NCBI GenBank assembly: GCA_049472395.1
Contig: JBLIRR010000001.1
Location: 197,940 to 261,939 of the forward strand
Direction of reading: 5' to 3'
Length of the DNA stretch: 64,000 nucleotides
From: a bacterium
GTDB lineage: Bacteria > SZUA-182 > DTGQ01 > JBLIRR01
Positions within the stretch are counted from its first letter, which is position 1; the number at the start of each line of letters is the position of its first letter. Positions 1 to 64,000 of this stretch are shown piece by piece. The notes beneath the pieces were generated by a model, which was given only the letters and a program-made list of their open reading frames with translations, was not told where the DNA came from and did not search any database. Position numbers and translations under genes: made by a program.

Positions 1-2
1 CG

Positions 3-296
3 AAGGAAGCAGTGAATCGAGCCCTCGCCTATTCTTTCCGTGACAGAAAGGTGAGAAAAAGAAATTTCAGGCGATTATGGATTATCCGTATAAACGCTGC
101 TCTTACTACAATGGGATTGAGTTATAGTAAATTTATGGATGGATTAAACAAGGCAGGCATAAAAATCAATCGAAAGATCCTTGCGAATATGGCAATGACA
201 GATCCTTCTGCATTTTCCGAATTGGTGAAGCATGTAAAAGAGATGAGCAGTGCAGGAAAACGTGACACGATAAGAGAACTCGCCAGAATAAAATAG
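3..296 (+). CDS. rplT: 50S ribosomal protein L20, 5' end lies outside the window
   Basis: Translation has the [16 protein letters not shown] and GLSYSKF motifs of L20. There is no stop upstream of the first in-window Met back to position 3. Confidence 0.85.
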
Positions 297-312
297 GTAG
301 AATCTTTGCCTA

Positions 313-342
313 TTGACAGTCGCATTTTAAAGGATGTATTAT
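313..342 (+). promoter_or_regulatory. sigma-70-like promoter candidate (TTGACA-18-TATTAT) upstream of the zapB-like gene
   Basis: TTGACA at 313-318 and TATTAT at about 337-342, read directly from the sequence. Confidence 0.3.
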
Positions 343-472
343 TATCTAAATATAGTATATATCGAGTACCAAGGAAATTAAATAGCCGTCAGGGTTTAAG
401 GGGTATCTCCTGCGCGCCATATGCGCTGTGTGGTCACAATGAAAGTGCTGAAAAATAAGCGAGTCCTATGTA

Positions 473-742
473 ATGCACAACCACGAAAAATTTCATCAAA
501 CCAAGGAAGATCAAACAATTGCACGGCTCACCGTAATAGAGCAAAAAATAGGAAAAATCGTGGAAGAGCTAAGATTGTTGCGACAGGAAAACCACTTCAT
601 GAAAAAAAAATTAGCAGAGAATAGAAAAAATCAAGAAAACTTTTTAAAAATTGAACGAGATAATCATCGCTTAAAAAATGAACATCAACAAATAGCCGAA
701 TATGTAAAAGATATGGGAAATAACCTAAAAGATATATTATAA
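473..742 (+). CDS. small coiled-coil protein, ZapB-like cell-division factor candidate
   Basis: 89-aa highly charged product with heptad-like repeats (IGKIVEELRLLRQEN, LKIERDNHRLKNEHQQ). It sits directly upstream of zapA. The start codon is uncertain. Confidence 0.4.
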   Translation: MHNHEKFHQTKEDQTIARLTVIEQKIGKIVEELRLLRQENHFMKKKLAENRKNQENFLKIERDNHRLKNEHQQIAEYVKDMGNNLKDIL

Positions 743-821
743 AATAAAAAATACCGACGTGAGCATTGATTTTTTTTTAAAAAAATTTATACTATATAAT
801 ATGTTCAAATAGAAGAAAAAA

Positions 822-1109
822 TTGATGAATAGAGCGACTCAATTAACAGAAGTTATAATATTAGATGAAAAATATACTATTAGAAGTGAGGCAAATTCCG
901 AAGAAGTAAAAAGAGTAGCTCATTATTTGGACACCAAGCTTAAGGAGATAAGGCAGAAATTACCAAATATTTCTCTTGTAAAGGCGGTAATTTTAGCTGC
1001 TTTTTATAATATAGAAGAGCTTTTTGAAACTAAAGCTCAACTAAAAGAAACCAAAAAAATAATGGAGGACAAGACAAAAAATATTCTAAAAATGTTAGAA
1101 GATGTATAA
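822..1109 (+). CDS. zapA: cell division protein ZapA
   Basis: 95-aa product of ZapA length and pattern (N-terminal beta region followed by a coiled coil). A 6S-like RNA lies downstream, matching E. coli zapA-ssrS synteny. Confidence 0.65.
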   Translation: MMNRATQLTEVIILDEKYTIRSEANSEEVKRVAHYLDTKLKEIRQKLPNISLVKAVILAAFYNIEELFETKAQLKETKKIMEDKTKNILKMLEDV

Positions 1110-1239
1110 GGGACGTGGCTGATTATTTTTTTACTTCAGACTCTTTATATTTTATGGAGGCTGATTAATATAGATTTTAAAATTATATGTATATACACAC
1201 AAATTATTGTTTTTATTTATATAAAGATTAAAGAAAGAA

Positions 1240-1425
1240 TAAGAATCCCTGCCGTGTTCGTGATGGAGAGTTTAGTTTGATCCAACAGTATATTATGAGG
1301 GAGTCTGTGTTTGGGTATAACAAACAGGTCTAGAAAGGTAGAAAGTTTAGACTATCCAGCAGGACACCCACCTGGAAACAGGGTTCAAATATACGCTTCA
1401 CACGGCACAGCGCGGGGAACATTAT
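1240..1425 (+). ncRNA. ssrS: 6S RNA (SsrS) candidate
   Basis: About 185-nt non-coding gap between zapA and rny. The 5' segment CCCTGCCGTGTTCGTGA pairs with the 3' segment TCACACGGCACAGCGCGGGG to form a closing stem. The 3' part contains GGAAACAGGGTTCAAAT, resembling the E. coli 6S 3' region (AAGGGUUCAAGGGUU). Confidence 0.55.
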
Positions 1426-1526
1426 ATATATTAGTGTATTAGTTGTCTCATCACTATTTTCAATTCATTGCAATCAGCCATTTCCTATTAATAATTAAAG
1501 CTATTTAGTAATTAAAGGGGATGAGC

Positions 1527-3086
1527 ATGGATCAGCAATCAATTATTTTCATATTTATTTTTGGAATAATTGGCTTTATTGTAGGATATTTTTCGCGAAA
1601 AAAAATAGCTGAATCAAAGATAACGAGCGCCGAAGAAGTTTCCAAGAAGATTATATGCGATGCGGAGAAAGAAGTTGCGAATAAACGGCGCGAAATCGAT
1701 CTTGAGGTAAAAGATCAGTTATTTAAGGCACGGGCTGAGTTTGAAAAAGAAACAAAAGAACGTACACATGAACTCCAGAACAAAGAAAAAAGATTTGCTC
1801 AAAAGGAGGAAAATTTAGATCGTAAGCTGGACTTATTGGAAAGAAAAGAAGCAGAACTAAATAATCGCCTTACCCAGACTACGAACTTAAAAAACAAACT
1901 CAAACAACAAGATGCAGAATATCAACGGTTAATTGCTGATGAGTTAAAAAAATTAGAGCGTATTTCTGGTATGACCTCTCAAGAAGCAAAAAATATTCTC
2001 CTTGTGCATATGGAATCGGAAGCACGGCATGAAGCTGTCAGGATGGTAAAGGCGATTGAAGATGAAGCCAGAGAATCGGCGAAAAAGAAAGCTGCCGAAA
2101 TTTTAAGCCTGGCTATCCAGCGATATGCCGCTGATCATGTGCTCGAGACAACTGTGTCTGTTGTTGATCTTCCAAATAATGAGATAAAGGGAAGAATAAT
2201 CGGCCGTGAAGGCAGGAATATTCGCGCATTAGAGATGGCGACTGGAATTGACTTAATTATTGATGACACACCGGAAGCGGTTATTCTCTCAGGATTTGAT
2301 CCCATCCGACGACAGGTCGCCAAAAATGCCCTCGAGAAGTTGATTGTCGACGGCCGCATCCATCCAACCAGAATCGAAGAAGTCGTAGCTAAGTGCAATA
2401 AAGATTTAGAGAGTGCTATACGTGAGGAAGGGGAACAAGTAAGCTTTGAATTAGGTGTACATAATCTGCATCCGGACCTCATCAAATTAGTGGGCAGATT
2501 AAAATATCGCACAAGTTATGGTCAGAATGTATTGCAGCATTCAAAGGAAGTTGCGTTTTTAGCCGGAATTATGGCAGCGGAGCTGAGCATTGATGAGCAA
2601 ATGGCAAAACGCGCCGGGCTGCTGCATGATATCGGGAAGGCAGTTGATCACGAAGTAGAAGGCAGTCACCCCAAAATCGGTGCTGATTTAGCTAAAAGAT
2701 ATAACGAATCCAAAGAAATAATCAACGCTATTGTAGCCCATCATGAAGATGAAGAGCCCACAGGCATTATATCAATTCTGATACAGGCTGCTGATGCATT
2801 ATCAGCAGCCCGTCCAGGAGCACGGAAAGAAAGCCTTGAGGCCTATATTAAACGATTAGAGGGTCTTGAAAAAATTGCTCGGGAATTTAAGGGTGTCTCA
2901 AATACCTATGCAATCCAGGCCGGACGGGAAGTCCGTGTGATAATAGAGCCTTCTGATTTGCCTGAGGAAGAAATGCGGCATGTGGCAAAAGATATAACCA
3001 AAAAAATTGAAAAAGAAATGGAATATCCGGGTCAAATCAAAGTTACTTTAGTGCGTGAGAGCAGAGTAGTTGAATATGCCCGATAA
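1527..3086 (+). CDS. rny: ribonuclease Y (N-terminal TM helix, coiled coil, KH domain, HD domain)
   Basis: KH motif [23 protein letters not shown] and HD motif [12 protein letters not shown]. The ORF track starts at 1521, but the ATG at 1527 has better spacing to the AAAGGGG Shine-Dalgarno. Confidence 0.9.
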
Positions 3087-3864
3087 AATAAAAATCCTTG
3101 TCATTGGAGATATAATTGGTAATAGCGGACGGCAGGTAATTAAAGAACTACTTCCCAGATTAATCACCCAGTACGAGATTGATCTTTGTATTGCAAATGG
3201 AGAAAATGTTGCGGGTGGGTTCGGTATCACTGAAAAACTTATTTGCGACCTATTAGAGCGTGGTATTGATATCCTGACATCCGGTAATCATATATGGGAT
3301 AAAAAAGAGTTAATTCCAATAATTAATACAATACCTTCTTTACTTATCCCGGCCAATTATCCACCCTCTGTCCCCGGATACCGCTTTGCAATCAAAGAGT
3401 ATAATGGGACGTGCATAGGAGTGATCAATCTGTGTGGCCGTGTCTTTATGAATAATTTTGATTGTCCTTTCCGCATAGCAGATGATATAATTGCTCAATT
3501 AAAACCTAAATGTCGTATAATAATCATCGATTTCCATGCTGAGGCCACATCAGAGAAGGTTGCGCTGGGTTGGTATTTAGATGGACGAGTCAGCGCCGTA
3601 ATAGGCACGCATACACATATTCAGACCGCTGATGCAAGAATCCTTCCTCATGGAACAGCCTATTTAACGGATGTGGGAATGACCGGGGCGTTTGATTCAG
3701 TTATCGGTATAGAAAAAAATGTCGCGCTTAAAAGATTTTTAACTCAAATGCCCCAAAAATTTCCTATGGCTAAACATGATCTGAGACTTAATGGTGCACT
3801 CATACACGTGAGCGGTGTAACTGGCTGTGCTGAAAAGATTATACCTCTTCAAATACCATTATAA
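3070..3864 (+). CDS. ymdB: YmdB-family metallophosphoesterase (2',3'-cyclic-nucleotide phosphodiesterase-like)
   Basis: ILVIGDIIG...[13 protein letters not shown]...GNHIWD motifs. It overlaps the rny stop by 17 nt, as in the conserved rny-ymdB pair. Confidence 0.8.
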
Positions 3865-3869
3865 TCAAT

Positions 3870-4349
3870 TTATCGTGTAATCTCCAATATCTCATATTCC
3901 TTAGTGCCTGAGGGGACAGTGATTTTTATTTCATCTCCCACTTCATGACCTAAAAGGGCTCTTCCTATAGGTGAAGTAGTGGAGATTATATTAAGTGAAA
4001 TATCAGCCTCGTATTCTGATAAAAGTCGATACGAGATTTCTTCATCTGTGTTTAAATCTACGAGCCGAACCGTTGTGCCGATATAGATTTTATTATCATC
4101 AGGTATATTTTCATCCTCAATGATCCTGGTCCGTGATATTAAATCACTCAGTTCGGCTATTTTCCCCTCTGTTTGCGCCTGGGCTTCCTTAGCCGCATCA
4201 TATTCAGCATTTTCACTCAGATCGCCATGGGCCCTTGCTTCAGCTAAATCCTTGATGACTTCCCTTCTTTTTTTATGCTTTAAATAATCAAGCTCCTTTT
4301 TTATTTTATTAAAACCCTCTCTTGTCAAATAAACCGATCTAATAGTCAA
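3870..4349 (-). CDS. greA: transcription elongation factor GreA
   Basis: 159 aa with the GDLSENAEYDAAKE coiled-coil finger and a C-terminal FKBP-like domain. Confidence 0.85.
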   Translation of the reverse strand: MTIRSVYLTREGFNKIKKELDYLKHKKRREVIKDLAEARAHGDLSENAEYDAAKEAQAQTEGKIAELSDLISRTRIIEDENIPDDNKIYIGTTVRLVDLNTDEEISYRLLSEYEADISLNIISTTSPIGRALLGHEVGDEIKITVPSGTKEYEILEITR

Positions 4350-4630
4350 TATGTTTCCCTCCTTTCATTTACCTATTAAATTCTTTTTACACTGTAATAG
4401 AAAAATAAGGCCTACTGGCTTGTTTTGATTAGAATTTTCTTATTATAATATGCATTTTCTCTCTATGCAAGTGATTTTGGAATTGCCGAATAACAAAGTT
4501 TATGTTATAACGTAATCATAAGATAAAGAGAGATGATATTTTAAAAAATGATAATAATTTTAAAATCTAATTTTCGGACAACATGATAATGGGTTTCAAA
4601 ATGTTTGATTTATTAAAAAGAGCATGAGAT

Positions 4631-6568
4631 ATGGACAATACGAGTGACAAATTTATTGTCCTTGGTACTGCAGGTCATATTGATCATGGAAAAACGACTC
4701 TCATTAAGGCCCTTACCGGTGTTGATTGTGACCGACTAAAGGAAGAAAAAAGAAGGGGAATCACCATTGAACTCGGATTCACTTCCTTACGCCTTCAAAA
4801 TCACCTTCACATTGGCATAATTGATGTGCCTGGCCATGAAAAATTTATTCATCATATGGTTGCGGGTGTAGGAGGAATAGATTGTGTATTGCTTGTTATT
4901 GCGGCCGATGAAGGTGTAATGCCTCAAACAAAAGAACATTTGGATATCTGTGAATTACTCGGAATCAAAAAAGGAATCATTGCCCTGACAAAAATTGATC
5001 TTGTCTCCGACGAATGGCTTGAATTAGTTATAGATGATATCCGTTCTTCTACGCAAAAAAGCTTTCTTGCCAATGTCCCAATTATTCCGGTCAGTTCACA
5101 AACAAAACAGGGATTGGATACATTAATCCAAACCATTACTCAATTAGCCGAGCACATAATACCTAAAAGAGATGATGGTAATTTTCGTCTCCCTATCGAC
5201 AGGGTATTTACCATGAAGGGTTTTGGCACGGTAGTCACAGGGACGGTTTTAAATGGAAGAGCAGAAGTCGGGGAGGCATTAGAAATCTTGCCTCAAAAAA
5301 TACCTGTTAAAATAAGAGGATTACATGTTTTTAATAAAAAAACCGACCGTATAGTATCAGGACAGCGCGCAGCGATTAATTTACAAGGAATTGAGAAAAA
5401 TAAAATCGAACGGGGTAATGTAGTCGCCCTAGCCCATACGCTCAAAGCTTCTTATATTCTCAATACCCATATCTCATTAGTCCCTCACAGCCCCCCTCTA
5501 AAAAATCGAACAAGGATTAGATTTCATTCCGGAACGAATGAGATTTTAGGCAGAATCATTTTATTAGATAGAGAAAAGCTTAAGGGTGGGGAGGCTGCGT
5601 ATGTGCAAATTAGATTGGAAAAAAAAATAGCAGTCCTTCCTTTTGATAACTTCGTCATTCGCACCTATTCACCTATCATCCTTGCAGGCGGAGGGCATAT
5701 CGTAGAAAATATTGCAACAAAAAGCAAAGGGACGAAGCTAAAATCTCTGATAAACGATTTAATCCTTCTCGATGAGGGTTCAAATGAGGAAAAAATCGAA
5801 TACTATATCAAAAAAAGCGGGGAAGAATGCATTGATCTTAAGAATCTTATTATGAGGAGCAATAATACTCAACGGGAACTTATTGAAATCCTTAATCAAT
5901 TATTGCTTAAAAAACGAATTATCAGCATAGATCCTCTTGCCTATAAAGTTGTCCATACGAGCATATACGAAAAATTATGTAATAGCCTCACAGCCTTTCT
6001 TACTTATTATCACCAACAATTTCCTTTAAGTGCGGGAGTCTCCAGAAAAGAGTTAAAAGAGAAACTTTCCCCGAGCGTGGATTCAAAATTATACACTATG
6101 ATTATAGAGAATCTCCAAAAAAATAATCGAATCACTGTGGAAAAAGAACTGATTAAGTTACAAGGGTATAAAATTTCTCTGTCAGCCAAAGAGGAATCCC
6201 TCTATCAAGCTATCTTAAAGATATATAAAGATATGAGTATCCATCCCCCAAAACTTGAAGAGATCTGCTCTCAAATGAAGATTGCTCGACATGAAGCGGA
6301 AAAGCTTATTCAGCTATTAATAGACAGGGGAGAGGTAATCCGTATAAATGAAGATTTTTTATTTCATCATGCGGCTATAACTTCTATAAAGCATAAACTC
6401 TTCTCTTTTTTTAAGCACACAAAAGATATTAATATAAGCAAATTTAAAGACCTCATTGGAATATCCCGAAAATATGCCATCCCTCTTCTTGAGTTCTTTG
6501 ACACTGAAGGGATCACCTTACGAATCGGTGATAAACGGATCCCTAGGAATCTAAACGGGTGGGAATAA
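4631..6568 (+). CDS. selB: selenocysteine-specific translation elongation factor SelB
   Basis: GTPase motifs GTAGHIDHGKTTL, DVPGHEKF and TKID. The 645-aa length includes C-terminal winged-helix extensions typical of SelB. Confidence 0.85.
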   Translation: MDNTSDKFIVLGTAGHIDHGKTTLIKALTGVDCDRLKEEKRRGITIELGFTSLRLQNHLHIGIIDVPGHEKFIHHMVAGVGGIDCVLLVIAADEGVMPQTKEHLDICELLGIKKGIIALTKIDLVSDEWLELVIDDIRSSTQKSFLANVPIIPVSSQTKQGLDTLIQTITQLAEHIIPKRDDGNFRLPIDRVFTMKGFGTVVTGTVLNGRAEVGEALEILPQKIPVKIRGLHVFNKKTDRIVSGQRAAINLQGIEKNKIERGNVVALAHTLKASYILNTHISLVPHSPPLKNRTRIRFHSGTNEILGRIILLDREKLKGGEAAYVQIRLEKKIAVLPFDNFVIRTYSPIILAGGGHIVENIATKSKGTKLKSLINDLILLDEGSNEEKIEYYIKKSGEECIDLKNLIMRSNNTQRELIEILNQLLLKKRIISIDPLAYKVVHTSIYEKLCNSLTAFLTYYHQQFPLSAGVSRKELKEKLSPSVDSKLYTMIIENLQKNNRITVEKELIKLQGYKISLSAKEESLYQAILKIYKDMSIHPPKLEEICSQMKIARHEAEKLIQLLIDRGEVIRINEDFLFHHAAITSIKHKLFSFFKHTKDINISKFKDLIGISRKYAIPLLEFFDTEGITLRIGDKRIPRNLNGWE

Positions 6569-6600
6569 AGCATAGGAGATTTATTCCCACCATTTTTAAA
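6558..6600. terminator. hairpin plus T-run between convergent selB and the ferredoxin gene (bidirectional terminator candidate)
   Basis: GGTGGGAAT...ATTCCCACC forms a 9-bp stem overlapping the selB stop, followed by ATTTTTAAA. Confidence 0.4.
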
Positions 6601-6603
6601 TTA

Positions 6604-6774
6604 TTAATTTAACGTAATTGCATCATTAGGACACTCTTCAACACAAGAGCCGCAATCAACACAAGTATCGGCATCAACCGACGCTGTGTCATTGACTGTA
6701 ATAGCTTCAACCGGGCATGCATCAACGCATACTCCACATCCTGTACACTTATCCACATCTATTTCAGCTGGCAT
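6604..6774 (-). CDS. 2x[4Fe-4S] ferredoxin, 56 aa (absent from the ORF track because it is under 60 aa)
   Basis: Reverse-complement translation MPAEIDVDKCTGCGVCVDACPVEAITVNDTASVDADTCVDCGSCVEECPNDAITLN has two CxxCxxCxxxCP motifs. A strong Shine-Dalgarno GGAGGTGATATA precedes the ATG. Confidence 0.7.
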   Translation of the reverse strand: MPAEIDVDKCTGCGVCVDACPVEAITVNDTASVDADTCVDCGSCVEECPNDAITLN

Positions 6775-6983
6775 TATATCACCTCCTTAAATTGAATTAT
6801 CTGGCTTCTCAATTATAACTCCCTGCTCACGCGCCAATAAAGCGCTCATACCAATGATCCAAATCCTAAAAACTTACGTGTATATTATATGAACCGTAGG
6901 TAAAATTATCAATTAAAATAAATCTTACTATATAAAACATCTTTTTATTTTGTCAAGAGGTAGAGTAATTTAAATGTATTATT

Positions 6984-8615
6984 TTATCCCTGCCTCCATC
7001 CCAACCTTTTCAGTGCGCAATAGGCATTTAAACGAAGATACCAGTGAGAGCTCTCATGTAAAATTTCAAGCAAAGGATTAATAGCCTTCCTGGAGCCCAA
7101 TGAGCCTAGTGCCCGGGCAGCATTATATGCCACGTCAAAGTCTGAATCTTTAAGAGCTGCGATAAGGCTGTCACTAGCTTTTTTATACTCTATTTTCCGA
7201 AGAAAGATAATACCCCACTTTCGAATAAGCGGGTCCTTGTCCTTAAGCATGGAGACTATATCCGGAATATAGGGTGATAATATTTTTTCACTCTCTTCTC
7301 TTATCCCCTTCTCTACTATGGAAAAAATAGCTCCGGCACGGTCCCCTTCTCTCTTTCCCACGATTATTTCCATCTGTTCGGCTATAGTTAATTTTGAAGA
7401 GGGATGCGAGAACCCGATCCTTCCTGTAATCAGCAAAATTACCAGCAATATTACTGTCACTATAGTGACAAATAATGCATTCTGCGTGAGAAAAAACGAA
7501 TATATGGTCTGTACAAGTATCAAAAAAATAAGATAGATGAGTAAAATTAGAAAGAGTGGAAGAAGAAAAAAAAGTGATACTCGTATACAGAATCTTAAAA
7601 AATGTGTGCCATCGGTTTTTTTATCAAACTCATCTAAAAATGTCGTGACATCTGCCAAAAAGCTACCCGCATCAGTCTCTATCATCGCCTTCCCAAAAGT
7701 GGTCGATATCATTTGGATCGTGTCCCCCTCCTTTTTTAAAATGGAGTTTGAAGGGGCATCAGGGCCAGAAAAAATATCATGCCGTGCCAGTATCTTCTTA
7801 ATGGGCTCTGCTTCTTTACTCGTTCCAAAAGACTCATCTGTTTTAAGAGAAACCTGCAACTTTTTATTAAAAGATTTTATTACCTCTGCGGCATAGAGTG
7901 TATAGTGATAATAAAATTTATCTACTTTTTTCCCCCAGTGAGTTTTTAAAAGCATTTGATCTCGTATTCTGATAAAATCACGGGCAGATAAATATGAAGT
8001 AAATAAAAAATGAGTCAGGCTAAAAAAGATGACAAAACCTATGAAATAAATTAGAATATTCTTATAGTTATAATATGAATTAACCTCAAAAAAATAATAC
8101 CCTGTCAGAGAGCACACTATGGGTATAATGAAGAGAAAAATCCCGAATGGCCATAGCATTCTCCATCCGATACTCCTCACATAAAAAATTACTACACCAC
8201 ATAATAAAATAAAGAGGAAAGAGAATGCGTTTCTCACCCTCTGCGTATTCAATTCCCTCTCTTTACCATTAAGTTCCTCTGATACACGACCTTTTAACCG
8301 AAGGGATATACTACAGACCGCATCTGCCAGAAGTGTAAAGCTTACTATATACAAAATTCCCCACAATATACCATATGCTAATCCCACAGAGAGAGAGAAA
8401 AATAAACCAGCTTTAAAATAGGTAGCAGACGAGCTTTGTTCCTCCCTCAACCGCGTGCCAGGGACCCCGATATACCCATTCTTCTCAATCCATGCTTGCT
8501 CCTTCAACAACGACTTCGTGCTATTTCTTACGAGCACTGCTCCCATGAATTCGCCGGCAACACTACCGGCAATAGCGCACACAATCAGATACACAATGAG
8601 TCTTTTAAGGGTCAT
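6984..8615 (-). CDS. polytopic membrane protein with C-terminal HEAT/PBS-lyase-like repeats (hypothetical)
   Basis: Multiple hydrophobic helices. C-terminal repeats include LIAALKDSDFDVAYNAARALGSLGS and LEILHESSHWYLRLNAYCALKRLG. Confidence 0.5.
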   Translation of the reverse strand: MTLKRLIVYLIVCAIAGSVAGEFMGAVLVRNSTKSLLKEQAWIEKNGYIGVPGTRLREEQSSSATYFKAGLFFSLSVGLAYGILWGILYIVSFTLLADAVCSISLRLKGRVSEELNGKERELNTQRVRNAFSFLFILLCGVVIFYVRSIGWRMLWPFGIFLFIIPIVCSLTGYYFFEVNSYYNYKNILIYFIGFVIFFSLTHFLFTSYLSARDFIRIRDQMLLKTHWGKKVDKFYYHYTLYAAEVIKSFNKKLQVSLKTDESFGTSKEAEPIKKILARHDIFSGPDAPSNSILKKEGDTIQMISTTFGKAMIETDAGSFLADVTTFLDEFDKKTDGTHFLRFCIRVSLFFLLPLFLILLIYLIFLILVQTIYSFFLTQNALFVTIVTVILLVILLITGRIGFSHPSSKLTIAEQMEIIVGKREGDRAGAIFSIVEKGIREESEKILSPYIPDIVSMLKDKDPLIRKWGIIFLRKIEYKKASDSLIAALKDSDFDVAYNAARALGSLGSRKAINPLLEILHESSHWYLRLNAYCALKRLGWRQG

Positions 8616-9622
8616 AGCTGTCCTTTGAAACTCATTTGAGCTTCTCTATGCAATAATTCTTCTTTATTATGATAGCGCGGCGAAAAATGAAAGGGGATAA
8701 GTTCTTTGACCTTTGCGGATTGTGCTAATTTTCCCGCCTGATAAGCTGTGAGATGATAACGCTCCCGCGCTCTTTCCCGATCTTCTTCTAAAAAAGCAGC
8801 TTCGCAAAAAAAATACGTCGCACCCTCTATGAGTGAAAGAATCTTTTCAATATTTTCATGAGTATATGCTGCATCGACCACATAGGCAACCTTCTGTCCT
8901 TCAGTGATAATGACTAGTTCCTCTTTTATTTTTCCTAACGATAATATATCACTCGATGTATTCTTATCTCCTGCCTTCGTGGGGGTAATGAGATAACTAT
9001 CTGGCTTATTTTGTCGTATTGAGGTTTTAACCTCCTTTAACCAAGGCCCTATCGGCAGCCCCATCTTCATTAATTTATCTTTATTGATATTAATATGAAG
9101 ATTTTCCTCAAGGCAATACGCAAGTGAGGGGGTGAGGTGATCAAGTATGGCGCATGAGAGAGTAAAATCATCTTCTTTGAGCAATACCCCATTATAGTCC
9201 CTGTGAGCCTTTTCCATTCTCTTTTTAAATCCTTCGCTACAGAGAAAATTTGCCTTACGAAGATATGTTTCATTTACTTCATACACTTCTATACGAAAAG
9301 AATTCGTATAGTTTTTTACAAGGTTCCATGTATATGAAGATAATTTTCCCTCAACATTGCGAATAATGCCAGAGGGGCCGAAAATACGGAGTGTTTTTTC
9401 TCTTCCGAGAAAAATTCTAATGATATAATCAAGACCCATAAAATGGTCCATATGGGTATGAGATATGAATATATCGGTAATCCTATTAATATGCCGTATG
9501 GATAATGAGGAAACATCCCCTATATCAAATAAAAGGGCCCGTCGTTCAAAAAAAAAATCAACAAATAACGCAGGATCCTGAAATGGGCTGTTCACAAGTC
9601 GACATTGAAATATTTGAGTCAT
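8612..9622 (-). CDS. MBL-fold metallo-hydrolase, RNase Z-like
   Basis: FISHTHMDHFMGLD (HxHxDH) motif, with N-terminal LLFDIGDVS resembling RNase Z. It overlaps the downstream membrane-protein gene by 4 nt. Confidence 0.55.
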   Translation of the reverse strand: MTQIFQCRLVNSPFQDPALFVDFFFERRALLFDIGDVSSLSIRHINRITDIFISHTHMDHFMGLDYIIRIFLGREKTLRIFGPSGIIRNVEGKLSSYTWNLVKNYTNSFRIEVYEVNETYLRKANFLCSEGFKKRMEKAHRDYNGVLLKEDDFTLSCAILDHLTPSLAYCLEENLHININKDKLMKMGLPIGPWLKEVKTSIRQNKPDSYLITPTKAGDKNTSSDILSLGKIKEELVIITEGQKVAYVVDAAYTHENIEKILSLIEGATYFFCEAAFLEEDRERARERYHLTAYQAGKLAQSAKVKELIPFHFSPRYHNKEELLHREAQMSFKGQL

Positions 9623-9624
9623 GA

Positions 9625-10791
9625 TTAGTGAGAATCACAGCTTTCTTCATATGCCCATTCTAACCACGCAAGAGCAGCGAGCAAGTCTTCGCTGTCAACG
9701 GTCGGTCCGGCCCAAAACCGAAATCCCGGAGGAGCGTCCCTATAGGAATTTATATCATACGCAACCTGTTCCGCATCCAAAGTGCTGGCTATTTTTTTGC
9801 AAAAAGCGGTCTGGGCTCCGGTATCCATTGCGGTAAACCATGGTGCGACAATCTTAAGACATACAGAGGTATTGCTACGAATAGTTTTCTCCTCGGCTAA
9901 AAATTCGATCCAATCCCGGGATGCTACCCAGGATTCAATGGTAGCAAGATTTGTCATACTCTTTTTAATAAGTGCCTGCACACCTTGTGCACCATTAAAT
10001 TCAAAAGAAAGCCCCCACTCAAGCGCATCGATATATTCCTGGACACAAATCATTGAAGGTGTATTGATTGTCTCGCCTTCAAATATACCCTTATTAAGCG
10101 CGCCTTTTTTCTTTAATCGAAAAATTTTAGGCAACGGCCATGAAGGATCATAATTTTCTATTCTTTCAACTGCTCTGGGCGAAAGAATTAATATGCCAAA
10201 TCCTGCTTCACCTCCGAGAACCTTTTGCCATGAATAGGTTATGGCATCAAGTTTTTCCCACGCAATCTCCATCCCAAAAACCGCGCTCGTCGCATCACAC
10301 AGAACAAGACCTTGACGATTATCCGGAATGAATTCTCCACTCGGCACCTTAACCCCGCTTGTCGTCCCATTCCAGGTGAACACAATGTCATTACTCCAGT
10401 CAATAGAGGAAAAATCGGGTATGTGGCCATACTCAGACTTCAAAACAGTGGCATTAAGCTTTAATTCTTTATTTACATCCGTCGCCCATCCTGCTCCAAA
10501 ACTTTCCCATACAAGAACTATCACCGCCCTCTCACCGAGCAGACTCCACAGAGCACACTCAAAAGCACCGGTATCACTTGCCGGCATTATGCCTACCATA
10601 TAGTCATCAGGAATTTCAGCTAATTTTCTGCTTAAATCTATCGCCTTTTTTAAAGAGGCTTTCCCTTCTTTTGAGCGGTGCGATCTTCCAATTAAAGAAT
10701 CTGCCAGTATCGTACTATTCCAACCAGCCCTTTTAGCAGTCGGACCAGAGCTAAAAAAAGCTCTCACAGGTTTTATTGAAGGTTTCTTCAT
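9625..10791 (-). CDS. serC: phosphoserine aminotransferase, class-V aminotransferase of the actinobacterial SerC type
   Basis: Pattern FSSGPT, IPDDYMVGIMPASDTGAFE, FTWNGTTSGV, CDATSAVF and NTPSM matches the SerC-like fold. Confidence 0.6.
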   Translation of the reverse strand: MKKPSIKPVRAFFSSGPTAKRAGWNSTILADSLIGRSHRSKEGKASLKKAIDLSRKLAEIPDDYMVGIMPASDTGAFECALWSLLGERAVIVLVWESFGAGWATDVNKELKLNATVLKSEYGHIPDFSSIDWSNDIVFTWNGTTSGVKVPSGEFIPDNRQGLVLCDATSAVFGMEIAWEKLDAITYSWQKVLGGEAGFGILILSPRAVERIENYDPSWPLPKIFRLKKKGALNKGIFEGETINTPSMICVQEYIDALEWGLSFEFNGAQGVQALIKKSMTNLATIESWVASRDWIEFLAEEKTIRSNTSVCLKIVAPWFTAMDTGAQTAFCKKIASTLDAEQVAYDINSYRDAPPGFRFWAGPTVDSEDLLAALAWLEWAYEESCDSH

Positions 10792-10960
10792 TGTTTTTCT
10801 CCCTATAGCTCAAAGTGTCTAATTTTTAATAGATTTTATATAAATTTATTAGTAATGTCAATAAAAAAGAGACCTCTCAGCAATTCTAATTTTTTATACT
10901 ACTCATAGCCAATGTTATTATTTTCTGCTATAATGGAAAAAAATTAATCGAGGAAGTAAA

Positions 10961-12118
10961 ATGGGTAGAAAAAAGCCTGAATTTAAACAGATTCGCAAAC
11001 TAAAAGCAGAATATCGAAAAAATCCTGAATCAAAGCTGTTTTTTCCTTTAGCACGGTTGTATGAAAAGGTGGAGGAATTGGATACAGCAAAAAAAATATT
11101 GGAAGATGGTCTTAAAAAATACCCTCACTATTATGGTGCAAAGGCTTTTTTAGGTGAAATTCTTTATAAAAACAATGAATTTGAAGAAGCACAATCTCAT
11201 TTAGAGGCTGTTATAAAAAAAGTACCTGAAAATCTTTTGGCTCACAGAATACTGGCGAAGATTTACACACAGCAAGGAAGAAAAGATTTAGCTGATGAAC
11301 AATTGCGCGTTGCCACCCTCATAACTCCGGATCATCCGGAAACACCCTCCATTGATTACTTAGTGGAAAGGTTTACGCCTCTCACAAAAGAGGAGGCAGA
11401 AGAAAAAGAGTTAACACAAAAGAAAGAAAGAAAGAAGAAAAATAAAAAGAAATATATAGAAAAAAAAGAGAAAGAATCCAAGGAAGAGGAGACAAAGGCA
11501 GATTCAGGCACCGATGAAATACTTACCACAACGTTGGCTGAACTCTATTATTCTCAAGGATTGATAGATAAGGCTATTGATATTTATACAAAGCTTTCGG
11601 AAAAAGCGCCTCAAGATAAAGCTCTTAATCGAAGACTTAATGAATTAAAACATGAAGCAGGGACAGAAACGCCCCAAAGCCCCTCAGGCGAAGAAGAAGG
11701 CGTCACTGAAACATATGCTGAGCTTTATTATTCTCAAGGATTAATAGATAAGGCTATTGATGTGTATACAAAGCTTTTGAAAAAAGAGCCCGATAATGAG
11801 ACATGGCATACGAGACTGACTGAATTAAAACAAGTGCTCGAGCAAGAATCTTCTTTAGAGATAACAGAAAGCTCCTACATGGAAACGGAAGGTTCGCCGA
11901 ATGCACACGCAGATAACCAAAAAGAGAGTGAAAGCTCCCTAGTGGATGGAGAAATACCGATTGAACAAGAAGAGTTTTCCTTGGGGATTCCACATTGTGA
12001 AATACCACCGGATGAAGATGTAAAAAATACTATGAGTGATGAAAAAAAATTAATAGTTCTTCAATTCTGGATAGATACTATCCGTAGATTACGGGAGCGC
12101 AGGAGTGAACGCGGATGA
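10961..12118 (+). CDS. TPR-repeat protein with an internally duplicated about 25-aa segment
   Basis: TPR-like helices. AELYYSQGLIDKAIDIYTKL and its near-identical copy lie 60 aa apart (nt about 11537-11610 and 11717-11790). Confidence 0.65.
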   Translation: MGRKKPEFKQIRKLKAEYRKNPESKLFFPLARLYEKVEELDTAKKILEDGLKKYPHYYGAKAFLGEILYKNNEFEEAQSHLEAVIKKVPENLLAHRILAKIYTQQGRKDLADEQLRVATLITPDHPETPSIDYLVERFTPLTKEEAEEKELTQKKERKKKNKKKYIEKKEKESKEEETKADSGTDEILTTTLAELYYSQGLIDKAIDIYTKLSEKAPQDKALNRRLNELKHEAGTETPQSPSGEEEGVTETYAELYYSQGLIDKAIDVYTKLLKKEPDNETWHTRLTELKQVLEQESSLEITESSYMETEGSPNAHADNQKESESSLVDGEIPIEQEEFSLGIPHCEIPPDEDVKNTMSDEKKLIVLQFWIDTIRRLRERRSERG

Positions 12119-12564
12119 TTGAAATTCTTGTAATACATGGGCCAAATTTAAATTTGCTCGGAGAGAGAGAACCTGCAATATACGGCTCAACAACCTTAGA
12201 AGCGATCAATCAATCTCTTGAGAATGCAGGGCAGCAGATTGGTGCAAAGATTACTTTTTTTCAGTCAAACTCCGAATCTGCCATTATCGATAAAATTCAT
12301 GAGGCGAGACAATTAGATATTGAGGGAATTATTATTAACCCTGCGGCATTCACCCATACAAGCGTGGCTATTCGGGATGCTCTTTCAGCAGTAAATATAC
12401 CCACTATAGAAGTACACCTTTCAAATATCAGTGCACGGGAGGAATTTCGCCGCAAATCCTATATTACACCGGTCGCGTTGGGTCAAATCTGCGGATTCGG
12501 AGCGTATGGATATATCATGGCCTTAGATGCCATGATTAATTTTTTAAGGAAAAAAGATAATTAG
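12115..12564 (+). CDS. aroQ: type II 3-dehydroquinate dehydratase
   Basis: ILVIHGPNLNLLGEREPAIYG and INPAAFTHTSVAIRDAL motifs. Confidence 0.85.
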   Translation: MIEILVIHGPNLNLLGEREPAIYGSTTLEAINQSLENAGQQIGAKITFFQSNSESAIIDKIHEARQLDIEGIIINPAAFTHTSVAIRDALSAVNIPTIEVHLSNISAREEFRRKSYITPVALGQICGFGAYGYIMALDAMINFLRKKDN

Positions 12565-12566
12565 AC

Positions 12567-13661
12567 ATGTATGATAAAAATAGCCGCATAAAAGAACTTC
12601 AATGTATGTGTAGTAATAAAGGATTAGATGCCTTACTCATTACTGATTCTCTCCATAATAGATATCTTGCGAAAGAGAACGATTCTATAGAAGGTGTCTA
12701 TATAGTGTATCAGGATAAGGCTGTTTTCTTCACGGATTTTCGCTATTTTGCCGATATAAAAAATAAAAATCCGCAGATCGAGATAATTGAGTATACACAA
12801 AAATATATAGAAATCGCTCAATGGCTGAAAAACAGGGGAATAAAAAGAATTGGATTTGAATCATCGAGGACATCATACAGTGATTTTGAAAACTGGTCAC
12901 AACATTTTCCTCACGCGATGCTAGTTCCCTGTAAAAGATTGGTTGAGGAATTAAGAATGATAAAAGATGAAAATGAGATTGCATCTGTAAAAAGCAGTAT
13001 AAAACTCTTAGGGAATATCCTAGAGGATGTTCCCCGTCTTATTACACAAAATCCCCATATCACAGAGAAAGAGATAGCCTTAGAGATAGATCTTACAATG
13101 AGAAGGTTTGGCGCTGATAAAACCGCGTTTACGACGATCGTTGCGTCAGGAAAACGATCTGCCTATCCCCATGCCGCCCCTTCATCTTGCCCGATACAGG
13201 ATGGTGAGATTCTCCTTGTCGATGCAGGCGCGGTCATGAATGGATATAATTCAGATCAGACACGAACATTAGTAGTGGGTGAAAGGAGAAAGAATAGAGT
13301 ATTTGATGAAATATTTAACATCGTGAGAGAGGCTCAAGAGGCAGCTTTTTCGGCTATTGCACCGGGGGTAAGCTCCAAAGAAGTTGATTATAAAGCCCGT
13401 CAGGTTATTGAAAAGGCAGGATACGGAGACTACTTTGGTCATGGAACCGGTCATGGTGTAGGTCTGGAAGTGCATGAAGCTCCGAGCATATCTGGCCGGA
13501 CAGAACCTACGACGCTTGCCGCAGGCATGATTTTTACAGTGGAGCCAGCCATATATATCCCTGAAAAATTTGGCATAAGATGGGAGGATATGGTGTTGGT
13601 TACTGACACTGGGTATGAATTATTAACCGAAATTTCCTGGAATAATATATGGGTGGGGTAA
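12567..13661 (+). CDS. Xaa-Pro aminopeptidase / M24 family peptidase
   Basis: HGTGHGVGLEVHEAP and the DAGA...Y metal-ligand pattern of the M24B family. Confidence 0.8.
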   Translation: MYDKNSRIKELQCMCSNKGLDALLITDSLHNRYLAKENDSIEGVYIVYQDKAVFFTDFRYFADIKNKNPQIEIIEYTQKYIEIAQWLKNRGIKRIGFESSRTSYSDFENWSQHFPHAMLVPCKRLVEELRMIKDENEIASVKSSIKLLGNILEDVPRLITQNPHITEKEIALEIDLTMRRFGADKTAFTTIVASGKRSAYPHAAPSSCPIQDGEILLVDAGAVMNGYNSDQTRTLVVGERRKNRVFDEIFNIVREAQEAAFSAIAPGVSSKEVDYKARQVIEKAGYGDYFGHGTGHGVGLEVHEAPSISGRTEPTTLAAGMIFTVEPAIYIPEKFGIRWEDMVLVTDTGYELLTEISWNNIWVG

Positions 13662-13665
13662 ATTT

Positions 13666-14094
13666 ATGGAAATAGAAAGAATAAAAGAAATTTTTGACTT
13701 AGTAGAGAATAGCAATTTTGAAGAAGTTGAATTGGAAGAGGCGGAGTTTAAGATTAGAGTGAAAAAAAAGAGCGCTCAGCACGCACACTATACTGAACCT
13801 GTTATGAAAGCAATAGATCAAAGAGATAATGATGAGATCGCATATGATGAGAACAGTATTGTGGTAAAATCTCCTCTTGTGGGGACTTTCTATCGTGCCC
13901 CCTCGCCTGACAGTGAACCATTTGTCAAACCGGGTGATTATATAAAAAGCGGGCAAGTCCTTTGTATTGTCGAAGCAATGAAATTAATGAATGAAATTGA
14001 AAGTGAAACTGATGGCTTTATAAGGTCAATCCTTCTTGATAATGCTCAACCGGTTGAGTATGGAGAACCTCTTTTTGTAATAGAGAAAAATTAG
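13666..14094 (+). CDS. accB: acetyl-CoA carboxylase biotin carboxyl carrier protein
   Basis: Biotinyl motif CIVEAMKLMNEIE at the C-terminus. accC follows immediately. Confidence 0.8.
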   Translation: MEIERIKEIFDLVENSNFEEVELEEAEFKIRVKKKSAQHAHYTEPVMKAIDQRDNDEIAYDENSIVVKSPLVGTFYRAPSPDSEPFVKPGDYIKSGQVLCIVEAMKLMNEIESETDGFIRSILLDNAQPVEYGEPLFVIEKN

Positions 14095-14095
14095 C

Positions 14096-15433
14096 GTGTT
14101 TCATAAAATATTAATTGCGAACAGGGGAGAGATTGCCCTTCGTATTATAAGGGCATGTAAGGAGTTATCTATAAAGACAGTAGCTGTCTATTCAGAGGCT
14201 GATGCCAATACGCTTCCTGTTCGTATTGCTGATGAAGCAATTTGTATCGGACCCAAGGAAGCAACAAAAAGTTATTTAAACATCCCTGCAATAATAAGTG
14301 CTGCGGAAATAAGTGACGCCGAAGCTATCCACCCTGGATATGGTTTTCTCGCCGAAAATGCTCGTTTTGCTGAGATATGTGAAGACTGTCATATAAAATT
14401 TATTGGGCCTTCGCCGGAGATTATTCATAATATGGGCAATAAAGTAATGGCGAGGCAGTTAATGAAAAACGCGGGGGTTCCTCTGGTTCCTGGGATTGAA
14501 CACAGAGTGATAGATGAAAATGAAGCCCTTGATATTGCTCAGCAGATTGGATTTCCAGTAATAATCAAAGCAGCAGGAGGGGGCGGTGGCAAGGGGATGA
14601 GAATAGTGCATGATGGTGATAATTTTAAAAATTCTTATTTAAGTGCCCAAGCTGAGGCTATGAGTTCATTTGATAATCCTAATGTGTATATAGAAAAATA
14701 TATTGAAAACCCAAAACATATTGAATTTCAAATCTTGGGTGATAAATATGGCTCTATAATTCATTTAGGAGAAAGGGATTGTTCTATTCAGAGACGTTAT
14801 CAAAAATTAATTGAGGAGGCCCCATGTGAAACTCTTGACCCCACGCTTCGCGCTAAAATGGGGGAAACAGCCCTGCATGCGGCATCTCAAGTCAATTATT
14901 ATAGTGCAGGAACCATTGAATTTTTAGTAGATAAGAATAACAACTTTTACTTTCTGGAGATGAATACGAGAATTCAAGTTGAGCATCCTATTACAGAAAT
15001 GGTCACAGGCATAGATCTTGTGAAAGAGCAGATCCTGATAGCGAATGATGAAAAGCTCCGATATAAACAAGAAGAGATAACAGTGAAAGGTCATGCTATT
15101 GAATGCCGGATTAATGCTGAAAATCCGAATACATTTTTCCCATGCCCTGGAAAGATATCTTCTTTGCATATTCCGAATGGGCCAGGGATGAGGGTAGATA
15201 CGGGAATATATTCAAATAGCACAATTACACCTTACTATGACTCGTTAATTGCTAAATTCATCGCTTACGGAGCCAATAGGGAAGAGGCGATTTTAAAAAT
15301 GAAAACTATGCTTGAAGAATTTATTTGCGAAGGTATTGATACTACTATACCTTTTCATTTATCCGTATTAAACCACCATCTCTTTTGGGAAGGGAAAATT
15401 GATACAAACTTTTTAACTAATATTAGAGAATAA
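14096..15433 (+). CDS. accC: acetyl-CoA carboxylase biotin carboxylase subunit
   Basis: ATP-grasp motifs (GGGGKGMRIV, EMNTRIQVEHPITE) and the 445-aa length typical of AccC. Confidence 0.9.
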   Translation: MFHKILIANRGEIALRIIRACKELSIKTVAVYSEADANTLPVRIADEAICIGPKEATKSYLNIPAIISAAEISDAEAIHPGYGFLAENARFAEICEDCHIKFIGPSPEIIHNMGNKVMARQLMKNAGVPLVPGIEHRVIDENEALDIAQQIGFPVIIKAAGGGGGKGMRIVHDGDNFKNSYLSAQAEAMSSFDNPNVYIEKYIENPKHIEFQILGDKYGSIIHLGERDCSIQRRYQKLIEEAPCETLDPTLRAKMGETALHAASQVNYYSAGTIEFLVDKNNNFYFLEMNTRIQVEHPITEMVTGIDLVKEQILIANDEKLRYKQEEITVKGHAIECRINAENPNTFFPCPGKISSLHIPNGPGMRVDTGIYSNSTITPYYDSLIAKFIAYGANREEAILKMKTMLEEFICEGIDTTIPFHLSVLNHHLFWEGKIDTNFLTNIRE

Positions 15434-15456
15434 GTTATTCAGAAGGAGAATTGGAA

Positions 15457-15828
15457 ATGGCTATATCAAAAGAGGACTTGGAAGAAATCAAAAAGGAGCT
15501 CTTAGCTCAGAAATTGGAGATCTTAAGGGAAGGGGGAAAAACTATAGAAGATGGCGGATTAACTCAAGCAGTCGACGATCTTTCTGATTTTGCTGACCTT
15601 TCTTCCTCAGAGTCAGACCGCGACTTTTTACTGCGACTTCGAGACAGAGACCGCAAGCTCTTAAATAAGATCGACTTAGCTCTAGAAAATATTGAAAAAA
15701 ATACATTCGGAATTTGCGGACAATGTGGCAATGAGATTAATATTAAAAGACTTAAAGCACGGCCTGTGGTGACACTCTGTATTAACTGTAAAAATGAACA
15801 AGAAAAAGAAGAAAAAAAATTTAGCTAA
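15457..15828 (+). CDS. DksA/TraR-family C4 zinc-finger transcription factor
   Basis: CGQCGNEI...LCINC zinc finger at the C-terminus with a coiled-coil N-terminus. The ATG at 15457 is 8 nt from AGGAG; the track ORF begins at a TTG at 15451. Confidence 0.65.
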   Translation: MAISKEDLEEIKKELLAQKLEILREGGKTIEDGGLTQAVDDLSDFADLSSSESDRDFLLRLRDRDRKLLNKIDLALENIEKNTFGICGQCGNEINIKRLKARPVVTLCINCKNEQEKEEKKFS

Positions 15829-17144
15829 TGAAAGTAGGAATAATAAGCCTTGGATGTATAAAAAATCTGGTAGATACGGAGGTTATGGCCGGTGTTCTTC
15901 AAAGACAGGGAGATGAGCTGGTTCAAAACGTTGAGGATGCTGAAGCCATAATTATTAATACGTGTTCCTTTATAGAACCGGCCAAACGAGAATCAATAGA
16001 GACAATTTTAGACAGTGCACGCTTTAAACATAAAGGCAATTGCAAATGGCTTATTATTACCGGTTGCTTGGTTCAAAACTACGGAAAACAATTACTCGAT
16101 TTATTACCAGAATCAGATATTATAGTTGGGACGGGAGAATTTTATAAAATAGACACAATCCTCAATGAAATCAAGGATTCCTCTGGGCACAAAAGAGTGT
16201 ATTACATTGATGAGCCTCTCTTTCTTTATGATCATACTATACCCAGAAAAAGGTTATCCTTGCCCCATCTGGCTTATGTAAAAATATCCGAGGGATGCGA
16301 TCATAAATGTTCTTTTTGTCTTATCCCTCGTTTAAGGGGCCACTATAGAAACAGAGAGAGGGAATCAATACTCTGTGAATGCAGAAATCTCGCAGCAGAA
16401 GGGATTAAAGAGATATGTCTTATCGCCCAGGATACGACAGCCTATCCAAAGCTGCCCTCTTTAGTCGAGCAGATAGCTGAGCAGATATACCCTGTATGGC
16501 TCCGTATATTGTATACATATCCTGTCGGTATAACTGCAGAATTGCTTAATGTGATGAGTGCTCACGACAACATATGTAATTACATTGATATTCCTATTCA
16601 ACATATTAACGATAAAATTCTTAAGGCCATGAATCGTTCAGGCAGCAAAACGCAGATAAAAAATACTATTTCCTTAATACAGAGAACACTGCCAGGGGCA
16701 AGTCTTAGGACTACCCTGATGGTTGGTTTTCCTGGTGAGGGGGATGCTGAATTTGAGGAGCTTATTCATTTCGTTCGGGAAGGATACTTTGATCATCTCG
16801 GTACTTTCACCTATTCAAGGGAAGAGAATACGAGTGCATATTATTTAGAAAAACAGGTTCCTCTTTCAAAAAAAAAAGAACGGTACGATATTCTCATGCA
16901 AATCCAAGCTGAGATATCAAACCGGAAAACCTCTCAATTTGTCGGCACTATCCAAGAAGTAATCATTGATTGCCCGCACCCGGAGAGAGAGGGCTTCTTA
17001 TTAGGCAGGACAAAAACACAGGCCCCGGATATTGATGGCTGTGTGTTAATTAAAACAGGGCCATCCGATTTTCATTATGGAGATATTGCGCCAATGCAGA
17101 TATATGATTCAGATACGTATGATCTTTTTGCTCAACCTGTGTGA
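15828..17144 (+). CDS. rimO: ribosomal protein S12 methylthiotransferase RimO (radical SAM, MTTase family)
   Basis: N-terminal MTTase domain, CDHKCSFC radical-SAM motif and a C-terminal TRAM domain. Confidence 0.8.
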   Translation: MKVGIISLGCIKNLVDTEVMAGVLQRQGDELVQNVEDAEAIIINTCSFIEPAKRESIETILDSARFKHKGNCKWLIITGCLVQNYGKQLLDLLPESDIIVGTGEFYKIDTILNEIKDSSGHKRVYYIDEPLFLYDHTIPRKRLSLPHLAYVKISEGCDHKCSFCLIPRLRGHYRNRERESILCECRNLAAEGIKEICLIAQDTTAYPKLPSLVEQIAEQIYPVWLRILYTYPVGITAELLNVMSAHDNICNYIDIPIQHINDKILKAMNRSGSKTQIKNTISLIQRTLPGASLRTTLMVGFPGEGDAEFEELIHFVREGYFDHLGTFTYSREENTSAYYLEKQVPLSKKKERYDILMQIQAEISNRKTSQFVGTIQEVIIDCPHPEREGFLLGRTKTQAPDIDGCVLIKTGPSDFHYGDIAPMQIYDSDTYDLFAQPV

Positions 17145-17211
17145 TGGTTAATATAAAAAACCCATATATAATACAGCAAATTTTATAGTCGGTAACATAA
17201 AAAGGAGTTAA

Positions 17212-17493
17212 ATGACTATGCGCTTAAGTCGTGGAAAAGTTAATCATATCTCTCATCTTCTTATAAAAGGCATGGAAGAGGACTCCAATATAACATGTGT
17301 TCAGGAGCCAAATATAATTAGACTTAATATTGTCGGCATAATAAATGATGAAATGAAAATAGATGATGAAGTGGACACCATAGTGAGACAAAAATTGGAG
17401 AGTTATTCCAAAAAGCTTTTTGAGGGCAGTACTGAGTGGGACATCATGTATCAAAAATTATATGAAGAAGAAATGACGAAGAAAGGACGGTAA
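17212..17493 (+). CDS. small charged hypothetical protein
   Basis: 93-aa ORF with a Shine-Dalgarno AAAGGAG 8 nt upstream. No recognisable motifs. Confidence 0.4.
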   Translation: MTMRLSRGKVNHISHLLIKGMEEDSNITCVQEPNIIRLNIVGIINDEMKIDDEVDTIVRQKLESYSKKLFEGSTEWDIMYQKLYEEEMTKKGR

Positions 17494-17514
17494 AGCGTTA
17501 CACAAGGTTATTCT

Positions 17515-18372
17515 ATGCCTCCAAAAAAAAAAATAGCAACTCACAAGGTTCAACATATCAAGGGATTATTATCACAAAATCATATTTCCACTCTCTGTGA
17601 GATAATTAAATGCCCGAATATAGGGGAGTGTTTTACAAAACCAACACTCACCATTATACTATTAGGCGATAAATGTAGCCGAAATTGTCTATTTTGCAGT
17701 TTGAAGAAAGGCACTCCTGACAATCATTATTTCGGTGAACCCCGACGGATTGCGGAAACCCTCAAAAAAATTGGCATAGTTCATACAGTCTTGAATTCAG
17801 CATGCAGAGATGACCTGGCAGATAGCGGTGCATATCACTTTGCTTCCTGTATGCATGAGATAAAAAGTCTTGGCTTGCCCACATCCATAGAAGTGCTTAT
17901 CCCCGACCTTAAGGGAAATACAAAAGCCTTAAAAACAATCATAAGCATGAATCCTGATATTATAAATCATAATATTAAAACTATCCCACGGCTTTACCCC
18001 TCCATCCGCAGCAAAGCGGATTATCATCGATCATTGAAACTATTAAGAGCGATTAAGCGTATTAATCCCGACATTATCAGTAAATCAGGTCTTATGGTCG
18101 GATTAGGAGAAACCAAAGAGGAAGTAACCGAGACTATCCAACAGTTAAGAGAGGCAAAGTGTGATATTCTCAATATTGATCATTATATCCAAACAGGCCG
18201 TAACAGAATAGCGGTCAAGGAATTCGTGACGCCGGAAGTATTTATAGAATATAAAGAATTTGCACAGAAGTTAGGCTTTATGCACGTTGAGTCGGCACCA
18301 TTTGCTCGAAGTTGCTATCATAGCGGAGATCCTGATTGTCTACAAACACATAAAAGGAATATAAGACCATGA
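17515..18372 (+). CDS. lipA: lipoyl synthase
   Basis: CPNIGEC...CSRNCLFC motifs characteristic of LipA (auxiliary and radical-SAM clusters). Confidence 0.8.
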   Translation: MPPKKKIATHKVQHIKGLLSQNHISTLCEIIKCPNIGECFTKPTLTIILLGDKCSRNCLFCSLKKGTPDNHYFGEPRRIAETLKKIGIVHTVLNSACRDDLADSGAYHFASCMHEIKSLGLPTSIEVLIPDLKGNTKALKTIISMNPDIINHNIKTIPRLYPSIRSKADYHRSLKLLRAIKRINPDIISKSGLMVGLGETKEEVTETIQQLREAKCDILNIDHYIQTGRNRIAVKEFVTPEVFIEYKEFAQKLGFMHVESAPFARSCYHSGDPDCLQTHKRNIRP

Positions 18373-19685
18373 ATAGTACACATTCATCTCATCACATTAA
18401 ATTAGGGCTCATTGGTTTTGGGACTATTGGCACGGGTGTTGTTAAATTACTCTCTCAAACCAGTGATAAACTTAAAAGCCATGGCATAATATTAGAGCTT
18501 ATAAAAATAGCAGATCTCGATATTTCGACTCCGCGGGATTGTGATATTCCCCACGGCTTGTTAACCCAAAATGCACACGAAATTCTGGATGATCCTGAGA
18601 TCCAGATAGTAATAGAGCTTATTGGGGGAATTGAACCGGCGCAATCCTTTATTTTAAAGGCCATACATAACGGAAAGAATGTAGTGACTGCAAATAAAGC
18701 TCTTATTGCTCATGCCTTCAATGAAATTTTTTCCTCAGCTCAGAACAATAATGTTGATGTGGGATTTGAGGCGAGCGTTGGGGGTGGCATCCCAATTATA
18801 AGGGTTATTACAGAAGGATTAGTTGCCAATCAAATCCATTCTATCTATGCCATTATAAATGGCACTGCAAACTATATTCTGACCAAAATGCACGAAGAGA
18901 ACAAAACCTTCCCTGACACGCTTGCTGAAGCCCAGAAGCTCGGTTATGCTGAGGCGGACCCCTCCTATGATATTTCGGGCTTGGATTCAGCACATAAACT
19001 TTCAATACTCTCCTCACTCGCTTTCGGAATGAGGGTTAATCTTGATGATATTTATACTGAAGGAATTGATCAGATCACCCCCCTTGATCTTGTTTTTGCG
19101 GCTGAATTAGGATATAAAATAAAGTTGCTGGCAATAGCCACACAAGTTGGGAATGAGCTTGAGGTCAGGGTGCAACCAACCATGATTGATTGCACCAGCT
19201 TACTGGCCCAAGTGGATGGTGTGTATAATGCGATTTATTTATTGGGGAATGCAGGGCCTACTTTGTATTATGGCCAGGGAGCAGGACAGATTCCCACAGC
19301 GAGTGCTGTATTAAGCGATATAGTCGATATTGCGAGAAATATTTGCACACAAGGTGGAAAGCACCTTCGGCCATACCTCTATCCCCTCCCAAATTTACGG
19401 GGACTTGTATTGAAAGATATTTCCAATATCAGGTCTGCGTACTACCTCCGCTTTACCGCAATAGACAAACCAGGTGTATTGTCTTCAATAAGCGGAATCT
19501 TAGGGAAAAATAATATCAGTATTTCCTCTGTGATTCAAAAGGGGAGGGAAGAGAAAAAAGCAGTGCCAATTATTATGATGACGCACGAGGTCAGAGAAAT
19601 TGATCTTAAGAAAGCGCTGGATGAGATTGATAAACTTGCCTTTGTAATGGATAAAACCCTCTCTGTGAGGGTTGAAAATTTCTAA
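18369..19685 (+). CDS. hom: homoserine dehydrogenase
   Basis: N-terminal NAD-binding domain GLIGFGTIGTGV, catalytic domain and a C-terminal ACT domain. Confidence 0.85.
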   Translation: MNSTHSSHHIKLGLIGFGTIGTGVVKLLSQTSDKLKSHGIILELIKIADLDISTPRDCDIPHGLLTQNAHEILDDPEIQIVIELIGGIEPAQSFILKAIHNGKNVVTANKALIAHAFNEIFSSAQNNNVDVGFEASVGGGIPIIRVITEGLVANQIHSIYAIINGTANYILTKMHEENKTFPDTLAEAQKLGYAEADPSYDISGLDSAHKLSILSSLAFGMRVNLDDIYTEGIDQITPLDLVFAAELGYKIKLLAIATQVGNELEVRVQPTMIDCTSLLAQVDGVYNAIYLLGNAGPTLYYGQGAGQIPTASAVLSDIVDIARNICTQGGKHLRPYLYPLPNLRGLVLKDISNIRSAYYLRFTAIDKPGVLSSISGILGKNNISISSVIQKGREEKKAVPIIMMTHEVREIDLKKALDEIDKLAFVMDKTLSVRVENF

Positions 19686-20605
19686 TGGACGCACACTCTC
19701 TACATAAAGTAAAAGAACGTATCATAGAATTAAAAAAAGAGTGTAATATTGCTATCTTAGCCCATAACTACCAGCTCCCTGATATTCAGGATCTGGCTGA
19801 TTACAGAGGGGACTCACTGGGTCTTAGCAGAATAGCGGCAACCCTCACACACAAAATAATCTGTTTTTGCGGGGTAAGATTTATGGCTGAGAGCGCAGAT
19901 ATATTATGTGAAGATAAACGCGTAATTATTCCTGATCTGGCTGCCGGCTGTCCTTTAGCCGATGATTTTACCATAGAGGAGCTGCGAGAGCTGCGGAAGA
20001 ACAACCCTCGGGCAGCTGTTGTATGTTATGTCAATTCATCGGCTGAGGTAAAGGCTGAAAGTGATATATGTTGTACATCCGCAAATGCAGTTGACATAGT
20101 CAATAGCCTTACCCAGTATGATGAGATTATTTTTATTCCTGATCGCAATCTTGGTTCGTATGTAAGCCTTCATACGGATAAAAAAGTTATTCTTTCTTCA
20201 ATCACCTGTCCGGTGCATAATAATCTGACCAAAGAGGAGCTTCTGAATGAAATGGCGATGCATCCTGAGGCAGAGTTTATTGCGCACCCCGAGTGTAGTC
20301 CCGATGTCCTTGCATATGCTCATTTTATCTCATCCACGAGCGGCATGGCAGGATATATTAAAAAATCAAAGGCTCAAAGCTTTATTATCGGAACAGAGAG
20401 AGGAATGATCTATTCTTTACAAAAGGAATTTCCAGAGCGCTCTTTCTATTTTCCCGGAAAATTATTGTGCAATGATATGAAAGTTATCACTATAGAAAAA
20501 TTAGAAAAATGCCTTAAGACCTTGCAGCCAGTAATCAAAATTTCTGATCATCTCAAGATGGCTGCCAGGCGCGCTCTTTCGGCTATGATGGAGGTACATG
20601 ACTAG
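19685..20605 (+). CDS. nadA: quinolinate synthase
   Basis: Typical NadA three-fold repeat with conserved Cys ligands (ILAHNYQ, PDLAAGCP). Confidence 0.85.
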   Translation: MDAHSLHKVKERIIELKKECNIAILAHNYQLPDIQDLADYRGDSLGLSRIAATLTHKIICFCGVRFMAESADILCEDKRVIIPDLAAGCPLADDFTIEELRELRKNNPRAAVVCYVNSSAEVKAESDICCTSANAVDIVNSLTQYDEIIFIPDRNLGSYVSLHTDKKVILSSITCPVHNNLTKEELLNEMAMHPEAEFIAHPECSPDVLAYAHFISSTSGMAGYIKKSKAQSFIIGTERGMIYSLQKEFPERSFYFPGKLLCNDMKVITIEKLEKCLKTLQPVIKISDHLKMAARRALSAMMEVHD

Positions 20606-23293
20606 ATGAGGGGAGATGAAATAAGAAATAAATTTCTCACCTATTTTCACAATAAAAAGCATACTATTCTGCCAAGCTCTTCCTTACTGCCTGCCAATGA
20701 TCCTACACTCCTTTTTACAAATGCAGGGATGGTACAATTTAAGGATATATTTACAGGTCTGATAAAGCGAGAATATCCAAGAGTCACTACGTGCCAACGA
20801 TGTATTCGCGCGGGTGGGAAACACAATGATCTTGAAAATGTCGGCTATACGGCACGACATCATACATTTTTTGAAATGCTGGGCAACTTTTCCTTTGGAG
20901 ATTATTTTAAGAAGGAGGCTATTGCCTTTGCCTGGGAGTTTCTCACCGAGTGCATGAATCTTCCTAAAAAGGATCTATGGATCACCATCTATAAAGATGA
21001 TGATGAGGCAGCCACCTTATGGGCGGATGTTGCGCGTGTACAAAAAGAGAGAATTGTCCGCTTGGGAGAAAAAGATAACTTCTGGGCAATGGGTGATGTG
21101 GGGCCTTGTGGACCATGCTCCGAGATAATTATAGACCAAGGGCCGACGTTCAGTTGTGGAAAGCCTGACTGCCGTGTTGGCTGCAACTGTGACCGTTATC
21201 TTGAACTGTGGAATTTAGTATTTATGCAGTATGAACGGCATAGTGACGGTAAGATCACCCCTCTGCCACGGCCAAGTATTGACACAGGGATGGGATTGGA
21301 GCGAATTACCGCCACAGTTCAGGGTGTCCCGACAAACTATGATACGGACCTGTTTAGTGATATTATCCATTATCTTGAAAAGATAACGGGGAAATCCTAT
21401 AACAGCCAGAGGGATTTTGATGTGTTCTTTCGCGTTATTAGCGATCATATTCGAGCAATAACCTTTTTGATCTCTGATGGAGTAATGCCGTTAAATGAAG
21501 GGCCCGGATATGTGCTACGGCGCATAATCAGAAGGGCAGCACGATGCGGCAAGCAACTCGGCCTCGACAAACCCTTTCTCCATGAGATCGTCCCGACTAT
21601 GATAAAAAGCATGAAAGATGCCTATCCTGAAATTGCTGATCAATCTGCATATATATCGAGTATTACAAAATTAGAAGAAGAACGCTTTCATACCACATTA
21701 ACACGTGGATTGGATATATTGCACGAAGCTATTGAAAAATCACAAAAGGTCGGGAAAAATATAATTTCCGGCAAGGAAATTTTCCGACTCTATGATACCT
21801 TTGGTTTTCCTGTGGATCTTGCCCAAGATATACTCCGTGATTATGGAATGCATTTTGATGAGGGTGAATTTTCCGCAATAATGAATGAGCAAAAAAGGCG
21901 AGCCAGGGAGCATTGGAAAGGTTCAGGAGAAAAAAGTATTAAAGGAATATATAAAGAGATCCTCTCACACATTAAAAACACATCATTTATAGGATATCCG
22001 GATCAGTTGAGAAAAGAGGGGATTCCCTGCTCACGGGTAATGGCTATTATACAAGGCGAGGAGAAAAAAGACAAAGCCGAGGCAGGGGATACAGTGGAGA
22101 TAATTCTTGATCAAACCCCTTTTTATGGTGAAAAGGGAGGACAAGTGGGAGATAGAGGCACGCTCTCCGCCACAGGAGAAAATCCTTTCTACGGCATTAT
22201 TATGGACACTCAATCACCCTTGCCTGAATTGATTATCCATCATCTTCGGATCGAGAGGGGAAGCCTCCATGTTGGCATGCAGGTTAAAGGACATCTTGAT
22301 CAGACACGGCGTACCAATATCACATCCAATCATACTGCAACCCATCTTCTCCATGCTGCTTTAAGAGAAGTGCTTGGAGAACAAGTAAAGCAGTCCGGAT
22401 CTGTGGTAGCACCTGATAGGCTTCGTTTTGATTTTAGCCATTTCGCGCCCCTAAGCCTCAAGCAAAGAGATGAAGTGGAACGAATTGTCAATGAAAAAAT
22501 TCGGGAAAACCTATGCGTTGATACAAAAATTATGGGCTTTGAAGAAGCACTCTCAACAGGAGCAATGGCACTGTTTGAAGAAAAATATGGGGCAACGGTA
22601 AGACTCATATCTATAGGGGATTTTAGCAAAGAACTCTGCGGGGGAACCCATACTCACTCTACCGGCACCATCGGCATATTTTTAATCACAAGCGAAAGCG
22701 CTATTGCGGCAGGAGTAAGAAGAATCGAGGCATTAACAGGTGAAGGAGCACTACACTATATAAAAAGCTTACGGGAGGAGAGAAAAAAGATAAGTGCCTC
22801 TCTTAAATCATCTGAGGCGGAGATAGTGCAACGAATTGAAAAAATGTGCGGGGAGTTTAAAGAGTATGTCCGACAAAACGAGGAATTACACAGACAGGTT
22901 GCTCATCTTCAATCAACTGATATTATCAATAGACATAGAAAAGAAATTAAGGGAAAAGGGATTAGCTATATTACTTATCATCTAAAAAAATCAAGTATTG
23001 ATTTTAACGGATTCAGACAAATGGCTGATACTTTTCTCGATAAAATGGGAAATAAAAGTATCGTTATTTTGGGTACGGAAATCCAGAATAAAGCCGCTCT
23101 TCTTGTGAAGGTAAGCAGGGATATAAGCACACACATACCTGCTTCAGAAATTATTAAACAACTTGCGAGTATCCTCAAAGGAAAGGGCGGCGGCAGGACA
23201 GACATGGCACAAGCCGGGGGAAACTACCCCGAATTAATAGACAAGGCACTTGATGCAAGCCATAAAATATTAACTCAATTATTCATTACCTAA
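20606..23293 (+). CDS. alaS: alanine--tRNA ligase
   Basis: Class II aaRS motifs (FTNAGM, RCIRAGGKHNDLENVG), the editing-domain HxxxH...CGGTH motif and a C-terminal DHHA1 region. 895 aa. Confidence 0.9.
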   Translation: MRGDEIRNKFLTYFHNKKHTILPSSSLLPANDPTLLFTNAGMVQFKDIFTGLIKREYPRVTTCQRCIRAGGKHNDLENVGYTARHHTFFEMLGNFSFGDYFKKEAIAFAWEFLTECMNLPKKDLWITIYKDDDEAATLWADVARVQKERIVRLGEKDNFWAMGDVGPCGPCSEIIIDQGPTFSCGKPDCRVGCNCDRYLELWNLVFMQYERHSDGKITPLPRPSIDTGMGLERITATVQGVPTNYDTDLFSDIIHYLEKITGKSYNSQRDFDVFFRVISDHIRAITFLISDGVMPLNEGPGYVLRRIIRRAARCGKQLGLDKPFLHEIVPTMIKSMKDAYPEIADQSAYISSITKLEEERFHTTLTRGLDILHEAIEKSQKVGKNIISGKEIFRLYDTFGFPVDLAQDILRDYGMHFDEGEFSAIMNEQKRRAREHWKGSGEKSIKGIYKEILSHIKNTSFIGYPDQLRKEGIPCSRVMAIIQGEEKKDKAEAGDTVEIILDQTPFYGEKGGQVGDRGTLSATGENPFYGIIMDTQSPLPELIIHHLRIERGSLHVGMQVKGHLDQTRRTNITSNHTATHLLHAALREVLGEQVKQSGSVVAPDRLRFDFSHFAPLSLKQRDEVERIVNEKIRENLCVDTKIMGFEEALSTGAMALFEEKYGATVRLISIGDFSKELCGGTHTHSTGTIGIFLITSESAIAAGVRRIEALTGEGALHYIKSLREERKKISASLKSSEAEIVQRIEKMCGEFKEYVRQNEELHRQVAHLQSTDIINRHRKEIKGKGISYITYHLKKSSIDFNGFRQMADTFLDKMGNKSIVILGTEIQNKAALLVKVSRDISTHIPASEIIKQLASILKGKGGGRTDMAQAGGNYPELIDKALDASHKILTQLFIT

Positions 23294-23297
23294 GTAA

Positions 23298-24842
23298 ATG
23301 TCAATAATACGTAAAAATAATTTGTGCGTGTGTATCGTTTTTTTTACTCTGATGAGTGTGATTCTCTTTACCCCTTATAATATCACTCACGTACGTGCCT
23401 CAGAAGACCAGGAGCTCATTCAACTATTTTTTTTCTACTCAAGTGAATGTGAAGAATGCGACTATATAGAAGAAAATATTCTGGATGGATTGGAGAGTCA
23501 GTATCCCATTACCATAAAAGCGTATGATATTGTTGATCACTATGAATATCTTCTTAAAATGGAGAAGCTTTACGGGCACAGCGAAACTGAAATTCCTGCA
23601 ATATTTATCGGGAATAACGTCCTAAGCGGAAAACAGGAGATTATTGAAAACCTGTATACTCTTATCGAAGACATTGTGAGGTCCGGCTCACTGACAAACT
23701 TCCCGACTCCGCCATTTGATGAACCAAATAATAAAGATGCGGCCATCTCAGGCACCATCAATATTTATATGGCCTTTTTTACAAAACAGGGGTGTCAGAA
23801 ATGTTCCCGCGCCTATTATGATTTACAGTATCTCCAAAATAAATATCCAACCCTGGTAGTAAAAAAATTTAATATTGATACTACGAGCCAAGAAAACAAG
23901 CTTCTCAATGAAGCCATGGGAGAACTTTATTCTCTTCCTGAAAACAAAAGATTAGTCGCACCATCTGTGTTTATAGGCGATGATTATCTTGTGGGCAGTG
24001 ACGTAACGCTCAAAAACATGGAAACCCTTATCCATGCCTACGCTCAAAAATCCTCTCTTCCCCCATGGGAAAAGATAAAAGGGATGGAATCTGAGGCAAA
24101 AAAAAATATTATCACCCGGTTTAAAGGGCTCAATCTTCCCACTATTATTTTTGCAGGGCTCCTTGATGGGATTAATCCCTGTGCATTCGTGACGATCATC
24201 TTTTTTATCTCCTATCTGCAATATATCGGAAGACGGGGGGTTGAAATACTCCTTGTGGGAAGTGCATTTTCTCTTGCCGTATTTGTTACCTATTTATTAG
24301 TCGGTGTAGGGGTCTTATCCTTTGTCCGCTCGTTAAAATTTCTGCCGCTCCTATCTCGCATTATTTATATGCTTACCGCCATATTTGTCATTATTTTAGG
24401 GATCCTTAGTCTGAAGGACTATTTTATTTGCAGGCGCGGAGATATTGAAGATATGAAGCTTCAACTCCCTGATTTTTTAAAAAAAATGATACACAAAACA
24501 ATTCGTAAAAAAACGCGGATAAGAAGATATGTCATTGGTGCGTTGAGTGCAGGCTTTATTGTCTCTTTTTTAGAACTTGCCTGTACCGGCCAAGTGTATC
24601 TTCCTACCATTATCTTTGCATCACGCGTAGCGCATTTGCGCCTTCAAGGGCTCGCTTATCTTTTCCTTTATAACCTTATGTTTATACTTCCTCTAATTAT
24701 TGTCTTTATCACTGCATATATTGGTACTTCATCAGAGCAGCTTACTGAAATTCTGCAGCGTCATGTTGCGTCTGTAAAATTGGCAACCTCTCTTCTCTTT
24801 TTCTCTCTCGGCATCATTTTAATTCTTACCTTATTTCTTTGA
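23298..24842 (+). CDS. membrane protein with two N-terminal thioredoxin-like CxxC domains fused to a CcdA/DsbD-like transmembrane domain (thiol-disulfide transfer candidate)
   Basis: Signal/TM at the N-terminus. CEEC and CQKC motifs sit in Trx-like contexts. The C-terminal polytopic domain has Cys in TM helices (GINPCAF, LACTGQ) resembling CcdA. Confidence 0.4.
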   Translation: MSIIRKNNLCVCIVFFTLMSVILFTPYNITHVRASEDQELIQLFFFYSSECEECDYIEENILDGLESQYPITIKAYDIVDHYEYLLKMEKLYGHSETEIPAIFIGNNVLSGKQEIIENLYTLIEDIVRSGSLTNFPTPPFDEPNNKDAAISGTINIYMAFFTKQGCQKCSRAYYDLQYLQNKYPTLVVKKFNIDTTSQENKLLNEAMGELYSLPENKRLVAPSVFIGDDYLVGSDVTLKNMETLIHAYAQKSSLPPWEKIKGMESEAKKNIITRFKGLNLPTIIFAGLLDGINPCAFVTIIFFISYLQYIGRRGVEILLVGSAFSLAVFVTYLLVGVGVLSFVRSLKFLPLLSRIIYMLTAIFVIILGILSLKDYFICRRGDIEDMKLQLPDFLKKMIHKTIRKKTRIRRYVIGALSAGFIVSFLELACTGQVYLPTIIFASRVAHLRLQGLAYLFLYNLMFILPLIIVFITAYIGTSSEQLTEILQRHVASVKLATSLLFFSLGIILILTLFL

Positions 24843-24847
24843 TTTTT

Positions 24848-25246
24848 TTACGCAACTAATAAGCCTAATTTCTCGATTTCTCCAATAACTTTATCCTTGC
24901 TTATTGGCTTGGTTATATAGGCTTCACACCCTGATTGAAATGCCTGTTCCATATTCTTCTTGTCTTTTAGCACGGTGATCATAATAATCTTTACCAAAAG
25001 ATCCTCTTTTATACCTCTTTTTTTCTCGATTCTACGAATTTTCTGGAGTGCTCTTTGGCCATCTAGATTCGGCATCATTATATCAAGACAAATAAGATCA
25101 TAGGGATTGTCCCTCTCAAGGGACTTCTCAAACTCCAAGACTGCCTCTTGTCCATCAGAAGCGATGTAACATTCTCCATAAGGCTTTAGAATACTGCGAA
25201 GCAGTTTTTGACATAATAAATCATCATCCACTATTAATATATTCAT
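24848..25246 (-). CDS. single-domain response regulator (CheY-like receiver)
   Basis: ILIVDDD, LICLDIMMPNLDG and the KP motif of REC domains. No output domain. The ATG at 25244-25246 follows a GTG. Confidence 0.75.
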   Translation of the reverse strand: MNILIVDDDLLCQKLLRSILKPYGECYIASDGQEAVLEFEKSLERDNPYDLICLDIMMPNLDGQRALQKIRRIEKKRGIKEDLLVKIIMITVLKDKKNMEQAFQSGCEAYITKPISKDKVIGEIEKLGLLVA

Positions 25247-25280
25247 CACTTCCCTTTCTTCTTTTACTCTTATTTTAATC

Positions 25281-25688
25281 TTATTGGATGCCGGTAGCTA
25301 TAAGCCTTAATTTTTCAAGCTCTGTGAGTATCTTCTCTCTCGTTATCGGTTTAATGATATAGGTTTCACATCCGGCCTTAAATGCGCCGAGAATATTCTT
25401 TCCATCCTTAAGAGCCGTCACCATGATAATCTTAACTCCATCAAGCCCTCCTATACCTCTTTCAGACTCGATTTGCCTTATTCTCTTTAATGTTTCCTGC
25501 CCATCGAGATTTGGCATCATAATATCGAGACAGATAAGATTATAGGGACTTTCTTCATTAAGTGCTATTTCAAACGCAGAAAGGGCTTCCTCACCATTTA
25601 CTGCAATGTCACATTCTCCATAAGGGGACAAGATTTTCTGCAGAAGTTTTCTGCATAAAAAATCATCGTCAACCACTAATGTATTCAT
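25281..25688 (-). CDS. single-domain response regulator (CheY-like receiver), paralog of the upstream one
   Basis: Same REC motifs. The likely start is MNTLVVDDD at 25688 with a strong Shine-Dalgarno AAGGAGGGAG; the track ORF extends to a TTG at 25715. Confidence 0.75.
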   Translation of the reverse strand: MNTLVVDDDFLCRKLLQKILSPYGECDIAVNGEEALSAFEIALNEESPYNLICLDIMMPNLDGQETLKRIRQIESERGIGGLDGVKIIMVTALKDGKNILGAFKAGCETYIIKPITREKILTELEKLRLIATGIQ

Positions 25689-25840
25689 TAATATCTCCCT
25701 CCTTTCCCATGGCAATAGGTATATCTGTTGTTCACTTTATTTCGTCGTATATACTAAAATAAATATTACCTCGTATATCGGAATATAATTATAATTGCTT
25801 CAAATAACTCTATTCTTAAATTTTAGAATTGCCGGTATCC

Positions 25841-25870
25841 TTGACAAGAGACCAGTATATATGCTATTAT
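25841..25870 (+). promoter_or_regulatory. sigma-70-like promoter candidate for the FeS/HydS operon (TTGACA-18-TATTAT)
   Basis: TTGACA at 25841-25846 and TATTAT at 25865-25870, about 100 nt upstream of the 25971 start. Confidence 0.35.
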
Positions 25871-25970
25871 CAACTTTATTTATAAATTGGGTTATTATAA
25901 TCAAAAAATTAGGAACTACTATACTTTAAAGAAAAGAGCACTACCATTATTTGAGGTGAAGGAATTGATT

Positions 25971-26495
25971 ATGAAAAAAGCACTATATATTGATGTGAGC
26001 AAATGTCTGGGCTGCAGAAGCTGTGTTTTTGCGTGTGCGGTTGAGCATTCAAGCTCTAAAAACAGAATTGGAGCTTTATCAGAAATCCCTAGACCGCGAT
26101 CAAGAGTTCATATAGCTTTTGTGGAAAAAATGGCTATACCCTTGCAATGTCGCCATTGCGAAGATGCACCTTGTGTTGCTATTTGTCCGACAAGGGCAAT
26201 AAAAAAACTTGGCCCTCAAGAACCGGTTATTATTGATAACAAAATGTGTATTGGCTGTAAATTTTGCATAGTATCATGTCCTTTTGGCGTCATTTCCCTT
26301 ACTGACGACGGCAAAGCTGCCATTAAATGTGATAGGTGCATAAGCCGTCAAAAGGAGGGGAGGCTCCCTGCGTGTGTTGAAGCATGTCCTACTCATGCCA
26401 TTAAGTTTTTGAGCATTGATGAAATAAATGCGGAAAAACGCAGGCAGGCGGCACAGAAAGAAGTGGCGGCCATTACGTGTGTAGAGGTTTCTTAG
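25971..26495 (+). CDS. 4x[4Fe-4S] cluster protein (HycB/HybA/FdhB-like electron-transfer subunit)
   Basis: Four Cys motifs (CLGCRSCVFAC, CRHCEDAPCVAICP, CIGCKFCIVSCP, CDRC...CVEACP). The start at 25971 follows GAGGTGAAGG; the track ORF begins upstream at 25887. Confidence 0.7.
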   Translation: MKKALYIDVSKCLGCRSCVFACAVEHSSSKNRIGALSEIPRPRSRVHIAFVEKMAIPLQCRHCEDAPCVAICPTRAIKKLGPQEPVIIDNKMCIGCKFCIVSCPFGVISLTDDGKAAIKCDRCISRQKEGRLPACVEACPTHAIKFLSIDEINAEKRRQAAQKEVAAITCVEVS

Positions 26496-26583
26496 ATCAA
26501 TTATTTGAAAGTCATGAATTACGACCCTCGGCCACAAAATTAAGGCTAGGGAGTAGTAATGCCTTCAGAGCGAGGAAACCACC

Positions 26584-26844
26584 ATGATTGAAGTTACAGT
26601 GTGCGTTGGCAGTTCATGCCATGTAAAAGGTTCTCGTGATTTGATTAAGTTGTTTAATAATCTTATTAGCGAATATAAACTTGAAGAGAAAGTGGCACTG
26701 AGGGGGTCCTTCTGTCTTGAACATTGCGCAGAGGGTTTTAATTGGAAAATCGGTGAAGAAATCATAAGCTGCAAGAATATCAAGGAGGCGGAAAAAATCT
26801 TTCGGGAAAAAATCATAGAACCTCTCATGGGAAAAGAAGAATGA
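26584..26844 (+). CDS. thioredoxin-like [2Fe-2S] ferredoxin (small hydrogenase-associated type)
   Basis: 86 aa with CxxxxSxC...C...C spacing (CVGSSCHVKG...CLEHC) as in NuoE/HndA-type 2Fe-2S folds. Confidence 0.55.
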   Translation: MIEVTVCVGSSCHVKGSRDLIKLFNNLISEYKLEEKVALRGSFCLEHCAEGFNWKIGEEIISCKNIKEAEKIFREKIIEPLMGKEE

Positions 26845-28511
26845 CCTTGCTCACTATCTCCCATCCTGACTGCAAAGATAAAGATTATTATAAGTGTTTA
26901 CGTTCGTGCCCTCTAAAAGCCATAAAAATTAGCAAGGGCACAATGGAAATAGTGGAAGAGCGTTGTATTGCTGAAGGACTCTGTATTAATATCTGCCCTC
27001 AAGGCGCCATCCATGCCATTGGTGAACTGCATAAGGTAAAAAAATATCTGGATTCCGGTATCCGAGTTATCGCTAGTTTGTCACCGACCACTTTACTCAC
27101 TTTTAGTGATGCTCAAAGGTTCGAGGATGCCCTTAAAACCCTCGGTTTTTCGGAAGTAGTATATATGCAGGATGCCGCGGCTTCACTGGTTTTGGAATAT
27201 GGTCAATTATTATCCAAGGTAAGAAAGCCCCTCATTTCCTCCCATTGTCCGGCTATTTGTGAGCTTGTGGAAAGATTTGTCCCAAATGCCTTGAATTATC
27301 TTGCGCCCATTATTGACCCTGCAGTTGCTCATGCTCGTATTATCAAAGCACAACAAGGAGAGGACAGCCGCGTTGTTTACATAGGGCCCTGTCTTTCTCA
27401 GAGAACCAGAGAAGGAGATGCCCTGGATGCCGTATTAACATTGAATGAAATGGATAACTGGTTTAAGGAAACTGATATTCAGATCCCCATTATGACCTCT
27501 CAGGATATACTACCAGCAGAGTCCTTTGCAGGACTTCTTTCTGTTTCCGGAGGTCTGTTGTCACTCTTGGAGCTTAAAGAGGCAGCAGCTGGAGGAAACA
27601 GTATTTGTATTTCAGGAATGGAAGAGTGTTTGAAATTTCTGAAAAATTTGCCTCCTCCTGAAATGGGCTTTGAATTTGCAGAGCTTATGGCGTGCCATGG
27701 CGGGTGTATCGGCGGCCCTTTTCTTCGAACGAAATTTGATATAGTGAGTAGGAAATTTTTATTATCTCGTAATAAGCCTTCTCGTATCCCCGCACCAGTA
27801 TCACAGGTGAACCTTACGAGAAAACCTCAAGCCAGGCCCTTTGTAGCCCCAAAGACTAATCCGGAAGAAATAGATTATGTTCTGCGCCACTATACGAGCC
27901 ACCTTGATTGCGGAATGTGTGGTTATGAAACGTGCTTTCAGAAGGCAAAAGCAGTATGCGAAGGAATGGCTGACGTTGAGATATGTATGCCAATGATTCG
28001 AACGCAAGGACAAGAGACGCTCTCAATTTTGGAGTATACACCTAACGGAGTCATCCTCATTGACACGGATACTCGGATACGCTTTGCCAATCCATCATTT
28101 TTAAAAATGTTTAAATGTGAACGAAAAGATATACTCGGTGAGCCAATAGCCAACTTCATCCACTCCCATTGTTTTGAAGAGGCTATAAACAATAATATAA
28201 GCTCTCTTTTTAAAAGAACAATTCCTAAACTGGGCATTAGCTACCGCGCGTGTATTTTCCCAATAAAAGGAGCCTCTCTTTACTGCGGGATCATAAACGA
28301 TATATCGGAAGAAGAAAATGCGAGGCGAGAATTCGACAAAGTCAAGGATGAGACCTTAAACAGGGCTCAAGAGGTTATTGGACGTCAAATGAAAACAGCA
28401 CAGGAGATTGCCGGGCTACTAGGGGAGACAACTGCTGAAACGAAAGTTTTACTTGTAAAACTAATGAACCTCTTTAATGAGGAGGAATCTCCAGGTGAAG
28501 CTCTTTTATGA
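26841..28511 (+). CDS. [FeFe]-hydrogenase-like sensory protein with PAS domain (HydS/HfsB-like, group C)
   Basis: N-terminal ferredoxin-like Cys motifs. H-cluster-like motifs SSHCPAICE (L1), IGPCLSQRTRE (L2) and ELMACHGGCIGGPF (L3). An extra CGMCGYETC...C cluster and a C-terminal PAS-like region follow. The start overlaps the previous stop (ATGA). Confidence 0.7.
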   Translation: MTLLTISHPDCKDKDYYKCLRSCPLKAIKISKGTMEIVEERCIAEGLCINICPQGAIHAIGELHKVKKYLDSGIRVIASLSPTTLLTFSDAQRFEDALKTLGFSEVVYMQDAAASLVLEYGQLLSKVRKPLISSHCPAICELVERFVPNALNYLAPIIDPAVAHARIIKAQQGEDSRVVYIGPCLSQRTREGDALDAVLTLNEMDNWFKETDIQIPIMTSQDILPAESFAGLLSVSGGLLSLLELKEAAAGGNSICISGMEECLKFLKNLPPPEMGFEFAELMACHGGCIGGPFLRTKFDIVSRKFLLSRNKPSRIPAPVSQVNLTRKPQARPFVAPKTNPEEIDYVLRHYTSHLDCGMCGYETCFQKAKAVCEGMADVEICMPMIRTQGQETLSILEYTPNGVILIDTDTRIRFANPSFLKMFKCERKDILGEPIANFIHSHCFEEAINNNISSLFKRTIPKLGISYRACIFPIKGASLYCGIINDISEEENARREFDKVKDETLNRAQEVIGRQMKTAQEIAGLLGETTAETKVLLVKLMNLFNEEESPGEALL

Positions 28512-29640
28512 GTGCGCCCATGGCCAAATACCTAAGTTACATGAAGAATTGTGTGGCGACAGTATAGCATTTTCTTTTCAGCCCGATAAAGTGATTATGG
28601 TTCTTTCCGATGGTCTAGGAAGCGGCGTTAAGGCTAATATTCTCGCAACACTGACGACGCGCATGCTTACCCATATGTTAGATAATGAATTGCCTTTAAA
28701 CGAGGTTGTAAAAACAGTGACTGAAACCCTGCCTGTGTGCAAAATACGTGGGCTTGCATATAGCACCTTTTCAGTTGCCCAGCTTTTCTCCAACGGAGAA
28801 GGCCGGTTAGTAGAGTTTGATAATCCATCAGTTTTTTATTTTAAAAACAAAAATCTTGAAAAATTGAGTTGGAAATCCACTACCATATCAGAAAAAAATA
28901 TTAAGGCATGCTCCCTAAAATTACAAGCCGGTGATTGGCTCATTTTCGTGTCTGATGGAGTAATAAGTGCGGGCATAGGCGGTCTTTATTCCTTAGGATG
29001 GGGGTGGGAGAAGGTTGCCCAATACCTGCATAATCATCTCGTCGATACGACATCAGCTCAGAAAATTGTAGATACTGTATTAGAAGCGGTAAGCAACCTC
29101 TATGTAGGTCCTCCTGGGGATGATGTCACCGTGGCCGTGGTTAAGGTGCGCTCTAAACGATACTTGACAATATTATTCGGCCCTCCGCTTAATTCTAAAG
29201 CTGATCCCATTGTGGTAGAAGAGCTGATGAAATCCCCCGGCTGCCGGGTAGTCTGTGGAGGCACTACCGCAAATATTGTATCCCGATTTTTAGGTAAGCC
29301 GCTGCACGTGGACCTTCAGACAATCACAGATGAAGTGCCGCCTCTGGGGCATATGGAAGGCCTCGATCTTGTGACCGAGGGCGTTTTGACCATGACTCAT
29401 CTTGTCTCAATGCTCAAAAATGGGGTCTCTGCAGATTCAAAGGAATTTTCAATAGATAGCTCAAGTACCTTGCTGAGGATGTTGACAGAGGCGGACAGCA
29501 TCAGATTGCTTGTGGGACAAGCAAAAAATCCAGCGCATCAAGATCCGAAACTCCCGGTAGAAATTAAAACAGAGCTTGCCAGGGAACTTCAGGATGCTTT
29601 AAAAAAAATGAATAAGGAATGTTCCATAGATTTCTTTTAA
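28477..29640 (+). CDS. PP2C/SpoIIE-family serine/threonine phosphatase
   Basis: CGDSIAF...VLSDGLGSGVKA and downstream DG...D motifs of PPM phosphatases. A GTG at 28495 preceded by GAGGAGG may be the true start. It overlaps the HydS-like stop. Confidence 0.7.
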   Translation: MRRNLQVKLFYECAHGQIPKLHEELCGDSIAFSFQPDKVIMVLSDGLGSGVKANILATLTTRMLTHMLDNELPLNEVVKTVTETLPVCKIRGLAYSTFSVAQLFSNGEGRLVEFDNPSVFYFKNKNLEKLSWKSTTISEKNIKACSLKLQAGDWLIFVSDGVISAGIGGLYSLGWGWEKVAQYLHNHLVDTTSAQKIVDTVLEAVSNLYVGPPGDDVTVAVVKVRSKRYLTILFGPPLNSKADPIVVEELMKSPGCRVVCGGTTANIVSRFLGKPLHVDLQTITDEVPPLGHMEGLDLVTEGVLTMTHLVSMLKNGVSADSKEFSIDSSSTLLRMLTEADSIRLLVGQAKNPAHQDPKLPVEIKTELARELQDALKKMNKECSIDFF

Positions 29641-29658
29641 TAGTAGAAGGGGAAATGA

Positions 29659-30177
29659 ATGAAAAAAAAGCCAGAGAAAACCAATAAAAAAAATTCGTTT
29701 ATTCAAAAACTTTGCGAGCACTACAAGTGGAAAAAAGGTATGTTAATCCCGATGATGCAGGATATTCAAGAAGAATTTGGGTATCTTCCTGTCAAGGACC
29801 TCAAGGAATTATCATCAACATTGGACATTCCATTAAGTCAGATATATTCTGTGGCAACATTTTACGCAATGTTTCGCTTGGCACCACCCGGGGAACATCA
29901 GATTACCCTGTGCATGGGAACGGTTTGTTTTTTAAAAGGCGCAGGCAAAGTAGCCGAAGCCATACAAAAGGAATTTTCTTTAGAAGCTGGCGGCACAAGT
30001 CCGGACCGAAAATTCACCTTTAAACTTGTAAACTGTGTAGGAGCCTGTGCACTGGCTCCTGTTATGATAGTTGACGGGGCTTATTATGATGCAGTGACGC
30101 CAGATTCTGCTATTTCCATACTGCATGATATTGCAGAGGGCAAGACCGTTGCCAGCATGACGGCAAGTGGAGCATAA
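29659..30177 (+). CDS. NuoE-like [2Fe-2S] subunit of an NAD(P)-linked flavin oxidoreductase (HydC/HndA-like)
   Basis: Thioredoxin-like 2Fe-2S pattern CMGTVC...C...C with NuoE-like length. Confidence 0.8.
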   Translation: MKKKPEKTNKKNSFIQKLCEHYKWKKGMLIPMMQDIQEEFGYLPVKDLKELSSTLDIPLSQIYSVATFYAMFRLAPPGEHQITLCMGTVCFLKGAGKVAEAIQKEFSLEAGGTSPDRKFTFKLVNCVGACALAPVMIVDGAYYDAVTPDSAISILHDIAEGKTVASMTASGA

Positions 30178-30258
30178 ATGAACACAATAATTTTATACAT
30201 TTTACTATCATTTACGCTACTGCATAAGTAGCATTAAATCCAAGAAAAGGGGAACGCA

Positions 30259-32127
30259 TTGACTACAGCAACCACAATATTTCAAAGTGCAAAAGAGCTT
30301 AATGCCTACCGGAATGCCCTTAAAGAAAAAAGAAGTGGGAAAGAACGTAGTATAAGAGTGTGCATCGGGACAGGCTGTCAGGCTAAAGGCTCTTTAGATG
30401 TTTTAAAAATGTTTCAAAGGGCTGTGCGGGAATCCGACAAATCCGATATTCGAATTGAGACCAAATTTACAGGCTGCCATGGCCTTTGTGAGCTCGGGCC
30501 TATTGTGATTATAGATCCAGGAGAGATCATCTATCTCAGGGTACAACCGCACGATGTGGCTGAAATTTTTCGAGAAACTGTTCTCTTGGGACATATGGTG
30601 GAACGGTTTCTTTATCAAAAGGAAGCTGAAGGGGCCAGATATAAAACCCCTCACGAGATACCCTTCTATAATCTTCAAAAAAGGATTGTATTGGCGCTCA
30701 ACGGAGTAATCGATCCTACCAGTATAGATGACTATATAGCGCATGATGGGTATGAGGCCCTTGCCCAGGTACTCACTACTTACAAATCGGAAGAGATCAT
30801 TGAGATGATAGAACGCTCTCAATTACGAGGCAGAGGTGGGGGAGGATTCCTTACGGGCCGTAAATGGCGTACCTGTGTTCAGACAGGCCGCAGTCCCCGT
30901 TATGTGATCTGTAATGGTGATGAGGGTGATCCAGGCGCATTCATGGACCGTTCAATCATGGAGGGGAATCCTCATGCTGTCTTAGAAGGTATGATTATTG
31001 GAGCATATGCTATTGGGGCTCAAGAGGGCTTTATATATGTCCGTCACGAGTATCCTCTTGCGGTAAAACATCTTCAAATGGCTATTGATCAAGCCAGAGA
31101 AATAGGACTTTTGGGTGAATCCATTTTAGGCACGGATTTTAACTTTGATGTCACAATAAACCGTGGTGGTGGTGCATTTATCTGCGGAGAATCCACGGCG
31201 TTAATGGCCTCTCTCGAAGGCCGAGTCGGAGAACCCCGTGCAAAATATGTCCATACGGTAGAATATGGGCTCTATGATTGTCCGACAACCCTTAACAATG
31301 TTGAAACATGGGCAACTATACCGGCGATTGTGCGCAATGGACCTGAGTGGTTTACCTCTATTGGCACAGAACGCAGTAAAGGCACAAAGGTATTCAGCCT
31401 AGTTGGAAAAGTCAATAATACAGGACTTGTCGAAGTACCTATGGGAATGACACTCAAAGAGATTATCTATGGAATAGGCGATGGTGTAAAAGGCGGACGC
31501 CCCTTTAAAGCCGTTCAAACAGGAGGTCCTTCCGGAGGGTGTCTTCCGGAATCATTAATAAATCTGCCGGTTGATTTTGACCGCCTTACCGAAGCAGGCT
31601 CCATGATGGGTTCAGGCGGCATGATTGTGATGGATGATTCGACCTGTATGGTTAATGTGGCAAAATATTTTTTAGATTTTCTTAAACAAGAATCCTGCGG
31701 GAAATGTACTCCTTGCCGTGAAGGCATCGCACAGATGCTTCATATCCTCACGCGTTTGACAAAAGGCAAAGGAGAGGAGGGTGATATTGAAAGGCTTGAG
31801 GCCCTGGGAGAACTTTTAGCGGATGCTTCTTTATGTGCATTGGGGAAAAGTGCGGCCAACCCGGTTCTTTCCACACTTCGCTACTTCCGTGAAGAATATG
31901 AAGAGCATATCCGCAAAAAGCACTGTCCTGCACTTGAGTGTCCGGGACTATTCCGTTATGAGATTGTTGCGGAACTGTGCAAAGGATGCGGGATATGCCT
32001 TAAAAAATGTCCGATGGATGCCATTACGGGGGAGAAGAAAAAAGCACATACAATAGATCAGGAAAAATGTACTCAATGCGGGGCCTGCTTCTCAAAATGC
32101 CCCTTTACAGCAATAAAAAAAATATAA
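30259..32127 (+). CDS. NuoF-like NAD(P)H-binding FMN/[4Fe-4S] subunit with an N-terminal 2Fe-2S domain and C-terminal 2x[4Fe-4S] (HydB/HndC-like)
   Basis: GRGGGGF, GDEGDPGAF and ESCGKCTPCREG motifs plus C-terminal ferredoxin motifs. TTG start after AAAGGGGA. Confidence 0.85.
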   Translation: MTTATTIFQSAKELNAYRNALKEKRSGKERSIRVCIGTGCQAKGSLDVLKMFQRAVRESDKSDIRIETKFTGCHGLCELGPIVIIDPGEIIYLRVQPHDVAEIFRETVLLGHMVERFLYQKEAEGARYKTPHEIPFYNLQKRIVLALNGVIDPTSIDDYIAHDGYEALAQVLTTYKSEEIIEMIERSQLRGRGGGGFLTGRKWRTCVQTGRSPRYVICNGDEGDPGAFMDRSIMEGNPHAVLEGMIIGAYAIGAQEGFIYVRHEYPLAVKHLQMAIDQAREIGLLGESILGTDFNFDVTINRGGGAFICGESTALMASLEGRVGEPRAKYVHTVEYGLYDCPTTLNNVETWATIPAIVRNGPEWFTSIGTERSKGTKVFSLVGKVNNTGLVEVPMGMTLKEIIYGIGDGVKGGRPFKAVQTGGPSGGCLPESLINLPVDFDRLTEAGSMMGSGGMIVMDDSTCMVNVAKYFLDFLKQESCGKCTPCREGIAQMLHILTRLTKGKGEEGDIERLEALGELLADASLCALGKSAANPVLSTLRYFREEYEEHIRKKHCPALECPGLFRYEIVAELCKGCGICLKKCPMDAITGEKKKAHTIDQEKCTQCGACFSKCPFTAIKKI

Positions 32128-32142
32128 TGAGATGGAGAGATT

Positions 32143-32943
32143 ATGCCGACGATTATTATTGATAACAAACCTTATGAGGCAAAAACAGGCGAAACAATAT
32201 TAGAGGTCGCCATACGGGAAGGGATTTGGATACCGACATTATGTTATCATCCATCCTTGAGGGGATATGCTGCCTGCCGCCTATGCCTGGTAGAAATTGA
32301 CCGGGGGAGCTGGCGGCAAATCGTCACATCCTGCAATTACCCTATACGCAAAGATATAAAAGCCTGGGTAAATTCTGAGCGCGCCCTTAAGGCTCGCAAG
32401 GGAGTCATGGAGTTGCTCCTGGCCCGCAGTCCTGACAGCCAAGAACTCAAGACACTCGCTGAGCGAATGGGAATATATAGCACCTCATATCCGAAGGTGA
32501 CCGAATCACAAAGGAATTGTATACTATGCGGTTTATGCACACGGGTCTGCGCTGAGGTCATAGGGCAGTCAGCTATCAGCCTCTCAGGCCGCGGAGTGGA
32601 AAGAGTTGTGTCGACCCCTTTTCAATTGGCATCTGATCAATGTATTGCCTGTGGAGCATGTGCGTCCATATGCCCCGTTGGTACCATACAAATCAGAATG
32701 CATGATGAAGAGATAGAGATTTCACCTTTTAAGTCAAAGGTGCCCATGCCCCGGTGTCGTGAATGCGGCAAACATCTTGCCAGTTCCAAGGTCGGTGAAA
32801 AAGTAATGGAATTGTTATCAGATAATTACCCTGATGAGACCCTGAAATCACTTAAAGAAATAATAATGTTATGTCCTGACTGCAGACGAAAAAGATCGGC
32901 CGAGGCTCTTCCTAAAAGCTATAGCGACCTTTTATGTTGTTAA
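32143..32943 (+). CDS. NuoG/HydA N-terminal-like FeS protein (2Fe-2S plus two 4Fe-4S) lacking any catalytic domain
   Basis: N-terminal [17 protein letters not shown]...CYHP..C..C 2Fe-2S ferredoxin, followed by [11 protein letters not shown] and [12 protein letters not shown]. It is only 266 aa and ends in a Cys-rich tail (CRECG...CPDC). Confidence 0.6.
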
Positions 32944-34151
32944 ATAAAGAATGTATGAGCGTTGTCTTTAAAACGATTCATGGCTGTTTCAATATCTGAG
33001 CGAATTCCAAAGGCTGATAGCCTGATAAATCCTTCTCCGCACGCGCCAAAGCCAACACCGGGGGTTGATACAATATTGAGCCTGGTTAAAAGGAAATCAA
33101 AAAACTCCCATGACTTCTGGCCGTGCGGTGTTTTTAGCCAGATATAAGGAGCATTTTTTCCGCCATAACAGGTAAAGCCGAGACTCGTCAGCGTGGAGAT
33201 AATTATCCGTGCATTATCCATATAATAATCGGTTAAGGCTTTGATTTGCTTTTGCCCCTCTTCTGTATAGAGGGATAACGCGGCTTTTTGTACGGGATAA
33301 GAAACGCCATTAAATTTTGTCGCCTGTCTCCTCCGCCACAAGTGATTGATCAAATGGCGACCTCCCTTTTCATCATATCCGAACAATTCCTTGGGCACAA
33401 CAGTATAGGCGCACCGCAGGCCGGTAAATCCCGCGGATTTCGAAAAGCTACGAAACTCTATGGCCACACTTTGAGCTTCTTCAATTTCAAAAATACTGTG
33501 CGGGATCTCTTCATTCCTTATATATGCTTCATACGCAGCATCAAAGAGAATTATGGCCTGATGTTCTTGTGCATACTTCACCCATTCTCTTAATACCTCT
33601 TTTGATATGGTGATACCTGTCGGATTATTAGGATAACACAAATAAATCAGATCAACTGATTGAGAAGGAAGAGAGGGAATAAAATTATTATCCTCCGTAC
33701 TTGCTAAATAATGGATATTCCGCCCTGCTATTATATTCGTATCGACATATACAGGATACACAGGATCGGAGACAGCCACTTTCGCATCAGCACTAAATAG
33801 CTCCTGAATATTGCCTGTATCGCATTTTGCCCCGTCACTTACAAATATTTCATCACGCTCAAGATTAATATTGTAAGGAGAATAATCATATTGGATAATC
33901 TTCTCTCGCAGAAAATCATATCCCTGCTCAGGACCATACCCCCTAAAGGTCTTATCATCTGCCATCTCATCGACAGCCTCATGCAGGCCCTTTATCGAAC
34001 ATTCTGGCAAGGCCTTTACTACATCCCCAATTCCCAGTTTTATTATATCTGCGGAGGGATTGGATTTTTTATATTCCATAACACGCGTTGCAATTTCCGA
34101 AAACAGATAATTATCTTTGAGCTTTAGATAATTATTATTTATAATCACCAT
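32940..34151 (-). CDS. dapL: LL-diaminopimelate aminotransferase (class I/II aminotransferase)
   Basis: N-terminal NYLF.EI...IKLGIGDV pattern typical of DapL and a PLP-lysine region [12 protein letters not shown]. Its stop codon overlaps the stop of the convergent upstream gene (TTAA). Confidence 0.65.
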
Positions 34152-34240
34152 AGTTTACAATTCCTTTTATCAAATAGTCGCTTTTAATATCATTACCCTT
34201 GATTATCCAAAGAATCTTAGCTCACTTATACAATAAAACT

Positions 34241-34264
34241 GCCCCGGGGAAAACGCCCCGGGGC
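34241..34264 (-). terminator. intrinsic terminator candidate downstream of fhs
   Basis: GCCCCGGGG-aaaac-GCCCCGGGGC perfect hairpin. On the minus strand it is followed by AGTTTTATTG. Confidence 0.45.
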
Positions 34265-34299
34265 ATATAGTACTCACACAGGTTAAGCCTTAAACGCTA

Positions 34300-36063
34300 T
34301 TAAAACAGCCCCTTCACTTTACCAGTATTTACATCCACATCAATTCGTCGAAAGGCGGGGTCAGACGCCGTACCAGGCATTAATTTAATAGAGCCTGCCA
34401 AAGGTACTAAAAATCCAGCTCCCTTATACGTCAGGATATCACGAATCGGCAATGTCCATCCTTTCGGCCTTCCTTTGATATCAGGGTCATGACTTAAACT
34501 GAGGTGCGTTTTCACCATACAGATACCAAGCTTTGATCCCTCAGGGTCTTTGCTGATATTATCCAGTTTCTCAAGTGCTGCCGGTGCAAAGTGCACTCCA
34601 TCTGCCCCATACACCTCTTTTGCAATAAGCTCTATTCTCTCTTTCATCGGGGTAGTGTCTTCATAGAGGAATTTAAATTCATTTCCCGCATCACAGGCAT
34701 CAATTACCGCATCAGCAAATTCCAAAGCCCCATCTCCGCCTTTTAGCCAATGAGAAGACACTGCTGCTTTGGCACCTGCTCCCTCCGCAGCTTTTCTTAC
34801 AATACCTATCTCTGCGTCCGTATCAGTGTAAAAACTATTAATACATACAACCGGATTAATCCCTGCTTTCTTAACCGTCTCTATATGAGCAATGAGATTT
34901 TCGCACCCTTTCTCTACCAATGCGCAATTCTCACTCGTATATGCCGCGGCAAGAGGCGCTCCCGGCCTCACTGCAGGCCCGCCTCCGTGCATCTTTAACG
35001 CGCGAACCGTCGCGACAATTACTGCGCAATGAGGTTTAAGAGCGCTAAAACGACATTTAAGATTCCAAAATTTCTCAAAACCTATATCAGCCCCAAATCC
35101 GCTTTCTGTTACATGATAATCCGAAAGCTTCAATCCTACCTGATCCGCAATAATAGATGATTGTCCTATAGCAATATTTGCAAATGGCCCTGCATGTACC
35201 ATCACAGGCTGGCCCTCAATAGACTGAAGCAGATTCGGATTTAGGGCTTGCACCATCCATGCCGTCATTGCCCCGTCAACCTCAAGATCTTTGGTGGTTA
35301 TGGGATCACCCGATTTGCTGTAAGCCACAATAATTTTGCCCATTCTTTCTCTCATATCCTTAAGGCTTGTTGAGACAGAAAGGATAGCCATAATCTCAGA
35401 GCTCACCGTAATGGCAAATCCTGAATTCATCATAAATCCATCCATTTTCCCGCCTTGTCCAATGGTAATATCTCTCAGGGATTGCGCGCAAAAATCCATT
35501 ACCCATCTCATCTCGACATTTCTCGGGTCAATATTGAGCCGCTTCAGATTCCTCTTGGCAAGGGCGGCATCGTTATAATTAAATTCATGCTGAAGACGTG
35601 AGGTGAGAGCCACCATTGCAAGATTATGAGCATTTGTTATCTTATCTATATCTCCGGTAAGCCCCAAAGAAAATGGTGTAAGAGGGATACACTGGGCAAG
35701 GCCTCCCCCTGCAGCACTTCCTTTAATATTAAATGTCGGGCCCCCGGAAGGCTGGCGAATCGCTCCTGTGACATTTTTCCCCCTTTTTCCAAGCCCCTGC
35801 ACCAAGCCCATGGAGCTTGTGCTTTTCCCCTCCCCCAATGGGGTAGGAGTAATGGCCGTCACATCAATATATTTACCTTGTGGCCTGTCTTTCAGCCGAT
35901 CTAATACTTTGATAAAATCAATCTTTCCAAGATAATGACCCATCGGAATAAGCTCATCAGAAGTAAGCCCCAGTTCCTCTGCCAATTGGTTCACTGTCTT
36001 CATACTCTTTTCTGCATCTTCTGCAATTTCCCAATCTGCGTGTTTGGTTGGATCTAATGCCAT
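34300..36063 (-). CDS. fhs: formate--tetrahydrofolate ligase
   Basis: 587 aa with P-loop-like [13 protein letters not shown] and the overall FTHFS pattern. Confidence 0.9.
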
Positions 36064-36189
36064 TACTTTTTCCCTCCTTCTTTATTTATGTGTATCCACC
36101 TTAAGTTATTATCGAACCACAATTCCTTTTGATATCTTTGAAATGAGTGGTCCCACTATATCGATCACTCTTTTAAGAACAGGTATGTA

Positions 36190-36669
36190 TTATTTCCAGA
36201 TATAATTTAAAAGCTCTGCAAACTTATCATTCATATCGCGGAGCAAAGAACTCATGGTAAGGGCCACCTTTTTCATGATTTTATACCCGCAAAGGGGATT
36301 GTCCTCAACCAGTTTGTCAAACTTCTCCCGCTCTATCACTATTAATTTCGTTGGATTAATAACCTCAGCTGTTGCAGAATGGCTCCTTCTGTCAAAAAAA
36401 GAAAGCTCCCCAAAAAAATCTTCCTTTTCCAATAAGGCGAGGGTTTGTCGCTCTCCGTTTGAGAGAATCCGGCTGATTCTTACTTTGCCATTATAGATGA
36501 TAAAGAACTTATCCCCCTGCTCATGTTCTTTAAAGATTATTGTCCCCGCTTCATACTCTTTTAATTCTGAAATTGAGGCAATCTGAGATAATTCTTCATC
36601 AAAGAAATTATAAAAAAATGTTAATTGCCGCAATATATCTTTTTCCATTTTTTTGTTATTCTCCTTCAT
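36190..36669 (-). CDS. standalone cyclic-nucleotide-binding (cNMP/CAP-family) domain protein with no DNA-binding domain
   Basis: IIFKEHEQGDKFFIIYNGKVRI...FFGELSFF matches the CAP-type cNMP-binding fold. At 159 aa it has no HTH. It overlaps the fdhA stop by 14 nt. Confidence 0.65.
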   Translation of the reverse strand: MKENNKKMEKDILRQLTFFYNFFDEELSQIASISELKEYEAGTIIFKEHEQGDKFFIIYNGKVRISRILSNGERQTLALLEKEDFFGELSFFDRRSHSATAEVINPTKLIVIEREKFDKLVEDNPLCGYKIMKKVALTMSSLLRDMNDKFAELLNYIWK

Positions 36670-39322
36670 TAATTTTTTCTATATTTATAGCGCACACTTT
36701 ATATTCAGGGATCTTGGATACAGGATCTCGTGCGGAATTGGTTAAAAGATTTGCCGCTGCTTCATGGAAATGGAAGGGAATAAAAACCACCCCACGCGCA
36801 ACCCGAGGAGAAACTTTCGCTTTGAGCGTTATCTGTCCCCTGCGGGAGACTGCCTTCACCATCTGCCCATTTTGTATATCCAAAGAGGACGCATCATAAT
36901 CAGAAATCTCCATATAGGGCTCGCCACAGATTTCATCCAGTCCGGATTTACGCGTCATAGTTCCTGTATGGAAATGAAACAACATTCTCCCTGTGGTTAA
37001 AATAAAAGGATAGGATGCATCTCTTTCTTCTGCCGACGGTATATACTCAACAGGTATAATATTCTTTTTGCCCGCTGTATGGAGAATCGGCACTCCCGGA
37101 TCATTTTCACTTGTGCAGGGCCATTGCAGTCCGCCCTTCTCCAAGCGGTCATAACTTATGCCGGCATAAATCGGTGTCACTGAAGCGATTTCTTTCATAA
37201 TCTGGGAGGGGTGGGAATAGTCCATAGGATAGCCCATTTCAGTTGAAATATCACAGATTATCTGCCAATCCGGTTTTGCCTGGCCGGGGGAGGGAAGAGC
37301 CTTACGGACTAATTGGACGCGTCTTTCGGTATTGGTAAATGTACCATCCTTCTCAGCATAACTGGCAGCAGGCAATACAATATCTGCACGCTGGGCTGTT
37401 TCGGTTAAAAATATATCCTGCACCACAAAAAATTCCAATTTCTTGAGTATTTTCTCAAGATGCCCAATATCAGGATCTGAAAGCATGGGATTCTCTCCCA
37501 TAATAAAAAGGGCCTTGATCTCACCCCGGTCTATTGCCTCCATCATCTCCATAACCGTGAGCCCTGGTTTTGTTGAAAGAGTGCTTTTCCACGCATTTTG
37601 GAATTTTTGTGCCACTTCTATATCGCTCACCGCCTGATAACCCGGATATACATTCGGGAGGCAGCCCATATCGCAGGCTCCCTGAACATTATTTTGGCCA
37701 CGAAGCGGATTAACACCACTTCCCGGTTTTCCGAGATTCCCTGTTATTAAAGCAAGATCCGCCACGGCTTTCACATTATCCGTCCCTGTTATATGCTGTG
37801 TAATGCCCATTGTATAAAATATGGCAGCAGATTCTGCCTGAGCATACATTCGTGCTGCCTCACGTATCTGATTAGCCGGAACCCCTGTAGTGGATTCAAC
37901 ATAGTCTGGCGTATATTTTTTTAATGTTTCCTTAAGCTCCTTAAAACCCGTGGTGCGTTCCTTAATAAATTTTTTATCTTCCAAGCCTTCCTCGACAATC
38001 ACATGCATTATACCATTAAGCATCGCCACGTCTGTTCCGGGAATCTGACGAAGATAAATAGTTGCCCATCTGGCCAGATCTATTCTTCGAGGGTCGACTA
38101 TTATAAGCTTCGCGCCCTTTTTCCTTACGGCCTCCTTTATCTTAAGCCCGATTATCGGATGTGCCTCTGTCGTATTAGAACCAATAACAAGGATTACGTT
38201 CGCATCGACAATATCGGCAATGGAATTTGTCATTGCTCCGCTCCCCAATGTTGCGACCAGACCGGCCACTGTCGGAGCGTGTCAGAGCCGTGCACAATGA
38301 TCGACATTATTTGTGCCGATAACCGCCCTCATCCATTTCTGAAAAAGATAGTTTTCTTCATTGGTACATTTTGCCGAACTTAATCCTGCTATGGCATCTG
38401 CTCCATATTTATCCTTTATCTCGACGAGCCTTTCAGCGATCCTCATATACGCTTCATTCCACTCCATCGGGTCAAATCCCTTATAGGATTTACCAAGAGG
38501 AGTGGTTAGCCGCCTCTTGGAGGAAATAAACTCATACCCGAATCTCCCCTTACTGCAGAGATACCCTTCATTGACTGACTCCTCAGGGGAGGTAATCCGA
38601 ACAATCTCATCATCTTTTAACTGAAGTGCTAATTGGCACCCGCACCCACAATAGGGACACGTCGTTACAACTTCTTTTAATTGCCATGTTCTTCCCTTAT
38701 ATTTGGCAAGCTTCGAAGATAACGCACCCGTTGGGCACACGGCAACACATTGACCGCAAAATTCACAATCAAGAGGCTGATTAAACGCGGTTCCTATCCT
38801 TGTCGTAAAGCCTCTTTCTATAAAATCAATACCGCCTACTCCCTGGACCTCATCACATATACGAACGCATCGTCCGCATAAAATACATTTACCATGATCT
38901 CTCAGTATAAAAGGGTTAGTATCATCTACCGGATACTTATTCCTCTCTCCCTGAAATTTGTAGATATCAACCCTATATTCATAAGCGAGATCCTGAAGCT
39001 CGCATGATCCGCTCTGGTCACAGACAATAGACTCAAAAGAATGATCTGAGAGAATAAGTTCCAAGTTGGTCTTTCGAGCTGCCATTATTCGTTCGGATGT
39101 CGTATGGATTACCATATTTTCAGCTATCGGAGTAGCGCACGCCGGGACCAGCTTTGGAATTCTCTCCACTTCAACAAGACAAATTCTGCATGCTCCAAAA
39201 GGAGCAAGATGGCGATAATGACAGAGCGTTGGAATTCTAATGTTATTTTCCTGACATACCTCAAGAATCGTGGCGCCAAGTTCAGCATATACACGTTTCC
39301 CATCAATGTTTAATGTAATCAT
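36656..39322 (-). CDS. fdhA: formate dehydrogenase catalytic subunit (NuoG-like N-terminal FeS domains plus molybdopterin domain), a selenoprotein with an in-frame UGA at 38282-38284
   Basis: Track ORFs 38282..39322 and 36656..38269 are in the same frame and are separated only by TGA. The local sequence [30 protein letters not shown] is the canonical FDH selenocysteine motif. selB is present in the window. Confidence 0.85.
38230..38281 (-). other. SECIS-like stem-loop immediately 3' of the fdhA UGA codon
   Basis: mRNA CAC-GCUCCG-ACAGUGGCCGGUCUGGUCGCAACAUUGGGGA-CGGAGC. The 6-bp stem GCUCCG/CGGAGC starts 3 nt after UGA, and the apical region contains GGUCUG as in the E. coli fdhF SECIS. Confidence 0.45.
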
Positions 39323-41013
39323 TGCCTCTTTCTCTCGACTTTATTCTGTTCTGCCTGTTCGTTAATAGAATCCTCATATTCTTTTCTAAAATACCTTATG
39401 GTGGAAAGTACCGGATTGGGGGCTGTTTGACCAAGCCCACAGAGGGCTGTGTCCTTAATATGGGTTGAAAGCTGAAGAAGAGTATCAATATCAGATAATT
39501 TTCCCTCTCCGGCAATAATACGATTTAAAATCTCGAGCATTCTTTTTGTTCCTATTCTGCACGGAACACATTTTCCACATGATTCACTCTGTATAAAATC
39601 CAAAAAATAGCGTGCAATATCCACCATGCTCGTCTTATCATCCATGACAATCATCCCGCCAGATCCCATAATAGCTCCGATACTTACCAGAGAATCATAA
39701 TCAATTGGCACGTCAAGATGCTCGGCAGGCACACATCCTCCGGAGGGGCCACCAAGCTGAACGGCCTTAAAGGTTCGGCCTCGCGGAACGCCTCCTCCAA
39801 TATCATACACAACTTTTCGGATAGGAGTTCCTAATGCAACCTCCACCAAACCTGTATTCTTAATCTTTCCCGCAAGGGCAAATACTTTGGTCCCCCTATT
39901 GTTCTCTGTTCCTATACTCGCGTATCGCTTTGCCCCTTCCCTTATAATTATAGGCACATTGGCAAATGTCTCTACATTGTTGATATTCGTTGGCTTTCCC
40001 CATACTCCCTTGTGAGCGGGAAAGGGTGGACGAGGCCTTGGCATCCCTCGTTTACCCTCAATTGAGGCTATGAGTGCTGTTTCCTCTCCACACACAAATG
40101 CCCCGGCGCCTTCCTTGATAATTAAATCAAAATTAAAATCAGCCCCCAATATACGCTCCCCGAGTAATCCCCATTCCTTGAGTGTTGAGAGAGCACTCTT
40201 TAAATGTTTTATCGCGATCGGATACTCAGCTCTCACATATACATATCCATGCTCAGCACCAATGGCATAGGCTGCAATTAACATCCCCTCAATAACTGCA
40301 TAAGGATCACCCTCTAAAATGGCACGATCCATAAAGGCGCCGGGGTCTCCCTCATCTGCATTACAAATGATGTATTTAGGCCAATTATTTGATTGACGGC
40401 AAAATTGCCATTTAAAGCCGGTGGGGAATCCTCCCCCTCCCCTGCCCCTTAGCTCTGATGCTTTTATGATTTCAATGACTTGTTCCGGAGTATATTCACG
40501 AATTACCTTGGCAAGAGCGGAAAATCCATCTTCACGCAAATAATGTGTAATATCAGTGGGATTAATCCGGCCACAATTTTTAAGGACTAATTTTGTTTGA
40601 TGCTTATAAAACGGGATGTCCTGTAAATATGGATATTCTTTCTTTTCTTTACTGTCCTGATAGACTAAGCGGGATATAATTTTCCTGTTCAACACGGTCT
40701 CATCAATAATCGTGGGCACATTATCAGGTTGAACCTTCTGATAAAATATTTCCTTATCAAGCTCAATAGCTATTACCGGCGCCTGAGAACAGAAGCCAAA
40801 ACATCCTGTCTCTATAAGAGATACTTTTTCCGTAAGATTTCGGGATTGAAGCTCTTCTACAAACCTGTCACGTACTTCCTGCGCACCATATGCAAGGCAT
40901 CCTGTCATACAAATTCTGATAGTAATTTTATTGGGGTCGATCGCCTTCTTGAGCTCTGCAACCTTTTCATCAAACCCCTCTAATGAGTTTATTTTATTTT
41001 TCATACAGATCAC
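39319..41013 (-). CDS. NuoF-like NAD(P)H-binding FMN/[4Fe-4S] subunit of the NAD-dependent formate dehydrogenase
   Basis: GRGGGGFPTG, GDEGDPGAF and SESCGKCVPCRIG motifs with an N-terminal thioredoxin-like 2Fe-2S domain. It overlaps the fdhA start. Confidence 0.85.
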   Translation of the reverse strand: MICMKNKINSLEGFDEKVAELKKAIDPNKITIRICMTGCLAYGAQEVRDRFVEELQSRNLTEKVSLIETGCFGFCSQAPVIAIELDKEIFYQKVQPDNVPTIIDETVLNRKIISRLVYQDSKEKKEYPYLQDIPFYKHQTKLVLKNCGRINPTDITHYLREDGFSALAKVIREYTPEQVIEIIKASELRGRGGGGFPTGFKWQFCRQSNNWPKYIICNADEGDPGAFMDRAILEGDPYAVIEGMLIAAYAIGAEHGYVYVRAEYPIAIKHLKSALSTLKEWGLLGERILGADFNFDLIIKEGAGAFVCGEETALIASIEGKRGMPRPRPPFPAHKGVWGKPTNINNVETFANVPIIIREGAKRYASIGTENNRGTKVFALAGKIKNTGLVEVALGTPIRKVVYDIGGGVPRGRTFKAVQLGGPSGGCVPAEHLDVPIDYDSLVSIGAIMGSGGMIVMDDKTSMVDIARYFLDFIQSESCGKCVPCRIGTKRMLEILNRIIAGEGKLSDIDTLLQLSTHIKDTALCGLGQTAPNPVLSTIRYFRKEYEDSINEQAEQNKVERKRQ

Positions 41014-41025
41014 TTTTTATGTGGA

Positions 41026-41535
41026 TTAGGTTTTATATCTATCAATTATATTTCCCACCTTCTCAGGAGTAAGTTTTCCATAGTAGGTATCATTTATAAG
41101 GGCGACCGGAGCAAGGGCGCAGGTTCCGAGGCACGCTACCGTCTCAAATGCAAATTTCATGTCAGCCGTTGTTTCCCCATCTTTTATTCCTAGCAGCTCC
41201 TCAAAAGCATCGACAACTTCCTTCCCTCCTCTTACATGACATGCTGTCCCGCGACACATTCTTATTATATATTTACCCCTGGGCTCAGTATGAAATTGTG
41301 CATAAAAACTTATCACGCCGTATATTCTGCTTGAAGAAATATCCAGCTTCTCAGAAAGAAAAAACACAACCTCAGGCGGAAGGTATCCGAATATACCCTG
41401 GGCTTTTTGCAAAACCGGTATCAAATTCCCCTCTTTCCCCTTATACTCAGCAACCACGCTTTCCAATGCACTCCGCTTTCCAGATTCTTTTATGGGACTG
41501 TCCGCTCTCTTCACGCCCTTTTTCTCATCCCCCAT
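41026..41535 (-). CDS. NuoE-like [2Fe-2S] subunit
   Basis: CRGTAC...C...CLGTC thioredoxin-like ferredoxin pattern, 169 aa. Confidence 0.8.
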   Translation of the reverse strand: MGDEKKGVKRADSPIKESGKRSALESVVAEYKGKEGNLIPVLQKAQGIFGYLPPEVVFFLSEKLDISSSRIYGVISFYAQFHTEPRGKYIIRMCRGTACHVRGGKEVVDAFEELLGIKDGETTADMKFAFETVACLGTCALAPVALINDTYYGKLTPEKVGNIIDRYKT

Positions 41536-41550
41536 ACTTTGTTCTCCTTA

Positions 41551-43758
41551 TTACATAAGAGGGGGTAAATTAAGTGCAGGATGATTCACTTTTTGCATAA
41601 ACTCCATGACCTCTTCCTCTGTAGAGCCCACATCCTCATCAGCAATCTTTGAGAGAAAATCATCCGCACCAAGTTCTTTACCACGTGCATCTATCATGGC
41701 GCCTATTTCCTCTTTGAGGCATTTGGGCACCCATGCTAAGCGGAGTATACCGCCTTCTGCTGATATAAATTTTTTACTGCCGATATAGTGCTTACTATGA
41801 CCCACAAAACCTGGAGTCTGTAATCCTCCACCAACAGAGCCAGCCAATGTAGAAAATTTCATCCCGACTGGTGTCATGCCTGCATACTCCCTGTTTACTG
41901 TCATTACTGCATTGGCCATTGGCAAAAGGCCGGAAATACATTCAAAACAGCCACAAGAGGTCATGGGGTCTTCCATCATGCTATATGCATTAAAGCGTTC
42001 CAGGGTATGTCTCGACGCAGTGTAGAGAAACTCATTCACTCCCTGCCATTGCCCTTTTTTCTCATCAACCGTCGAGCCCTTCTTTATCGGTTGATTAGGT
42101 CCTGTGGGATCAATTTGATGAGCAGCCTTTCCATCGAGCCAGTTATAGGCACCACATAGTCCGCTTCGTTCAGGGGTAATAACGCACACATGATTCGGGG
42201 CGAAAGATTGACACAAGGTGCAAGAATAATATGTATCAACACCCTCATCGGTCAGGTTACTGATTCTGTCATCACGATGATGGTACGCAGCCCTGGCCTC
42301 TTTCCGGGCCTTGAGTACATCCTCCTCCTTGGTATATATAGTCACCGCCACCTTATCAAGGATAGCAGCATAATCCCCATGAAGTTTTGCATGAAGAATA
42401 TCACCCAGATGATGAAGTTTAAATCCTTTTTTAACCGCCTCTTTCCCTATCCTGATCCAGCTTATGTCCCTTTGCCCCATGTGGAATACTCCCTGGGCCT
42501 CATTAAAAAATCGGTGAACCTGGCGCTCAAGAATCGGCTCAAAATCCTCTTGCATCTTCCTGCCGGCCACCTCGACCACAACCCCTAACGGCAGGCGGGA
42601 ACCTTCGGATATATCATCAATCTCAGGACCTATGATTTTAATATACCCATCCTCAACCTCTTTCATATCTTTCATGCGCACATATTCAAATGCAGGGGTT
42701 TTCTGACCTCCCATCTCAACATAGGTATCCTCTTTTCGTATACGCTCACCTTCAAATGCCGGGCCATAAGCCACGGGTACCGGGACCTCGGTTATTGTAA
42801 TTTTTAAACCACGAACCTCAATCGCCTTGGCAACCATCTCATCGTGAGGAATGTTTGATACTACATGTTCATACGTGCACACACCAGTAGGGAGAATCTG
42901 AGGTATATCAGTATCGGCAATGGTTGGAAAACCATAATTAATAGCACCGGCAGCCTGGGCATATTTCTCATCATCGACCTCTCCAAGCGCCAATACAAAA
43001 GCAAATATCCTATCTTTATTATAATGCAGGATCTTTTTAAAATCGCCACCCTTGGCCCCGCCAAAGGACATGGCTGCTCTTGTGGCAAAACCTATGGCAA
43101 ACACAGCAGCAGTAATATCTTTGCCAAAGGGTACAAGCCGGGTCTCCCAGCCCATCTGCACTCCCTCTTCCGCTAATTGTTCTGCCATGGTTTTCCCATG
43201 GGTCTCTCCGGCCATAAATACATAGAGATTTTTCTGTTGGAGCTCCCGTGCTATCATAACGGCGATCTCATTGGTGGGAGCTGCCCCTACACATGCAGCA
43301 AACCCAGGGGCAGAGCCATCGACAAACTCAATTCCTCTTTTTCTCATAATAATATCATCTGCCGCCCCAAGCCAGATAGGCCCTCCTTCCGGACAATTTT
43401 CCGTAATACTGTAAGGAACCGGGTCGTCAAGATACTTTATACACTCTATTACCTCATCAGCAAATAACGTTCCCATGCCTGCGTCAAGGCCTTTGCCCAA
43501 ATAAGGAAGCCACACGTGCTCACTCGGCACCTCGGGCAGCAGTCCTCTAATGATTGTCATGACGGGTTTCAAATCCCCTAGCGTCTCCACCTTAAGACCC
43601 AATATTCCATATATAATAGGCAGATAATAACCGGTATTGGGCAGCTCAACTTTCTGGTCCGGCCCGAATTTATCAATCGCCTCATTTAAGGCTTTCTCTG
43701 CTCTATTTGCAATTTTATGGGCACCTCGTATAACTCCTGAAAGAATAATCTTAGACAT
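41551..43758 (-). CDS. acsB: acetyl-CoA synthase (CODH/ACS complex ACS subunit; A-cluster protein)
   Basis: CTLCQSFAPNHVC and A-cluster CGCFECI (Cys-Gly-Cys) motifs. 735 aa. Confidence 0.9.
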   Translation of the reverse strand: MSKIILSGVIRGAHKIANRAEKALNEAIDKFGPDQKVELPNTGYYLPIIYGILGLKVETLGDLKPVMTIIRGLLPEVPSEHVWLPYLGKGLDAGMGTLFADEVIECIKYLDDPVPYSITENCPEGGPIWLGAADDIIMRKRGIEFVDGSAPGFAACVGAAPTNEIAVMIARELQQKNLYVFMAGETHGKTMAEQLAEEGVQMGWETRLVPFGKDITAAVFAIGFATRAAMSFGGAKGGDFKKILHYNKDRIFAFVLALGEVDDEKYAQAAGAINYGFPTIADTDIPQILPTGVCTYEHVVSNIPHDEMVAKAIEVRGLKITITEVPVPVAYGPAFEGERIRKEDTYVEMGGQKTPAFEYVRMKDMKEVEDGYIKIIGPEIDDISEGSRLPLGVVVEVAGRKMQEDFEPILERQVHRFFNEAQGVFHMGQRDISWIRIGKEAVKKGFKLHHLGDILHAKLHGDYAAILDKVAVTIYTKEEDVLKARKEARAAYHHRDDRISNLTDEGVDTYYSCTLCQSFAPNHVCVITPERSGLCGAYNWLDGKAAHQIDPTGPNQPIKKGSTVDEKKGQWQGVNEFLYTASRHTLERFNAYSMMEDPMTSCGCFECISGLLPMANAVMTVNREYAGMTPVGMKFSTLAGSVGGGLQTPGFVGHSKHYIGSKKFISAEGGILRLAWVPKCLKEEIGAMIDARGKELGADDFLSKIADEDVGSTEEEVMEFMQKVNHPALNLPPLM

Positions 43759-45694
43759 TTTCTAATTCCCTCCTTTTTGCCATATCAAATAGAACACGTT
43801 CTCTCTTCTCCTTAATTCCGAGAGCCTCTCTCTTTTGGTTTATATGGTCGATCATTAATTGTGCCATTTTATAAGGATCTGCTTCTACTGCCCAGGAGCC
43901 CCCCAATTCTTCACTCAATTCCTTGAATAGGTGCTCTTTAAAAAGCTTACTCCCTTCTACCGGAAGCCCAATACCAAAGACGGTGAATACTCCGCTTGCC
44001 ACAAAATACTGGCCAATTGCTATGGCTTTCTCGCTCATCCATTCAGGAGCCGCACCAGCTACAGGAAGCTCGCTTATATCATTGCCAAGCCCACCCTCAG
44101 CTACCATATTACACGCGGCAATTAAGATTCTGCTATTATCTACGCAGGAGCCGGCATGAAGCACCGGTGGCATACCTACTGCTTCACACACCTCACGAAG
44201 GCCCGTGCCTGCATATTTTATAGCCTCCGGAATCATCAAGCCATCTTTTGCGCAGGCAATAGCTGAGCATCCTGTCTGAACAACAAGGACGTCGTTTTTG
44301 ATTAACTCGCGCACTAATATCGTATGAATTGTATCGTAGCTTACTTTTGGATTATTACATCCGACAACACCGGCTACTCCCCGTATTCTTCCATCAATAA
44401 TGGCGTCATTGAGCGGTCGGTAGGATGAACGAAAACGCCCGCCTAACATGTAATTGATTGTCTCATGACTAAAACCGGCGACGAGGTCCATACTATCTTT
44501 CGGGATAATAACTTTACCCCGTTTGGGATAATTTTCAATTGCCCTTTTGATGATTTCTTTAGCAGTCGTCACAGGATCATGTTCCTCAAATTGAATATGC
44601 ACAGCGCCCTCCATATGGGCCCTTTCATTGGTGGTTATAATCTCGGTATGAAAACATCCTGCAACAGTGGGAAGTGATTGCATAATACATTGAACATCAA
44701 CAATCATGGCTTCTACTGCTCCGGTCATGATAGCAAGCTCTTGCTGCAGGAAGTTCCCTGCAATCGGTATACCATGGCGCATAAGTATCTCGTTGGCGGT
44801 ACAGCAAATCCCCGAAATATTTATGCCTTTTGCACCCTTTGATTTGGCAAGATCAAGCATCCCCTTATCCTGTGCTACCATGACAATCATTTCTGATAAA
44901 AGAGGCTCATGCCCATGAACAATAATATTTACCTCGTCTTTCTTGAGTACTCCAAGATTCACCTTGGCCCGTAAGGGTTCAGGGGTCTTAAACAGGATAT
45001 CCTGAAGCTCTGTGGCAATCATTGAACCTCCCCACCCATCAGCAAGGGCTGCTCGTGAACCCTGCCGCATAATACTCTTATAATCCTGATCAACACCCAT
45101 ATGCGTCCGGTGAAGACATTCGACAATTTCCCTATCAACACCGCGGGGAGATACCCCAAGATTTTCCCAAATCTCCTGTCTCGCCTTGGGCGCTCTTTTC
45201 AAGAACCTAAGCATGCCCTCTTGACGCCCAAATTCAGCAAGGGCTATTGTGCCAACCTCTTGCGCTATCTGATTTTTGTCCTTTCCCTCGGTTTTTATCC
45301 CCCATTCCTCTGCTATGGCCATTAATTTGGCTTCATCCTTAATCTCATACCCCGGGACTTTCCCTTGCGCCGTTGCCAAAAAGGTCTGCGCCACCCCTCG
45401 GCCATGATCCGAATGAGATGCGGCACCAGCTGCTATCATTCTAAGAAAATTTCGAGCTGCTATCGTTTCCGCTGTTGCTCCGCATACGCCTTTTGATGCA
45501 CCCTCTCCAAAAGGATCTATACGGCATGGGCCCATAAAACAGATCCTGCAACAAATCCCAAGTTCTCCAAAACCACACGAGGGGGATTGATCATTATGCC
45601 TGTCCCATAGCGTAAATATCGACTTTTCTTTAGCTTGTTTTATCATCTCTAAAGAAGTCTTACACTTAGTAATTTTGTTCTCACTATCTCTCAT
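43751..45694 (-). CDS. acsA: anaerobic carbon-monoxide dehydrogenase catalytic subunit
   Basis: N-terminal CGFGELGICCRICFMGPCRI B/D-cluster motifs and C-cluster ligands. 647 aa. It overlaps acsB by 8 nt. Confidence 0.9.
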   Translation of the reverse strand: MRDSENKITKCKTSLEMIKQAKEKSIFTLWDRHNDQSPSCGFGELGICCRICFMGPCRIDPFGEGASKGVCGATAETIAARNFLRMIAAGAASHSDHGRGVAQTFLATAQGKVPGYEIKDEAKLMAIAEEWGIKTEGKDKNQIAQEVGTIALAEFGRQEGMLRFLKRAPKARQEIWENLGVSPRGVDREIVECLHRTHMGVDQDYKSIMRQGSRAALADGWGGSMIATELQDILFKTPEPLRAKVNLGVLKKDEVNIIVHGHEPLLSEMIVMVAQDKGMLDLAKSKGAKGINISGICCTANEILMRHGIPIAGNFLQQELAIMTGAVEAMIVDVQCIMQSLPTVAGCFHTEIITTNERAHMEGAVHIQFEEHDPVTTAKEIIKRAIENYPKRGKVIIPKDSMDLVAGFSHETINYMLGGRFRSSYRPLNDAIIDGRIRGVAGVVGCNNPKVSYDTIHTILVRELIKNDVLVVQTGCSAIACAKDGLMIPEAIKYAGTGLREVCEAVGMPPVLHAGSCVDNSRILIAACNMVAEGGLGNDISELPVAGAAPEWMSEKAIAIGQYFVASGVFTVFGIGLPVEGSKLFKEHLFKELSEELGGSWAVEADPYKMAQLMIDHINQKREALGIKEKRERVLFDMAKRRELENV

Positions 45695-45837
45695 TCACCA
45701 TTCTCCTTTGGCTTATCGTTCCCTTTACTCATTCGTTTCTTAAAAATCCGCTCCCATAATCATCTTGATTGTATAATAATTCAACTTTATAACCGGGGTT
45801 CTCATGTAAACGGATTTTTTAAGGCTCCTATCGTACT

Positions 45838-47190
45838 CTAAGAGGCGACATTATAAGACCGCAAAAACTTAGGAATATTGACCGCCTCTCTCGGCCCTAC
45901 CTGTATTTTCCAGCCAGGCAACTCTTCTTCGATCTCCCCTGACAATATGGCTACATAGCCCGGAATCACAAGTTCGCGATGTTTCAAATGCCCTTCCATA
46001 TTATTATTTTTTACTAACTTAGCTATCTTCGGCGCATTAAACTTATCCGCTGCCCAGGCAGTGAGCACTGACATGCCTTCACAATCAGCAACAAGCATCC
46101 ATGACGGCACTTTGCTCTCCTCTACTTCCCCCAACACAATAAAATAGGTAAGTGAAAAATTTGTCGTAATAAGAAGGGGTGAGTTTTCATCCGCATCGCC
46201 TATCTTATAAAGCTTTTCCTCAACTTGCATCGGCTGTTGCGGATCGGTAAAAATATTTTGCCTCACTGTAAATAAGGGAAGAAGTACTTCCTTTGACACA
46301 TCATCGATCACTACTATTGAGGCATACTTAAGAATTCCTATGCATGCACGCGCAGTGGCAAGGTCCGCATCATCAGTGTCTTCTGACGCCCACGCGATAG
46401 TGGGATACCCTAAGGCTTTAAATTTCTGTTTAATAGCGGCCCGTCGTATCTGAGTCATATCAGAAAGCTGGCTACCAGCCTTTCTGCCGCCGGAATCCAA
46501 AACTAAATCCTCTACACCAAGGGAAGCTGCCTTTTCTGCTAACGCGGCTAAAGCCTCGAGCCCTTCCGCTTTTATAACAAGAGGGCACCCCTTTGATTTC
46601 GCAAGACTCGCCATAGCATCAATAGATTGCTCTGTTGCCGCATAGAGCAGTGGCTTTCTCTCAGCGACAATTTCCAACCCAGCTTCTATTACTTTGTTAT
46701 CAGGTGCCGACAGGATCAGCGGCTTCTTGGTCTTTTCTGCGACCTGTTTCACCATTTGTTGATACTTTTGGGGATCTTGTGAGCATGATGTTAAGCAGAG
46801 CATTTCTACCCGCAACTTTTGGCCTACACGCTCAATTTCCGAATCCTCAACAGCCTGCACTTTTCTCTCAATCTCCTCGCGTGAGGACGTATCCTCAATA
46901 TTTGCCGCAAGGATTGTCGGGTGGTTGAATTTTTTTTCATGCCGAAAAAGAACCGTCTCATCACCAATCTCAACTGCTTCTTCGCCCTGACCAAGCTTAA
47001 TTAAACGAATGGGCGGCGCTGATGCTGCGCCCAAAAACTGCGTGGCTTCATCCGATACATAGGGACAATCACTCAGCTTTGCCTGGGCTGATGCGAGTCT
47101 CATGGCAAACGCAAGGCATGTAGGAAAATGACACTCCCCGCAATTTTTTTTCGGTAAATATTTAAAAATCTGGATACCAGTCAATGCCAT
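45838..47190 (-). CDS. acsC: corrinoid iron-sulfur protein large subunit
   Basis: N-terminal CGECHFPTC...C [4Fe-4S] motif followed by a TIM-barrel and a B12-binding-like region. Confidence 0.85.
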   Translation of the reverse strand: MALTGIQIFKYLPKKNCGECHFPTCLAFAMRLASAQAKLSDCPYVSDEATQFLGAASAPPIRLIKLGQGEEAVEIGDETVLFRHEKKFNHPTILAANIEDTSSREEIERKVQAVEDSEIERVGQKLRVEMLCLTSCSQDPQKYQQMVKQVAEKTKKPLILSAPDNKVIEAGLEIVAERKPLLYAATEQSIDAMASLAKSKGCPLVIKAEGLEALAALAEKAASLGVEDLVLDSGGRKAGSQLSDMTQIRRAAIKQKFKALGYPTIAWASEDTDDADLATARACIGILKYASIVVIDDVSKEVLLPLFTVRQNIFTDPQQPMQVEEKLYKIGDADENSPLLITTNFSLTYFIVLGEVEESKVPSWMLVADCEGMSVLTAWAADKFNAPKIAKLVKNNNMEGHLKHRELVIPGYVAILSGEIEEELPGWKIQVGPREAVNIPKFLRSYNVAS

Positions 47191-47240
47191 CTGTTTTTCT
47201 CCTCTACGTTCTTTATTTTATATTAATATCATACGTGTAT

Positions 47241-48182
47241 TTATAAATCAGCGAGGAGCTTTTTTACCACTCCCATTGCCTTGGGATGCCGCATAATGAG
47301 AAGATCCGATCCCGCCATCAAAAAGGCATTTGCCGTCATTGCTTCCCACATATACCCCCTGCGGCCAAGGTCTCCCCATTTCGGCTGCTCCTCTTGCGTT
47401 GCTCTTGTCTCTTTTATCTTCCAGGTCGTTATACAAATATCTGAAATAATAGGTGTTTGCATCATGGTATCACTTTGCAGCAAGGCAGCCATACGAATAC
47501 GTTCCATTACAGAGTATGTATACTCCAATCCGTAGCCAACCGTACTTGACATCGGATCAACAAGAATATTACTCACGTCAAATCCCGCTTGCGTTAACAA
47601 GATATTAAGCTGCTTGCACAGATTTATATCAAGATCCGAGACAGCCACTAATTTAAGGTTATACGCATTGGCCATGGCTGCAAATGTTTTATAATTCTTC
47701 TCTTGTGCTTTTCCAATAATCGAGTTGGTATTTACAAGAGCCTCCGATACTACCTTAAATACTTCAGCATCTTTTTCCACACTATTGGTCCCAAAAACCA
47801 TTAAAGGAATATTAATGGCTGCTTTTACCGCTTCAACCGTCTTTCTCGCCTCTTCCGGCGAACGATTCCCCTCATCGGGATGTGTTCCCAGCAAACGAAG
47901 GCATATCATATCCGCCTTTAATTCATCCTGACAATATGTGGCCCATCTGACAGGATCATTTATCACTCCTTCAGGATATTGAGATGAAACTTCAGTGGAA
48001 AAACCTTCAGGCAAAGTATCTGCTATCTCCATTGCAATAGGGATCTTCGGATTGGGTTTCCCCTCAAAAGAGAGAAAGGGCAATACTTCCGAGCCACCTA
48101 TAGTGCATGCATGATCACCCTGCCCAACCTCAATTTGATTAATTTTTCCATTATACATTTCTTTTGGTATACTAAAGGGCAT
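47241..48182 (-). CDS. acsD: corrinoid iron-sulfur protein small subunit
   Basis: 313-aa TIM-barrel protein adjacent to acsC, with conserved context. Confidence 0.75.
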   Translation of the reverse strand: MPFSIPKEMYNGKINQIEVGQGDHACTIGGSEVLPFLSFEGKPNPKIPIAMEIADTLPEGFSTEVSSQYPEGVINDPVRWATYCQDELKADMICLRLLGTHPDEGNRSPEEARKTVEAVKAAINIPLMVFGTNSVEKDAEVFKVVSEALVNTNSIIGKAQEKNYKTFAAMANAYNLKLVAVSDLDINLCKQLNILLTQAGFDVSNILVDPMSSTVGYGLEYTYSVMERIRMAALLQSDTMMQTPIISDICITTWKIKETRATQEEQPKWGDLGRRGYMWEAMTANAFLMAGSDLLIMRHPKAMGVVKKLLADL

Positions 48183-48212
48183 AATAGACTCCTTTTCTCC
48201 GGTTTACATTTT

Positions 48213-48992
48213 TTATTCTAAATACGAATGACAATATAATGTTTTATTTTGAATACAATCAACTGTTCTGATTGTCTTCATCATCATTTCATCCAAGGGA
48301 TCGATAATTGCAGCATCCAAGCCCACAGTCATCGCCATAGCAGCAAAAACACTATTAATAAGAGGGCGAAGATGCTCGGGACATCCGTTAGAGATATTAC
48401 TCAATCCGATTACGCTTTTCATGGGAGGATCATTCAATTCTTTAAACATCTGAATTGACTCAAATATTGCCGGAACCTGCTCCTGCTGACCATTAATGGG
48501 AATCATTATGGGATCAAGATAAATATTCTCTAACGGCACATTATATTCTGCGGCTGCCGCCATAATATCAGCAGCCAGGGCGCATCTCTCAGCACCATCG
48601 CGCGGCAGACCTCCCTTCGCTAAAGTAAGGGCAATGATATCACAATTATATTTCTGCGCAAGCGGCATAAATGCCGCAAGCCGTTCAGGCTCTGCAGATG
48701 TAGAGTTAATCATGGCCTTTTTATTACACACACGCAGACCTGCTTCCATCGCATCAACATTAGTTGTATCAAGACATAATGGCACATCAACCGCTTCCTG
48801 GAGATTTTTGACCATCCAGGTCATTAAATCCGGCCCATCCTTCCTCGCAGGTCCGATATTCACATCCAAAATATTCGCTCCTGCCTTTACTTGCTTCTCT
48901 GCAAAATCTTTTATTGGACCAAAGTCCCTTTGTTGCATCGCATCACGGATAATATTTGTTCTCACATTTATTCTCTCACCTATAACCAGCAT
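48213..48992 (-). CDS. acsE: methyltetrahydrofolate:corrinoid/iron-sulfur protein methyltransferase
   Basis: Pterin-binding domain (GERINV...GANILDVN) and the 259-aa length typical of AcsE. Confidence 0.85.
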   Translation of the reverse strand: MLVIGERINVRTNIIRDAMQQRDFGPIKDFAEKQVKAGANILDVNIGPARKDGPDLMTWMVKNLQEAVDVPLCLDTTNVDAMEAGLRVCNKKAMINSTSAEPERLAAFMPLAQKYNCDIIALTLAKGGLPRDGAERCALAADIMAAAAEYNVPLENIYLDPIMIPINGQQEQVPAIFESIQMFKELNDPPMKSVIGLSNISNGCPEHLRPLINSVFAAMAMTVGLDAAIIDPLDEMMMKTIRTVDCIQNKTLYCHSYLE

Positions 48993-49026
48993 ATCTTCTC
49001 CTTTCTATCACATTTATAAAAATATA

Positions 49027-49785
49027 TTAAAGCGTTAAAGTCTCGAATATCTTTGAAGAAGCGGTCACAGCGGGGCATTCTTCCGGAAGATCAATGAGAG
49101 GTTTCCCCTCTATGTCATACTTTTCCACTATTCGATCGTGCGGAATACTTCCGATAAACTCTACCCTCAACTGAGCAATAGCCGCATTGACCGCGCTTAC
49201 GTCAGCCGGCCCGTTAACCCGGGAAAGCACTAATGTTTTTCTTTTCACCTCAAGATTAAGCTCATCACATAACTCTTTAATACGCCCAACCGTTCTCAAG
49301 CCCCGCATATTCGCATCTGAGGTAATTATCATAAGATCTATATTTTGTGTTGTTCTTCTGCTTAAATGTTCTAATCCCGCTTCATTATCCATCACTTCAT
49401 AGGGATAATTTATGCCTATCTTGTCCGCATATTTTCTAATCAAATGATTGGCATAACAATAGCAGCCAGGACCCTCCGGCCTTCCCATACTCATGAGATC
49501 AAAGCCCTCTGCTTCAACAACACATTGATGAATCCTCATTTCAATATATTGCTCTTTTGGCATGCCCGCAGGAAGTTTATTGACTTCATCCATTGACTTT
49601 TCCCGCAAATGCCCCACTGTCATAGGTATTTCGACTCCCAATACCTCATGTAAATTTGCATTGGCGTCAGCATCTATAGCGAGGATCGGCGTTTTTCCTT
49701 TTTTTATTAAATATCGTATTATCAAAGCAGCCAAGGTGGTCTTCCCTGTACCCCCTTTGCCCGCTAATGCTATTGTATATGCCAT
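49027..49785 (-). CDS. cooC: CODH nickel-insertion accessory ATPase CooC/AcsF
   Basis: Deviant Walker A GKGGTGKTT at the N-terminus, MinD/ParA-like. 252 aa. Confidence 0.85.
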   Translation of the reverse strand: MAYTIALAGKGGTGKTTLAALIIRYLIKKGKTPILAIDADANANLHEVLGVEIPMTVGHLREKSMDEVNKLPAGMPKEQYIEMRIHQCVVEAEGFDLMSMGRPEGPGCYCYANHLIRKYADKIGINYPYEVMDNEAGLEHLSRRTTQNIDLMIITSDANMRGLRTVGRIKELCDELNLEVKRKTLVLSRVNGPADVSAVNAAIAQLRVEFIGSIPHDRIVEKYDIEGKPLIDLPEECPAVTASSKIFETLTL

Positions 49786-49804
49786 AATAATGTGAAGTAA
49801 AAAA

Positions 49805-49900
49805 ACAGCGTTATATTGCTAGTGTTAATTGCTCATTTATATAGGGATAAGACTGTATGCTTACTGAATTATTTATTTTAGCACAGCGTTATATTGCTGT
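49805..49900. promoter_or_regulatory. two copies of a 16-nt motif ACAGCGTTATATTGCT upstream of cooC-acs; the distal copy is a perfect ACAGC-N8-GCTGT palindrome
   Basis: Perfect 16-nt direct repeat at 49805-49820 and 49883-49898. The second copy reads ACAGCgttatattGCTGT. Confidence 0.35.
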
Positions 49901-49942
49901 CAAATTACAGGAAATTAAGCCATAAATAGGACTGCTGATTCT

Positions 49943-51019
49943 TTATGGCTTCTCCTTCTTTATATTGGAATCTTTATCCTGTGCAACCGACACTGTCCCA
50001 TATAATTGGAGCAGCTCATTGATATCAGTGGTCTTTAAATCTATGCCCCCTTTGTCCCCCTGGGGAAGAAAAATAATTTTTTTATCCCTAAGCGTCTCCC
50101 ATAAGTTGATCTGCAATTTAACAAGACCTCCCTTGCTCGCCAAAGCCTTATTCATCTCGATTACGGCTTTTGATTCATTCTCTCCTTCTTTTTTTATTGC
50201 CTCGGCTATATTGAGCTTTGCTCTATAATAGGCATCCGCATCCAATTTTGCTTCCTTGAGCTTTCCTTCCCATTCTTCTTGAATTTGATTTACTTCCGCC
50301 TGGGCGTCCTGAAGCCATTCCTTGTTTTTTTCTTCCTGAGCTGCTCTGGCTTTAATCCACCGTTCCCTTTCCACCTCAGCGATCTTCTTATCCTCTATGG
50401 CTTGACGATAATTTGCATCTAAAAACTGAAAGGTTCCTGTGGAGACCCGTTCTACAATAATGCCATACTCTTTCAGTTCCTCATTCAAGATATCTTTTAC
50501 CTCCTCTGCCTTGCCCTCTTTTATCTTCGCAACATAAAACTCCTCGGTAGTCAGTTCTCCAAACATATCCCTCGGTCTTGAGCGGCCTATAGTCCTTAAG
50601 ATCATATCCCTTAATGCTTCATTGGAAGTGGCGACATTTTGCAGAATATAAACTACCTTCTGAGGATCTATTTTGTATTGGATAATCAAATCAAGGCTCA
50701 GCTCATTGCCGCCTTTTGTACGAAAAATCAAATCATCTTTGGCCCTGCGGTCCCCTTTTGATACATCGGCAACCATGACTATCTTTTGCAGGCTCTTATC
50801 AAAGGTAAACCAATCATTAATCAATGGCAGGAAAAAATAGGTCGCACCAGGAGCATATATTCTCTCTTCAATCCCTTTTTTAGCAAAAAAACCTATCTTC
50901 CTCACCCTTATGCCAACCTCAGTCGGCCCGGTAGAGTGGGGAATACACCCTGTACATAAAAAACTTAAAAACATCAGGCCTATGAGCCATACTCGACAGT
51001 TTTTCCTTTTCCCATTCAT
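49943..51019 (-). CDS. SPFH/band-7 domain membrane protein (HflC/prohibitin-like)
   Basis: N-terminal hydrophobic signal or anchor with Cys residues, an SPFH core and a C-terminal coiled coil (EEKNKEWLQDAQAEVNQIQEEWE). Confidence 0.7.
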   Translation of the reverse strand: MNGKRKNCRVWLIGLMFLSFLCTGCIPHSTGPTEVGIRVRKIGFFAKKGIEERIYAPGATYFFLPLINDWFTFDKSLQKIVMVADVSKGDRRAKDDLIFRTKGGNELSLDLIIQYKIDPQKVVYILQNVATSNEALRDMILRTIGRSRPRDMFGELTTEEFYVAKIKEGKAEEVKDILNEELKEYGIIVERVSTGTFQFLDANYRQAIEDKKIAEVERERWIKARAAQEEKNKEWLQDAQAEVNQIQEEWEGKLKEAKLDADAYYRAKLNIAEAIKKEGENESKAVIEMNKALASKGGLVKLQINLWETLRDKKIIFLPQGDKGGIDLKTTDINELLQLYGTVSVAQDKDSNIKKEKP

Positions 51020-51052
51020 TTTTATTCTCTCCTTACGACGCTCGTTGTCCTA

Positions 51053-52165
51053 TCAATATTTTTTTAAATTAAAAAGGCCCATTAAATAATTATAATCCAA
51101 TATATTCTCCTGCTTATTGGTAATAATTAAATCAATGCTTTCAAAGGCCTTTGCCTGTTCGAGGGCTACGCGAATTTCAGAGCCGACAGTCATATAGGCA
51201 TCATTCACAAGCTTTTCTTTATAAGCCTGAGCCAACGCTACTTCTCTGTCCCCATCAGAATATTTTATCCTCTTATAACGCTCAATATCTGCCTCTTTTT
51301 CGAGCTTATAGGCTGCTCCTTCTTTTAATTTTACTTCCTTGTCCGCCTCCCCCTTTTTTTTCATCTTTTCATATTCTGCTTTTTCTTTCTGTGCCGCGGT
51401 TTTAGCTATGTTCGTCAATTTTAATTGATCCTCCAATTTCATGCCTTTCAATTGACGATCATATTCAGGTGAATATTTAATATACCTGACGAGCGTATCC
51501 TTAATCTCAATCCCCTTCGGCTTAAGCTCCTCATGCAAAAGATCCTTTAACCGTCTTGATTGGGCATAGCGCAGTTTGGAATCATAAAACTGCTCAGAGG
51601 AAAATTCTCCCAGCACTTTTTTGATAAAGGGCTCTGCCTTTGGAATAATACCATTGTCCCAGATTTCCTTTCCAGGGCCTAAGGTTGTGATTGCAAGATA
51701 TGGATTATCAATTCTGAATAAAATTGATACATCCGCGTACACATAAAATCCATCGCTCGTTTCAATCCTCACCGCCGATTCCTTGCGGGTTGCCACTCTT
51801 CCCAATGCAGTATAATCACGCCTCTCATTTGTAATATCAAGCAATAGCAGATGTCTCGGGAGCTTATGCATTATTTCAAGACCAAAAGGTGCGAGAAGAT
51901 GAAGCCCTGCTTCGTATGCTTTTTCATTCATCCCCCGTTTCCCAAAAATCGGGACCTTTACCTCCTTAACACCCCATTCATATGGTTTGATATATACTGT
52001 AAAACTATTATAAAGAACCCATAAAAAAAGAATGACAATTATCACTATGATGAAAATATGTCTGCCTGCCCCGGGAAGGAGCTTATCAACTATCTCTTGG
52101 AAATCTTTCCCACCACCGGAATTATTTCTTTGTCCAAAAGGTACATTAGGCATTTTTTTAGGCAT
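51053..52165 (-). CDS. SPFH/band-7 domain membrane protein (HflK-like)
   Basis: N-terminal TM helix, an SPFH core and a C-terminal coiled coil. It is paired with the upstream SPFH gene. Confidence 0.7.
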   Translation of the reverse strand: MPKKMPNVPFGQRNNSGGGKDFQEIVDKLLPGAGRHIFIIVIIVILFLWVLYNSFTVYIKPYEWGVKEVKVPIFGKRGMNEKAYEAGLHLLAPFGLEIMHKLPRHLLLLDITNERRDYTALGRVATRKESAVRIETSDGFYVYADVSILFRIDNPYLAITTLGPGKEIWDNGIIPKAEPFIKKVLGEFSSEQFYDSKLRYAQSRRLKDLLHEELKPKGIEIKDTLVRYIKYSPEYDRQLKGMKLEDQLKLTNIAKTAAQKEKAEYEKMKKKGEADKEVKLKEGAAYKLEKEADIERYKRIKYSDGDREVALAQAYKEKLVNDAYMTVGSEIRVALEQAKAFESIDLIITNKQENILDYNYLMGLFNLKKY

Positions 52166-52258
52166 TTTTCCTCCTCCTTATAAAATTAAATTCCCGTATA
52201 GTAGTAGTTACGCATACAATATCATAAATAAGATCATATATAAACACACAATATTTCC

Positions 52259-52378
52259 CAGGGCAATCGCATGAAAAATTTTAAGTATTCGTTCACAGGT
52301 CCGAAGTTCAAAGTGTATACGCGCTAAGTTGTTTTTATCCAGAAGGGACTTTAAAAAATATTTTCATGCGATTGCCCT
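52259..52378. repeat. 19-bp perfect inverted repeat separated by 82 nt (CAGGGCAATCGCATGAAAA ... TTTTCATGCGATTGCCCTG)
   Basis: Read directly from the sequence. Arms at 52259-52277 and 52360-52378. It lies between the Gly/Tyr-rich protein gene and the SPFH operon start. Confidence 0.5.
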
Positions 52379-52500
52379 GTTTCGTAAGGTCAATTAATGC
52401 GCTAATTGATTATAATTTGGAGAATAAAAGAATTGGATAGGATGGGATGTTATGGGACAATAAAAGGGCAAGAAATTATTCAATTTTTTTGGCATGGACT

Positions 52501-52556
52501 ATAAAAAATGACAAAGGGGAACAAGAAAAGCACATTCTTATTCTTATTCCCCTTTC
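52501..52556 (-). terminator. intrinsic terminator candidate downstream of the Gly/Tyr-rich protein gene
   Basis: Minus-strand GAAAGGGGAA-loop-TTCCCCTTTG followed by TCATTTTTTAT. Confidence 0.45.
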
Positions 52557-52616
52557 TTTACTGCGATAAAGAACTCTTTTTATATGCTATAAATATCCAT
52601 CTAAACCGTCGTGGTA

Positions 52617-53516
52617 TTAAAGAACGCCTGTTGCGGTCGTAATTGGTGCGGTCGTAACTGGTGCGACAGGGGTAGTATCAACAACAGGTGCTGTTACTGG
52701 ACTTGTTGTTCCCAATCCAAGGAGGGAATACCATGGACTCATCATTCCCATTCCATACATTCCACCCATACCATAAAGGCCACCATAGCCATACATATTA
52801 CCGTAGCCACCAAATGGTGAGGTGAGCGTTGAGGTATCCAGCGTACCCCACCACGGATAGTGGCTACCAAACATGCCGCCCATACCATAGGGAGAGGTAA
52901 GAGACGTAGTATCTAGGCCGCTCGGAGTATACCAGCGTCCAAACATGCCACCCATCCCGTAGGGATTGGTGAGAGTTGTCGTGTCTACTGTACCCGTGCT
53001 GGTAGGCGAATACCATCTTCCGAACATACCGCCCATACCGTAGGGAGAGGTAAGAGTTGTCGTGTCTACTGTACCCGTGCCGGTAGGCGAATACCATCTT
53101 CCGAACATACCGCCCATCCCATAGAGGGAGCTAAGAGTCGTGGTGTCTATTGTGCTTGTATCAGTAGGCGCATACAACCGGCCAAACATACCACCCATGC
53201 CATAGGGGTAACTGAGGCTTGTTGTATCTAAACTACCTGGATAATATCCGCCAAACATCCCTCCCATACCGAAAAGGCCTGCACCATAACCGCCATAGCC
53301 ACCATAGCCACCGTAACCACCGTAACCGCCAAGGCCACCCGTAAATGGTCTATAACCATACATTCCAGTATTTTGCACTCCATACCCCCCCATTAGTCCT
53401 AGTCCATACATATTGCCTGAAAAGAATTGGGCTTGGCTCTTAGGAGCAGATACAATTACAAATGAAATGATAAGCAGCACTGAAAATAAAATTTTAAAAT
53501 ACTCTCTCTTTAACAT
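52617..53516 (-). CDS. secreted Gly/Tyr/Met-rich repetitive protein (signal peptide, GYGGYGGYGG block, about six 27-aa repeats DTTTLTSPYGMGGMFGRWYSPT.TGTV, and a Thr/Pro/Val-rich tail)
   Basis: Signal peptide ending SQA. Shine-Dalgarno GAAGGAAGG. Strong periodicity at both the protein and nucleotide level. The alternative-frame ORF 52864..53097 is a shadow of the repeats. Confidence 0.6.
   Translation of the reverse strand: MLKREYFKILFSVLLIISFVIVSAPKSQAQFFSGNMYGLGLMGGYGVQNTGMYGYRPFTGGLGGYGGYGGYGGYGGYGAGLFGMGGMFGGYYPGSLDTTSLSYPYGMGGMFGRLYAPTDTSTIDTTTLSSLYGMGGMFGRWYSPTGTGTVDTTTLTSPYGMGGMFGRWYSPTSTGTVDTTTLTNPYGMGGMFGRWYTPSGLDTTSLTSPYGMGGMFGSHYPWWGTLDTSTLTSPFGGYGNMYGYGGLYGMGGMYGMGMMSPWYSLLGLGTTSPVTAPVVDTTPVAPVTTAPITTATGVL
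52975..53136. repeat. two near-identical 81-bp tandem copies inside the Gly/Tyr-rich gene, flanked by more degenerate copies (about 52800-53235)
   Basis: Copy 1 at 52975-53055 and copy 2 at 53056-53136 differ at only a few positions. Confidence 0.8.
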
Positions 53517-53796
53517 AACTCACTATCCTTCCTTCTAAACTTCTTACTTATTTTCTTAAAATTACATAAAACTATGCTGAAAATAAATTCAGACTGTGAA
53601 AAACCTTTCTTAATCCATCACCTCTCTTTGCTTGTTTTCTATGGTTAATATTTTCTTAATTTAGTATATCATTTTAATAGACACTCTCTTTATTATATTT
53701 CTTTCATTCTATATTTCAACTCGCACACTTAAGTTCCGGTAATTCTGATTTTGGAGGGATATCACGCAGTTCGTGGGCTCTGATTATATAACCATC

Positions 53797-53842
53797 AAAA
53801 CTAAAATTGCTGCATCATGAAAAATATTTTTGACGCAGCATT
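53797..53842 (-). terminator. intrinsic terminator candidate downstream of the 993-aa protein gene
   Basis: Minus-strand AATGCTGCGTCA-AAAATATTTTT-CATGATGCAGCAATT extended palindrome followed by TTTAGTTTTGATGG. Confidence 0.45.
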
Positions 53843-53851
53843 GGGTATTAT

Positions 53852-56833
53852 TTACAATGTGAGCCCAAAGTAAATACTATAGGATGGATAATCCTCACTA
53901 TTCTCTATTTTTCCTAGCGGGATAGCACCTTTTAAATATACATGACTTAACCGATTCGGCCAATAATAGAAGGAATATCGTAGTGATCCTTCAGCAGATA
54001 TAAGCGTATCTTGGATATCATCATAATGTTTTAAATCACCAACCTCTATCTTAACTCCCGCGCTCATCCTTTCAAACCAGGAAACTTTATTACATACTGA
54101 AATAAAGGGATTAAACCGTAATTCCGCATACGCTCGAAATAATTGCCGCGCATATATGCTCCCATATGAATACCCGCTGAACATCTCTTCATGGCCTAAA
54201 ATTTCATACATAAATAGAGGTCCTTTGTGTGAGCGTATCTTTGTGAAATAAGAGAATCCATCCGTACCAAATCGCAGTGACATCCTCCTGTCAAAGAACA
54301 CTGCATTTTTCCCTAGGCCAAAATGTATTTTGGGCACACTACATGGCTTATAAAGAAACATGCTTTCTTTATATGACGAAAAACCAGGATATCTATTATT
54401 ATAAAGATCGATACCTGCATTGGCTTTAAAACTTGGTTGACCAAGTGTTCCAGGATCGAATGTGCTTCGCCCTGTATAGTGGAGCCAATCAAAACTCCAA
54501 TGATCACATTTATAGATAATACCATCATTCCTGCTCAGAATGCCGGTACCCGATTCACTATAGACCAGGGTGGGATCTGTGAGGGTATATTTGCTTTTTC
54601 GTGTGCGCCATTCATAACTATATGCAGCAGTAAGAATATCATCTTGGCAAAGATTGTATTGTGCACTTGTCTTCAGCTCCGTACTGTCATACATTTCAGC
54701 AATATACATCTCTATACTATCATTATACATATACACAATTTCATTAAAAAATTTTTGTAAAGAAACCTCTTCTTTTACAGAAAATTTCCAGATATCACAT
54801 TCACCCCACACTGTAGCAGACGGATAGATTTCCGGCACTGTTTTATACCCGAATAATCTGTTTATATTCAGGTTAAGCCCAGATTTAAAATTCCCGGGTG
54901 CATTATCCAAAAAAAATGTTCCGCCGAGAATCAGCTGGTTTTTGCTGTCAACGATTTCATCAGTAAAAGGTCGATATCTTATTTTATTAAAGCCTATAAA
55001 ATATTGGGGCATTGACACCATATTCGATTCGACCTCTCTGCTTTGAGGAGTATCAGCCAAAGCAGCTGTAACTTTCGATCTGGCCTCAACGGGCTTTATC
55101 CTGTCGGAAATAATAATGGGGCGCTCTTTTGAAAAAGGATTATTAAGTTTATATATGGTAAAACAGCCATCCTCATATACTGAACATGTCACAGTGCTCA
55201 TATTATTCTTATTGTCAATGCATGGATATCGCACCCCACCTCCCACATCAGTTATTTTATACCAGGTATTCTCATCTTCCTTCATATTGCACCAGTAAAG
55301 CTGTGGAGTTCCATCGAGAGTACTGACAAATAGAAGTCGGTCTGATCCAGCATATATACAATCAATAATATACGCATCTAAATTCTCCCAGAGGATATCG
55401 AATGAATCCTCTTTTAAAATGCCTGCTTTTACTTTACCCTCAGTTCCAATTGATATTACTGCTGATTGTGGTGTAATTTGTGAGATTTTATACACTCCCT
55501 GGCCATAATCAAATATCTTTAAGGTTTGAGGCGAAGATTTATTGGGATCCTGTAACACAATTTTGGTTTTCCCATTATTATATGACGCATACATAAGGTG
55601 ATTGTCATACACATCAAAGGCTATGCATCGTTTATCAGTTGTTGCCCGCTCAGGCTCGCCATCTTTATTTAATTTGAAAATATCATATCTTACACCACTT
55701 GAGAGTCTGCTGTTAACCCGTTTATTAAACCAAATTGTATTGGTAACAGAATCTTGCGTAAGGACCATGCCAACATCCTCTATTACCTTCTTAATATTCT
55801 TTTTATCCTCAGACATAATCATAAGATCATACCTGTTGTAATCATGCCTCCAATTGGCAATGGTATACATGCCTTCATCAACCGTGGCGACTTCAAAATT
55901 CATGAGCCGCTTTTTTCTCTCAAACAGAGGACTCCCATCTATCAGGTGATCCTTTTGGGGGTATTTGATCTTTAAGGTTTCTCTCCAATCTTCATATATC
56001 TGCTCAATAGTCTTGCCATAATGGGAAATAATCGCCTTCTCAAATCGCTCTTTTCGAATGAGACGACAAAGATCCTTAATGGATTTTTGAGGATAGTTAT
56101 GTACAAGGTAGAGCAGCAAATCAAAACCTTGATTATAGGCAAGCTCGGATTCTCTGGAACTTCCTTCAAAGCGTGCCATTTCATCAATGGTGAGAAGCCT
56201 GTTATGATAAAATGAATCCCTTAACAGCATTTCTCTAAAAGGATCCCGATACTCCGCCTTAAATTCATATGAACCCAATTGTGCGATACCTTCCACAAAC
56301 CATATAGGTAGCGCATTATGCTGATACTCGACAATCGACATCACGTTTTCTCCCTTAGGTTCAGAATAGTTTAACAGGCTGAGAGCAACAAGCATTGAGG
56401 ATTGTAATACTCGAAGAGAATAAATATGGGATAATTCATGAGACACAATTGTCCTGAGCCATTCATTTTCCCCGCGCATAAACATATCCGCTTTCCGGCA
56501 CTCTATGACCACGAGAGAATTATATCTATTTGCGCTTCCATTTATATAATCATTATTATTTTTTATAACGATCGCTATTTTTTTTTCATTAATATCATAT
56601 CCAAAATAATCCGCGAGCGTGTGGGCTGTCTCTTCAGCAATATCTAGGGTCATAAGGGCCAAATCTTTGTTTTTCTCCTTATATGAAATTTTAAAATGGT
56701 CGCTCTCAAGATGCTCCCATGTATTGAAAAGTTTACTACTTGCGACATTCGGTATAAGTGAGCATAGTATCATCCACCACACTATTCTCATTTTGAATGA
56801 TCTTTTTAAGGTAGCAGGCATATTTTTACTCAT
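53852..56833 (-). CDS. large secreted or outer-membrane protein with an N-terminal HExxH region, a beta-propeller-like (TolB/WD40-like) middle and a beta-barrel-like C-terminus (hypothetical)
   Basis: Signal-like N-terminus (RIVWWMILCSLIPNVASS), HELSHIY motif, repeated beta-strand-rich segments and a C-terminus rich in alternating aromatic residues (YSIYFGLTL). Confidence 0.55.
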   Translation of the reverse strand: MSKNMPATLKRSFKMRIVWWMILCSLIPNVASSKLFNTWEHLESDHFKISYKEKNKDLALMTLDIAEETAHTLADYFGYDINEKKIAIVIKNNNDYINGSANRYNSLVVIECRKADMFMRGENEWLRTIVSHELSHIYSLRVLQSSMLVALSLLNYSEPKGENVMSIVEYQHNALPIWFVEGIAQLGSYEFKAEYRDPFREMLLRDSFYHNRLLTIDEMARFEGSSRESELAYNQGFDLLLYLVHNYPQKSIKDLCRLIRKERFEKAIISHYGKTIEQIYEDWRETLKIKYPQKDHLIDGSPLFERKKRLMNFEVATVDEGMYTIANWRHDYNRYDLMIMSEDKKNIKKVIEDVGMVLTQDSVTNTIWFNKRVNSRLSSGVRYDIFKLNKDGEPERATTDKRCIAFDVYDNHLMYASYNNGKTKIVLQDPNKSSPQTLKIFDYGQGVYKISQITPQSAVISIGTEGKVKAGILKEDSFDILWENLDAYIIDCIYAGSDRLLFVSTLDGTPQLYWCNMKEDENTWYKITDVGGGVRYPCIDNKNNMSTVTCSVYEDGCFTIYKLNNPFSKERPIIISDRIKPVEARSKVTAALADTPQSREVESNMVSMPQYFIGFNKIRYRPFTDEIVDSKNQLILGGTFFLDNAPGNFKSGLNLNINRLFGYKTVPEIYPSATVWGECDIWKFSVKEEVSLQKFFNEIVYMYNDSIEMYIAEMYDSTELKTSAQYNLCQDDILTAAYSYEWRTRKSKYTLTDPTLVYSESGTGILSRNDGIIYKCDHWSFDWLHYTGRSTFDPGTLGQPSFKANAGIDLYNNRYPGFSSYKESMFLYKPCSVPKIHFGLGKNAVFFDRRMSLRFGTDGFSYFTKIRSHKGPLFMYEILGHEEMFSGYSYGSIYARQLFRAYAELRFNPFISVCNKVSWFERMSAGVKIEVGDLKHYDDIQDTLISAEGSLRYSFYYWPNRLSHVYLKGAIPLGKIENSEDYPSYSIYFGLTL

Positions 56834-56895
56834 TTTCCTTTTAGATGTTACTATTGGGCTAGATAATAATTATGTGCCATCAGATAATTTAGAAT

Positions 56896-56911
56896 TGCAA
56901 CAACTATACCA
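56896..56911 (-). promoter_or_regulatory. sigma-54 (-24/-12) promoter candidate upstream of the 993-aa protein gene
   Basis: Minus-strand TGGTATAGTTGTTGCA matches TGG-N8-TTGCA (consensus TGGCAC-N5-TTGCA) about 63 nt upstream of the start codon. Confidence 0.45.
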
Positions 56912-57032
56912 TTAATAATATTCTTAGATGCTTTATTTCATTGAGATCAGGGGGCTTCACTCACACCTCATCAGAAATAAGCACTCAGATTGAACATCCT
57001 GCGCTCTTTAGTGATCAAAAGATGAGCTTCTA

Positions 57033-57093
57033 TAAAATAAAAAAAGGTATCAGCCTTACTTAGGGAATGAGAACCCTAAGTAAGCATGATACC
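57033..57093 (-). terminator. strong intrinsic terminator candidate downstream of EF-hand paralog A
   Basis: Minus-strand GGTATCATGCTTACTTAGGG-TTCTCATT-CCCTAAGTAAGGCTGATACC (about 18/20 bp stem) followed by TTTTTTTTATTTTAT. Confidence 0.55.
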
Positions 57094-57119
57094 CTTAATT
57101 TATCAGAGATTTTAACTCT

Positions 57120-58445
57120 CTATAGACTATTAATAAAACACGTATTGTTCTCTGGACCAGATTGTGTCTGAACAGGTTCTATCTGCATTGTATCGGCTGC
57201 ATTGCCTGCTGATGCAGCTTCATTACTACTGTTGCTCTCAAATACAAACTGGTATACGAGGGAATGAGCTCCATCACCCACTGCATCAACCTCAGCGACA
57301 TACACTACTCCATTTGTCCAATCATCAGCATCAGGATCTGCTTTTTGCATATTAATCTTTTCACCCGGATCATCAAAATCAGCTTCGTTCCATGTAATTA
57401 TCCCATCATTATTAAGATCTACAGAGTCATAATTTAAGTCTACCCATAGCTGTGATACTGCCGGTGGTGCATTCGCCTGATCATCAACCGGATACACATA
57501 TCGAACCCTGAAGATGAAATGATTATCTCCCTCATTTATCAACGTAGGATACACAGCTTCCAATTTAAAATCTGCAAATTCACCAGCAGAATTCTCTGCA
57601 CCGTTTAACGCTGACAAATCCAGGGTTTCTCCAGTAAAACTGAGGCTCCCGGTAATCTCAGGATCAGCACCAATATATTGAATATCTAATTGTGGCCTTA
57701 AATTTTTATCATCAACATCTGAGGTATAGTATTCTATATACTCGTCTCCGTCAAAGCTCACTTCCTCTGCTGTTCTTGAACTTATCAGGGTTATTTTGGT
57801 GAATTCCCCAGGTTTAATGATATCATAAGGTCTTACTATTTCAATCACATTTGCCTGACCAACCTCAAACTCACCGGAGCTTATTGCACCATGTTCGGAT
57901 CCGGTAATCGCACCCCATTCAATATTCCAGAGGGGCTCCTCCCAATCCGATTCATAGATCCCGATATTGAATTGACCATCATTATCAATATTCTTTTCTT
58001 TTCCATAAAGAGTCAAGCTGGCAGATGTGACGATCGCATCATAAGGAAGAGATGTGGTATCAAAACTCATATATCCCTTAAAGATGGAAAATGAACCATC
58101 ATAGATCTGCCCTACTTTGGCTGTTTCTGCTGCAACTGTGGTGGTAAAGGTATTACCCTTACTTGAACCACTAACATCAGGCACGCCATCTATTGCTCCA
58201 CGTGCACCTTTTTTACTGCCGCCACTTCCAGCAAACGCCCTGTTCCCACCACCATAAGCACCTGAGCCCTTTATATTTTTATCTCCTGTAGAAAAAGTTC
58301 CAAGTGCAGTACTTTTTGATTTCATTTCCCCTGAGGAAGTGGTTGGACCAAGTGTTATAGATGCTGCATCAGTTATATTTGGCATAATAAAGAACATGCC
58401 TACCATTAAACTTATAATAGCAAAAATACATAAATATCTCTTCAT
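57120..58445 (-). CDS. secreted hypothetical protein with a canonical EF-hand Ca-binding loop (paralog A)
   Basis: Signal peptide MKRYLCIFAIISLMVGMFFIMPNITDA. Gly/Ser-rich N-terminal region. DLNNDGIITWNE fits the 12-residue EF-hand loop. About 60 percent identical to the next gene. Confidence 0.6.
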   Translation of the reverse strand: MKRYLCIFAIISLMVGMFFIMPNITDAASITLGPTTSSGEMKSKSTALGTFSTGDKNIKGSGAYGGGNRAFAGSGGSKKGARGAIDGVPDVSGSSKGNTFTTTVAAETAKVGQIYDGSFSIFKGYMSFDTTSLPYDAIVTSASLTLYGKEKNIDNDGQFNIGIYESDWEEPLWNIEWGAITGSEHGAISSGEFEVGQANVIEIVRPYDIIKPGEFTKITLISSRTAEEVSFDGDEYIEYYTSDVDDKNLRPQLDIQYIGADPEITGSLSFTGETLDLSALNGAENSAGEFADFKLEAVYPTLINEGDNHFIFRVRYVYPVDDQANAPPAVSQLWVDLNYDSVDLNNDGIITWNEADFDDPGEKINMQKADPDADDWTNGVVYVAEVDAVGDGAHSLVYQFVFESNSSNEAASAGNAADTMQIEPVQTQSGPENNTCFINSL

Positions 58446-58725
58446 GAGCCTATTTATACCTCCCTTTGCATCATGGCTTACATCAATAATAAACCTTTAA
58501 TTAAATTAACTTCTTCTCTCAAACATCCGTACTGATATATTGTGAGCATCTTCTTACATAGTGTCTAAATGCTATTCTTTAACCTCTTCCCCATCGCTCT
58601 TCTTGAATAGTGCTTGTTATATATTCTTGATTATCATACCCCCTTCTCTTTAATTTATTGTTTATGATGCGAGACAATCCTGTCTCTTAATTCCCCCCGT
58701 GTGTACTTTGCTTATTTATATATCA

Positions 58726-58741
58726 TGCAAATATCATTCCT
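58726..58741 (-). promoter_or_regulatory. sigma-54 (-24/-12) promoter candidate upstream of paralog A
   Basis: Minus-strand AGGAATGATATTTGCA (AGG-N8-TTGCA), about 282 nt upstream of the start, implying a roughly 270-nt leader. Confidence 0.4.
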
Positions 58742-58800
58742 CTATCCATTTAATGTTTATCTGTTAAGAATAAAGAGTCTGTGACTGAACATATTCTCCT

Positions 58801-60180
58801 CTATTGATTTAAAGTATAATTTTTAGACATCTGTTCATATACACTATTAATAAAACATGTACTACCCTTAGAACCGGCATTTGCTTGAACCGGCGCTATC
58901 TGCATAATTTCAGCAGCATTTCCTACTAACGCGCGCGCTTTAGTGGCGCTGCTATCTTCAAATACAAATTGAAACACCAAAGGATGCACTCCGTCACCCA
59001 CCACTTCAACCTCGGCTTGATAAATTACTCCGTTTGTCCAATCATCAGAATCAGGGTCGGTTTTATACATGTCAATTTTCTCACCACTATCATCGAAATC
59101 AGCTTCATTCGAGTCTATATTGCCATCAGAATTCTCATCCATAGAATCATAATTTAAATCTACCCATACCTGGGAAAGACTTGGGGGCGCATCAGAAAAA
59201 TTATCGAATGGATAAATATATCGCACCCGAAATATTACATGATTATCTCCTTTATTTATGAGAGTAGGATACGCTGCCTCCAATTTAAAATCCGCCATCT
59301 CATCATCTCCAAATTCTTCCGTCTTAGTGAGATCTGCCAATTCTATTGTCTCTCCCGTAAAACTAAGGCTTGGCGCAATAGAAGGATCATCGCCAATCCA
59401 CACAACATCTAACTGCGGACGTAGAGTGGGATTTGCTGCATCTGAGGTATAATACACGATATATTCATCTCCGTTGATGTTCTGGGACTCTTCAACTGTT
59501 CTTGAGCTCACCAAGGTTATTTTGGTAATTTCTCGAGGTTTGATAATATCAAAGGGTCTTGTGATAGTAATCTCATTGGGTTGACCATCAACCTTAAATT
59601 CACTGACACTTATTTGCCCGTGTTCAGATCCGCTTATGGCTCCCCATTCAATATTCCAGAGGGGTTCCTCCCAATTCGATTCATAGACACCGATTCCAAA
59701 TTCAATTTCATTATCATTATGCTTTTCTTTTCCATATATAATCAAGGTCGCTGAGGTAATAATGGCATTGTAAGGAATAGAGGTAGTGTCAAAACTCATA
59801 TAACCCTTGAAGATCGAATACGATCCGTCATACGTTTGACCTACTTTTGCCGTATCTGCTGACACTGTGGTGGTAAAAACATTACCCTTACTGGTACCAT
59901 TTGCACTAATGTCGGGCACACCATCAAGTGCGCCACGCGCTCCGTATTTACTCCCCCCAAAACCTGAATAGGCCCTGCTTCCCCCTCCATAGGCATAACT
60001 GCCTTTTATTTCCTTATTCCCCGTGGAAAAACTCCCTAATAATGAACTTCGTGATTCCATGTACCCAGAGCTTGCGGATGACCTGATTCCCTTAAGAGAC
60101 GCTGCATATATTGTTTGTGGAGTATAAAGGAGTAGTCCTCCTATAACACCTATGAGAGTAAAAATACATAGATATTTCAT
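58801..60180 (-). CDS. secreted hypothetical protein with a canonical EF-hand Ca-binding loop (paralog B)
   Basis: The likely start is ATG at 60178-60180 (MKYLCIFTLIGVIGG...) preceded by GAAGGGGAG; the track ORF begins at a TTG at 60201. DENSDGNIDSNE fits the EF-hand loop. It shares high nucleotide identity with paralog A over long stretches. Confidence 0.6.
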   Translation of the reverse strand: MKYLCIFTLIGVIGGLLLYTPQTIYAASLKGIRSSASSGYMESRSSLLGSFSTGNKEIKGSYAYGGGSRAYSGFGGSKYGARGALDGVPDISANGTSKGNVFTTTVSADTAKVGQTYDGSYSIFKGYMSFDTTSIPYNAIITSATLIIYGKEKHNDNEIEFGIGVYESNWEEPLWNIEWGAISGSEHGQISVSEFKVDGQPNEITITRPFDIIKPREITKITLVSSRTVEESQNINGDEYIVYYTSDAANPTLRPQLDVVWIGDDPSIAPSLSFTGETIELADLTKTEEFGDDEMADFKLEAAYPTLINKGDNHVIFRVRYIYPFDNFSDAPPSLSQVWVDLNYDSMDENSDGNIDSNEADFDDSGEKIDMYKTDPDSDDWTNGVIYQAEVEVVGDGVHPLVFQFVFEDSSATKARALVGNAAEIMQIAPVQANAGSKGSTCFINSVYEQMSKNYTLNQ

Positions 60181-60319
60181 ATAATTTTGTCTCCCCTTCA
60201 AGATATTTATGTGATTAAATACATAGTAGGCTTACTGTATACTCTTATAAATGAATAAAACTCCTCCTTTTTTTATGGATTATTTCCAATTTTCCATGGC
60301 CCGTTTTGATATTAATTAC

Positions 60320-60335
60320 TGCAAATATCATTCCA
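60320..60335 (-). promoter_or_regulatory. sigma-54 (-24/-12) promoter candidate upstream of paralog B
   Basis: Minus-strand TGGAATGATATTTGCA (TGG-N8-TTGCA), about 140 nt upstream of the ATG. The 14 nt GGAATGATATTTGC are identical to the paralog A site. Confidence 0.5.
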
Positions 60336-60481
60336 TATTCTTATCCCCCTCATTTTCTTAGGTTTCTCTGGGAGAATGCTGATGGAGTGATTAATAATTT
60401 TTATAAACTTATAGTGAGCAGTTTAATTTTTACACAAATAGTATTATAATAATTCACGCGAGAATATGACTGAAACCCTGA

Positions 60482-61279
60482 ATGGATATATTTGAAATGC
60501 AGGTACGTTCAATAAAATATAGAATTTTTATTTTTCTCTTCCTCTGTCTTTTTCCGGGCAGAGGCTTTAGTGCGGCACAAACCGCCCAACAATCACTCAC
60601 GGACTACAACCTATGGAATTTATATGGAGGAGCCAGCGATGTATACCTTACGCTCAAAGATGGATCACATAAAAAAACAAAGGTACCCTTAAAGGAATAT
60701 GGCTTTTTATTGGAATTTGAGGATAAATATGACAAATGGAAGGTTGATTTTTCATTTTTCCAATGGAACGATAGTCAACTGCAAGGGGAAGATTTCTCAG
60801 TAAAGCTGAACTATCTTCCATTTAAAACCAAAAAAGGGGGGATCTTTACCCGGCTTAATCCCTATATAGGAGGCTCCCTTAATTACCATTACAACAAAAT
60901 AAATCTTCCTGACGCTAATCCGGAGCCCACTGGTTGGGTTAATCCTTATCAGCAGGCTATAAAAGGATATGGCGCAGGATTGCAGACGGGGATGAAGATT
61001 AAGGATATCCCTTTTAAAGGCACTATATGGCACACAGAACTTGGCGGCATAGTCTATACGTATAAATCCTCCTTACTGGAAGAAGAATTTCTGTCTGGCA
61101 TCTCTTTTACCCTAGATACGCATTTTAAAAAAAGATTTTATTATATTTTCCTTGGATTAGGGTATCAATTGAGACAATCAGATTTTGATGGTACTTATTT
61201 AAGCGATCAAGATAAATATTATCCGAGCTCTCAATTTACCCATCATCTTTTTTATATTAATCTTTCTTATCCGTTTTAG
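60482..61279 (+). CDS. putative outer-membrane beta-barrel protein (hypothetical)
   Basis: N-terminal signal (FIFLFLCLFPGRGFSAAQT), alternating hydrophobic beta-strand patterning and a C-terminal ...YINLSYPF ending in Phe. An alternative start lies at 60497. Confidence 0.45.
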   Translation: MDIFEMQVRSIKYRIFIFLFLCLFPGRGFSAAQTAQQSLTDYNLWNLYGGASDVYLTLKDGSHKKTKVPLKEYGFLLEFEDKYDKWKVDFSFFQWNDSQLQGEDFSVKLNYLPFKTKKGGIFTRLNPYIGGSLNYHYNKINLPDANPEPTGWVNPYQQAIKGYGAGLQTGMKIKDIPFKGTIWHTELGGIVYTYKSSLLEEEFLSGISFTLDTHFKKRFYYIFLGLGYQLRQSDFDGTYLSDQDKYYPSSQFTHHLFYINLSYPF

Positions 61280-62231
61280 AAGAAGAATTCTGATTAAAAA
61301 TGCGGCCGGGCAGAGGCTGCCTCCATCCTGATGCAAAATTCCAACTATTCATCCTTTTTTTATTCTCAGGTTGGACCTCTAGAATTTGAAGAACACCATT
61401 GCCTGTGTGCACACACAATCCTTTGCGCGGCTCTATCGCAATGATTTGACCAGGTACCCCTGCTTCATTATTAGAAGAGCTTGAAATAGTGGCATTCAAA
61501 ATTTTAATCCTTACACCATCAAGATATGTATAGCATCCAGGCCAGGGGAACAGGCCTTTTATTAATCTGTTGATAGTAACGGCATCCTTCTCCCACGATA
61601 TCAATCCCATCTCTTTAGTGAGTTTTGGTGTATACGTGGCCAAATGATTTTGTTGAGGCAGAGGCGTTATTGTACCCTCAATGAGCCCTTTTATTGTCAT
61701 AGGGAGCATATGTGCGCCAAGATGTGAAAGCTTATTCGAAAGACTTTCCGCAGTATCATCCGGATCTATCCGCAATTTCTCTTGAGAGAGAATAGCCCCT
61801 GTATCCATACCCTCATCCATTAAAATTAATGTAATACCGGTTGTTTTCTCTCCATTTATTATGGCCCAGTTGATAGGCGCAGCTCCTCGGTAGTTCGGAA
61901 GACATGAGGCATGAATATTAATGCACCCATATAAAGGAGCATTAATGATCCATGCAGGGAGGATTTGTCCATAGGCGACAACAATCACAAGGTCTGGTGA
62001 TAAACGCTGCCATAGTGAAAAAAATTGATCTTTTTTTAAAGAAGATGGCTGATACACGGGTAGACCGTGTTCTAACGCAAGTTTTTTAACCGGGCTGTAT
62101 TGGTTCACCCGTCCTCTGCCCCGGGGCCGGTCCGGTTGTGTAACAACTCCTGCTATCCTATAGCGGTTTTTAATAAGAGCTTCTAAATAGGGGCAGGAAA
62201 ACTGAGGGGTTCCCATAAAGATGGTTCGCAT
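61257..62231 (-). CDS. fmt: methionyl-tRNA formyltransferase
   Basis: IFMGTPQFS...VVTQPDRPRGRG...HASLLPNYRGAAPI pattern of Fmt. It lies downstream of def. Confidence 0.85.
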   Translation of the reverse strand: MRTIFMGTPQFSCPYLEALIKNRYRIAGVVTQPDRPRGRGRVNQYSPVKKLALEHGLPVYQPSSLKKDQFFSLWQRLSPDLVIVVAYGQILPAWIINAPLYGCINIHASCLPNYRGAAPINWAIINGEKTTGITLILMDEGMDTGAILSQEKLRIDPDDTAESLSNKLSHLGAHMLPMTIKGLIEGTITPLPQQNHLATYTPKLTKEMGLISWEKDAVTINRLIKGLFPWPGCYTYLDGVRIKILNATISSSSNNEAGVPGQIIAIEPRKGLCVHTGNGVLQILEVQPENKKRMNSWNFASGWRQPLPGRIFNQNSSSKTDKKD

Positions 62232-62232
62232 A

Positions 62233-62730
62233 TTATCTCTTTTTTAGAAATTTTCTTTTAATTATATCCCGGCGTATTTTGCTCAGCCGGTCAATAAAAC
62301 ATACTCCCTCAAGATGATCAATTTCATGCTGAAGGACCCGGGCCAAAAAGTCGCGTGCTTCAAAACGAACCTCTTTCCCTTTTTTGTCAATGTACTCAAT
62401 GAGCACGCGCTCATGCCTGGCTACAGGAGCATACATATTGGGAAAACTAAGACATCCCTCTTCTCCTTTTACATATCCCTCCTGTTCTATGATCCGTGGA
62501 TTAATCAACACCAGAGGATGCGAGATGTCTTTTCCAAAAGAGGTATCAATAACCGCAACACGGGAGAGAATACCAACTTGCGGGCCTGCTAACCCTATAC
62601 CCTTTGACGCATACATCGTATTCGTCATATCCTTTATGGTCTTAATAATGTTATGATCAAGATTGTGTACCTCTTCAGCTTTTCTTTTTAACATGGGGTC
62701 AGGATATATTACTATTTTATATAAGGCCAT
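62233..62730 (-). CDS. def: peptide deformylase
   Basis: GLAGPQVG, EGCLSFP and HEIDHLEG motifs. Confidence 0.9.
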   Translation of the reverse strand: MALYKIVIYPDPMLKRKAEEVHNLDHNIIKTIKDMTNTMYASKGIGLAGPQVGILSRVAVIDTSFGKDISHPLVLINPRIIEQEGYVKGEEGCLSFPNMYAPVARHERVLIEYIDKKGKEVRFEARDFLARVLQHEIDHLEGVCFIDRLSKIRRDIIKRKFLKKR

Positions 62731-62735
62731 GGTTC

Positions 62736-64000
62736 TTAATGGAGTGCTCTAAGCTGTGAGGCTTGATACATAAATGCCTCCAGCCGTGTTCTCATATTGG
62801 TTTGCTCTAAACCATCATAGGATATATTTAAACAGGGAAACGCTTCATGCTGGTCACAGAATTTCTTTAATAAAGCAGTAGTGATATTACCCGGCATGCA
62901 CGTAAAGGGCATAATATTAATAATTCCATCTACCCCCTTTTCCCGAAAATCAACCGCTTTGCCGACACTCAGTATTGCCTCACCTTCAAAGGATTCATGC
63001 AGGTACGGTTGACTCTTATTTAAAATTTTCTCTACCGAAAGCTCATGCGGCTGTTTTAAATATTGTGCAAAGGTCGCGGTTAATTTATTTTCCTTATATT
63101 TCTGCAATAAATCTATCATAGAGAGAATAAGATATTTGATATATTCCCTATCTGAAAAATTTCGTCGTTTATTAGTATAATTAGTATAAAAAAACCATTC
63201 TGTTACAGAGGGCACCCACACTTCCCCGCCTAATTTTTCAATCTGATGGACTAAATAATCATTACTAAACGGATTAGATCTTACATATATCTCACCCACA
63301 ATCCCTATAATTGGCCGTCGTTGTTTTCCATCTACTTTTATTGTTTCAAACTTTCTGCCGATTTCCCCCATAACAGGCTCAAGAGGTCTTCTTTCCTTGA
63401 TAGCCTGACACACCATGGAGAGAGATTCTTTATAAATCTTGTCGGTCTCGCCAGAGGTATATTCATACGGTCTTGTCTCCCGAAGCTTTTTATCTAAAAG
63501 ATCGATCGCAACAATACCTCCCCAGGTACGCCGAATAGATCCCTTGCCAACAATATCAAAAAGCTCCATAAAAAATTTTTTCCCTTGATTAGGGGAAAAT
63601 ATAGGCACCTCAGCATATCCGAGCTCATCCAATATGACTCTTTGGAATATGGAATATTGCCCAAATCTACACGGACCATCTCCGCCGGGCATAAGAAAAG
63701 CAGCGGATTTTGGATCAAAACCCGGTTGCTTTATGGTCTTAATAATATTCCCTGTAGTAAGAATACAAGGATAACATTGTCTTCCAGATGTATATTTTCT
63801 CCCCCACATTTTACTCTCTTCATCCGATTCCTCCATCACACGTGCCTTGATACCCGCACTTTGAAAACCAGCCTCTATGGCAAAGGCATGATCAGACATA
63901 TAGGGAATATAGACAGTTCTCTCAATAAACTCTTCCCTCTTTTGCCTCGTTGGCTGCATAAATATTGATTCTTTGTTTTTTCTATAAGGCTCCTCAAATA
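62736..64000 (-). CDS. acyl-CoA dehydratase activase-related (DUF2229-like) protein, probably N-terminally incomplete in the window
   Basis: Cys motifs CYPC, GPCRFGQY and IMPFTCMPG resemble the C-terminal domain of CoA-substrate-specific enzyme activase-related proteins. There is no in-frame stop between the first Met (63959) and the window end. Confidence 0.4.
   Translation of the reverse strand, partial: FEEPYRKNKESIFMQPTRQKREEFIERTVYIPYMSDHAFAIEAGFQSAGIKARVMEESDEESKMWGRKYTSGRQCYPCILTTGNIIKTIKQPGFDPKSAAFLMPGGDGPCRFGQYSIFQRVILDELGYAEVPIFSPNQGKKFFMELFDIVGKGSIRRTWGGIVAIDLLDKKLRETRPYEYTSGETDKIYKESLSMVCQAIKERRPLEPVMGEIGRKFETIKVDGKQRRPIIGIVGEIYVRSNPFSNDYLVHQIEKLGGEVWVPSVTEWFFYTNYTNKRRNFSDREYIKYLILSMIDLLQKYKENKLTATFAQYLKQPHELSVEKILNKSQPYLHESFEGEAILSVGKAVDFREKGVDGIINIMPFTCMPGNITTALLKKFCDQHEAFPCLNISYDGLEQTNMRTRLEAFMYQASQLRALH

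Follow-up and report, generated by a model that had tools for sequence, protein, structure and literature searches.

Three 16-nucleotide elements on the minus strand of the 64,000-nucleotide stretch of DNA analysed here (the window) are probably sigma-54 (RpoN)-dependent −24/−12 promoters, judging from their sequence and its conservation, and each would drive one gene for a secreted protein. The elements P_B, P_A and P_993 lie exactly where the sequence-only reading had located them, in intergenic DNA and co-oriented with the genes downstream (Table 1), the first base of the 16-mer being 78, 296 and 155 nt from the ATG of the 993-aa gene, paralog A and paralog B, respectively. The 993-aa gene has a second ATG at 56821. 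GG and GC stand at fixed spacing in all three sites (GG-N10-GC, i.e. TGG-N8-TTGC), and 10–11 of the 12 specified positions of the extended consensus TGGCAYR-N4-TTGCW are matched. All three lack the usual C after GG, with A or T at this fourth position, and P_A has A for T before GG. P_A and P_B share an identical 15-mer, spacer included, and precede paralogous genes; the two are thus not independent, but represent one event followed by duplication.

Table 1. Features of the promoter region and its genes, in window coordinates; transcription starts and 5' UTRs are predictions, sigma-54 transcripts being expected to begin ~12 nt past the GC.
Feature	Coordinates	Strand	Description
Putative promoter P_B, TGGAATGATATTTGCA	60320..60335	−	−24 GG / −12 GC; upstream of paralog B; predicted transcription start ~60309, 5' UTR ~129 nt to ATG 60180
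Putative promoter P_A, AGGAATGATATTTGCA	58726..58741	−	upstream of paralog A; predicted transcription start ~58715, 5' UTR ~270 nt to ATG 58445
Putative promoter P_993, TGGTATAGTTGTTGCA	56896..56911	−	upstream of the 993-aa gene; predicted transcription start ~56885, 5' UTR ~52 nt to ATG 56833
Conserved upstream block, TTCATCTTTTGA ... ATGTTCAATCTGA	56981..57030	−	70–120 nt upstream of P_993
Intrinsic terminator after paralog A	57034..57096	−	long hairpin, then T-run; −36.2 kcal/mol, z −7.6
Paralog B	58801..60180	−	459-aa secreted protein, DNRLRE (CBM96-like) domain
Paralog A	57120..58445	−	441-aa secreted protein, DNRLRE (CBM96-like) domain
993-aa secreted protein	53852..56833	−	Peptidase_MA_2 domain; weak beta-propeller (DUF5050) match
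OMP-like gene, 265 aa	60482..61279	+	divergently transcribed; conserved neighbour of the family

The promoters had originally been put forward on the argument that three such 16-mers so close together are improbable by chance. As stated these statistics fail, since the A and B sites are duplicates and the raw pattern shows no enrichment: the window has 6 copies of bare TGG-N8-TTGCA where 2.65 are expected (6 of 100 shuffles have at least as many), and 34 of GG-N9-TGCA where 29 are expected. A weight matrix built solely from sites in other genomes (relatives), with the window's own sites excluded, placed P_B (19.5 bits), P_A (18.7 bits) and P_993 (17.1 bits) at ranks 1, 2 and 3 of the 128,000 window positions on both strands. 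The next match reached 15.0 bits, and this and all lower matches fell within coding sequence, so that the three sites were the only intergenic matches in the window. Simulated 64-kb sequences contained 0.33 matches of at least 17 bits; for the three intergenic regions (942 nt, sense strand only), 0.004 such matches were expected and 3 were observed. With a second matrix, trained on 29 experimentally bound Salmonella sites, none of which scored less than 16.1 bits, the three sites reached 12.8, 9.7 and 8.3 bits (window ranks 7, 11 and 16); here too they were the only intergenic high scorers in the 64 kb. The scan with the relatives-only matrix also found nothing comparable ahead of the Gly/Tyr, SPFH and OMP genes, in agreement with the earlier statement that these lack an equivalent site. 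The OMP and Gly/Tyr genes have sigma-70-type −10 boxes instead of −24/−12 sites, that of the OMP-like gene being a TATAAT box at 60445–60450 (+). A Bacteroidota-type −33/−7 promoter was considered and rejected, as on inspection TAnnTTTG fits none of the three sites and the OMP gene next to them relies on its TATAAT box.

The sites are retained in relatives. In two syntenic loci (L001 and L002), each of the three genes is preceded by exactly one xGG-N8-xTGCx site, and a 4-kb contig carrying only the A-type and 993-type genes (L006) has one site per gene. The orthologous sites of P_B are at 7969 in L001 and 4468 in L002, those of P_A at 9681 in L001, 5924 in L002 and 114 in L006 (−296 to −331 from the ATG), and those of P_993, which align, at 11647, 7865 and 1977 in the same three loci. 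Distances to the ATG are similar throughout, while the flanks have otherwise diverged. GG and TGC are invariant in 11/11 promoters from the window and these loci, and are present in 16/16 distinct sites compared. This retention of the −24 GG and −12 TGC at orthologous and paralogous genes, with the same spacing, orientation and position amid diverging flanks, supports the identification of the elements as promoters, as originally proposed.

An internal control was provided by 24 upstream regions of family members (11.6 kb). GG-N9-TGC was present on the sense strand in 21 of the 24 (27 matches); the control spacings N5–N8 and N10–N13 were present in 1–7 regions, and the antisense strand gave 2–7. 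Three of the 24 regions (L004, L007 and L015) have a degenerate −24 element only, AAGCAT or TGAAGT. Distant homologs (33–42% identity) are preceded by the near-canonical sites TGGCAATGATTTTGCA, TGGCAGTAATTTTGCA, TGGCAATCATATTGCA and TGGCCTGGATTTTGCT, and several of them carry TGGCA-N6-TTGCA. Four A/B promoters from two genomes have the same spacer, ATGATAT. The −24/−12 motif also stands before unrelated genes, namely that of the 993-aa peptidase in the window and, in L007, those of a subtilase and a beta-sandwich protein, and is therefore not a family-specific operator.

The strong intrinsic terminator after paralog A, which is kept in L001, L002 and L006, cuts the 993-aa gene off from upstream transcription, so that this gene needs a promoter of its own. 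No terminator was found in the B–A intergenic region. The sole Rfam match in the region would give the terminator hairpin a miRNA identity; it is sub-threshold and was dismissed as spurious. Sigma-70-like matches in the three intergenic regions are weak and either non-conserved or overlapping the terminator hairpin, the latter being true of the only such match before the 993-aa gene, and no conserved −35/−10 pair was found alongside the three sites in these regions. The search for conserved upstream activator sites that the sequence-only reading had suggested yielded a block upstream of P_993 and none common to the three promoters. The block is common to four orthologous 993-type upstream regions, where it lies at −86 to −140 from the promoter, is absent from P_A and P_B and only marginally enriched, and may, by inference, be a candidate activator binding site. 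In the motif search for a site common to P_A, P_B and P_993 the best score was 87, vs 82–85 in shuffled controls, a marginal result restricted to orthologs of the 993-aa gene.

No enhancer-binding protein is encoded in the window, as had been noted from the outset: it contains no coding sequence with GAFTGA or an RpoN box, and no Pfam match to a sigma-54 activator. The RpoN box was also found in none of the scanned loci L001–L014. A GAF-Sigma54_activat-HTH_8 gene lies two genes from a family member in L004; this adjacency is not kept in the other genomes examined and may thus be coincidental. In L018 and L019, an activator is found beside cytochrome, NHL and cohesin genes. In the genome MAG299, which contains a family member (L013), a different contig encodes a GAFTGA activator, with intergenic TGGTAT/TGGTAC-N5-TTGC sites flanking it. 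GAFTGA is also present in the protein P0233 (MGA1868400.1), which probably, if not provably, belongs to the same assembly as the window. This assignment is based on accession order and index behaviour, not sequence linkage: the accession is 1,297 above that of paralog A, the numbering of the submission runs sequentially along the contig, and P0233 is absent from the gene-position index like the window's proteins, while other MAGs of the same batch are indexed. A search with the L004 activator brought up P0233, but no homolog on the 356,932-bp contig was among the best 120 matches.

The DNRLRE model NF033679 (cut-off 34) matched paralog B with 36.7 bits and paralog A with 33.6 bits, just under the cut-off. 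In the predicted model of paralog A (mean pLDDT 58.7), the best-predicted beta-sandwich matches the chondroitin-sulfate-binding 8wab and the alginate-binding 7vbo. From this weak domain match and low-confidence model, both paralogs are probably polysaccharide-binding. About 25 homologs of this DNRLRE/CBM96-like family were found across public data, and the family has a conserved C-terminal Cys-Phe-Ile. Orthologs of the 993-aa protein (1009 aa in L001, 996 aa in L002) occupy the same position in their loci, and homologs of the OMP-like protein, with the C-terminus ..YPF, occur in L001, L002, L003, L004, L007 and L010. The AlaRS of the host is at most 66% identical to any other database protein, and we regard the host as a deep-branching, uncultured, acetogen-like anaerobe.

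Other explanations of the 16-mers were weighed against sigma-54 promoters. The elements might be sites for another DNA-binding protein, either a dedicated transcription factor or an alternative sigma of the sigma-70 family, working with ordinary RNA polymerase, and their −24/−12 likeness would then be coincidental. We consider this very unlikely. The departure from TGGCAC at the fourth position and the low Salmonella-matrix scores would fit such a protein, as would the shared ATGATAT, which is unusual for a pure sigma-54 spacer, and the lack of an RpoN box in the window and scanned loci, yet the invariant positions are precisely GG and TGC at the exact sigma-54 spacing, in a strand-specific and non-palindromic arrangement. 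Neither the full TGGCA-N6-TTGCA of distant homologs, nor the occurrence of the motif before unrelated genes and beside a GAFTGA activator in other genomes, nor the lack of a conserved −35/−10 pair is in keeping with a coincidental likeness.

It is very unlikely that the sites are sigma-54-type by descent and no longer working promoters, with transcription supplied by read-through or by unrecognised AT-rich sigma-70 promoters. Decay of this kind would be compatible with the weakened consensus match and the degenerate −24 elements of three relatives; paralog A could be read through from B in the absence of a terminator between them, and the intergenic DNA is AT-rich (32% GC) with many weak −10-like boxes. 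However, the invariance of GG and TGC despite diverged flanks indicates ongoing selection, and a strong terminator precedes the 993-aa gene, its hairpin overlapping the sole sigma-70-like match before that gene. Lastly, the idea that the three matches are the product of chance in AT-rich intergenic DNA draws on the failure of the bare pattern to be enriched in the window, and has a negligible probability: the number of high-scoring matches in the three regions far exceeds that expected, the same places are conserved in other genomes, and the signal is limited to one spacing and one strand. Chance is effectively refuted.

Sigma-54 RNA polymerase binds the GG and GC elements of its promoters and waits there in a closed complex, and transcription follows when an ATP-hydrolysing enhancer-binding protein remodels the complex. 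If the three sites are sigma-54 promoters, the polymerase would sit on the GG and GC of each, held in the closed complex, an enhancer-binding protein encoded outside the window would remodel it by ATP hydrolysis, and the three genes would remain silent until a signal switches the activator on. P_A, P_B and P_993 would each drive one unit, giving the two DNRLRE/CBM96-like paralogs and the MA-clan metallopeptidase-like 993-aa protein. We infer sigma-54 as the reader of the motif in this host, together with the activator, its signal and the transcription starts. The 'signal-dependent surface programme' envisaged in the sequence-only reading is a reasonable interpretation, not a demonstrated fact.

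In PEP-CTERM/exosortase systems, a sigma-54-dependent regulator, PrsR (NCBIfam TIGR02915), is associated with secreted proteins that have a C-terminal motif and with extracellular polysaccharide. The genes described here would resemble these systems in combining a secreted family with a conserved C-terminal motif, a link to polysaccharide and control by a sigma-54 activator. Unlike PEP-CTERM proteins, the paralogs have neither the PEP motif nor a C-terminal transmembrane helix, and the window contains no exosortase or PrsK/PrsR gene; the likeness is thus one of regulatory logic, not of membership. The sigma-54 promoters mapped in Salmonella and E. coli have the consensus TGGCACG-N4-TTGCW, as in hypA (TGGCATAAATATTGCTTT) and pspG (TGGCATGATTTTTGTAAG), and TGGAAC-type sites such as that of ftsQ (TGGAACGCGTCTTGCAGG) are bound by the sigma-54 holoenzyme in Salmonella (PMC3844500). 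The window's sites share with these promoters the identical GG/GC spacing, the T-rich run before GC and the A/T after it, and they are likewise intergenic and sense-oriented, 50–300 nt before the start codon, lacking a −35/−10 pair and with the activator expected elsewhere. They differ in having A/T for C after GG and, in P_A, A for T before GG, in scoring under all Salmonella training sites, and in belonging to a deep-branching uncultured anaerobe. According to Francke et al. (2011, PMC3162934), nearly all LPS-type diderm bacteria have sigma-54, and this factor is tied to control over the exterior of the cell. The genes in the window are in line with the exopolysaccharide, surface and biofilm functions discussed there, as they encode exported proteins with signal peptides, polysaccharide-binding-type modules and a secreted peptidase, with an OMP gene alongside, whereas the DNRLRE/CBM96-like family itself was not found in the text of that paper.

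It is possible, and we advance this tentatively, that the promoters are part of a sigma-54 regulon for a previously undescribed surface module, kept under −24/−12 control across several deeply separated uncultured lineages. Such a module would consist of the secreted CBM96-like proteins with their conserved C-terminal Cys-Phe-Ile, a large MA-clan peptidase and an outer-membrane protein that is small and dedicated to it. In the window's clade the promoter consensus would have become (T/A)GG(A/T)AT-N5-TTGCA, the canonical C having been lost. Promoters of the −24/−12 type are a well-known, switch-controlled kind, and no new mechanism is revealed by the sites described here. If our assignment is correct, phylogenetic footprinting would call sigma-54 promoters reliably in unclassified metagenome-assembled genomes, even off the enterobacterial consensus. 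It would also offer a way into the regulation of a small secreted-protein family, as yet uncharacterised, in an acetogen-like bacterium that is uncultured. Sigma-54 control appears to be an ancient and conserved property of this family, whose expression would be all-or-none, dependent on a signal-sensing activator.

Direct reading of the minus strand (56700-60600) confirmed the coordinates that the sequence-only reading had assigned to three 16-mers, P_B, P_A and P_993, which precede paralog B, paralog A and the 993-aa gene, respectively. As had also been claimed, each is intergenic and directed toward the next minus-strand gene, and their first bases lie 155, 296 and 78 nt from the respective ATG codons. 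The GG-to-GC separation in all three is that of the sigma-54 consensus TGGCAC-N5-TTGC. Locus tags here include ACMUJM_01010 and ACMUJM_01015 (NCBI metagenome-assembled genome; contig of 356,932 bp). Judged from sequence, the best-supported explanation, and a likely one, is that the sites are sigma-54-type promoters. The promoter class is already known, while the organism and the gene family behind it are new.

Coordinates of the promoter sites, genes and associated features in the window
Feature	Position	Strand	Details
P_993	56911-56896	minus	TGGTATAGTTGTTGCA
P_A	58741-58726	minus	AGGAATGATATTTGCA
P_B	60335-60320	minus	TGGAATGATATTTGCA
993-aa ORF	53852-56833	minus	Peptidase_MA_2 domain
Paralog A	57120-58445	minus	441 aa
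Paralog B	58801-60180	minus	459 aa; ATG as chosen by NCBI
Hairpin, then T-run	57034-57096		long; between paralog A and 993-aa gene; -36.2 kcal/mol, z -7.6
Conserved block	57030-56981		TTCATCTTTTGA ... ATGTTCAATCTGA; 70-120 nt upstream of P_993
Paralog A predicted 5' UTR	58446-58715	minus	~270 nt; hairpin at 58671-58686
Cys-Phe-Ile region, paralog A	57120-57140
Cys-Phe-Ile region, paralog B	58801-58830
Gly/Tyr gene promoter	53719-53692		TTGAAA-16-TATAAT, sigma-70-type
OMP-like gene box	60445-60450		TATAAT
OMP-like gene	60482-61279	plus	265 aa; C-terminus ..YPF; divergent from family member
Internal sigma-54-like match	41149-41164	minus	TGACATGAAATTTGCA; inside 169-aa ORF; 134 nt upstream of NuoF-like gene start (41013)
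Formate dehydrogenase alpha subunit	36656-39322	minus	in-frame TGA at 38282-38284 within HCARL-U-HAPTVAG
SelB	4631-6568	plus
Fe-hydrogenase-like protein with PAS domain, then SpoIIE-type phosphatase	26841-29640	plus
Homoserine dehydrogenase, NadA, AlaRS	18369-23293		same order in L021 1-4624 (JBLIRT)

The argument that three such 16-mers in 3.5 kb could hardly arise by chance does not hold: the window contains six copies of TGG-N8-TTGCA, with 2.65 expected, and 34 of the looser GG-N9-TGCA, with 29 expected, and P_A and P_B, which share an identical 15-mer before paralogous genes, amount to one event plus a duplication. The case against coincidence lies elsewhere. Outside the 15-mer, the sequences upstream of the two paralogs have diverged too far for alignment, leaving the 15-mer as a conserved island. 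Sense-strand GG-N9-TGC was present in 21 of 24 upstream regions (11.6 kb in total), compared with 1-7 for control spacings (N5-N8, N10-N13) and 2-7 for the antisense strand at any spacing. A weight matrix built from the sites of other genomes, with those of the window withheld, gave these sites the three highest scores over both window strands (19.5, 18.7 and 17.1 bits); all lower matches (<=15.0 bits) fall within coding sequence, and the intergenic share of the window is ~9%. First-order Markov simulation predicts 0.33 matches of >=17 bits per window, and 0.004 on the sense strand of the three intergenic regions.

Only 13 homologs of paralog A were found among 5.8 billion clustered proteins. 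Syntenic loci are L001 (JGI), L002 (GCA_049472375.1) and L006 (ENA; a 4-kb contig limited to the A-type and 993-type genes). The full order of B-like gene, A-like gene, ~1000-aa Peptidase_MA_2 protein and ~300-aa protein is found in L001 and L002, extending in L001 to two SPFH genes. Within 450 nt upstream, every A-, B- and 993-type gene of these loci has one xGG-N8-xTGCx site and no more, at distances similar to those in the window (-296 to -331, -91 to -229 and -78 to -127, respectively), and in alignments the motif stands out as a block of conservation amid weakly conserved intergenic DNA. Most distant homologs (33-42% identity), retrieved by genome and metagenome scans, have sites nearer the textbook consensus (TGGCAATGATTTTGCA in L014, TGGCAGTAATTTTGCA in L013, TGGCAATCATATTGCA in L005 and L012, TGGCCTGGATTTTGCT in L003 and L016, TGGCCCGGATTTTGCT in L010, TGGTATTAATTATGCA in L011), and the sole -24 element of three regions is degenerate (AAGCAT in L004 and L007, TGAAGT in L015). 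In L007 the motif also stands before genes for a subtilase and a beta-sandwich protein, which marks it as a general promoter class and not an operator specific to the family.

The -24 element in the window's clade reads (T/A)GG(A/T)AT. With a matrix from another organism, Salmonella (29 intergenic sites bound by sigma-54 holoenzyme; PMC3844500), the three sites scored 12.8, 9.7 and 8.3 bits (ranks 7, 11 and 16), under the weakest training site (16.1 bits), mainly due to A/T in place of C after GG; no other intergenic site reached the top 16. Recognition of such variants is possible, as a TGGAAC site at ftsQ is listed among those bound in Salmonella (PMC3844500). Separately, TGACATGAAATTTGCA, in which GA replaces GG, scored 13.9 bits with the relatives' matrix and ranked second with the Salmonella matrix; it may be a chance match or, judged from its sequence, a sigma-54-like site internal to the FDH/hydrogenase cluster.

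The hairpin and T-run following paralog A, kept in L001, L002 and L006, imply that the 993-aa gene depends on a promoter of its own. Between paralogs B and A no convincing terminator was found, and read-through from P_B may thus also reach paralog A. A sigma-70 consensus scan returned nothing at >=9/12 upstream of paralog B, one non-conserved 9/12 match upstream of paralog A, and a 9/12 match overlapping the terminator hairpin upstream of the 993-aa gene. The reported absence of equivalent sites at neighbouring genes agrees with the relatives'-matrix scan: the Gly/Tyr and divergent OMP-like genes lack a -24/-12 site and carry sigma-70-type boxes. A block before P_993, conserved among four 993-type upstream regions, is a candidate activator site; it is absent from the P_A and P_B upstream regions, and the motif search gave a signal barely above shuffled controls. 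The predicted paralog A 5' UTR has no Rfam match and contains a Shine-Dalgarno-like AAGGGGG followed by short upstream ORFs. Its hairpin is retained in L002, and L001 has a different, also pairable sequence in its place (GGTGG..CCACC versus GAGACA..TGTCTC in the window).

[quoted passage not shown] The window encodes no activator, as had been noted: scans for GAFTGA and RpoN-box sequences found none in the window or L001-L014 except in L004, and a Pfam survey of the window agrees for the sigma-54 machinery. In L004, a GAF-Sigma54_activat-HTH_8 gene lies two genes from the family member, an adjacency not conserved in the other loci examined. The relative MAG299 (JBFMGO01), whose family member L013 has a canonical site, encodes on a separate contig a GAFTGA activator with the intergenic sites TGGTATACGGTTTGCT, TGGTACGTGTCTTGCT and TGGTATTTATTTTGCA on its flanks. 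A homolog of the L004 activator, P0233 (MGA1868400.1, 'sigma 54-interacting transcriptional regulator', GAFTGA present), is probably encoded in the same genome as the window. Paralogs A and B are MGA1867103 and MGA1867104, and the AlaRS accession, MGA1867076, is 27 earlier, matching the gene distance in the window; accessions thus run sequentially along the assembly, and P0233 would be roughly protein 1,500 if from the same genome. Both P0233 and the window's proteins are missing from a gene-position index in which other genomes of the submission batch are present. Just past the OMP-like gene of L002, which is the closest relative in NCBI, lie genes (371-2972, minus) for a CZB-HAMP-PAS histidine kinase and for a double-receiver response regulator that is no sigma-54 activator; they may take part in signalling to the locus.

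The host is an anaerobe with Wood-Ljungdahl genes, and no other sequence exceeds 66% identity to its AlaRS (Nitrospirota, KSB3 and Nitrospinota reach ~52%). The in-frame TGA splitting the formate dehydrogenase gene, together with SelB, indicates a selenocysteine-containing enzyme beside the Wood-Ljungdahl genes, and the Fe-hydrogenase-like/SpoIIE-type pair looks like hydrogen- or redox-sensing regulation. Protein accession numbers place the genome in an NCBI submission batch of JBLIR* genomes; JBLIRT also has family member L014.

Each of the two paralogs carries a signal peptide and a DNRLRE domain, from the family to which the alginate-binding module CBM96 belongs (PMC9971899). AlphaFold gave a model of poor overall quality (pLDDT 58.7), whose best domain has matches among modules that bind chondroitin sulfate and alginate. 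A Cys-Phe-Ile motif (e.g. ..NTCFINSL) is conserved a few residues from the C-terminus of all family members and is not followed by a transmembrane helix; it may act as a signal for sorting, anchoring or modification. The OMP-like protein, without Pfam or NCBIfam match, looks like a conserved partner: its gene is adjacent to, and transcribed divergently from, that of the family member both here and in six further loci (L001, L002, L003, L004, L007 and L010). The regulated proteins are exported and probably polysaccharide-directed, in keeping with the known link between sigma-54 and the cell exterior (PMC3162934). On this reading, control by sigma-54 would be deeply conserved in an uncharacterised family of secreted proteins, with a shift in the -24 element that is specific to the lineage.

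Follow-up and report, generated by a model that had tools for sequence, protein, structure and literature searches.

Two anciently duplicated genes of an uncultured anaerobe appear to encode exported, modular surface-type proteins with CBM96-like domains and CFI-box tails

We find that two tandem genes on the minus strand of the 64,000-nucleotide stretch of DNA analysed here (the window) encode modular secreted proteins made of catalogued parts, and not a new calcium-signalling or EF-hand system. With slightly better than even confidence, we read the two proteins, A and B, as anciently duplicated, exported, surface-type proteins of a diderm anaerobe, for which we infer regulation by sigma-54, retention at the cell surface and glycan binding. 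Their source is an uncultured organism whose genome was assembled from a metagenome and whose lineage has no cultured member. The two genes are:

57120..58445, minus strand: gene A, the A-type paralog, with the same architecture as B, ending ...TCFINSL and placed in the A-type clade
58801..60180, minus strand: gene B, the B-type paralog (signal peptide, Gly-rich segment, DNRLRE-like domain, Ca-loop beta-sandwich module, CFI-box and 13-residue extension), placed in the B-type clade

Both minus-strand ORFs were confirmed, with lengths of 441 aa (A, matching P0001, NCBI ACMUJM_01010) and 459 aa (B, matching P0006, NCBI ACMUJM_01015) that agree with the approximately 440-460 aa given in a preliminary description of this DNA. 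For gene B, we take as the start an ATG preceded by the Shine-Dalgarno sequence GAAGGGGAG, from which the 459 aa are counted; the mechanical ORF extends to a TTG at 60201. The proteins share 65% identity and 80% positives over 446 aligned aa, and each consists of four parts: a signal peptide, a conserved Gly-rich stretch, a DNRLRE/CBM96-like beta-sandwich, and a second beta-sandwich with a W-x-D-x-N-x-D-G loop. Structural statements below refer to a mediocre AlphaFold model built from 13 sequences (mean pLDDT 57.6), which leaves the Gly-rich segment and the tail unmodelled. The N-terminal features are the following:

58365..58445, minus strand: signal peptide of A, residues 1-27 (MKR, a hydrophobic core, then TDA before A), read from sequence
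60103..60180, minus strand: signal peptide of B, residues 1-26 (...IYA before A), read from sequence and aligned with A
57681..58157, minus strand: DNRLRE/CBM96-like beta-sandwich of A, residues 97-255 (NF033679, 33.6 bits; Foldseek 8wab, 7vbo)
59404..59868, minus strand: DNRLRE/CBM96-like beta-sandwich of B, residues 105-259 (NF033679, 36.7 bits)

The N-termini are as similar as previously described (MKRYLCIF... in A, MKYLCIF... in B), a helix is modelled at residues 3-19 of A, and both proteins would be exported by what reads as a Sec-type signal peptide. Gly and Ser make up 38-40% of residues ~29-105, compared with 19-20% over the whole of A and B, in keeping with the Gly/Ser-rich N-terminal segments noted before. 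The earlier reading of A and B as secreted surface proteins is supported in that both look secreted and are composed of surface-protein modules.

The domain that follows lies close to the curated cutoff of the DNRLRE model NF033679 (34 bits), with B scoring 36.7 and A 33.6 bits and profile positions 11-163 of 164 covered in both; one family member bears the NCBI annotation "DNRLRE domain-containing protein". CBM96 has been tied to the DNRLRE domain (PMC9971899). At the level of the structure model (pLDDT 61-90 for this domain in A), the N-terminal domain does share its fold with CBM96: the top Foldseek match is 8wab, a chondroitin-sulfate-binding CBM (E 1.3e-6, target TM 0.63), and 7vbo, an alginate-binding CBM, is also matched (E 2.6e-4, target TM 0.54). 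However, the Pfam CBM96 scores (PF24517) of 15.0 and 16.0 bits stay well below the 26-bit cutoff and involve only profile positions 41-87, and while the CBM96 modules that have been characterised are joined to polysaccharide lyases, Pfam and NCBIfam profile searches detected no catalytic domain in either A or B. By analogy with those characterised modules, the N-terminal beta-sandwich of A and B may bind polysaccharide.

It is most improbable that A and B are instead enzymes, disaggregatase-like or lyase-like, with a polymer of the extracellular matrix as substrate. The first proteins in which the DNRLRE domain was described were archaeal disaggregatase and S-layer proteins (PMC9971899), and Pfam Disaggr_repeat is weakly matched in three of the 13 family members (best E 0.051), but besides the lack of a detectable catalytic domain, the beta-sandwiches that make up the two folded regions belong to binding or stalk types, and the characterised CBM96 members are non-catalytic (PMC9971899).

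The second folded region is a C-terminal module present once in each protein:

57174..57572, minus strand: C-terminal beta-sandwich module of A, residues ~292-424 (AlphaFold strands across 292-424, pLDDT 65-86)
58891..59292, minus strand: C-terminal beta-sandwich module of B, residues ~297-430, placed by alignment to A

Across 92 proteins there are 339 occurrences of this module, whose consensus is P..IQVWIDxNDDGDYxDxGEK; one giant surface protein (P0024, 6,784 aa) has as many as 32 matched stretches, and sequence comparison establishes the homology of the A and B modules to these giant-protein repeats. In the giant proteins the module overlaps matches to Pfam GEVED, described as an adhesin stalk domain (PMC10952558), and GEVED is weakly matched in four of the 13 family members (best E 2.6e-4). 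Through these repeats A and B are indirectly related to GEVED and to the modules that form the stalk in fibrillar adhesins like CshA; they differ from such stalks in having one copy instead of arrays, in their small size (~440 aa), and in showing neither a GEVED match (PF20009, cutoff 24.4 bits) nor a visible GEVED sequence motif. The single module may hold Ca2+ in its W-x-D-x-N-x-D-G loop, which is of the DxDxDG calcium-binding type.

Within this loop lie the sequences that had been taken for a canonical EF-hand:

57384..57419, minus strand: EF-hand-like 12-residue loop of A, DLNNDGIITWNE, residues 343-354, part of a clade-specific 14-residue insertion and coil in the model
59104..59139, minus strand: EF-hand-like loop of B, DENSDGNIDSNE, residues 348-359

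Both loops read as first quoted, fit D-x-[DN]-x-D-G-x-I-x-x-x-E exactly and thereby share with EF-hand loops and the DxDxDG motif the 12-residue pattern D-x-N-x-D-G-x-I-x-x-x-E, which is kept in 8/8 close-clade proteins, A and B included. The EF-hand domain itself, however, had to be rejected. In the model of A, residues 337-362 form a 26-residue coil (pLDDT 77-86) between strands 328-336 and 363-365, with no flanking helices and therefore no helix-loop-helix; the Pfam EF-hand models (EF-hand_1/5/6/7) and Dockerin, which the preliminary description had suggested checking, match neither A nor B at E <= 1; and the more distant half of the family lacks all 14 residues of the loop. In this distant half the position is held by D-L-N-x-D-G-D-F-D-D-P-G-E, the repeat module's ancestral loop. 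The insertion is probably a local duplication of a V-D-L-N-x-D-x unit, and in the close clade it has turned the module's loop into a canonical 12-residue EF-hand-like sequence.

We therefore consider it very unlikely that A and B are EF-hand or dockerin-like proteins whose function centres on the single loop, serving Ca2+ sensing or Ca2+-dependent docking. The perfect and conserved fit to the pattern would suit such proteins, as would weak EF-hand_5 matches in three of the 13 family members (best E 0.004). Against this, the distant half of the family has lost the loop but neither the CFI tail nor the remaining protein, the loop itself is a version of the DxNxDG loop that belongs to the module and is common to hundreds of beta-sandwich repeats, and it is unpaired: A and B each have a single loop and no Dockerin_1 match, unlike type I dockerins with their two tandem 22-residue Ca-binding segments.

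Beyond the C-terminal module, a Ser/Asp/Gly-rich linker leads into the Cys-Phe-Ile of the CFI-box:

57123..57152, minus strand: CFI-box of A, ENNTCFINSL, in which Cys436 is the sole Cys of the mature protein (NF041763, 12.2 bits)
58849..58857, minus strand: Cys-Phe-Ile of B, residues 442-444, followed by NSVYEQMSKNYTLNQ; NF041763 has no match to this tail

TCFINS is identical in A and B, as the C-terminal CFINS(L/V) motif of the preliminary description implied, but in B a further 13 residues extend beyond the motif. After the linker, CF(I/M) is invariant in 28/28 family members examined, and mature A and mature B contain one Cys each. The only model matched by these tails is NF041763 of NCBIfam, "CFI-box putative sorting motif" (cutoff 15.9 bits), which scores 17.3 bits for P0013, 15.6 for P0061 and 14.8, 13.7 and 13.5 for other relatives. 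A and B thus resemble CFI-box proteins in their S/D/G-rich linker and in the invariant Cys-Phe-Ile near the C-terminus, with one relative above the cutoff, but A itself does not reach it (12.2 bits, E 0.11) and B is unmatched. A literature search found no paper describing the motif. The S/G-rich linker and CFI ending are also found on unrelated giant proteins (P0031, P0041, P0042, P0043 and P0078). We note that the two most informative features of the pair, the DNRLRE/CBM96-like domain and the identity of CFINS as the catalogued CFI-box motif, had been overlooked in the preliminary description.

In Cys-type CTERM signals, an invariant Cys ends the Ser/Gly-rich C-terminal cluster of otherwise unlike exported surface proteins (10.1101/2023.06.07.544157; PMC11980579). 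The A/B family resembles the tripartite signals of this type (MYXO-CTERM and relatives) in its signature motif with an invariant Cys, but it has neither their transmembrane helix nor their Arg-rich cluster, and the scanned neighbourhood holds no CPBP protease. In fact, the CFI-box Cys is followed by 5 residues in A, 17 in B and 5-42 across the family, and no transmembrane segment or Arg cluster was seen after the Cys in the family tails, where the maximum Kyte-Doolittle 19-residue mean is <= 1.3 (0.8-1.2 in the longest tails, of 42 residues). Consequently, the known Cys-type sorting mechanism is not simply transferable. By analogy with Cys-containing C-terminal sorting signals, the CFI-box of A and B may nevertheless act in retention at the cell envelope, by marking the protein for processing or attachment, and the tail beyond it would be dispensable.

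Alternatively, A and B could be soluble, unanchored glycan-binding proteins, secreted or periplasmic, in which the Cys forms an intermolecular disulfide (in an A-B heterodimer or in homodimers) and is not a sorting signal. The presence of exactly one Cys per mature protein fits this arrangement, as do the missing transmembrane segment, the lack of an identified sorting enzyme nearby and the fact that A-type and B-type proteins are always kept together in the close clade; however, distant relatives that are single-copy still retain the CFI. Conservation also covers the Phe-Ile next to the Cys and the S/D/G-rich linker, and the same ending, catalogued as a sorting motif, is common to unrelated giant proteins, which points to common recognition machinery and not to simple pairing. 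We accordingly regard the disulfide as unlikely and favour envelope retention through the CFI-box.

A possible partner of A and B is encoded divergently from gene B:

60482..61279, plus strand: outer-membrane beta-barrel of 265 aa, ending ...SYPF, modelled by AlphaFold with ~12 strands; candidate partner

The top Foldseek match of this barrel is OpcA (E 4.6e-5), and its matches are outer-membrane beta-barrel proteins. Remote barrel homologues occupy the same position at loci L002, L004 and L007, and a barrel is found divergently upstream in two clades; it is missing at 5 of the 11 loci with enough flank. This gene linkage in two clades suggests that A and B may work with the divergent barrel. 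We consider it quite unlikely that the CFI-box is a new kind of Gram-negative C-terminal envelope anchor, a lone Cys without a transmembrane segment, for which the barrel is the dedicated docking or export partner. An anchor of this kind would follow a logic nearer to that of the eukaryotic CaaX box than to that of sortase- or exosortase-type signals. As a separate observation, the 42-residue tails of relatives end in ...S-I-x-F, the same aromatic signature as the ...Y-P-F of the barrel.

The pair had been described as recently duplicated, which the comparison with related genomes contradicts. The B-then-A gene order is also present in two other metagenomic genomes (L001 and L003), so the pair is indeed conserved, and across the three genomes the A-type and B-type copies form separate clades, B grouping with the first genes of L001 and L003. 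These separate clades, the base identity of 70.7% between A and B over aligned codons, the same codon at only 56% of identical residues and a longest exact nucleotide match of 23 nt argue against a recent event; judged from these sequences, the duplication is old. The long stretches of high nucleotide identity reported earlier were likewise overstated, since even the best 30-codon window of the alignment reaches only 84% identity. The family as a whole is small and dedicated, with only 13 clusters among 5.8 billion proteins.

The DNA around the pair carries predicted regulatory elements and a further gene downstream:

60320..60335, minus strand: sigma-54-type -24/-12 element of B, TGGAATGATATTTGCA, conserved in L001 and L003
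58726..58741, minus strand: sigma-54-type -24/-12 element of A, AGGAATGATATTTGCA, conserved in L001 and L003
60421..60436, minus strand: upstream conserved motif TGTGTAAAAATTAAAC, ~100 nt before the B promoter, a possible activator site
58814..58829, minus strand: upstream conserved motif TGTCTAAAAATTATAC, ~89 nt before the A promoter and inside the last codons of B, the same motif as at B
58446..58714, minus strand: putative leader of A, ~270 nt as counted from the predicted promoter, in which no conserved structure was detected
57036..57104, minus strand: intrinsic terminator after A, a long hairpin with a U-run
53852..56833, minus strand: Peptidase_MA_2 protein of 993 aa, downstream of A, with its own sigma-54-like element at 56896-56911

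The identical 15-mer GGAATGATATTTGCA, with sigma-54 GG-N10-GC spacing, occurs at 58726-58740 and 60320-60334, and the GG and GC doublets 10 nt apart in both elements resemble the sigma-54 consensus TGGCAC-N5-TTGCW. GGAAY-N5-TTTGCW is kept at 6/6 A and B promoters of the three genomes, in intergenic DNA that is otherwise only ~60% alike, and comparable elements precede the peptidase gene in all three genomes as well as the distant family members L008, L009 and L010. The activator-site-like upstream motif is present at four of the six promoters. Over the whole window, a loose sigma-54 pattern is not enriched (6 found vs 5.8 expected), and among the 34 of 45 large ORFs of the window scanned against Pfam none encodes sigma-54, an enhancer-binding protein or a CPBP-type protease. 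The conservation of the elements at A, B and the peptidase gene is plain, and it suggests that they may be active as promoters. In this arrangement, which agrees with the earlier proposal of an own sigma-54-type promoter per gene, A, B and the peptidase gene would each be transcribed from their own promoter, with transcription stopping at the terminator after A.

This terminator proved as strong as first described (-38.3 kcal/mol, z = -6.7), and equivalent hairpins follow A in L001 (z = -5.2) and L003 (z = -5.9). The ~270-nt length of the leader of A likewise holds, provided that the predicted promoter is real. The leader contains a conserved Shine-Dalgarno and ATG mini-ORF at 58617-58637; a conserved RNA structure, a possibility raised earlier, was not found by single-sequence folding (z = -0.46), three-genome consensus folding (-2.45 kcal/mol) or comparison with Rfam families. 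The peptidase gene is co-located with the family only in the close clade, and its homologues elsewhere have no family gene nearby.

In sum, an adhesion or matrix function of A and B is a reasonable but tentative inference, and the analysis provides an annotation for two hypothetical proteins from an unclassified anaerobic metagenome-assembled genome. It also cautions against reading EF-hands from loop patterns alone, since the insertion of 14 residues into the DxNxDG loop of a beta-sandwich can give rise to a canonical loop sequence. Gene A, gene B and the neighbouring peptidase gene, with their conserved sigma-54-type promoters and the upstream motif, constitute a small candidate RpoN regulon in a lineage without a cultured member. 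As a compact model substrate with a single cysteine, the family lends itself to work on the CFI-box motif, which is unpublished and also ends giant surface proteins.

The two tandem genes of the window, A and B, encode related secreted-type proteins and lie next to a divergent gene for a predicted outer-membrane barrel:

57120..58445, minus strand, gene A, an open reading frame in tandem with B
58801..60180, minus strand, gene B, 459 aa, as annotated by NCBI (P0006)
60482..61279, plus strand, divergent barrel gene, 265 aa, product ending ...SYPF

The mechanical open reading frame of B extends back to a TTG (60201); its ATG at 60180 is preceded by the Shine-Dalgarno sequence GAAGGGGAG and gives the 459-aa product. 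The two proteins are 65% identical across 446 residues. Their N-termini are alike and signal-peptide-like (MKRYLCIF... and MKYLCIF..., with ends TDA/A and IYA/A), Gly and Ser make up 38-40% of residues ~29-105 in both, and TCFINS lies close to each C-terminus. We therefore find the similar signal peptides, the Gly/Ser-rich N-terminal segment and the common CFINS of the preliminary description in the sequences themselves, and its two 12-residue loops exactly as quoted, one in each protein. The gene pair is thus real and well delimited, while the headline, recently duplicated genes with a canonical EF-hand loop, is right only in part.

In fact, the duplication is not recent. Aligned codons of A and B have 70.7% base identity, identical residues use the same codon in just 56% of cases, and the longest exact nucleotide match is 23 nt. 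The pair is conserved in the related genomes L001 (JGI 3300021183) and L003 (GCA_049472375.1), both with the order outer-membrane-like gene (divergent), B-type copy, A-type copy, ~1000-aa Peptidase_MA_2 gene and ~300-aa gene. In a neighbour-joining tree, the A-type and B-type copies form separate clades. The shared order, the separate clades and the codon statistics place the duplication before all three genomes, and the tree and codon statistics rule out a recent duplication or gene conversion. The family is small: 13 relatives were found among 5.8 billion clustered proteins, every one from a metagenome or a metagenome-assembled genome, and A and B are the sole contributions of their source contig (356,932 bp). 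Scanning 185,579 species genomes gave eight loci, with single-copy relatives 33-42% identical; three further short contigs, from a metagenome scan, gave extra C-terminal tails and no usable gene context.

Each gene was proposed to have its own sigma-54-type promoter, and the predicted elements support this. The 15-mer GGAATGATATTTGCA has exactly two copies in the window, 5' of A and 5' of B on the coding strand, and GGAAY-N5-TTTGCW stands at each of the six equivalent sites of the three genomes (window, L001, L003), within intergenic regions of merely 58-62% mean column identity. A similar element precedes the peptidase gene, the 993-aa Peptidase_MA_2 gene 3' of A, in all three (TGGTATATATGTTGCA at L003 7865, TGGAATATTTTATGCA at L001 11647); a small RpoN regulon made up of B, A and the peptidase gene is a possibility. 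Sigma-54-like elements also lie 5' of distant family members (TGGCAATCATATTGCAT in L009, TGGCAGTAATTTTGCAG in L010, TGGTATTAATTATGCAT in L008), against a background for the loose pattern of 0.126 per 560 nt. This loose pattern is not enriched across the whole window, so the promoter case rests on position and conservation. A further motif, TGT[GC][TC]AAAAATTA[AT]AC, is conserved at four of the six promoters, 89-108 nt further upstream, as a possible site for activator binding. The 34 of 45 large window ORFs that were scanned include neither rpoN nor a sigma-54 activator gene. The elements in the window are:

56896-56911, minus strand, sigma-54-type element of the peptidase gene, TGGTATAGTTGTTGCA
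60421-60436, minus strand, copy of TGT[GC][TC]AAAAATTA[AT]AC
58814-58829, minus strand, second copy, for A, inside the last codons of B
58617-58637, minus strand, Shine-Dalgarno and ATG in the leader of A, TAAAGAGAAGGGGGTATGA, conserved in three genomes

The strong terminator reported after A was recovered (z = -6.7) and is kept in L001 and L003; nothing alike was found between B and A. An Rfam match to the animal microRNA family mir-1252 at 57037-57103 (plus strand) was a false lead, being sub-threshold (38.4 bits versus 70) and corresponding to the terminator hairpin of A on the other strand. The inferred leader of A, at ~270 nt, agrees with the length given before, and L001 and L003 have A-type leaders of comparable length. 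The proposed check for a conserved RNA structure gave no evidence of one: a structured leader was rejected on a single-sequence fold of z = -0.46, a three-genome consensus fold of -2.45 kcal/mol and the lack of an Rfam family. In the three genomes the leader ATG opens a mini-ORF of 4-15 codons with no conservation of the encoded peptide; it might serve as a leader peptide or as a standby site for ribosomes, or be left over from the start of the duplicated gene.

Modelling of the barrel gives ~12 strands, with just one of five models confident, and its PDB matches are outer-membrane beta-barrel proteins only, OpcA first (E 4.6e-5). Counterparts of 307-329 aa, ending ...YPF, occupy the same divergent position elsewhere:

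L002, 8477-9463, barrel counterpart
L004, 4301-5224, barrel counterpart
L007, 8353-9342, barrel counterpart

These are remote homologues of the barrel (hhalign probability 85.6%, E 5.5e-6, 219 columns, with three sequences per side). A family gene has a barrel gene beside it at six of eleven loci from two clades, a suggestive but not decisive association. The barrel family has just four close sequences among 5.8 billion proteins, matches no Pfam or NCBIfam model, and ends ...YPF in every member. The peptidase, adjacent to A, was considered as a dedicated processing enzyme. It has 39 homologues in several phyla, the nearest ~40% identical (e.g., in Candidatus Magnetomorum), and all three checked in context, from other genomes, lack a family gene nearby. 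A dedicated role was rejected on this ground, and the adjacency of A and the peptidase looks lineage-specific. The gene 3' of the peptidase gene (52617-53516, minus strand) encodes a 299-aa protein with ~50% identity in three genomes and no Pfam match, which may be part of the same gene group.

Gene order from a large Wood-Ljungdahl cluster (34300-49785) towards A and B is common to the window and L001. The cluster holds formate-tetrahydrofolate ligase, CODH/ACS subunits and NADH-dependent formate dehydrogenase subunits, with the corrinoid protein (CdhD) and CooC-like ATPase called partly by synteny with L001; two Band_7 genes follow, assigned via 78-83% identity to those of L001. The formate dehydrogenase alpha-subunit gene (within 36656..39322, minus strand) is divided into two mechanical ORFs of the same frame by an in-frame TGA at 38282-38284, between ...VDHCARL and HAPTVAGL..., which almost certainly encodes selenocysteine. 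The gene for the elongation factor SelB is at 4631..6568. The source is probably an anaerobe of acetogen-like or CO2-fixing type.

Within the proteins, NF033679 (NCBIfam DNRLRE_dom; cutoff 34 bits) matches nearly end-to-end in both B (36.7 bits) and A (33.6 bits), and Pfam CBM96 gives weak, partial matches only. An AlphaFold model, resting on a 13-sequence alignment with a mean pLDDT of 57.6, contains two beta-sandwiches (residues 108-258 and 292-424). Its top Foldseek PDB match is 8wab, a chondroitin-sulfate-binding CBM (E 1.3e-6), with the alginate-binding CBM 7vbo (E 2.6e-4) a further best match; a PDB sequence search returned nothing beyond chance-level spike-protein matches (E ~0.1). The founding CBM96 module is ~30% identical to DNRLRE-domain members, a domain first described in archaeal disaggregatase and S-layer proteins (PMC9971899). 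The Gly-rich segment before this domain, outside the modelled structure, has many residues invariant family-wide (GGG.R, K.GA.GA.DG.PD, KGN.FT.T).

Searched with a profile, 1.84 billion representative proteins yielded 2148 matches, many to proteins of 2,000-6,800 aa in which profile positions ~260-415 recur in up to 32 matched stretches. An HMM of this C-terminal region found 339 copies in 92 of 162 retrieved proteins, with the consensus P..IQVWIDxNDDGDYxDxGEKxxM...DGKxY. The repeats overlap Pfam GEVED matches in the retrieved giant proteins, and four of 13 family members have weak GEVED matches themselves (best E 2.6e-4); GEVED is by definition a stalk-type domain of fibrillar adhesins (PMC10952558). 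The module therefore carries a DxNxDG-type loop of its own. Its form in the distant half of the family is WIDLNFDGDFDDPGE; in the eight close-clade proteins, A and B included, 14 residues are added, giving WVDLNYDS-VDLNNDGIITWNEA-DFDDPGE and with it a loop that fits the EF-hand pattern perfectly. A local duplication is suggested as the origin of the insertion by its repeated VDLN(Y/N)D(S/G) unit. In the model, the loop is a 26-residue coil between strands without flanking helices, and neither Pfam EF-hand nor dockerin models, both proposed as checks, match A or B. Consequently, the EF-hand-like loop is real and kept within the close clade, yet it is not an EF-hand domain and is not conserved family-wide.

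At the C-terminus, the 28 family members examined have Cys-Phe-(Ile/Met) without exception, after a Ser/Asp/Gly-rich linker and before 5 to 42 poorly conserved residues. Signal-peptide Cys aside, neither A nor B has any cysteine but this one. Giant proteins that are otherwise different share this ending (e.g., GGGSGGSGNCFISAIKHVFTSEQVKWWAW), and several of them end ...KWW(A/M)W. Scanning the tails with NCBIfam matched a single model, NF041763 'CFI-box putative sorting motif' (cutoff 15.9 bits), with 17.3 bits for the relative P0013, 15.6, 14.8, 13.7 and 13.5 for others, 12.2 for A and no match for the tail of B. A literature search on the CFI-box found no paper, and no other CFI-tailed protein was found in the window, where only peptide deformylase has a C-terminal CFI as well, as part of its known GVCFIDRL motif. 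MYXO-CTERM and its relatives, cleaved by CPBP/Rce1-like myxosortases, have a Cys after a Ser/Gly cluster, then a transmembrane helix and an Arg cluster (10.1101/2023.06.07.544157; PMC11980579). Both endings thus place a Cys after a Ser-rich stretch near the C-terminus, but the hydrophobic segment that follows it in MYXO-CTERM is absent from the family's CFI tails. A tripartite sorting signal was rejected for this reason, and the MYXO-CTERM mechanism is therefore not to be assumed. The DNA coding for the 13 extra C-terminal residues of B holds the conserved upstream motif of the promoter of A, and this double use fits a tail whose sequence would be of no importance. Seven loci (L002, L004, L005, L006, L007, L015, L016) have a 42-residue tail after CFI ending [VLF]-S-[IF]-[SPN]-F, which resembles both a signature seen at the C-termini of outer-membrane proteins and the ...YPF with which the neighbouring barrel ends.

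In sum, A and B would be an anciently duplicated, exported and sigma-54-regulated protein pair, each combining a CBM96/DNRLRE-like domain of glycan-binding type, one adhesin-stalk-type module with a Ca2+-loop motif, and a CFI-box. We infer glycan binding, Ca2+ binding, anchoring via the cysteine and partnership with the barrel. A and B are built from known kinds of surface-protein modules, and the CFI-box is already catalogued as a putative sorting motif.
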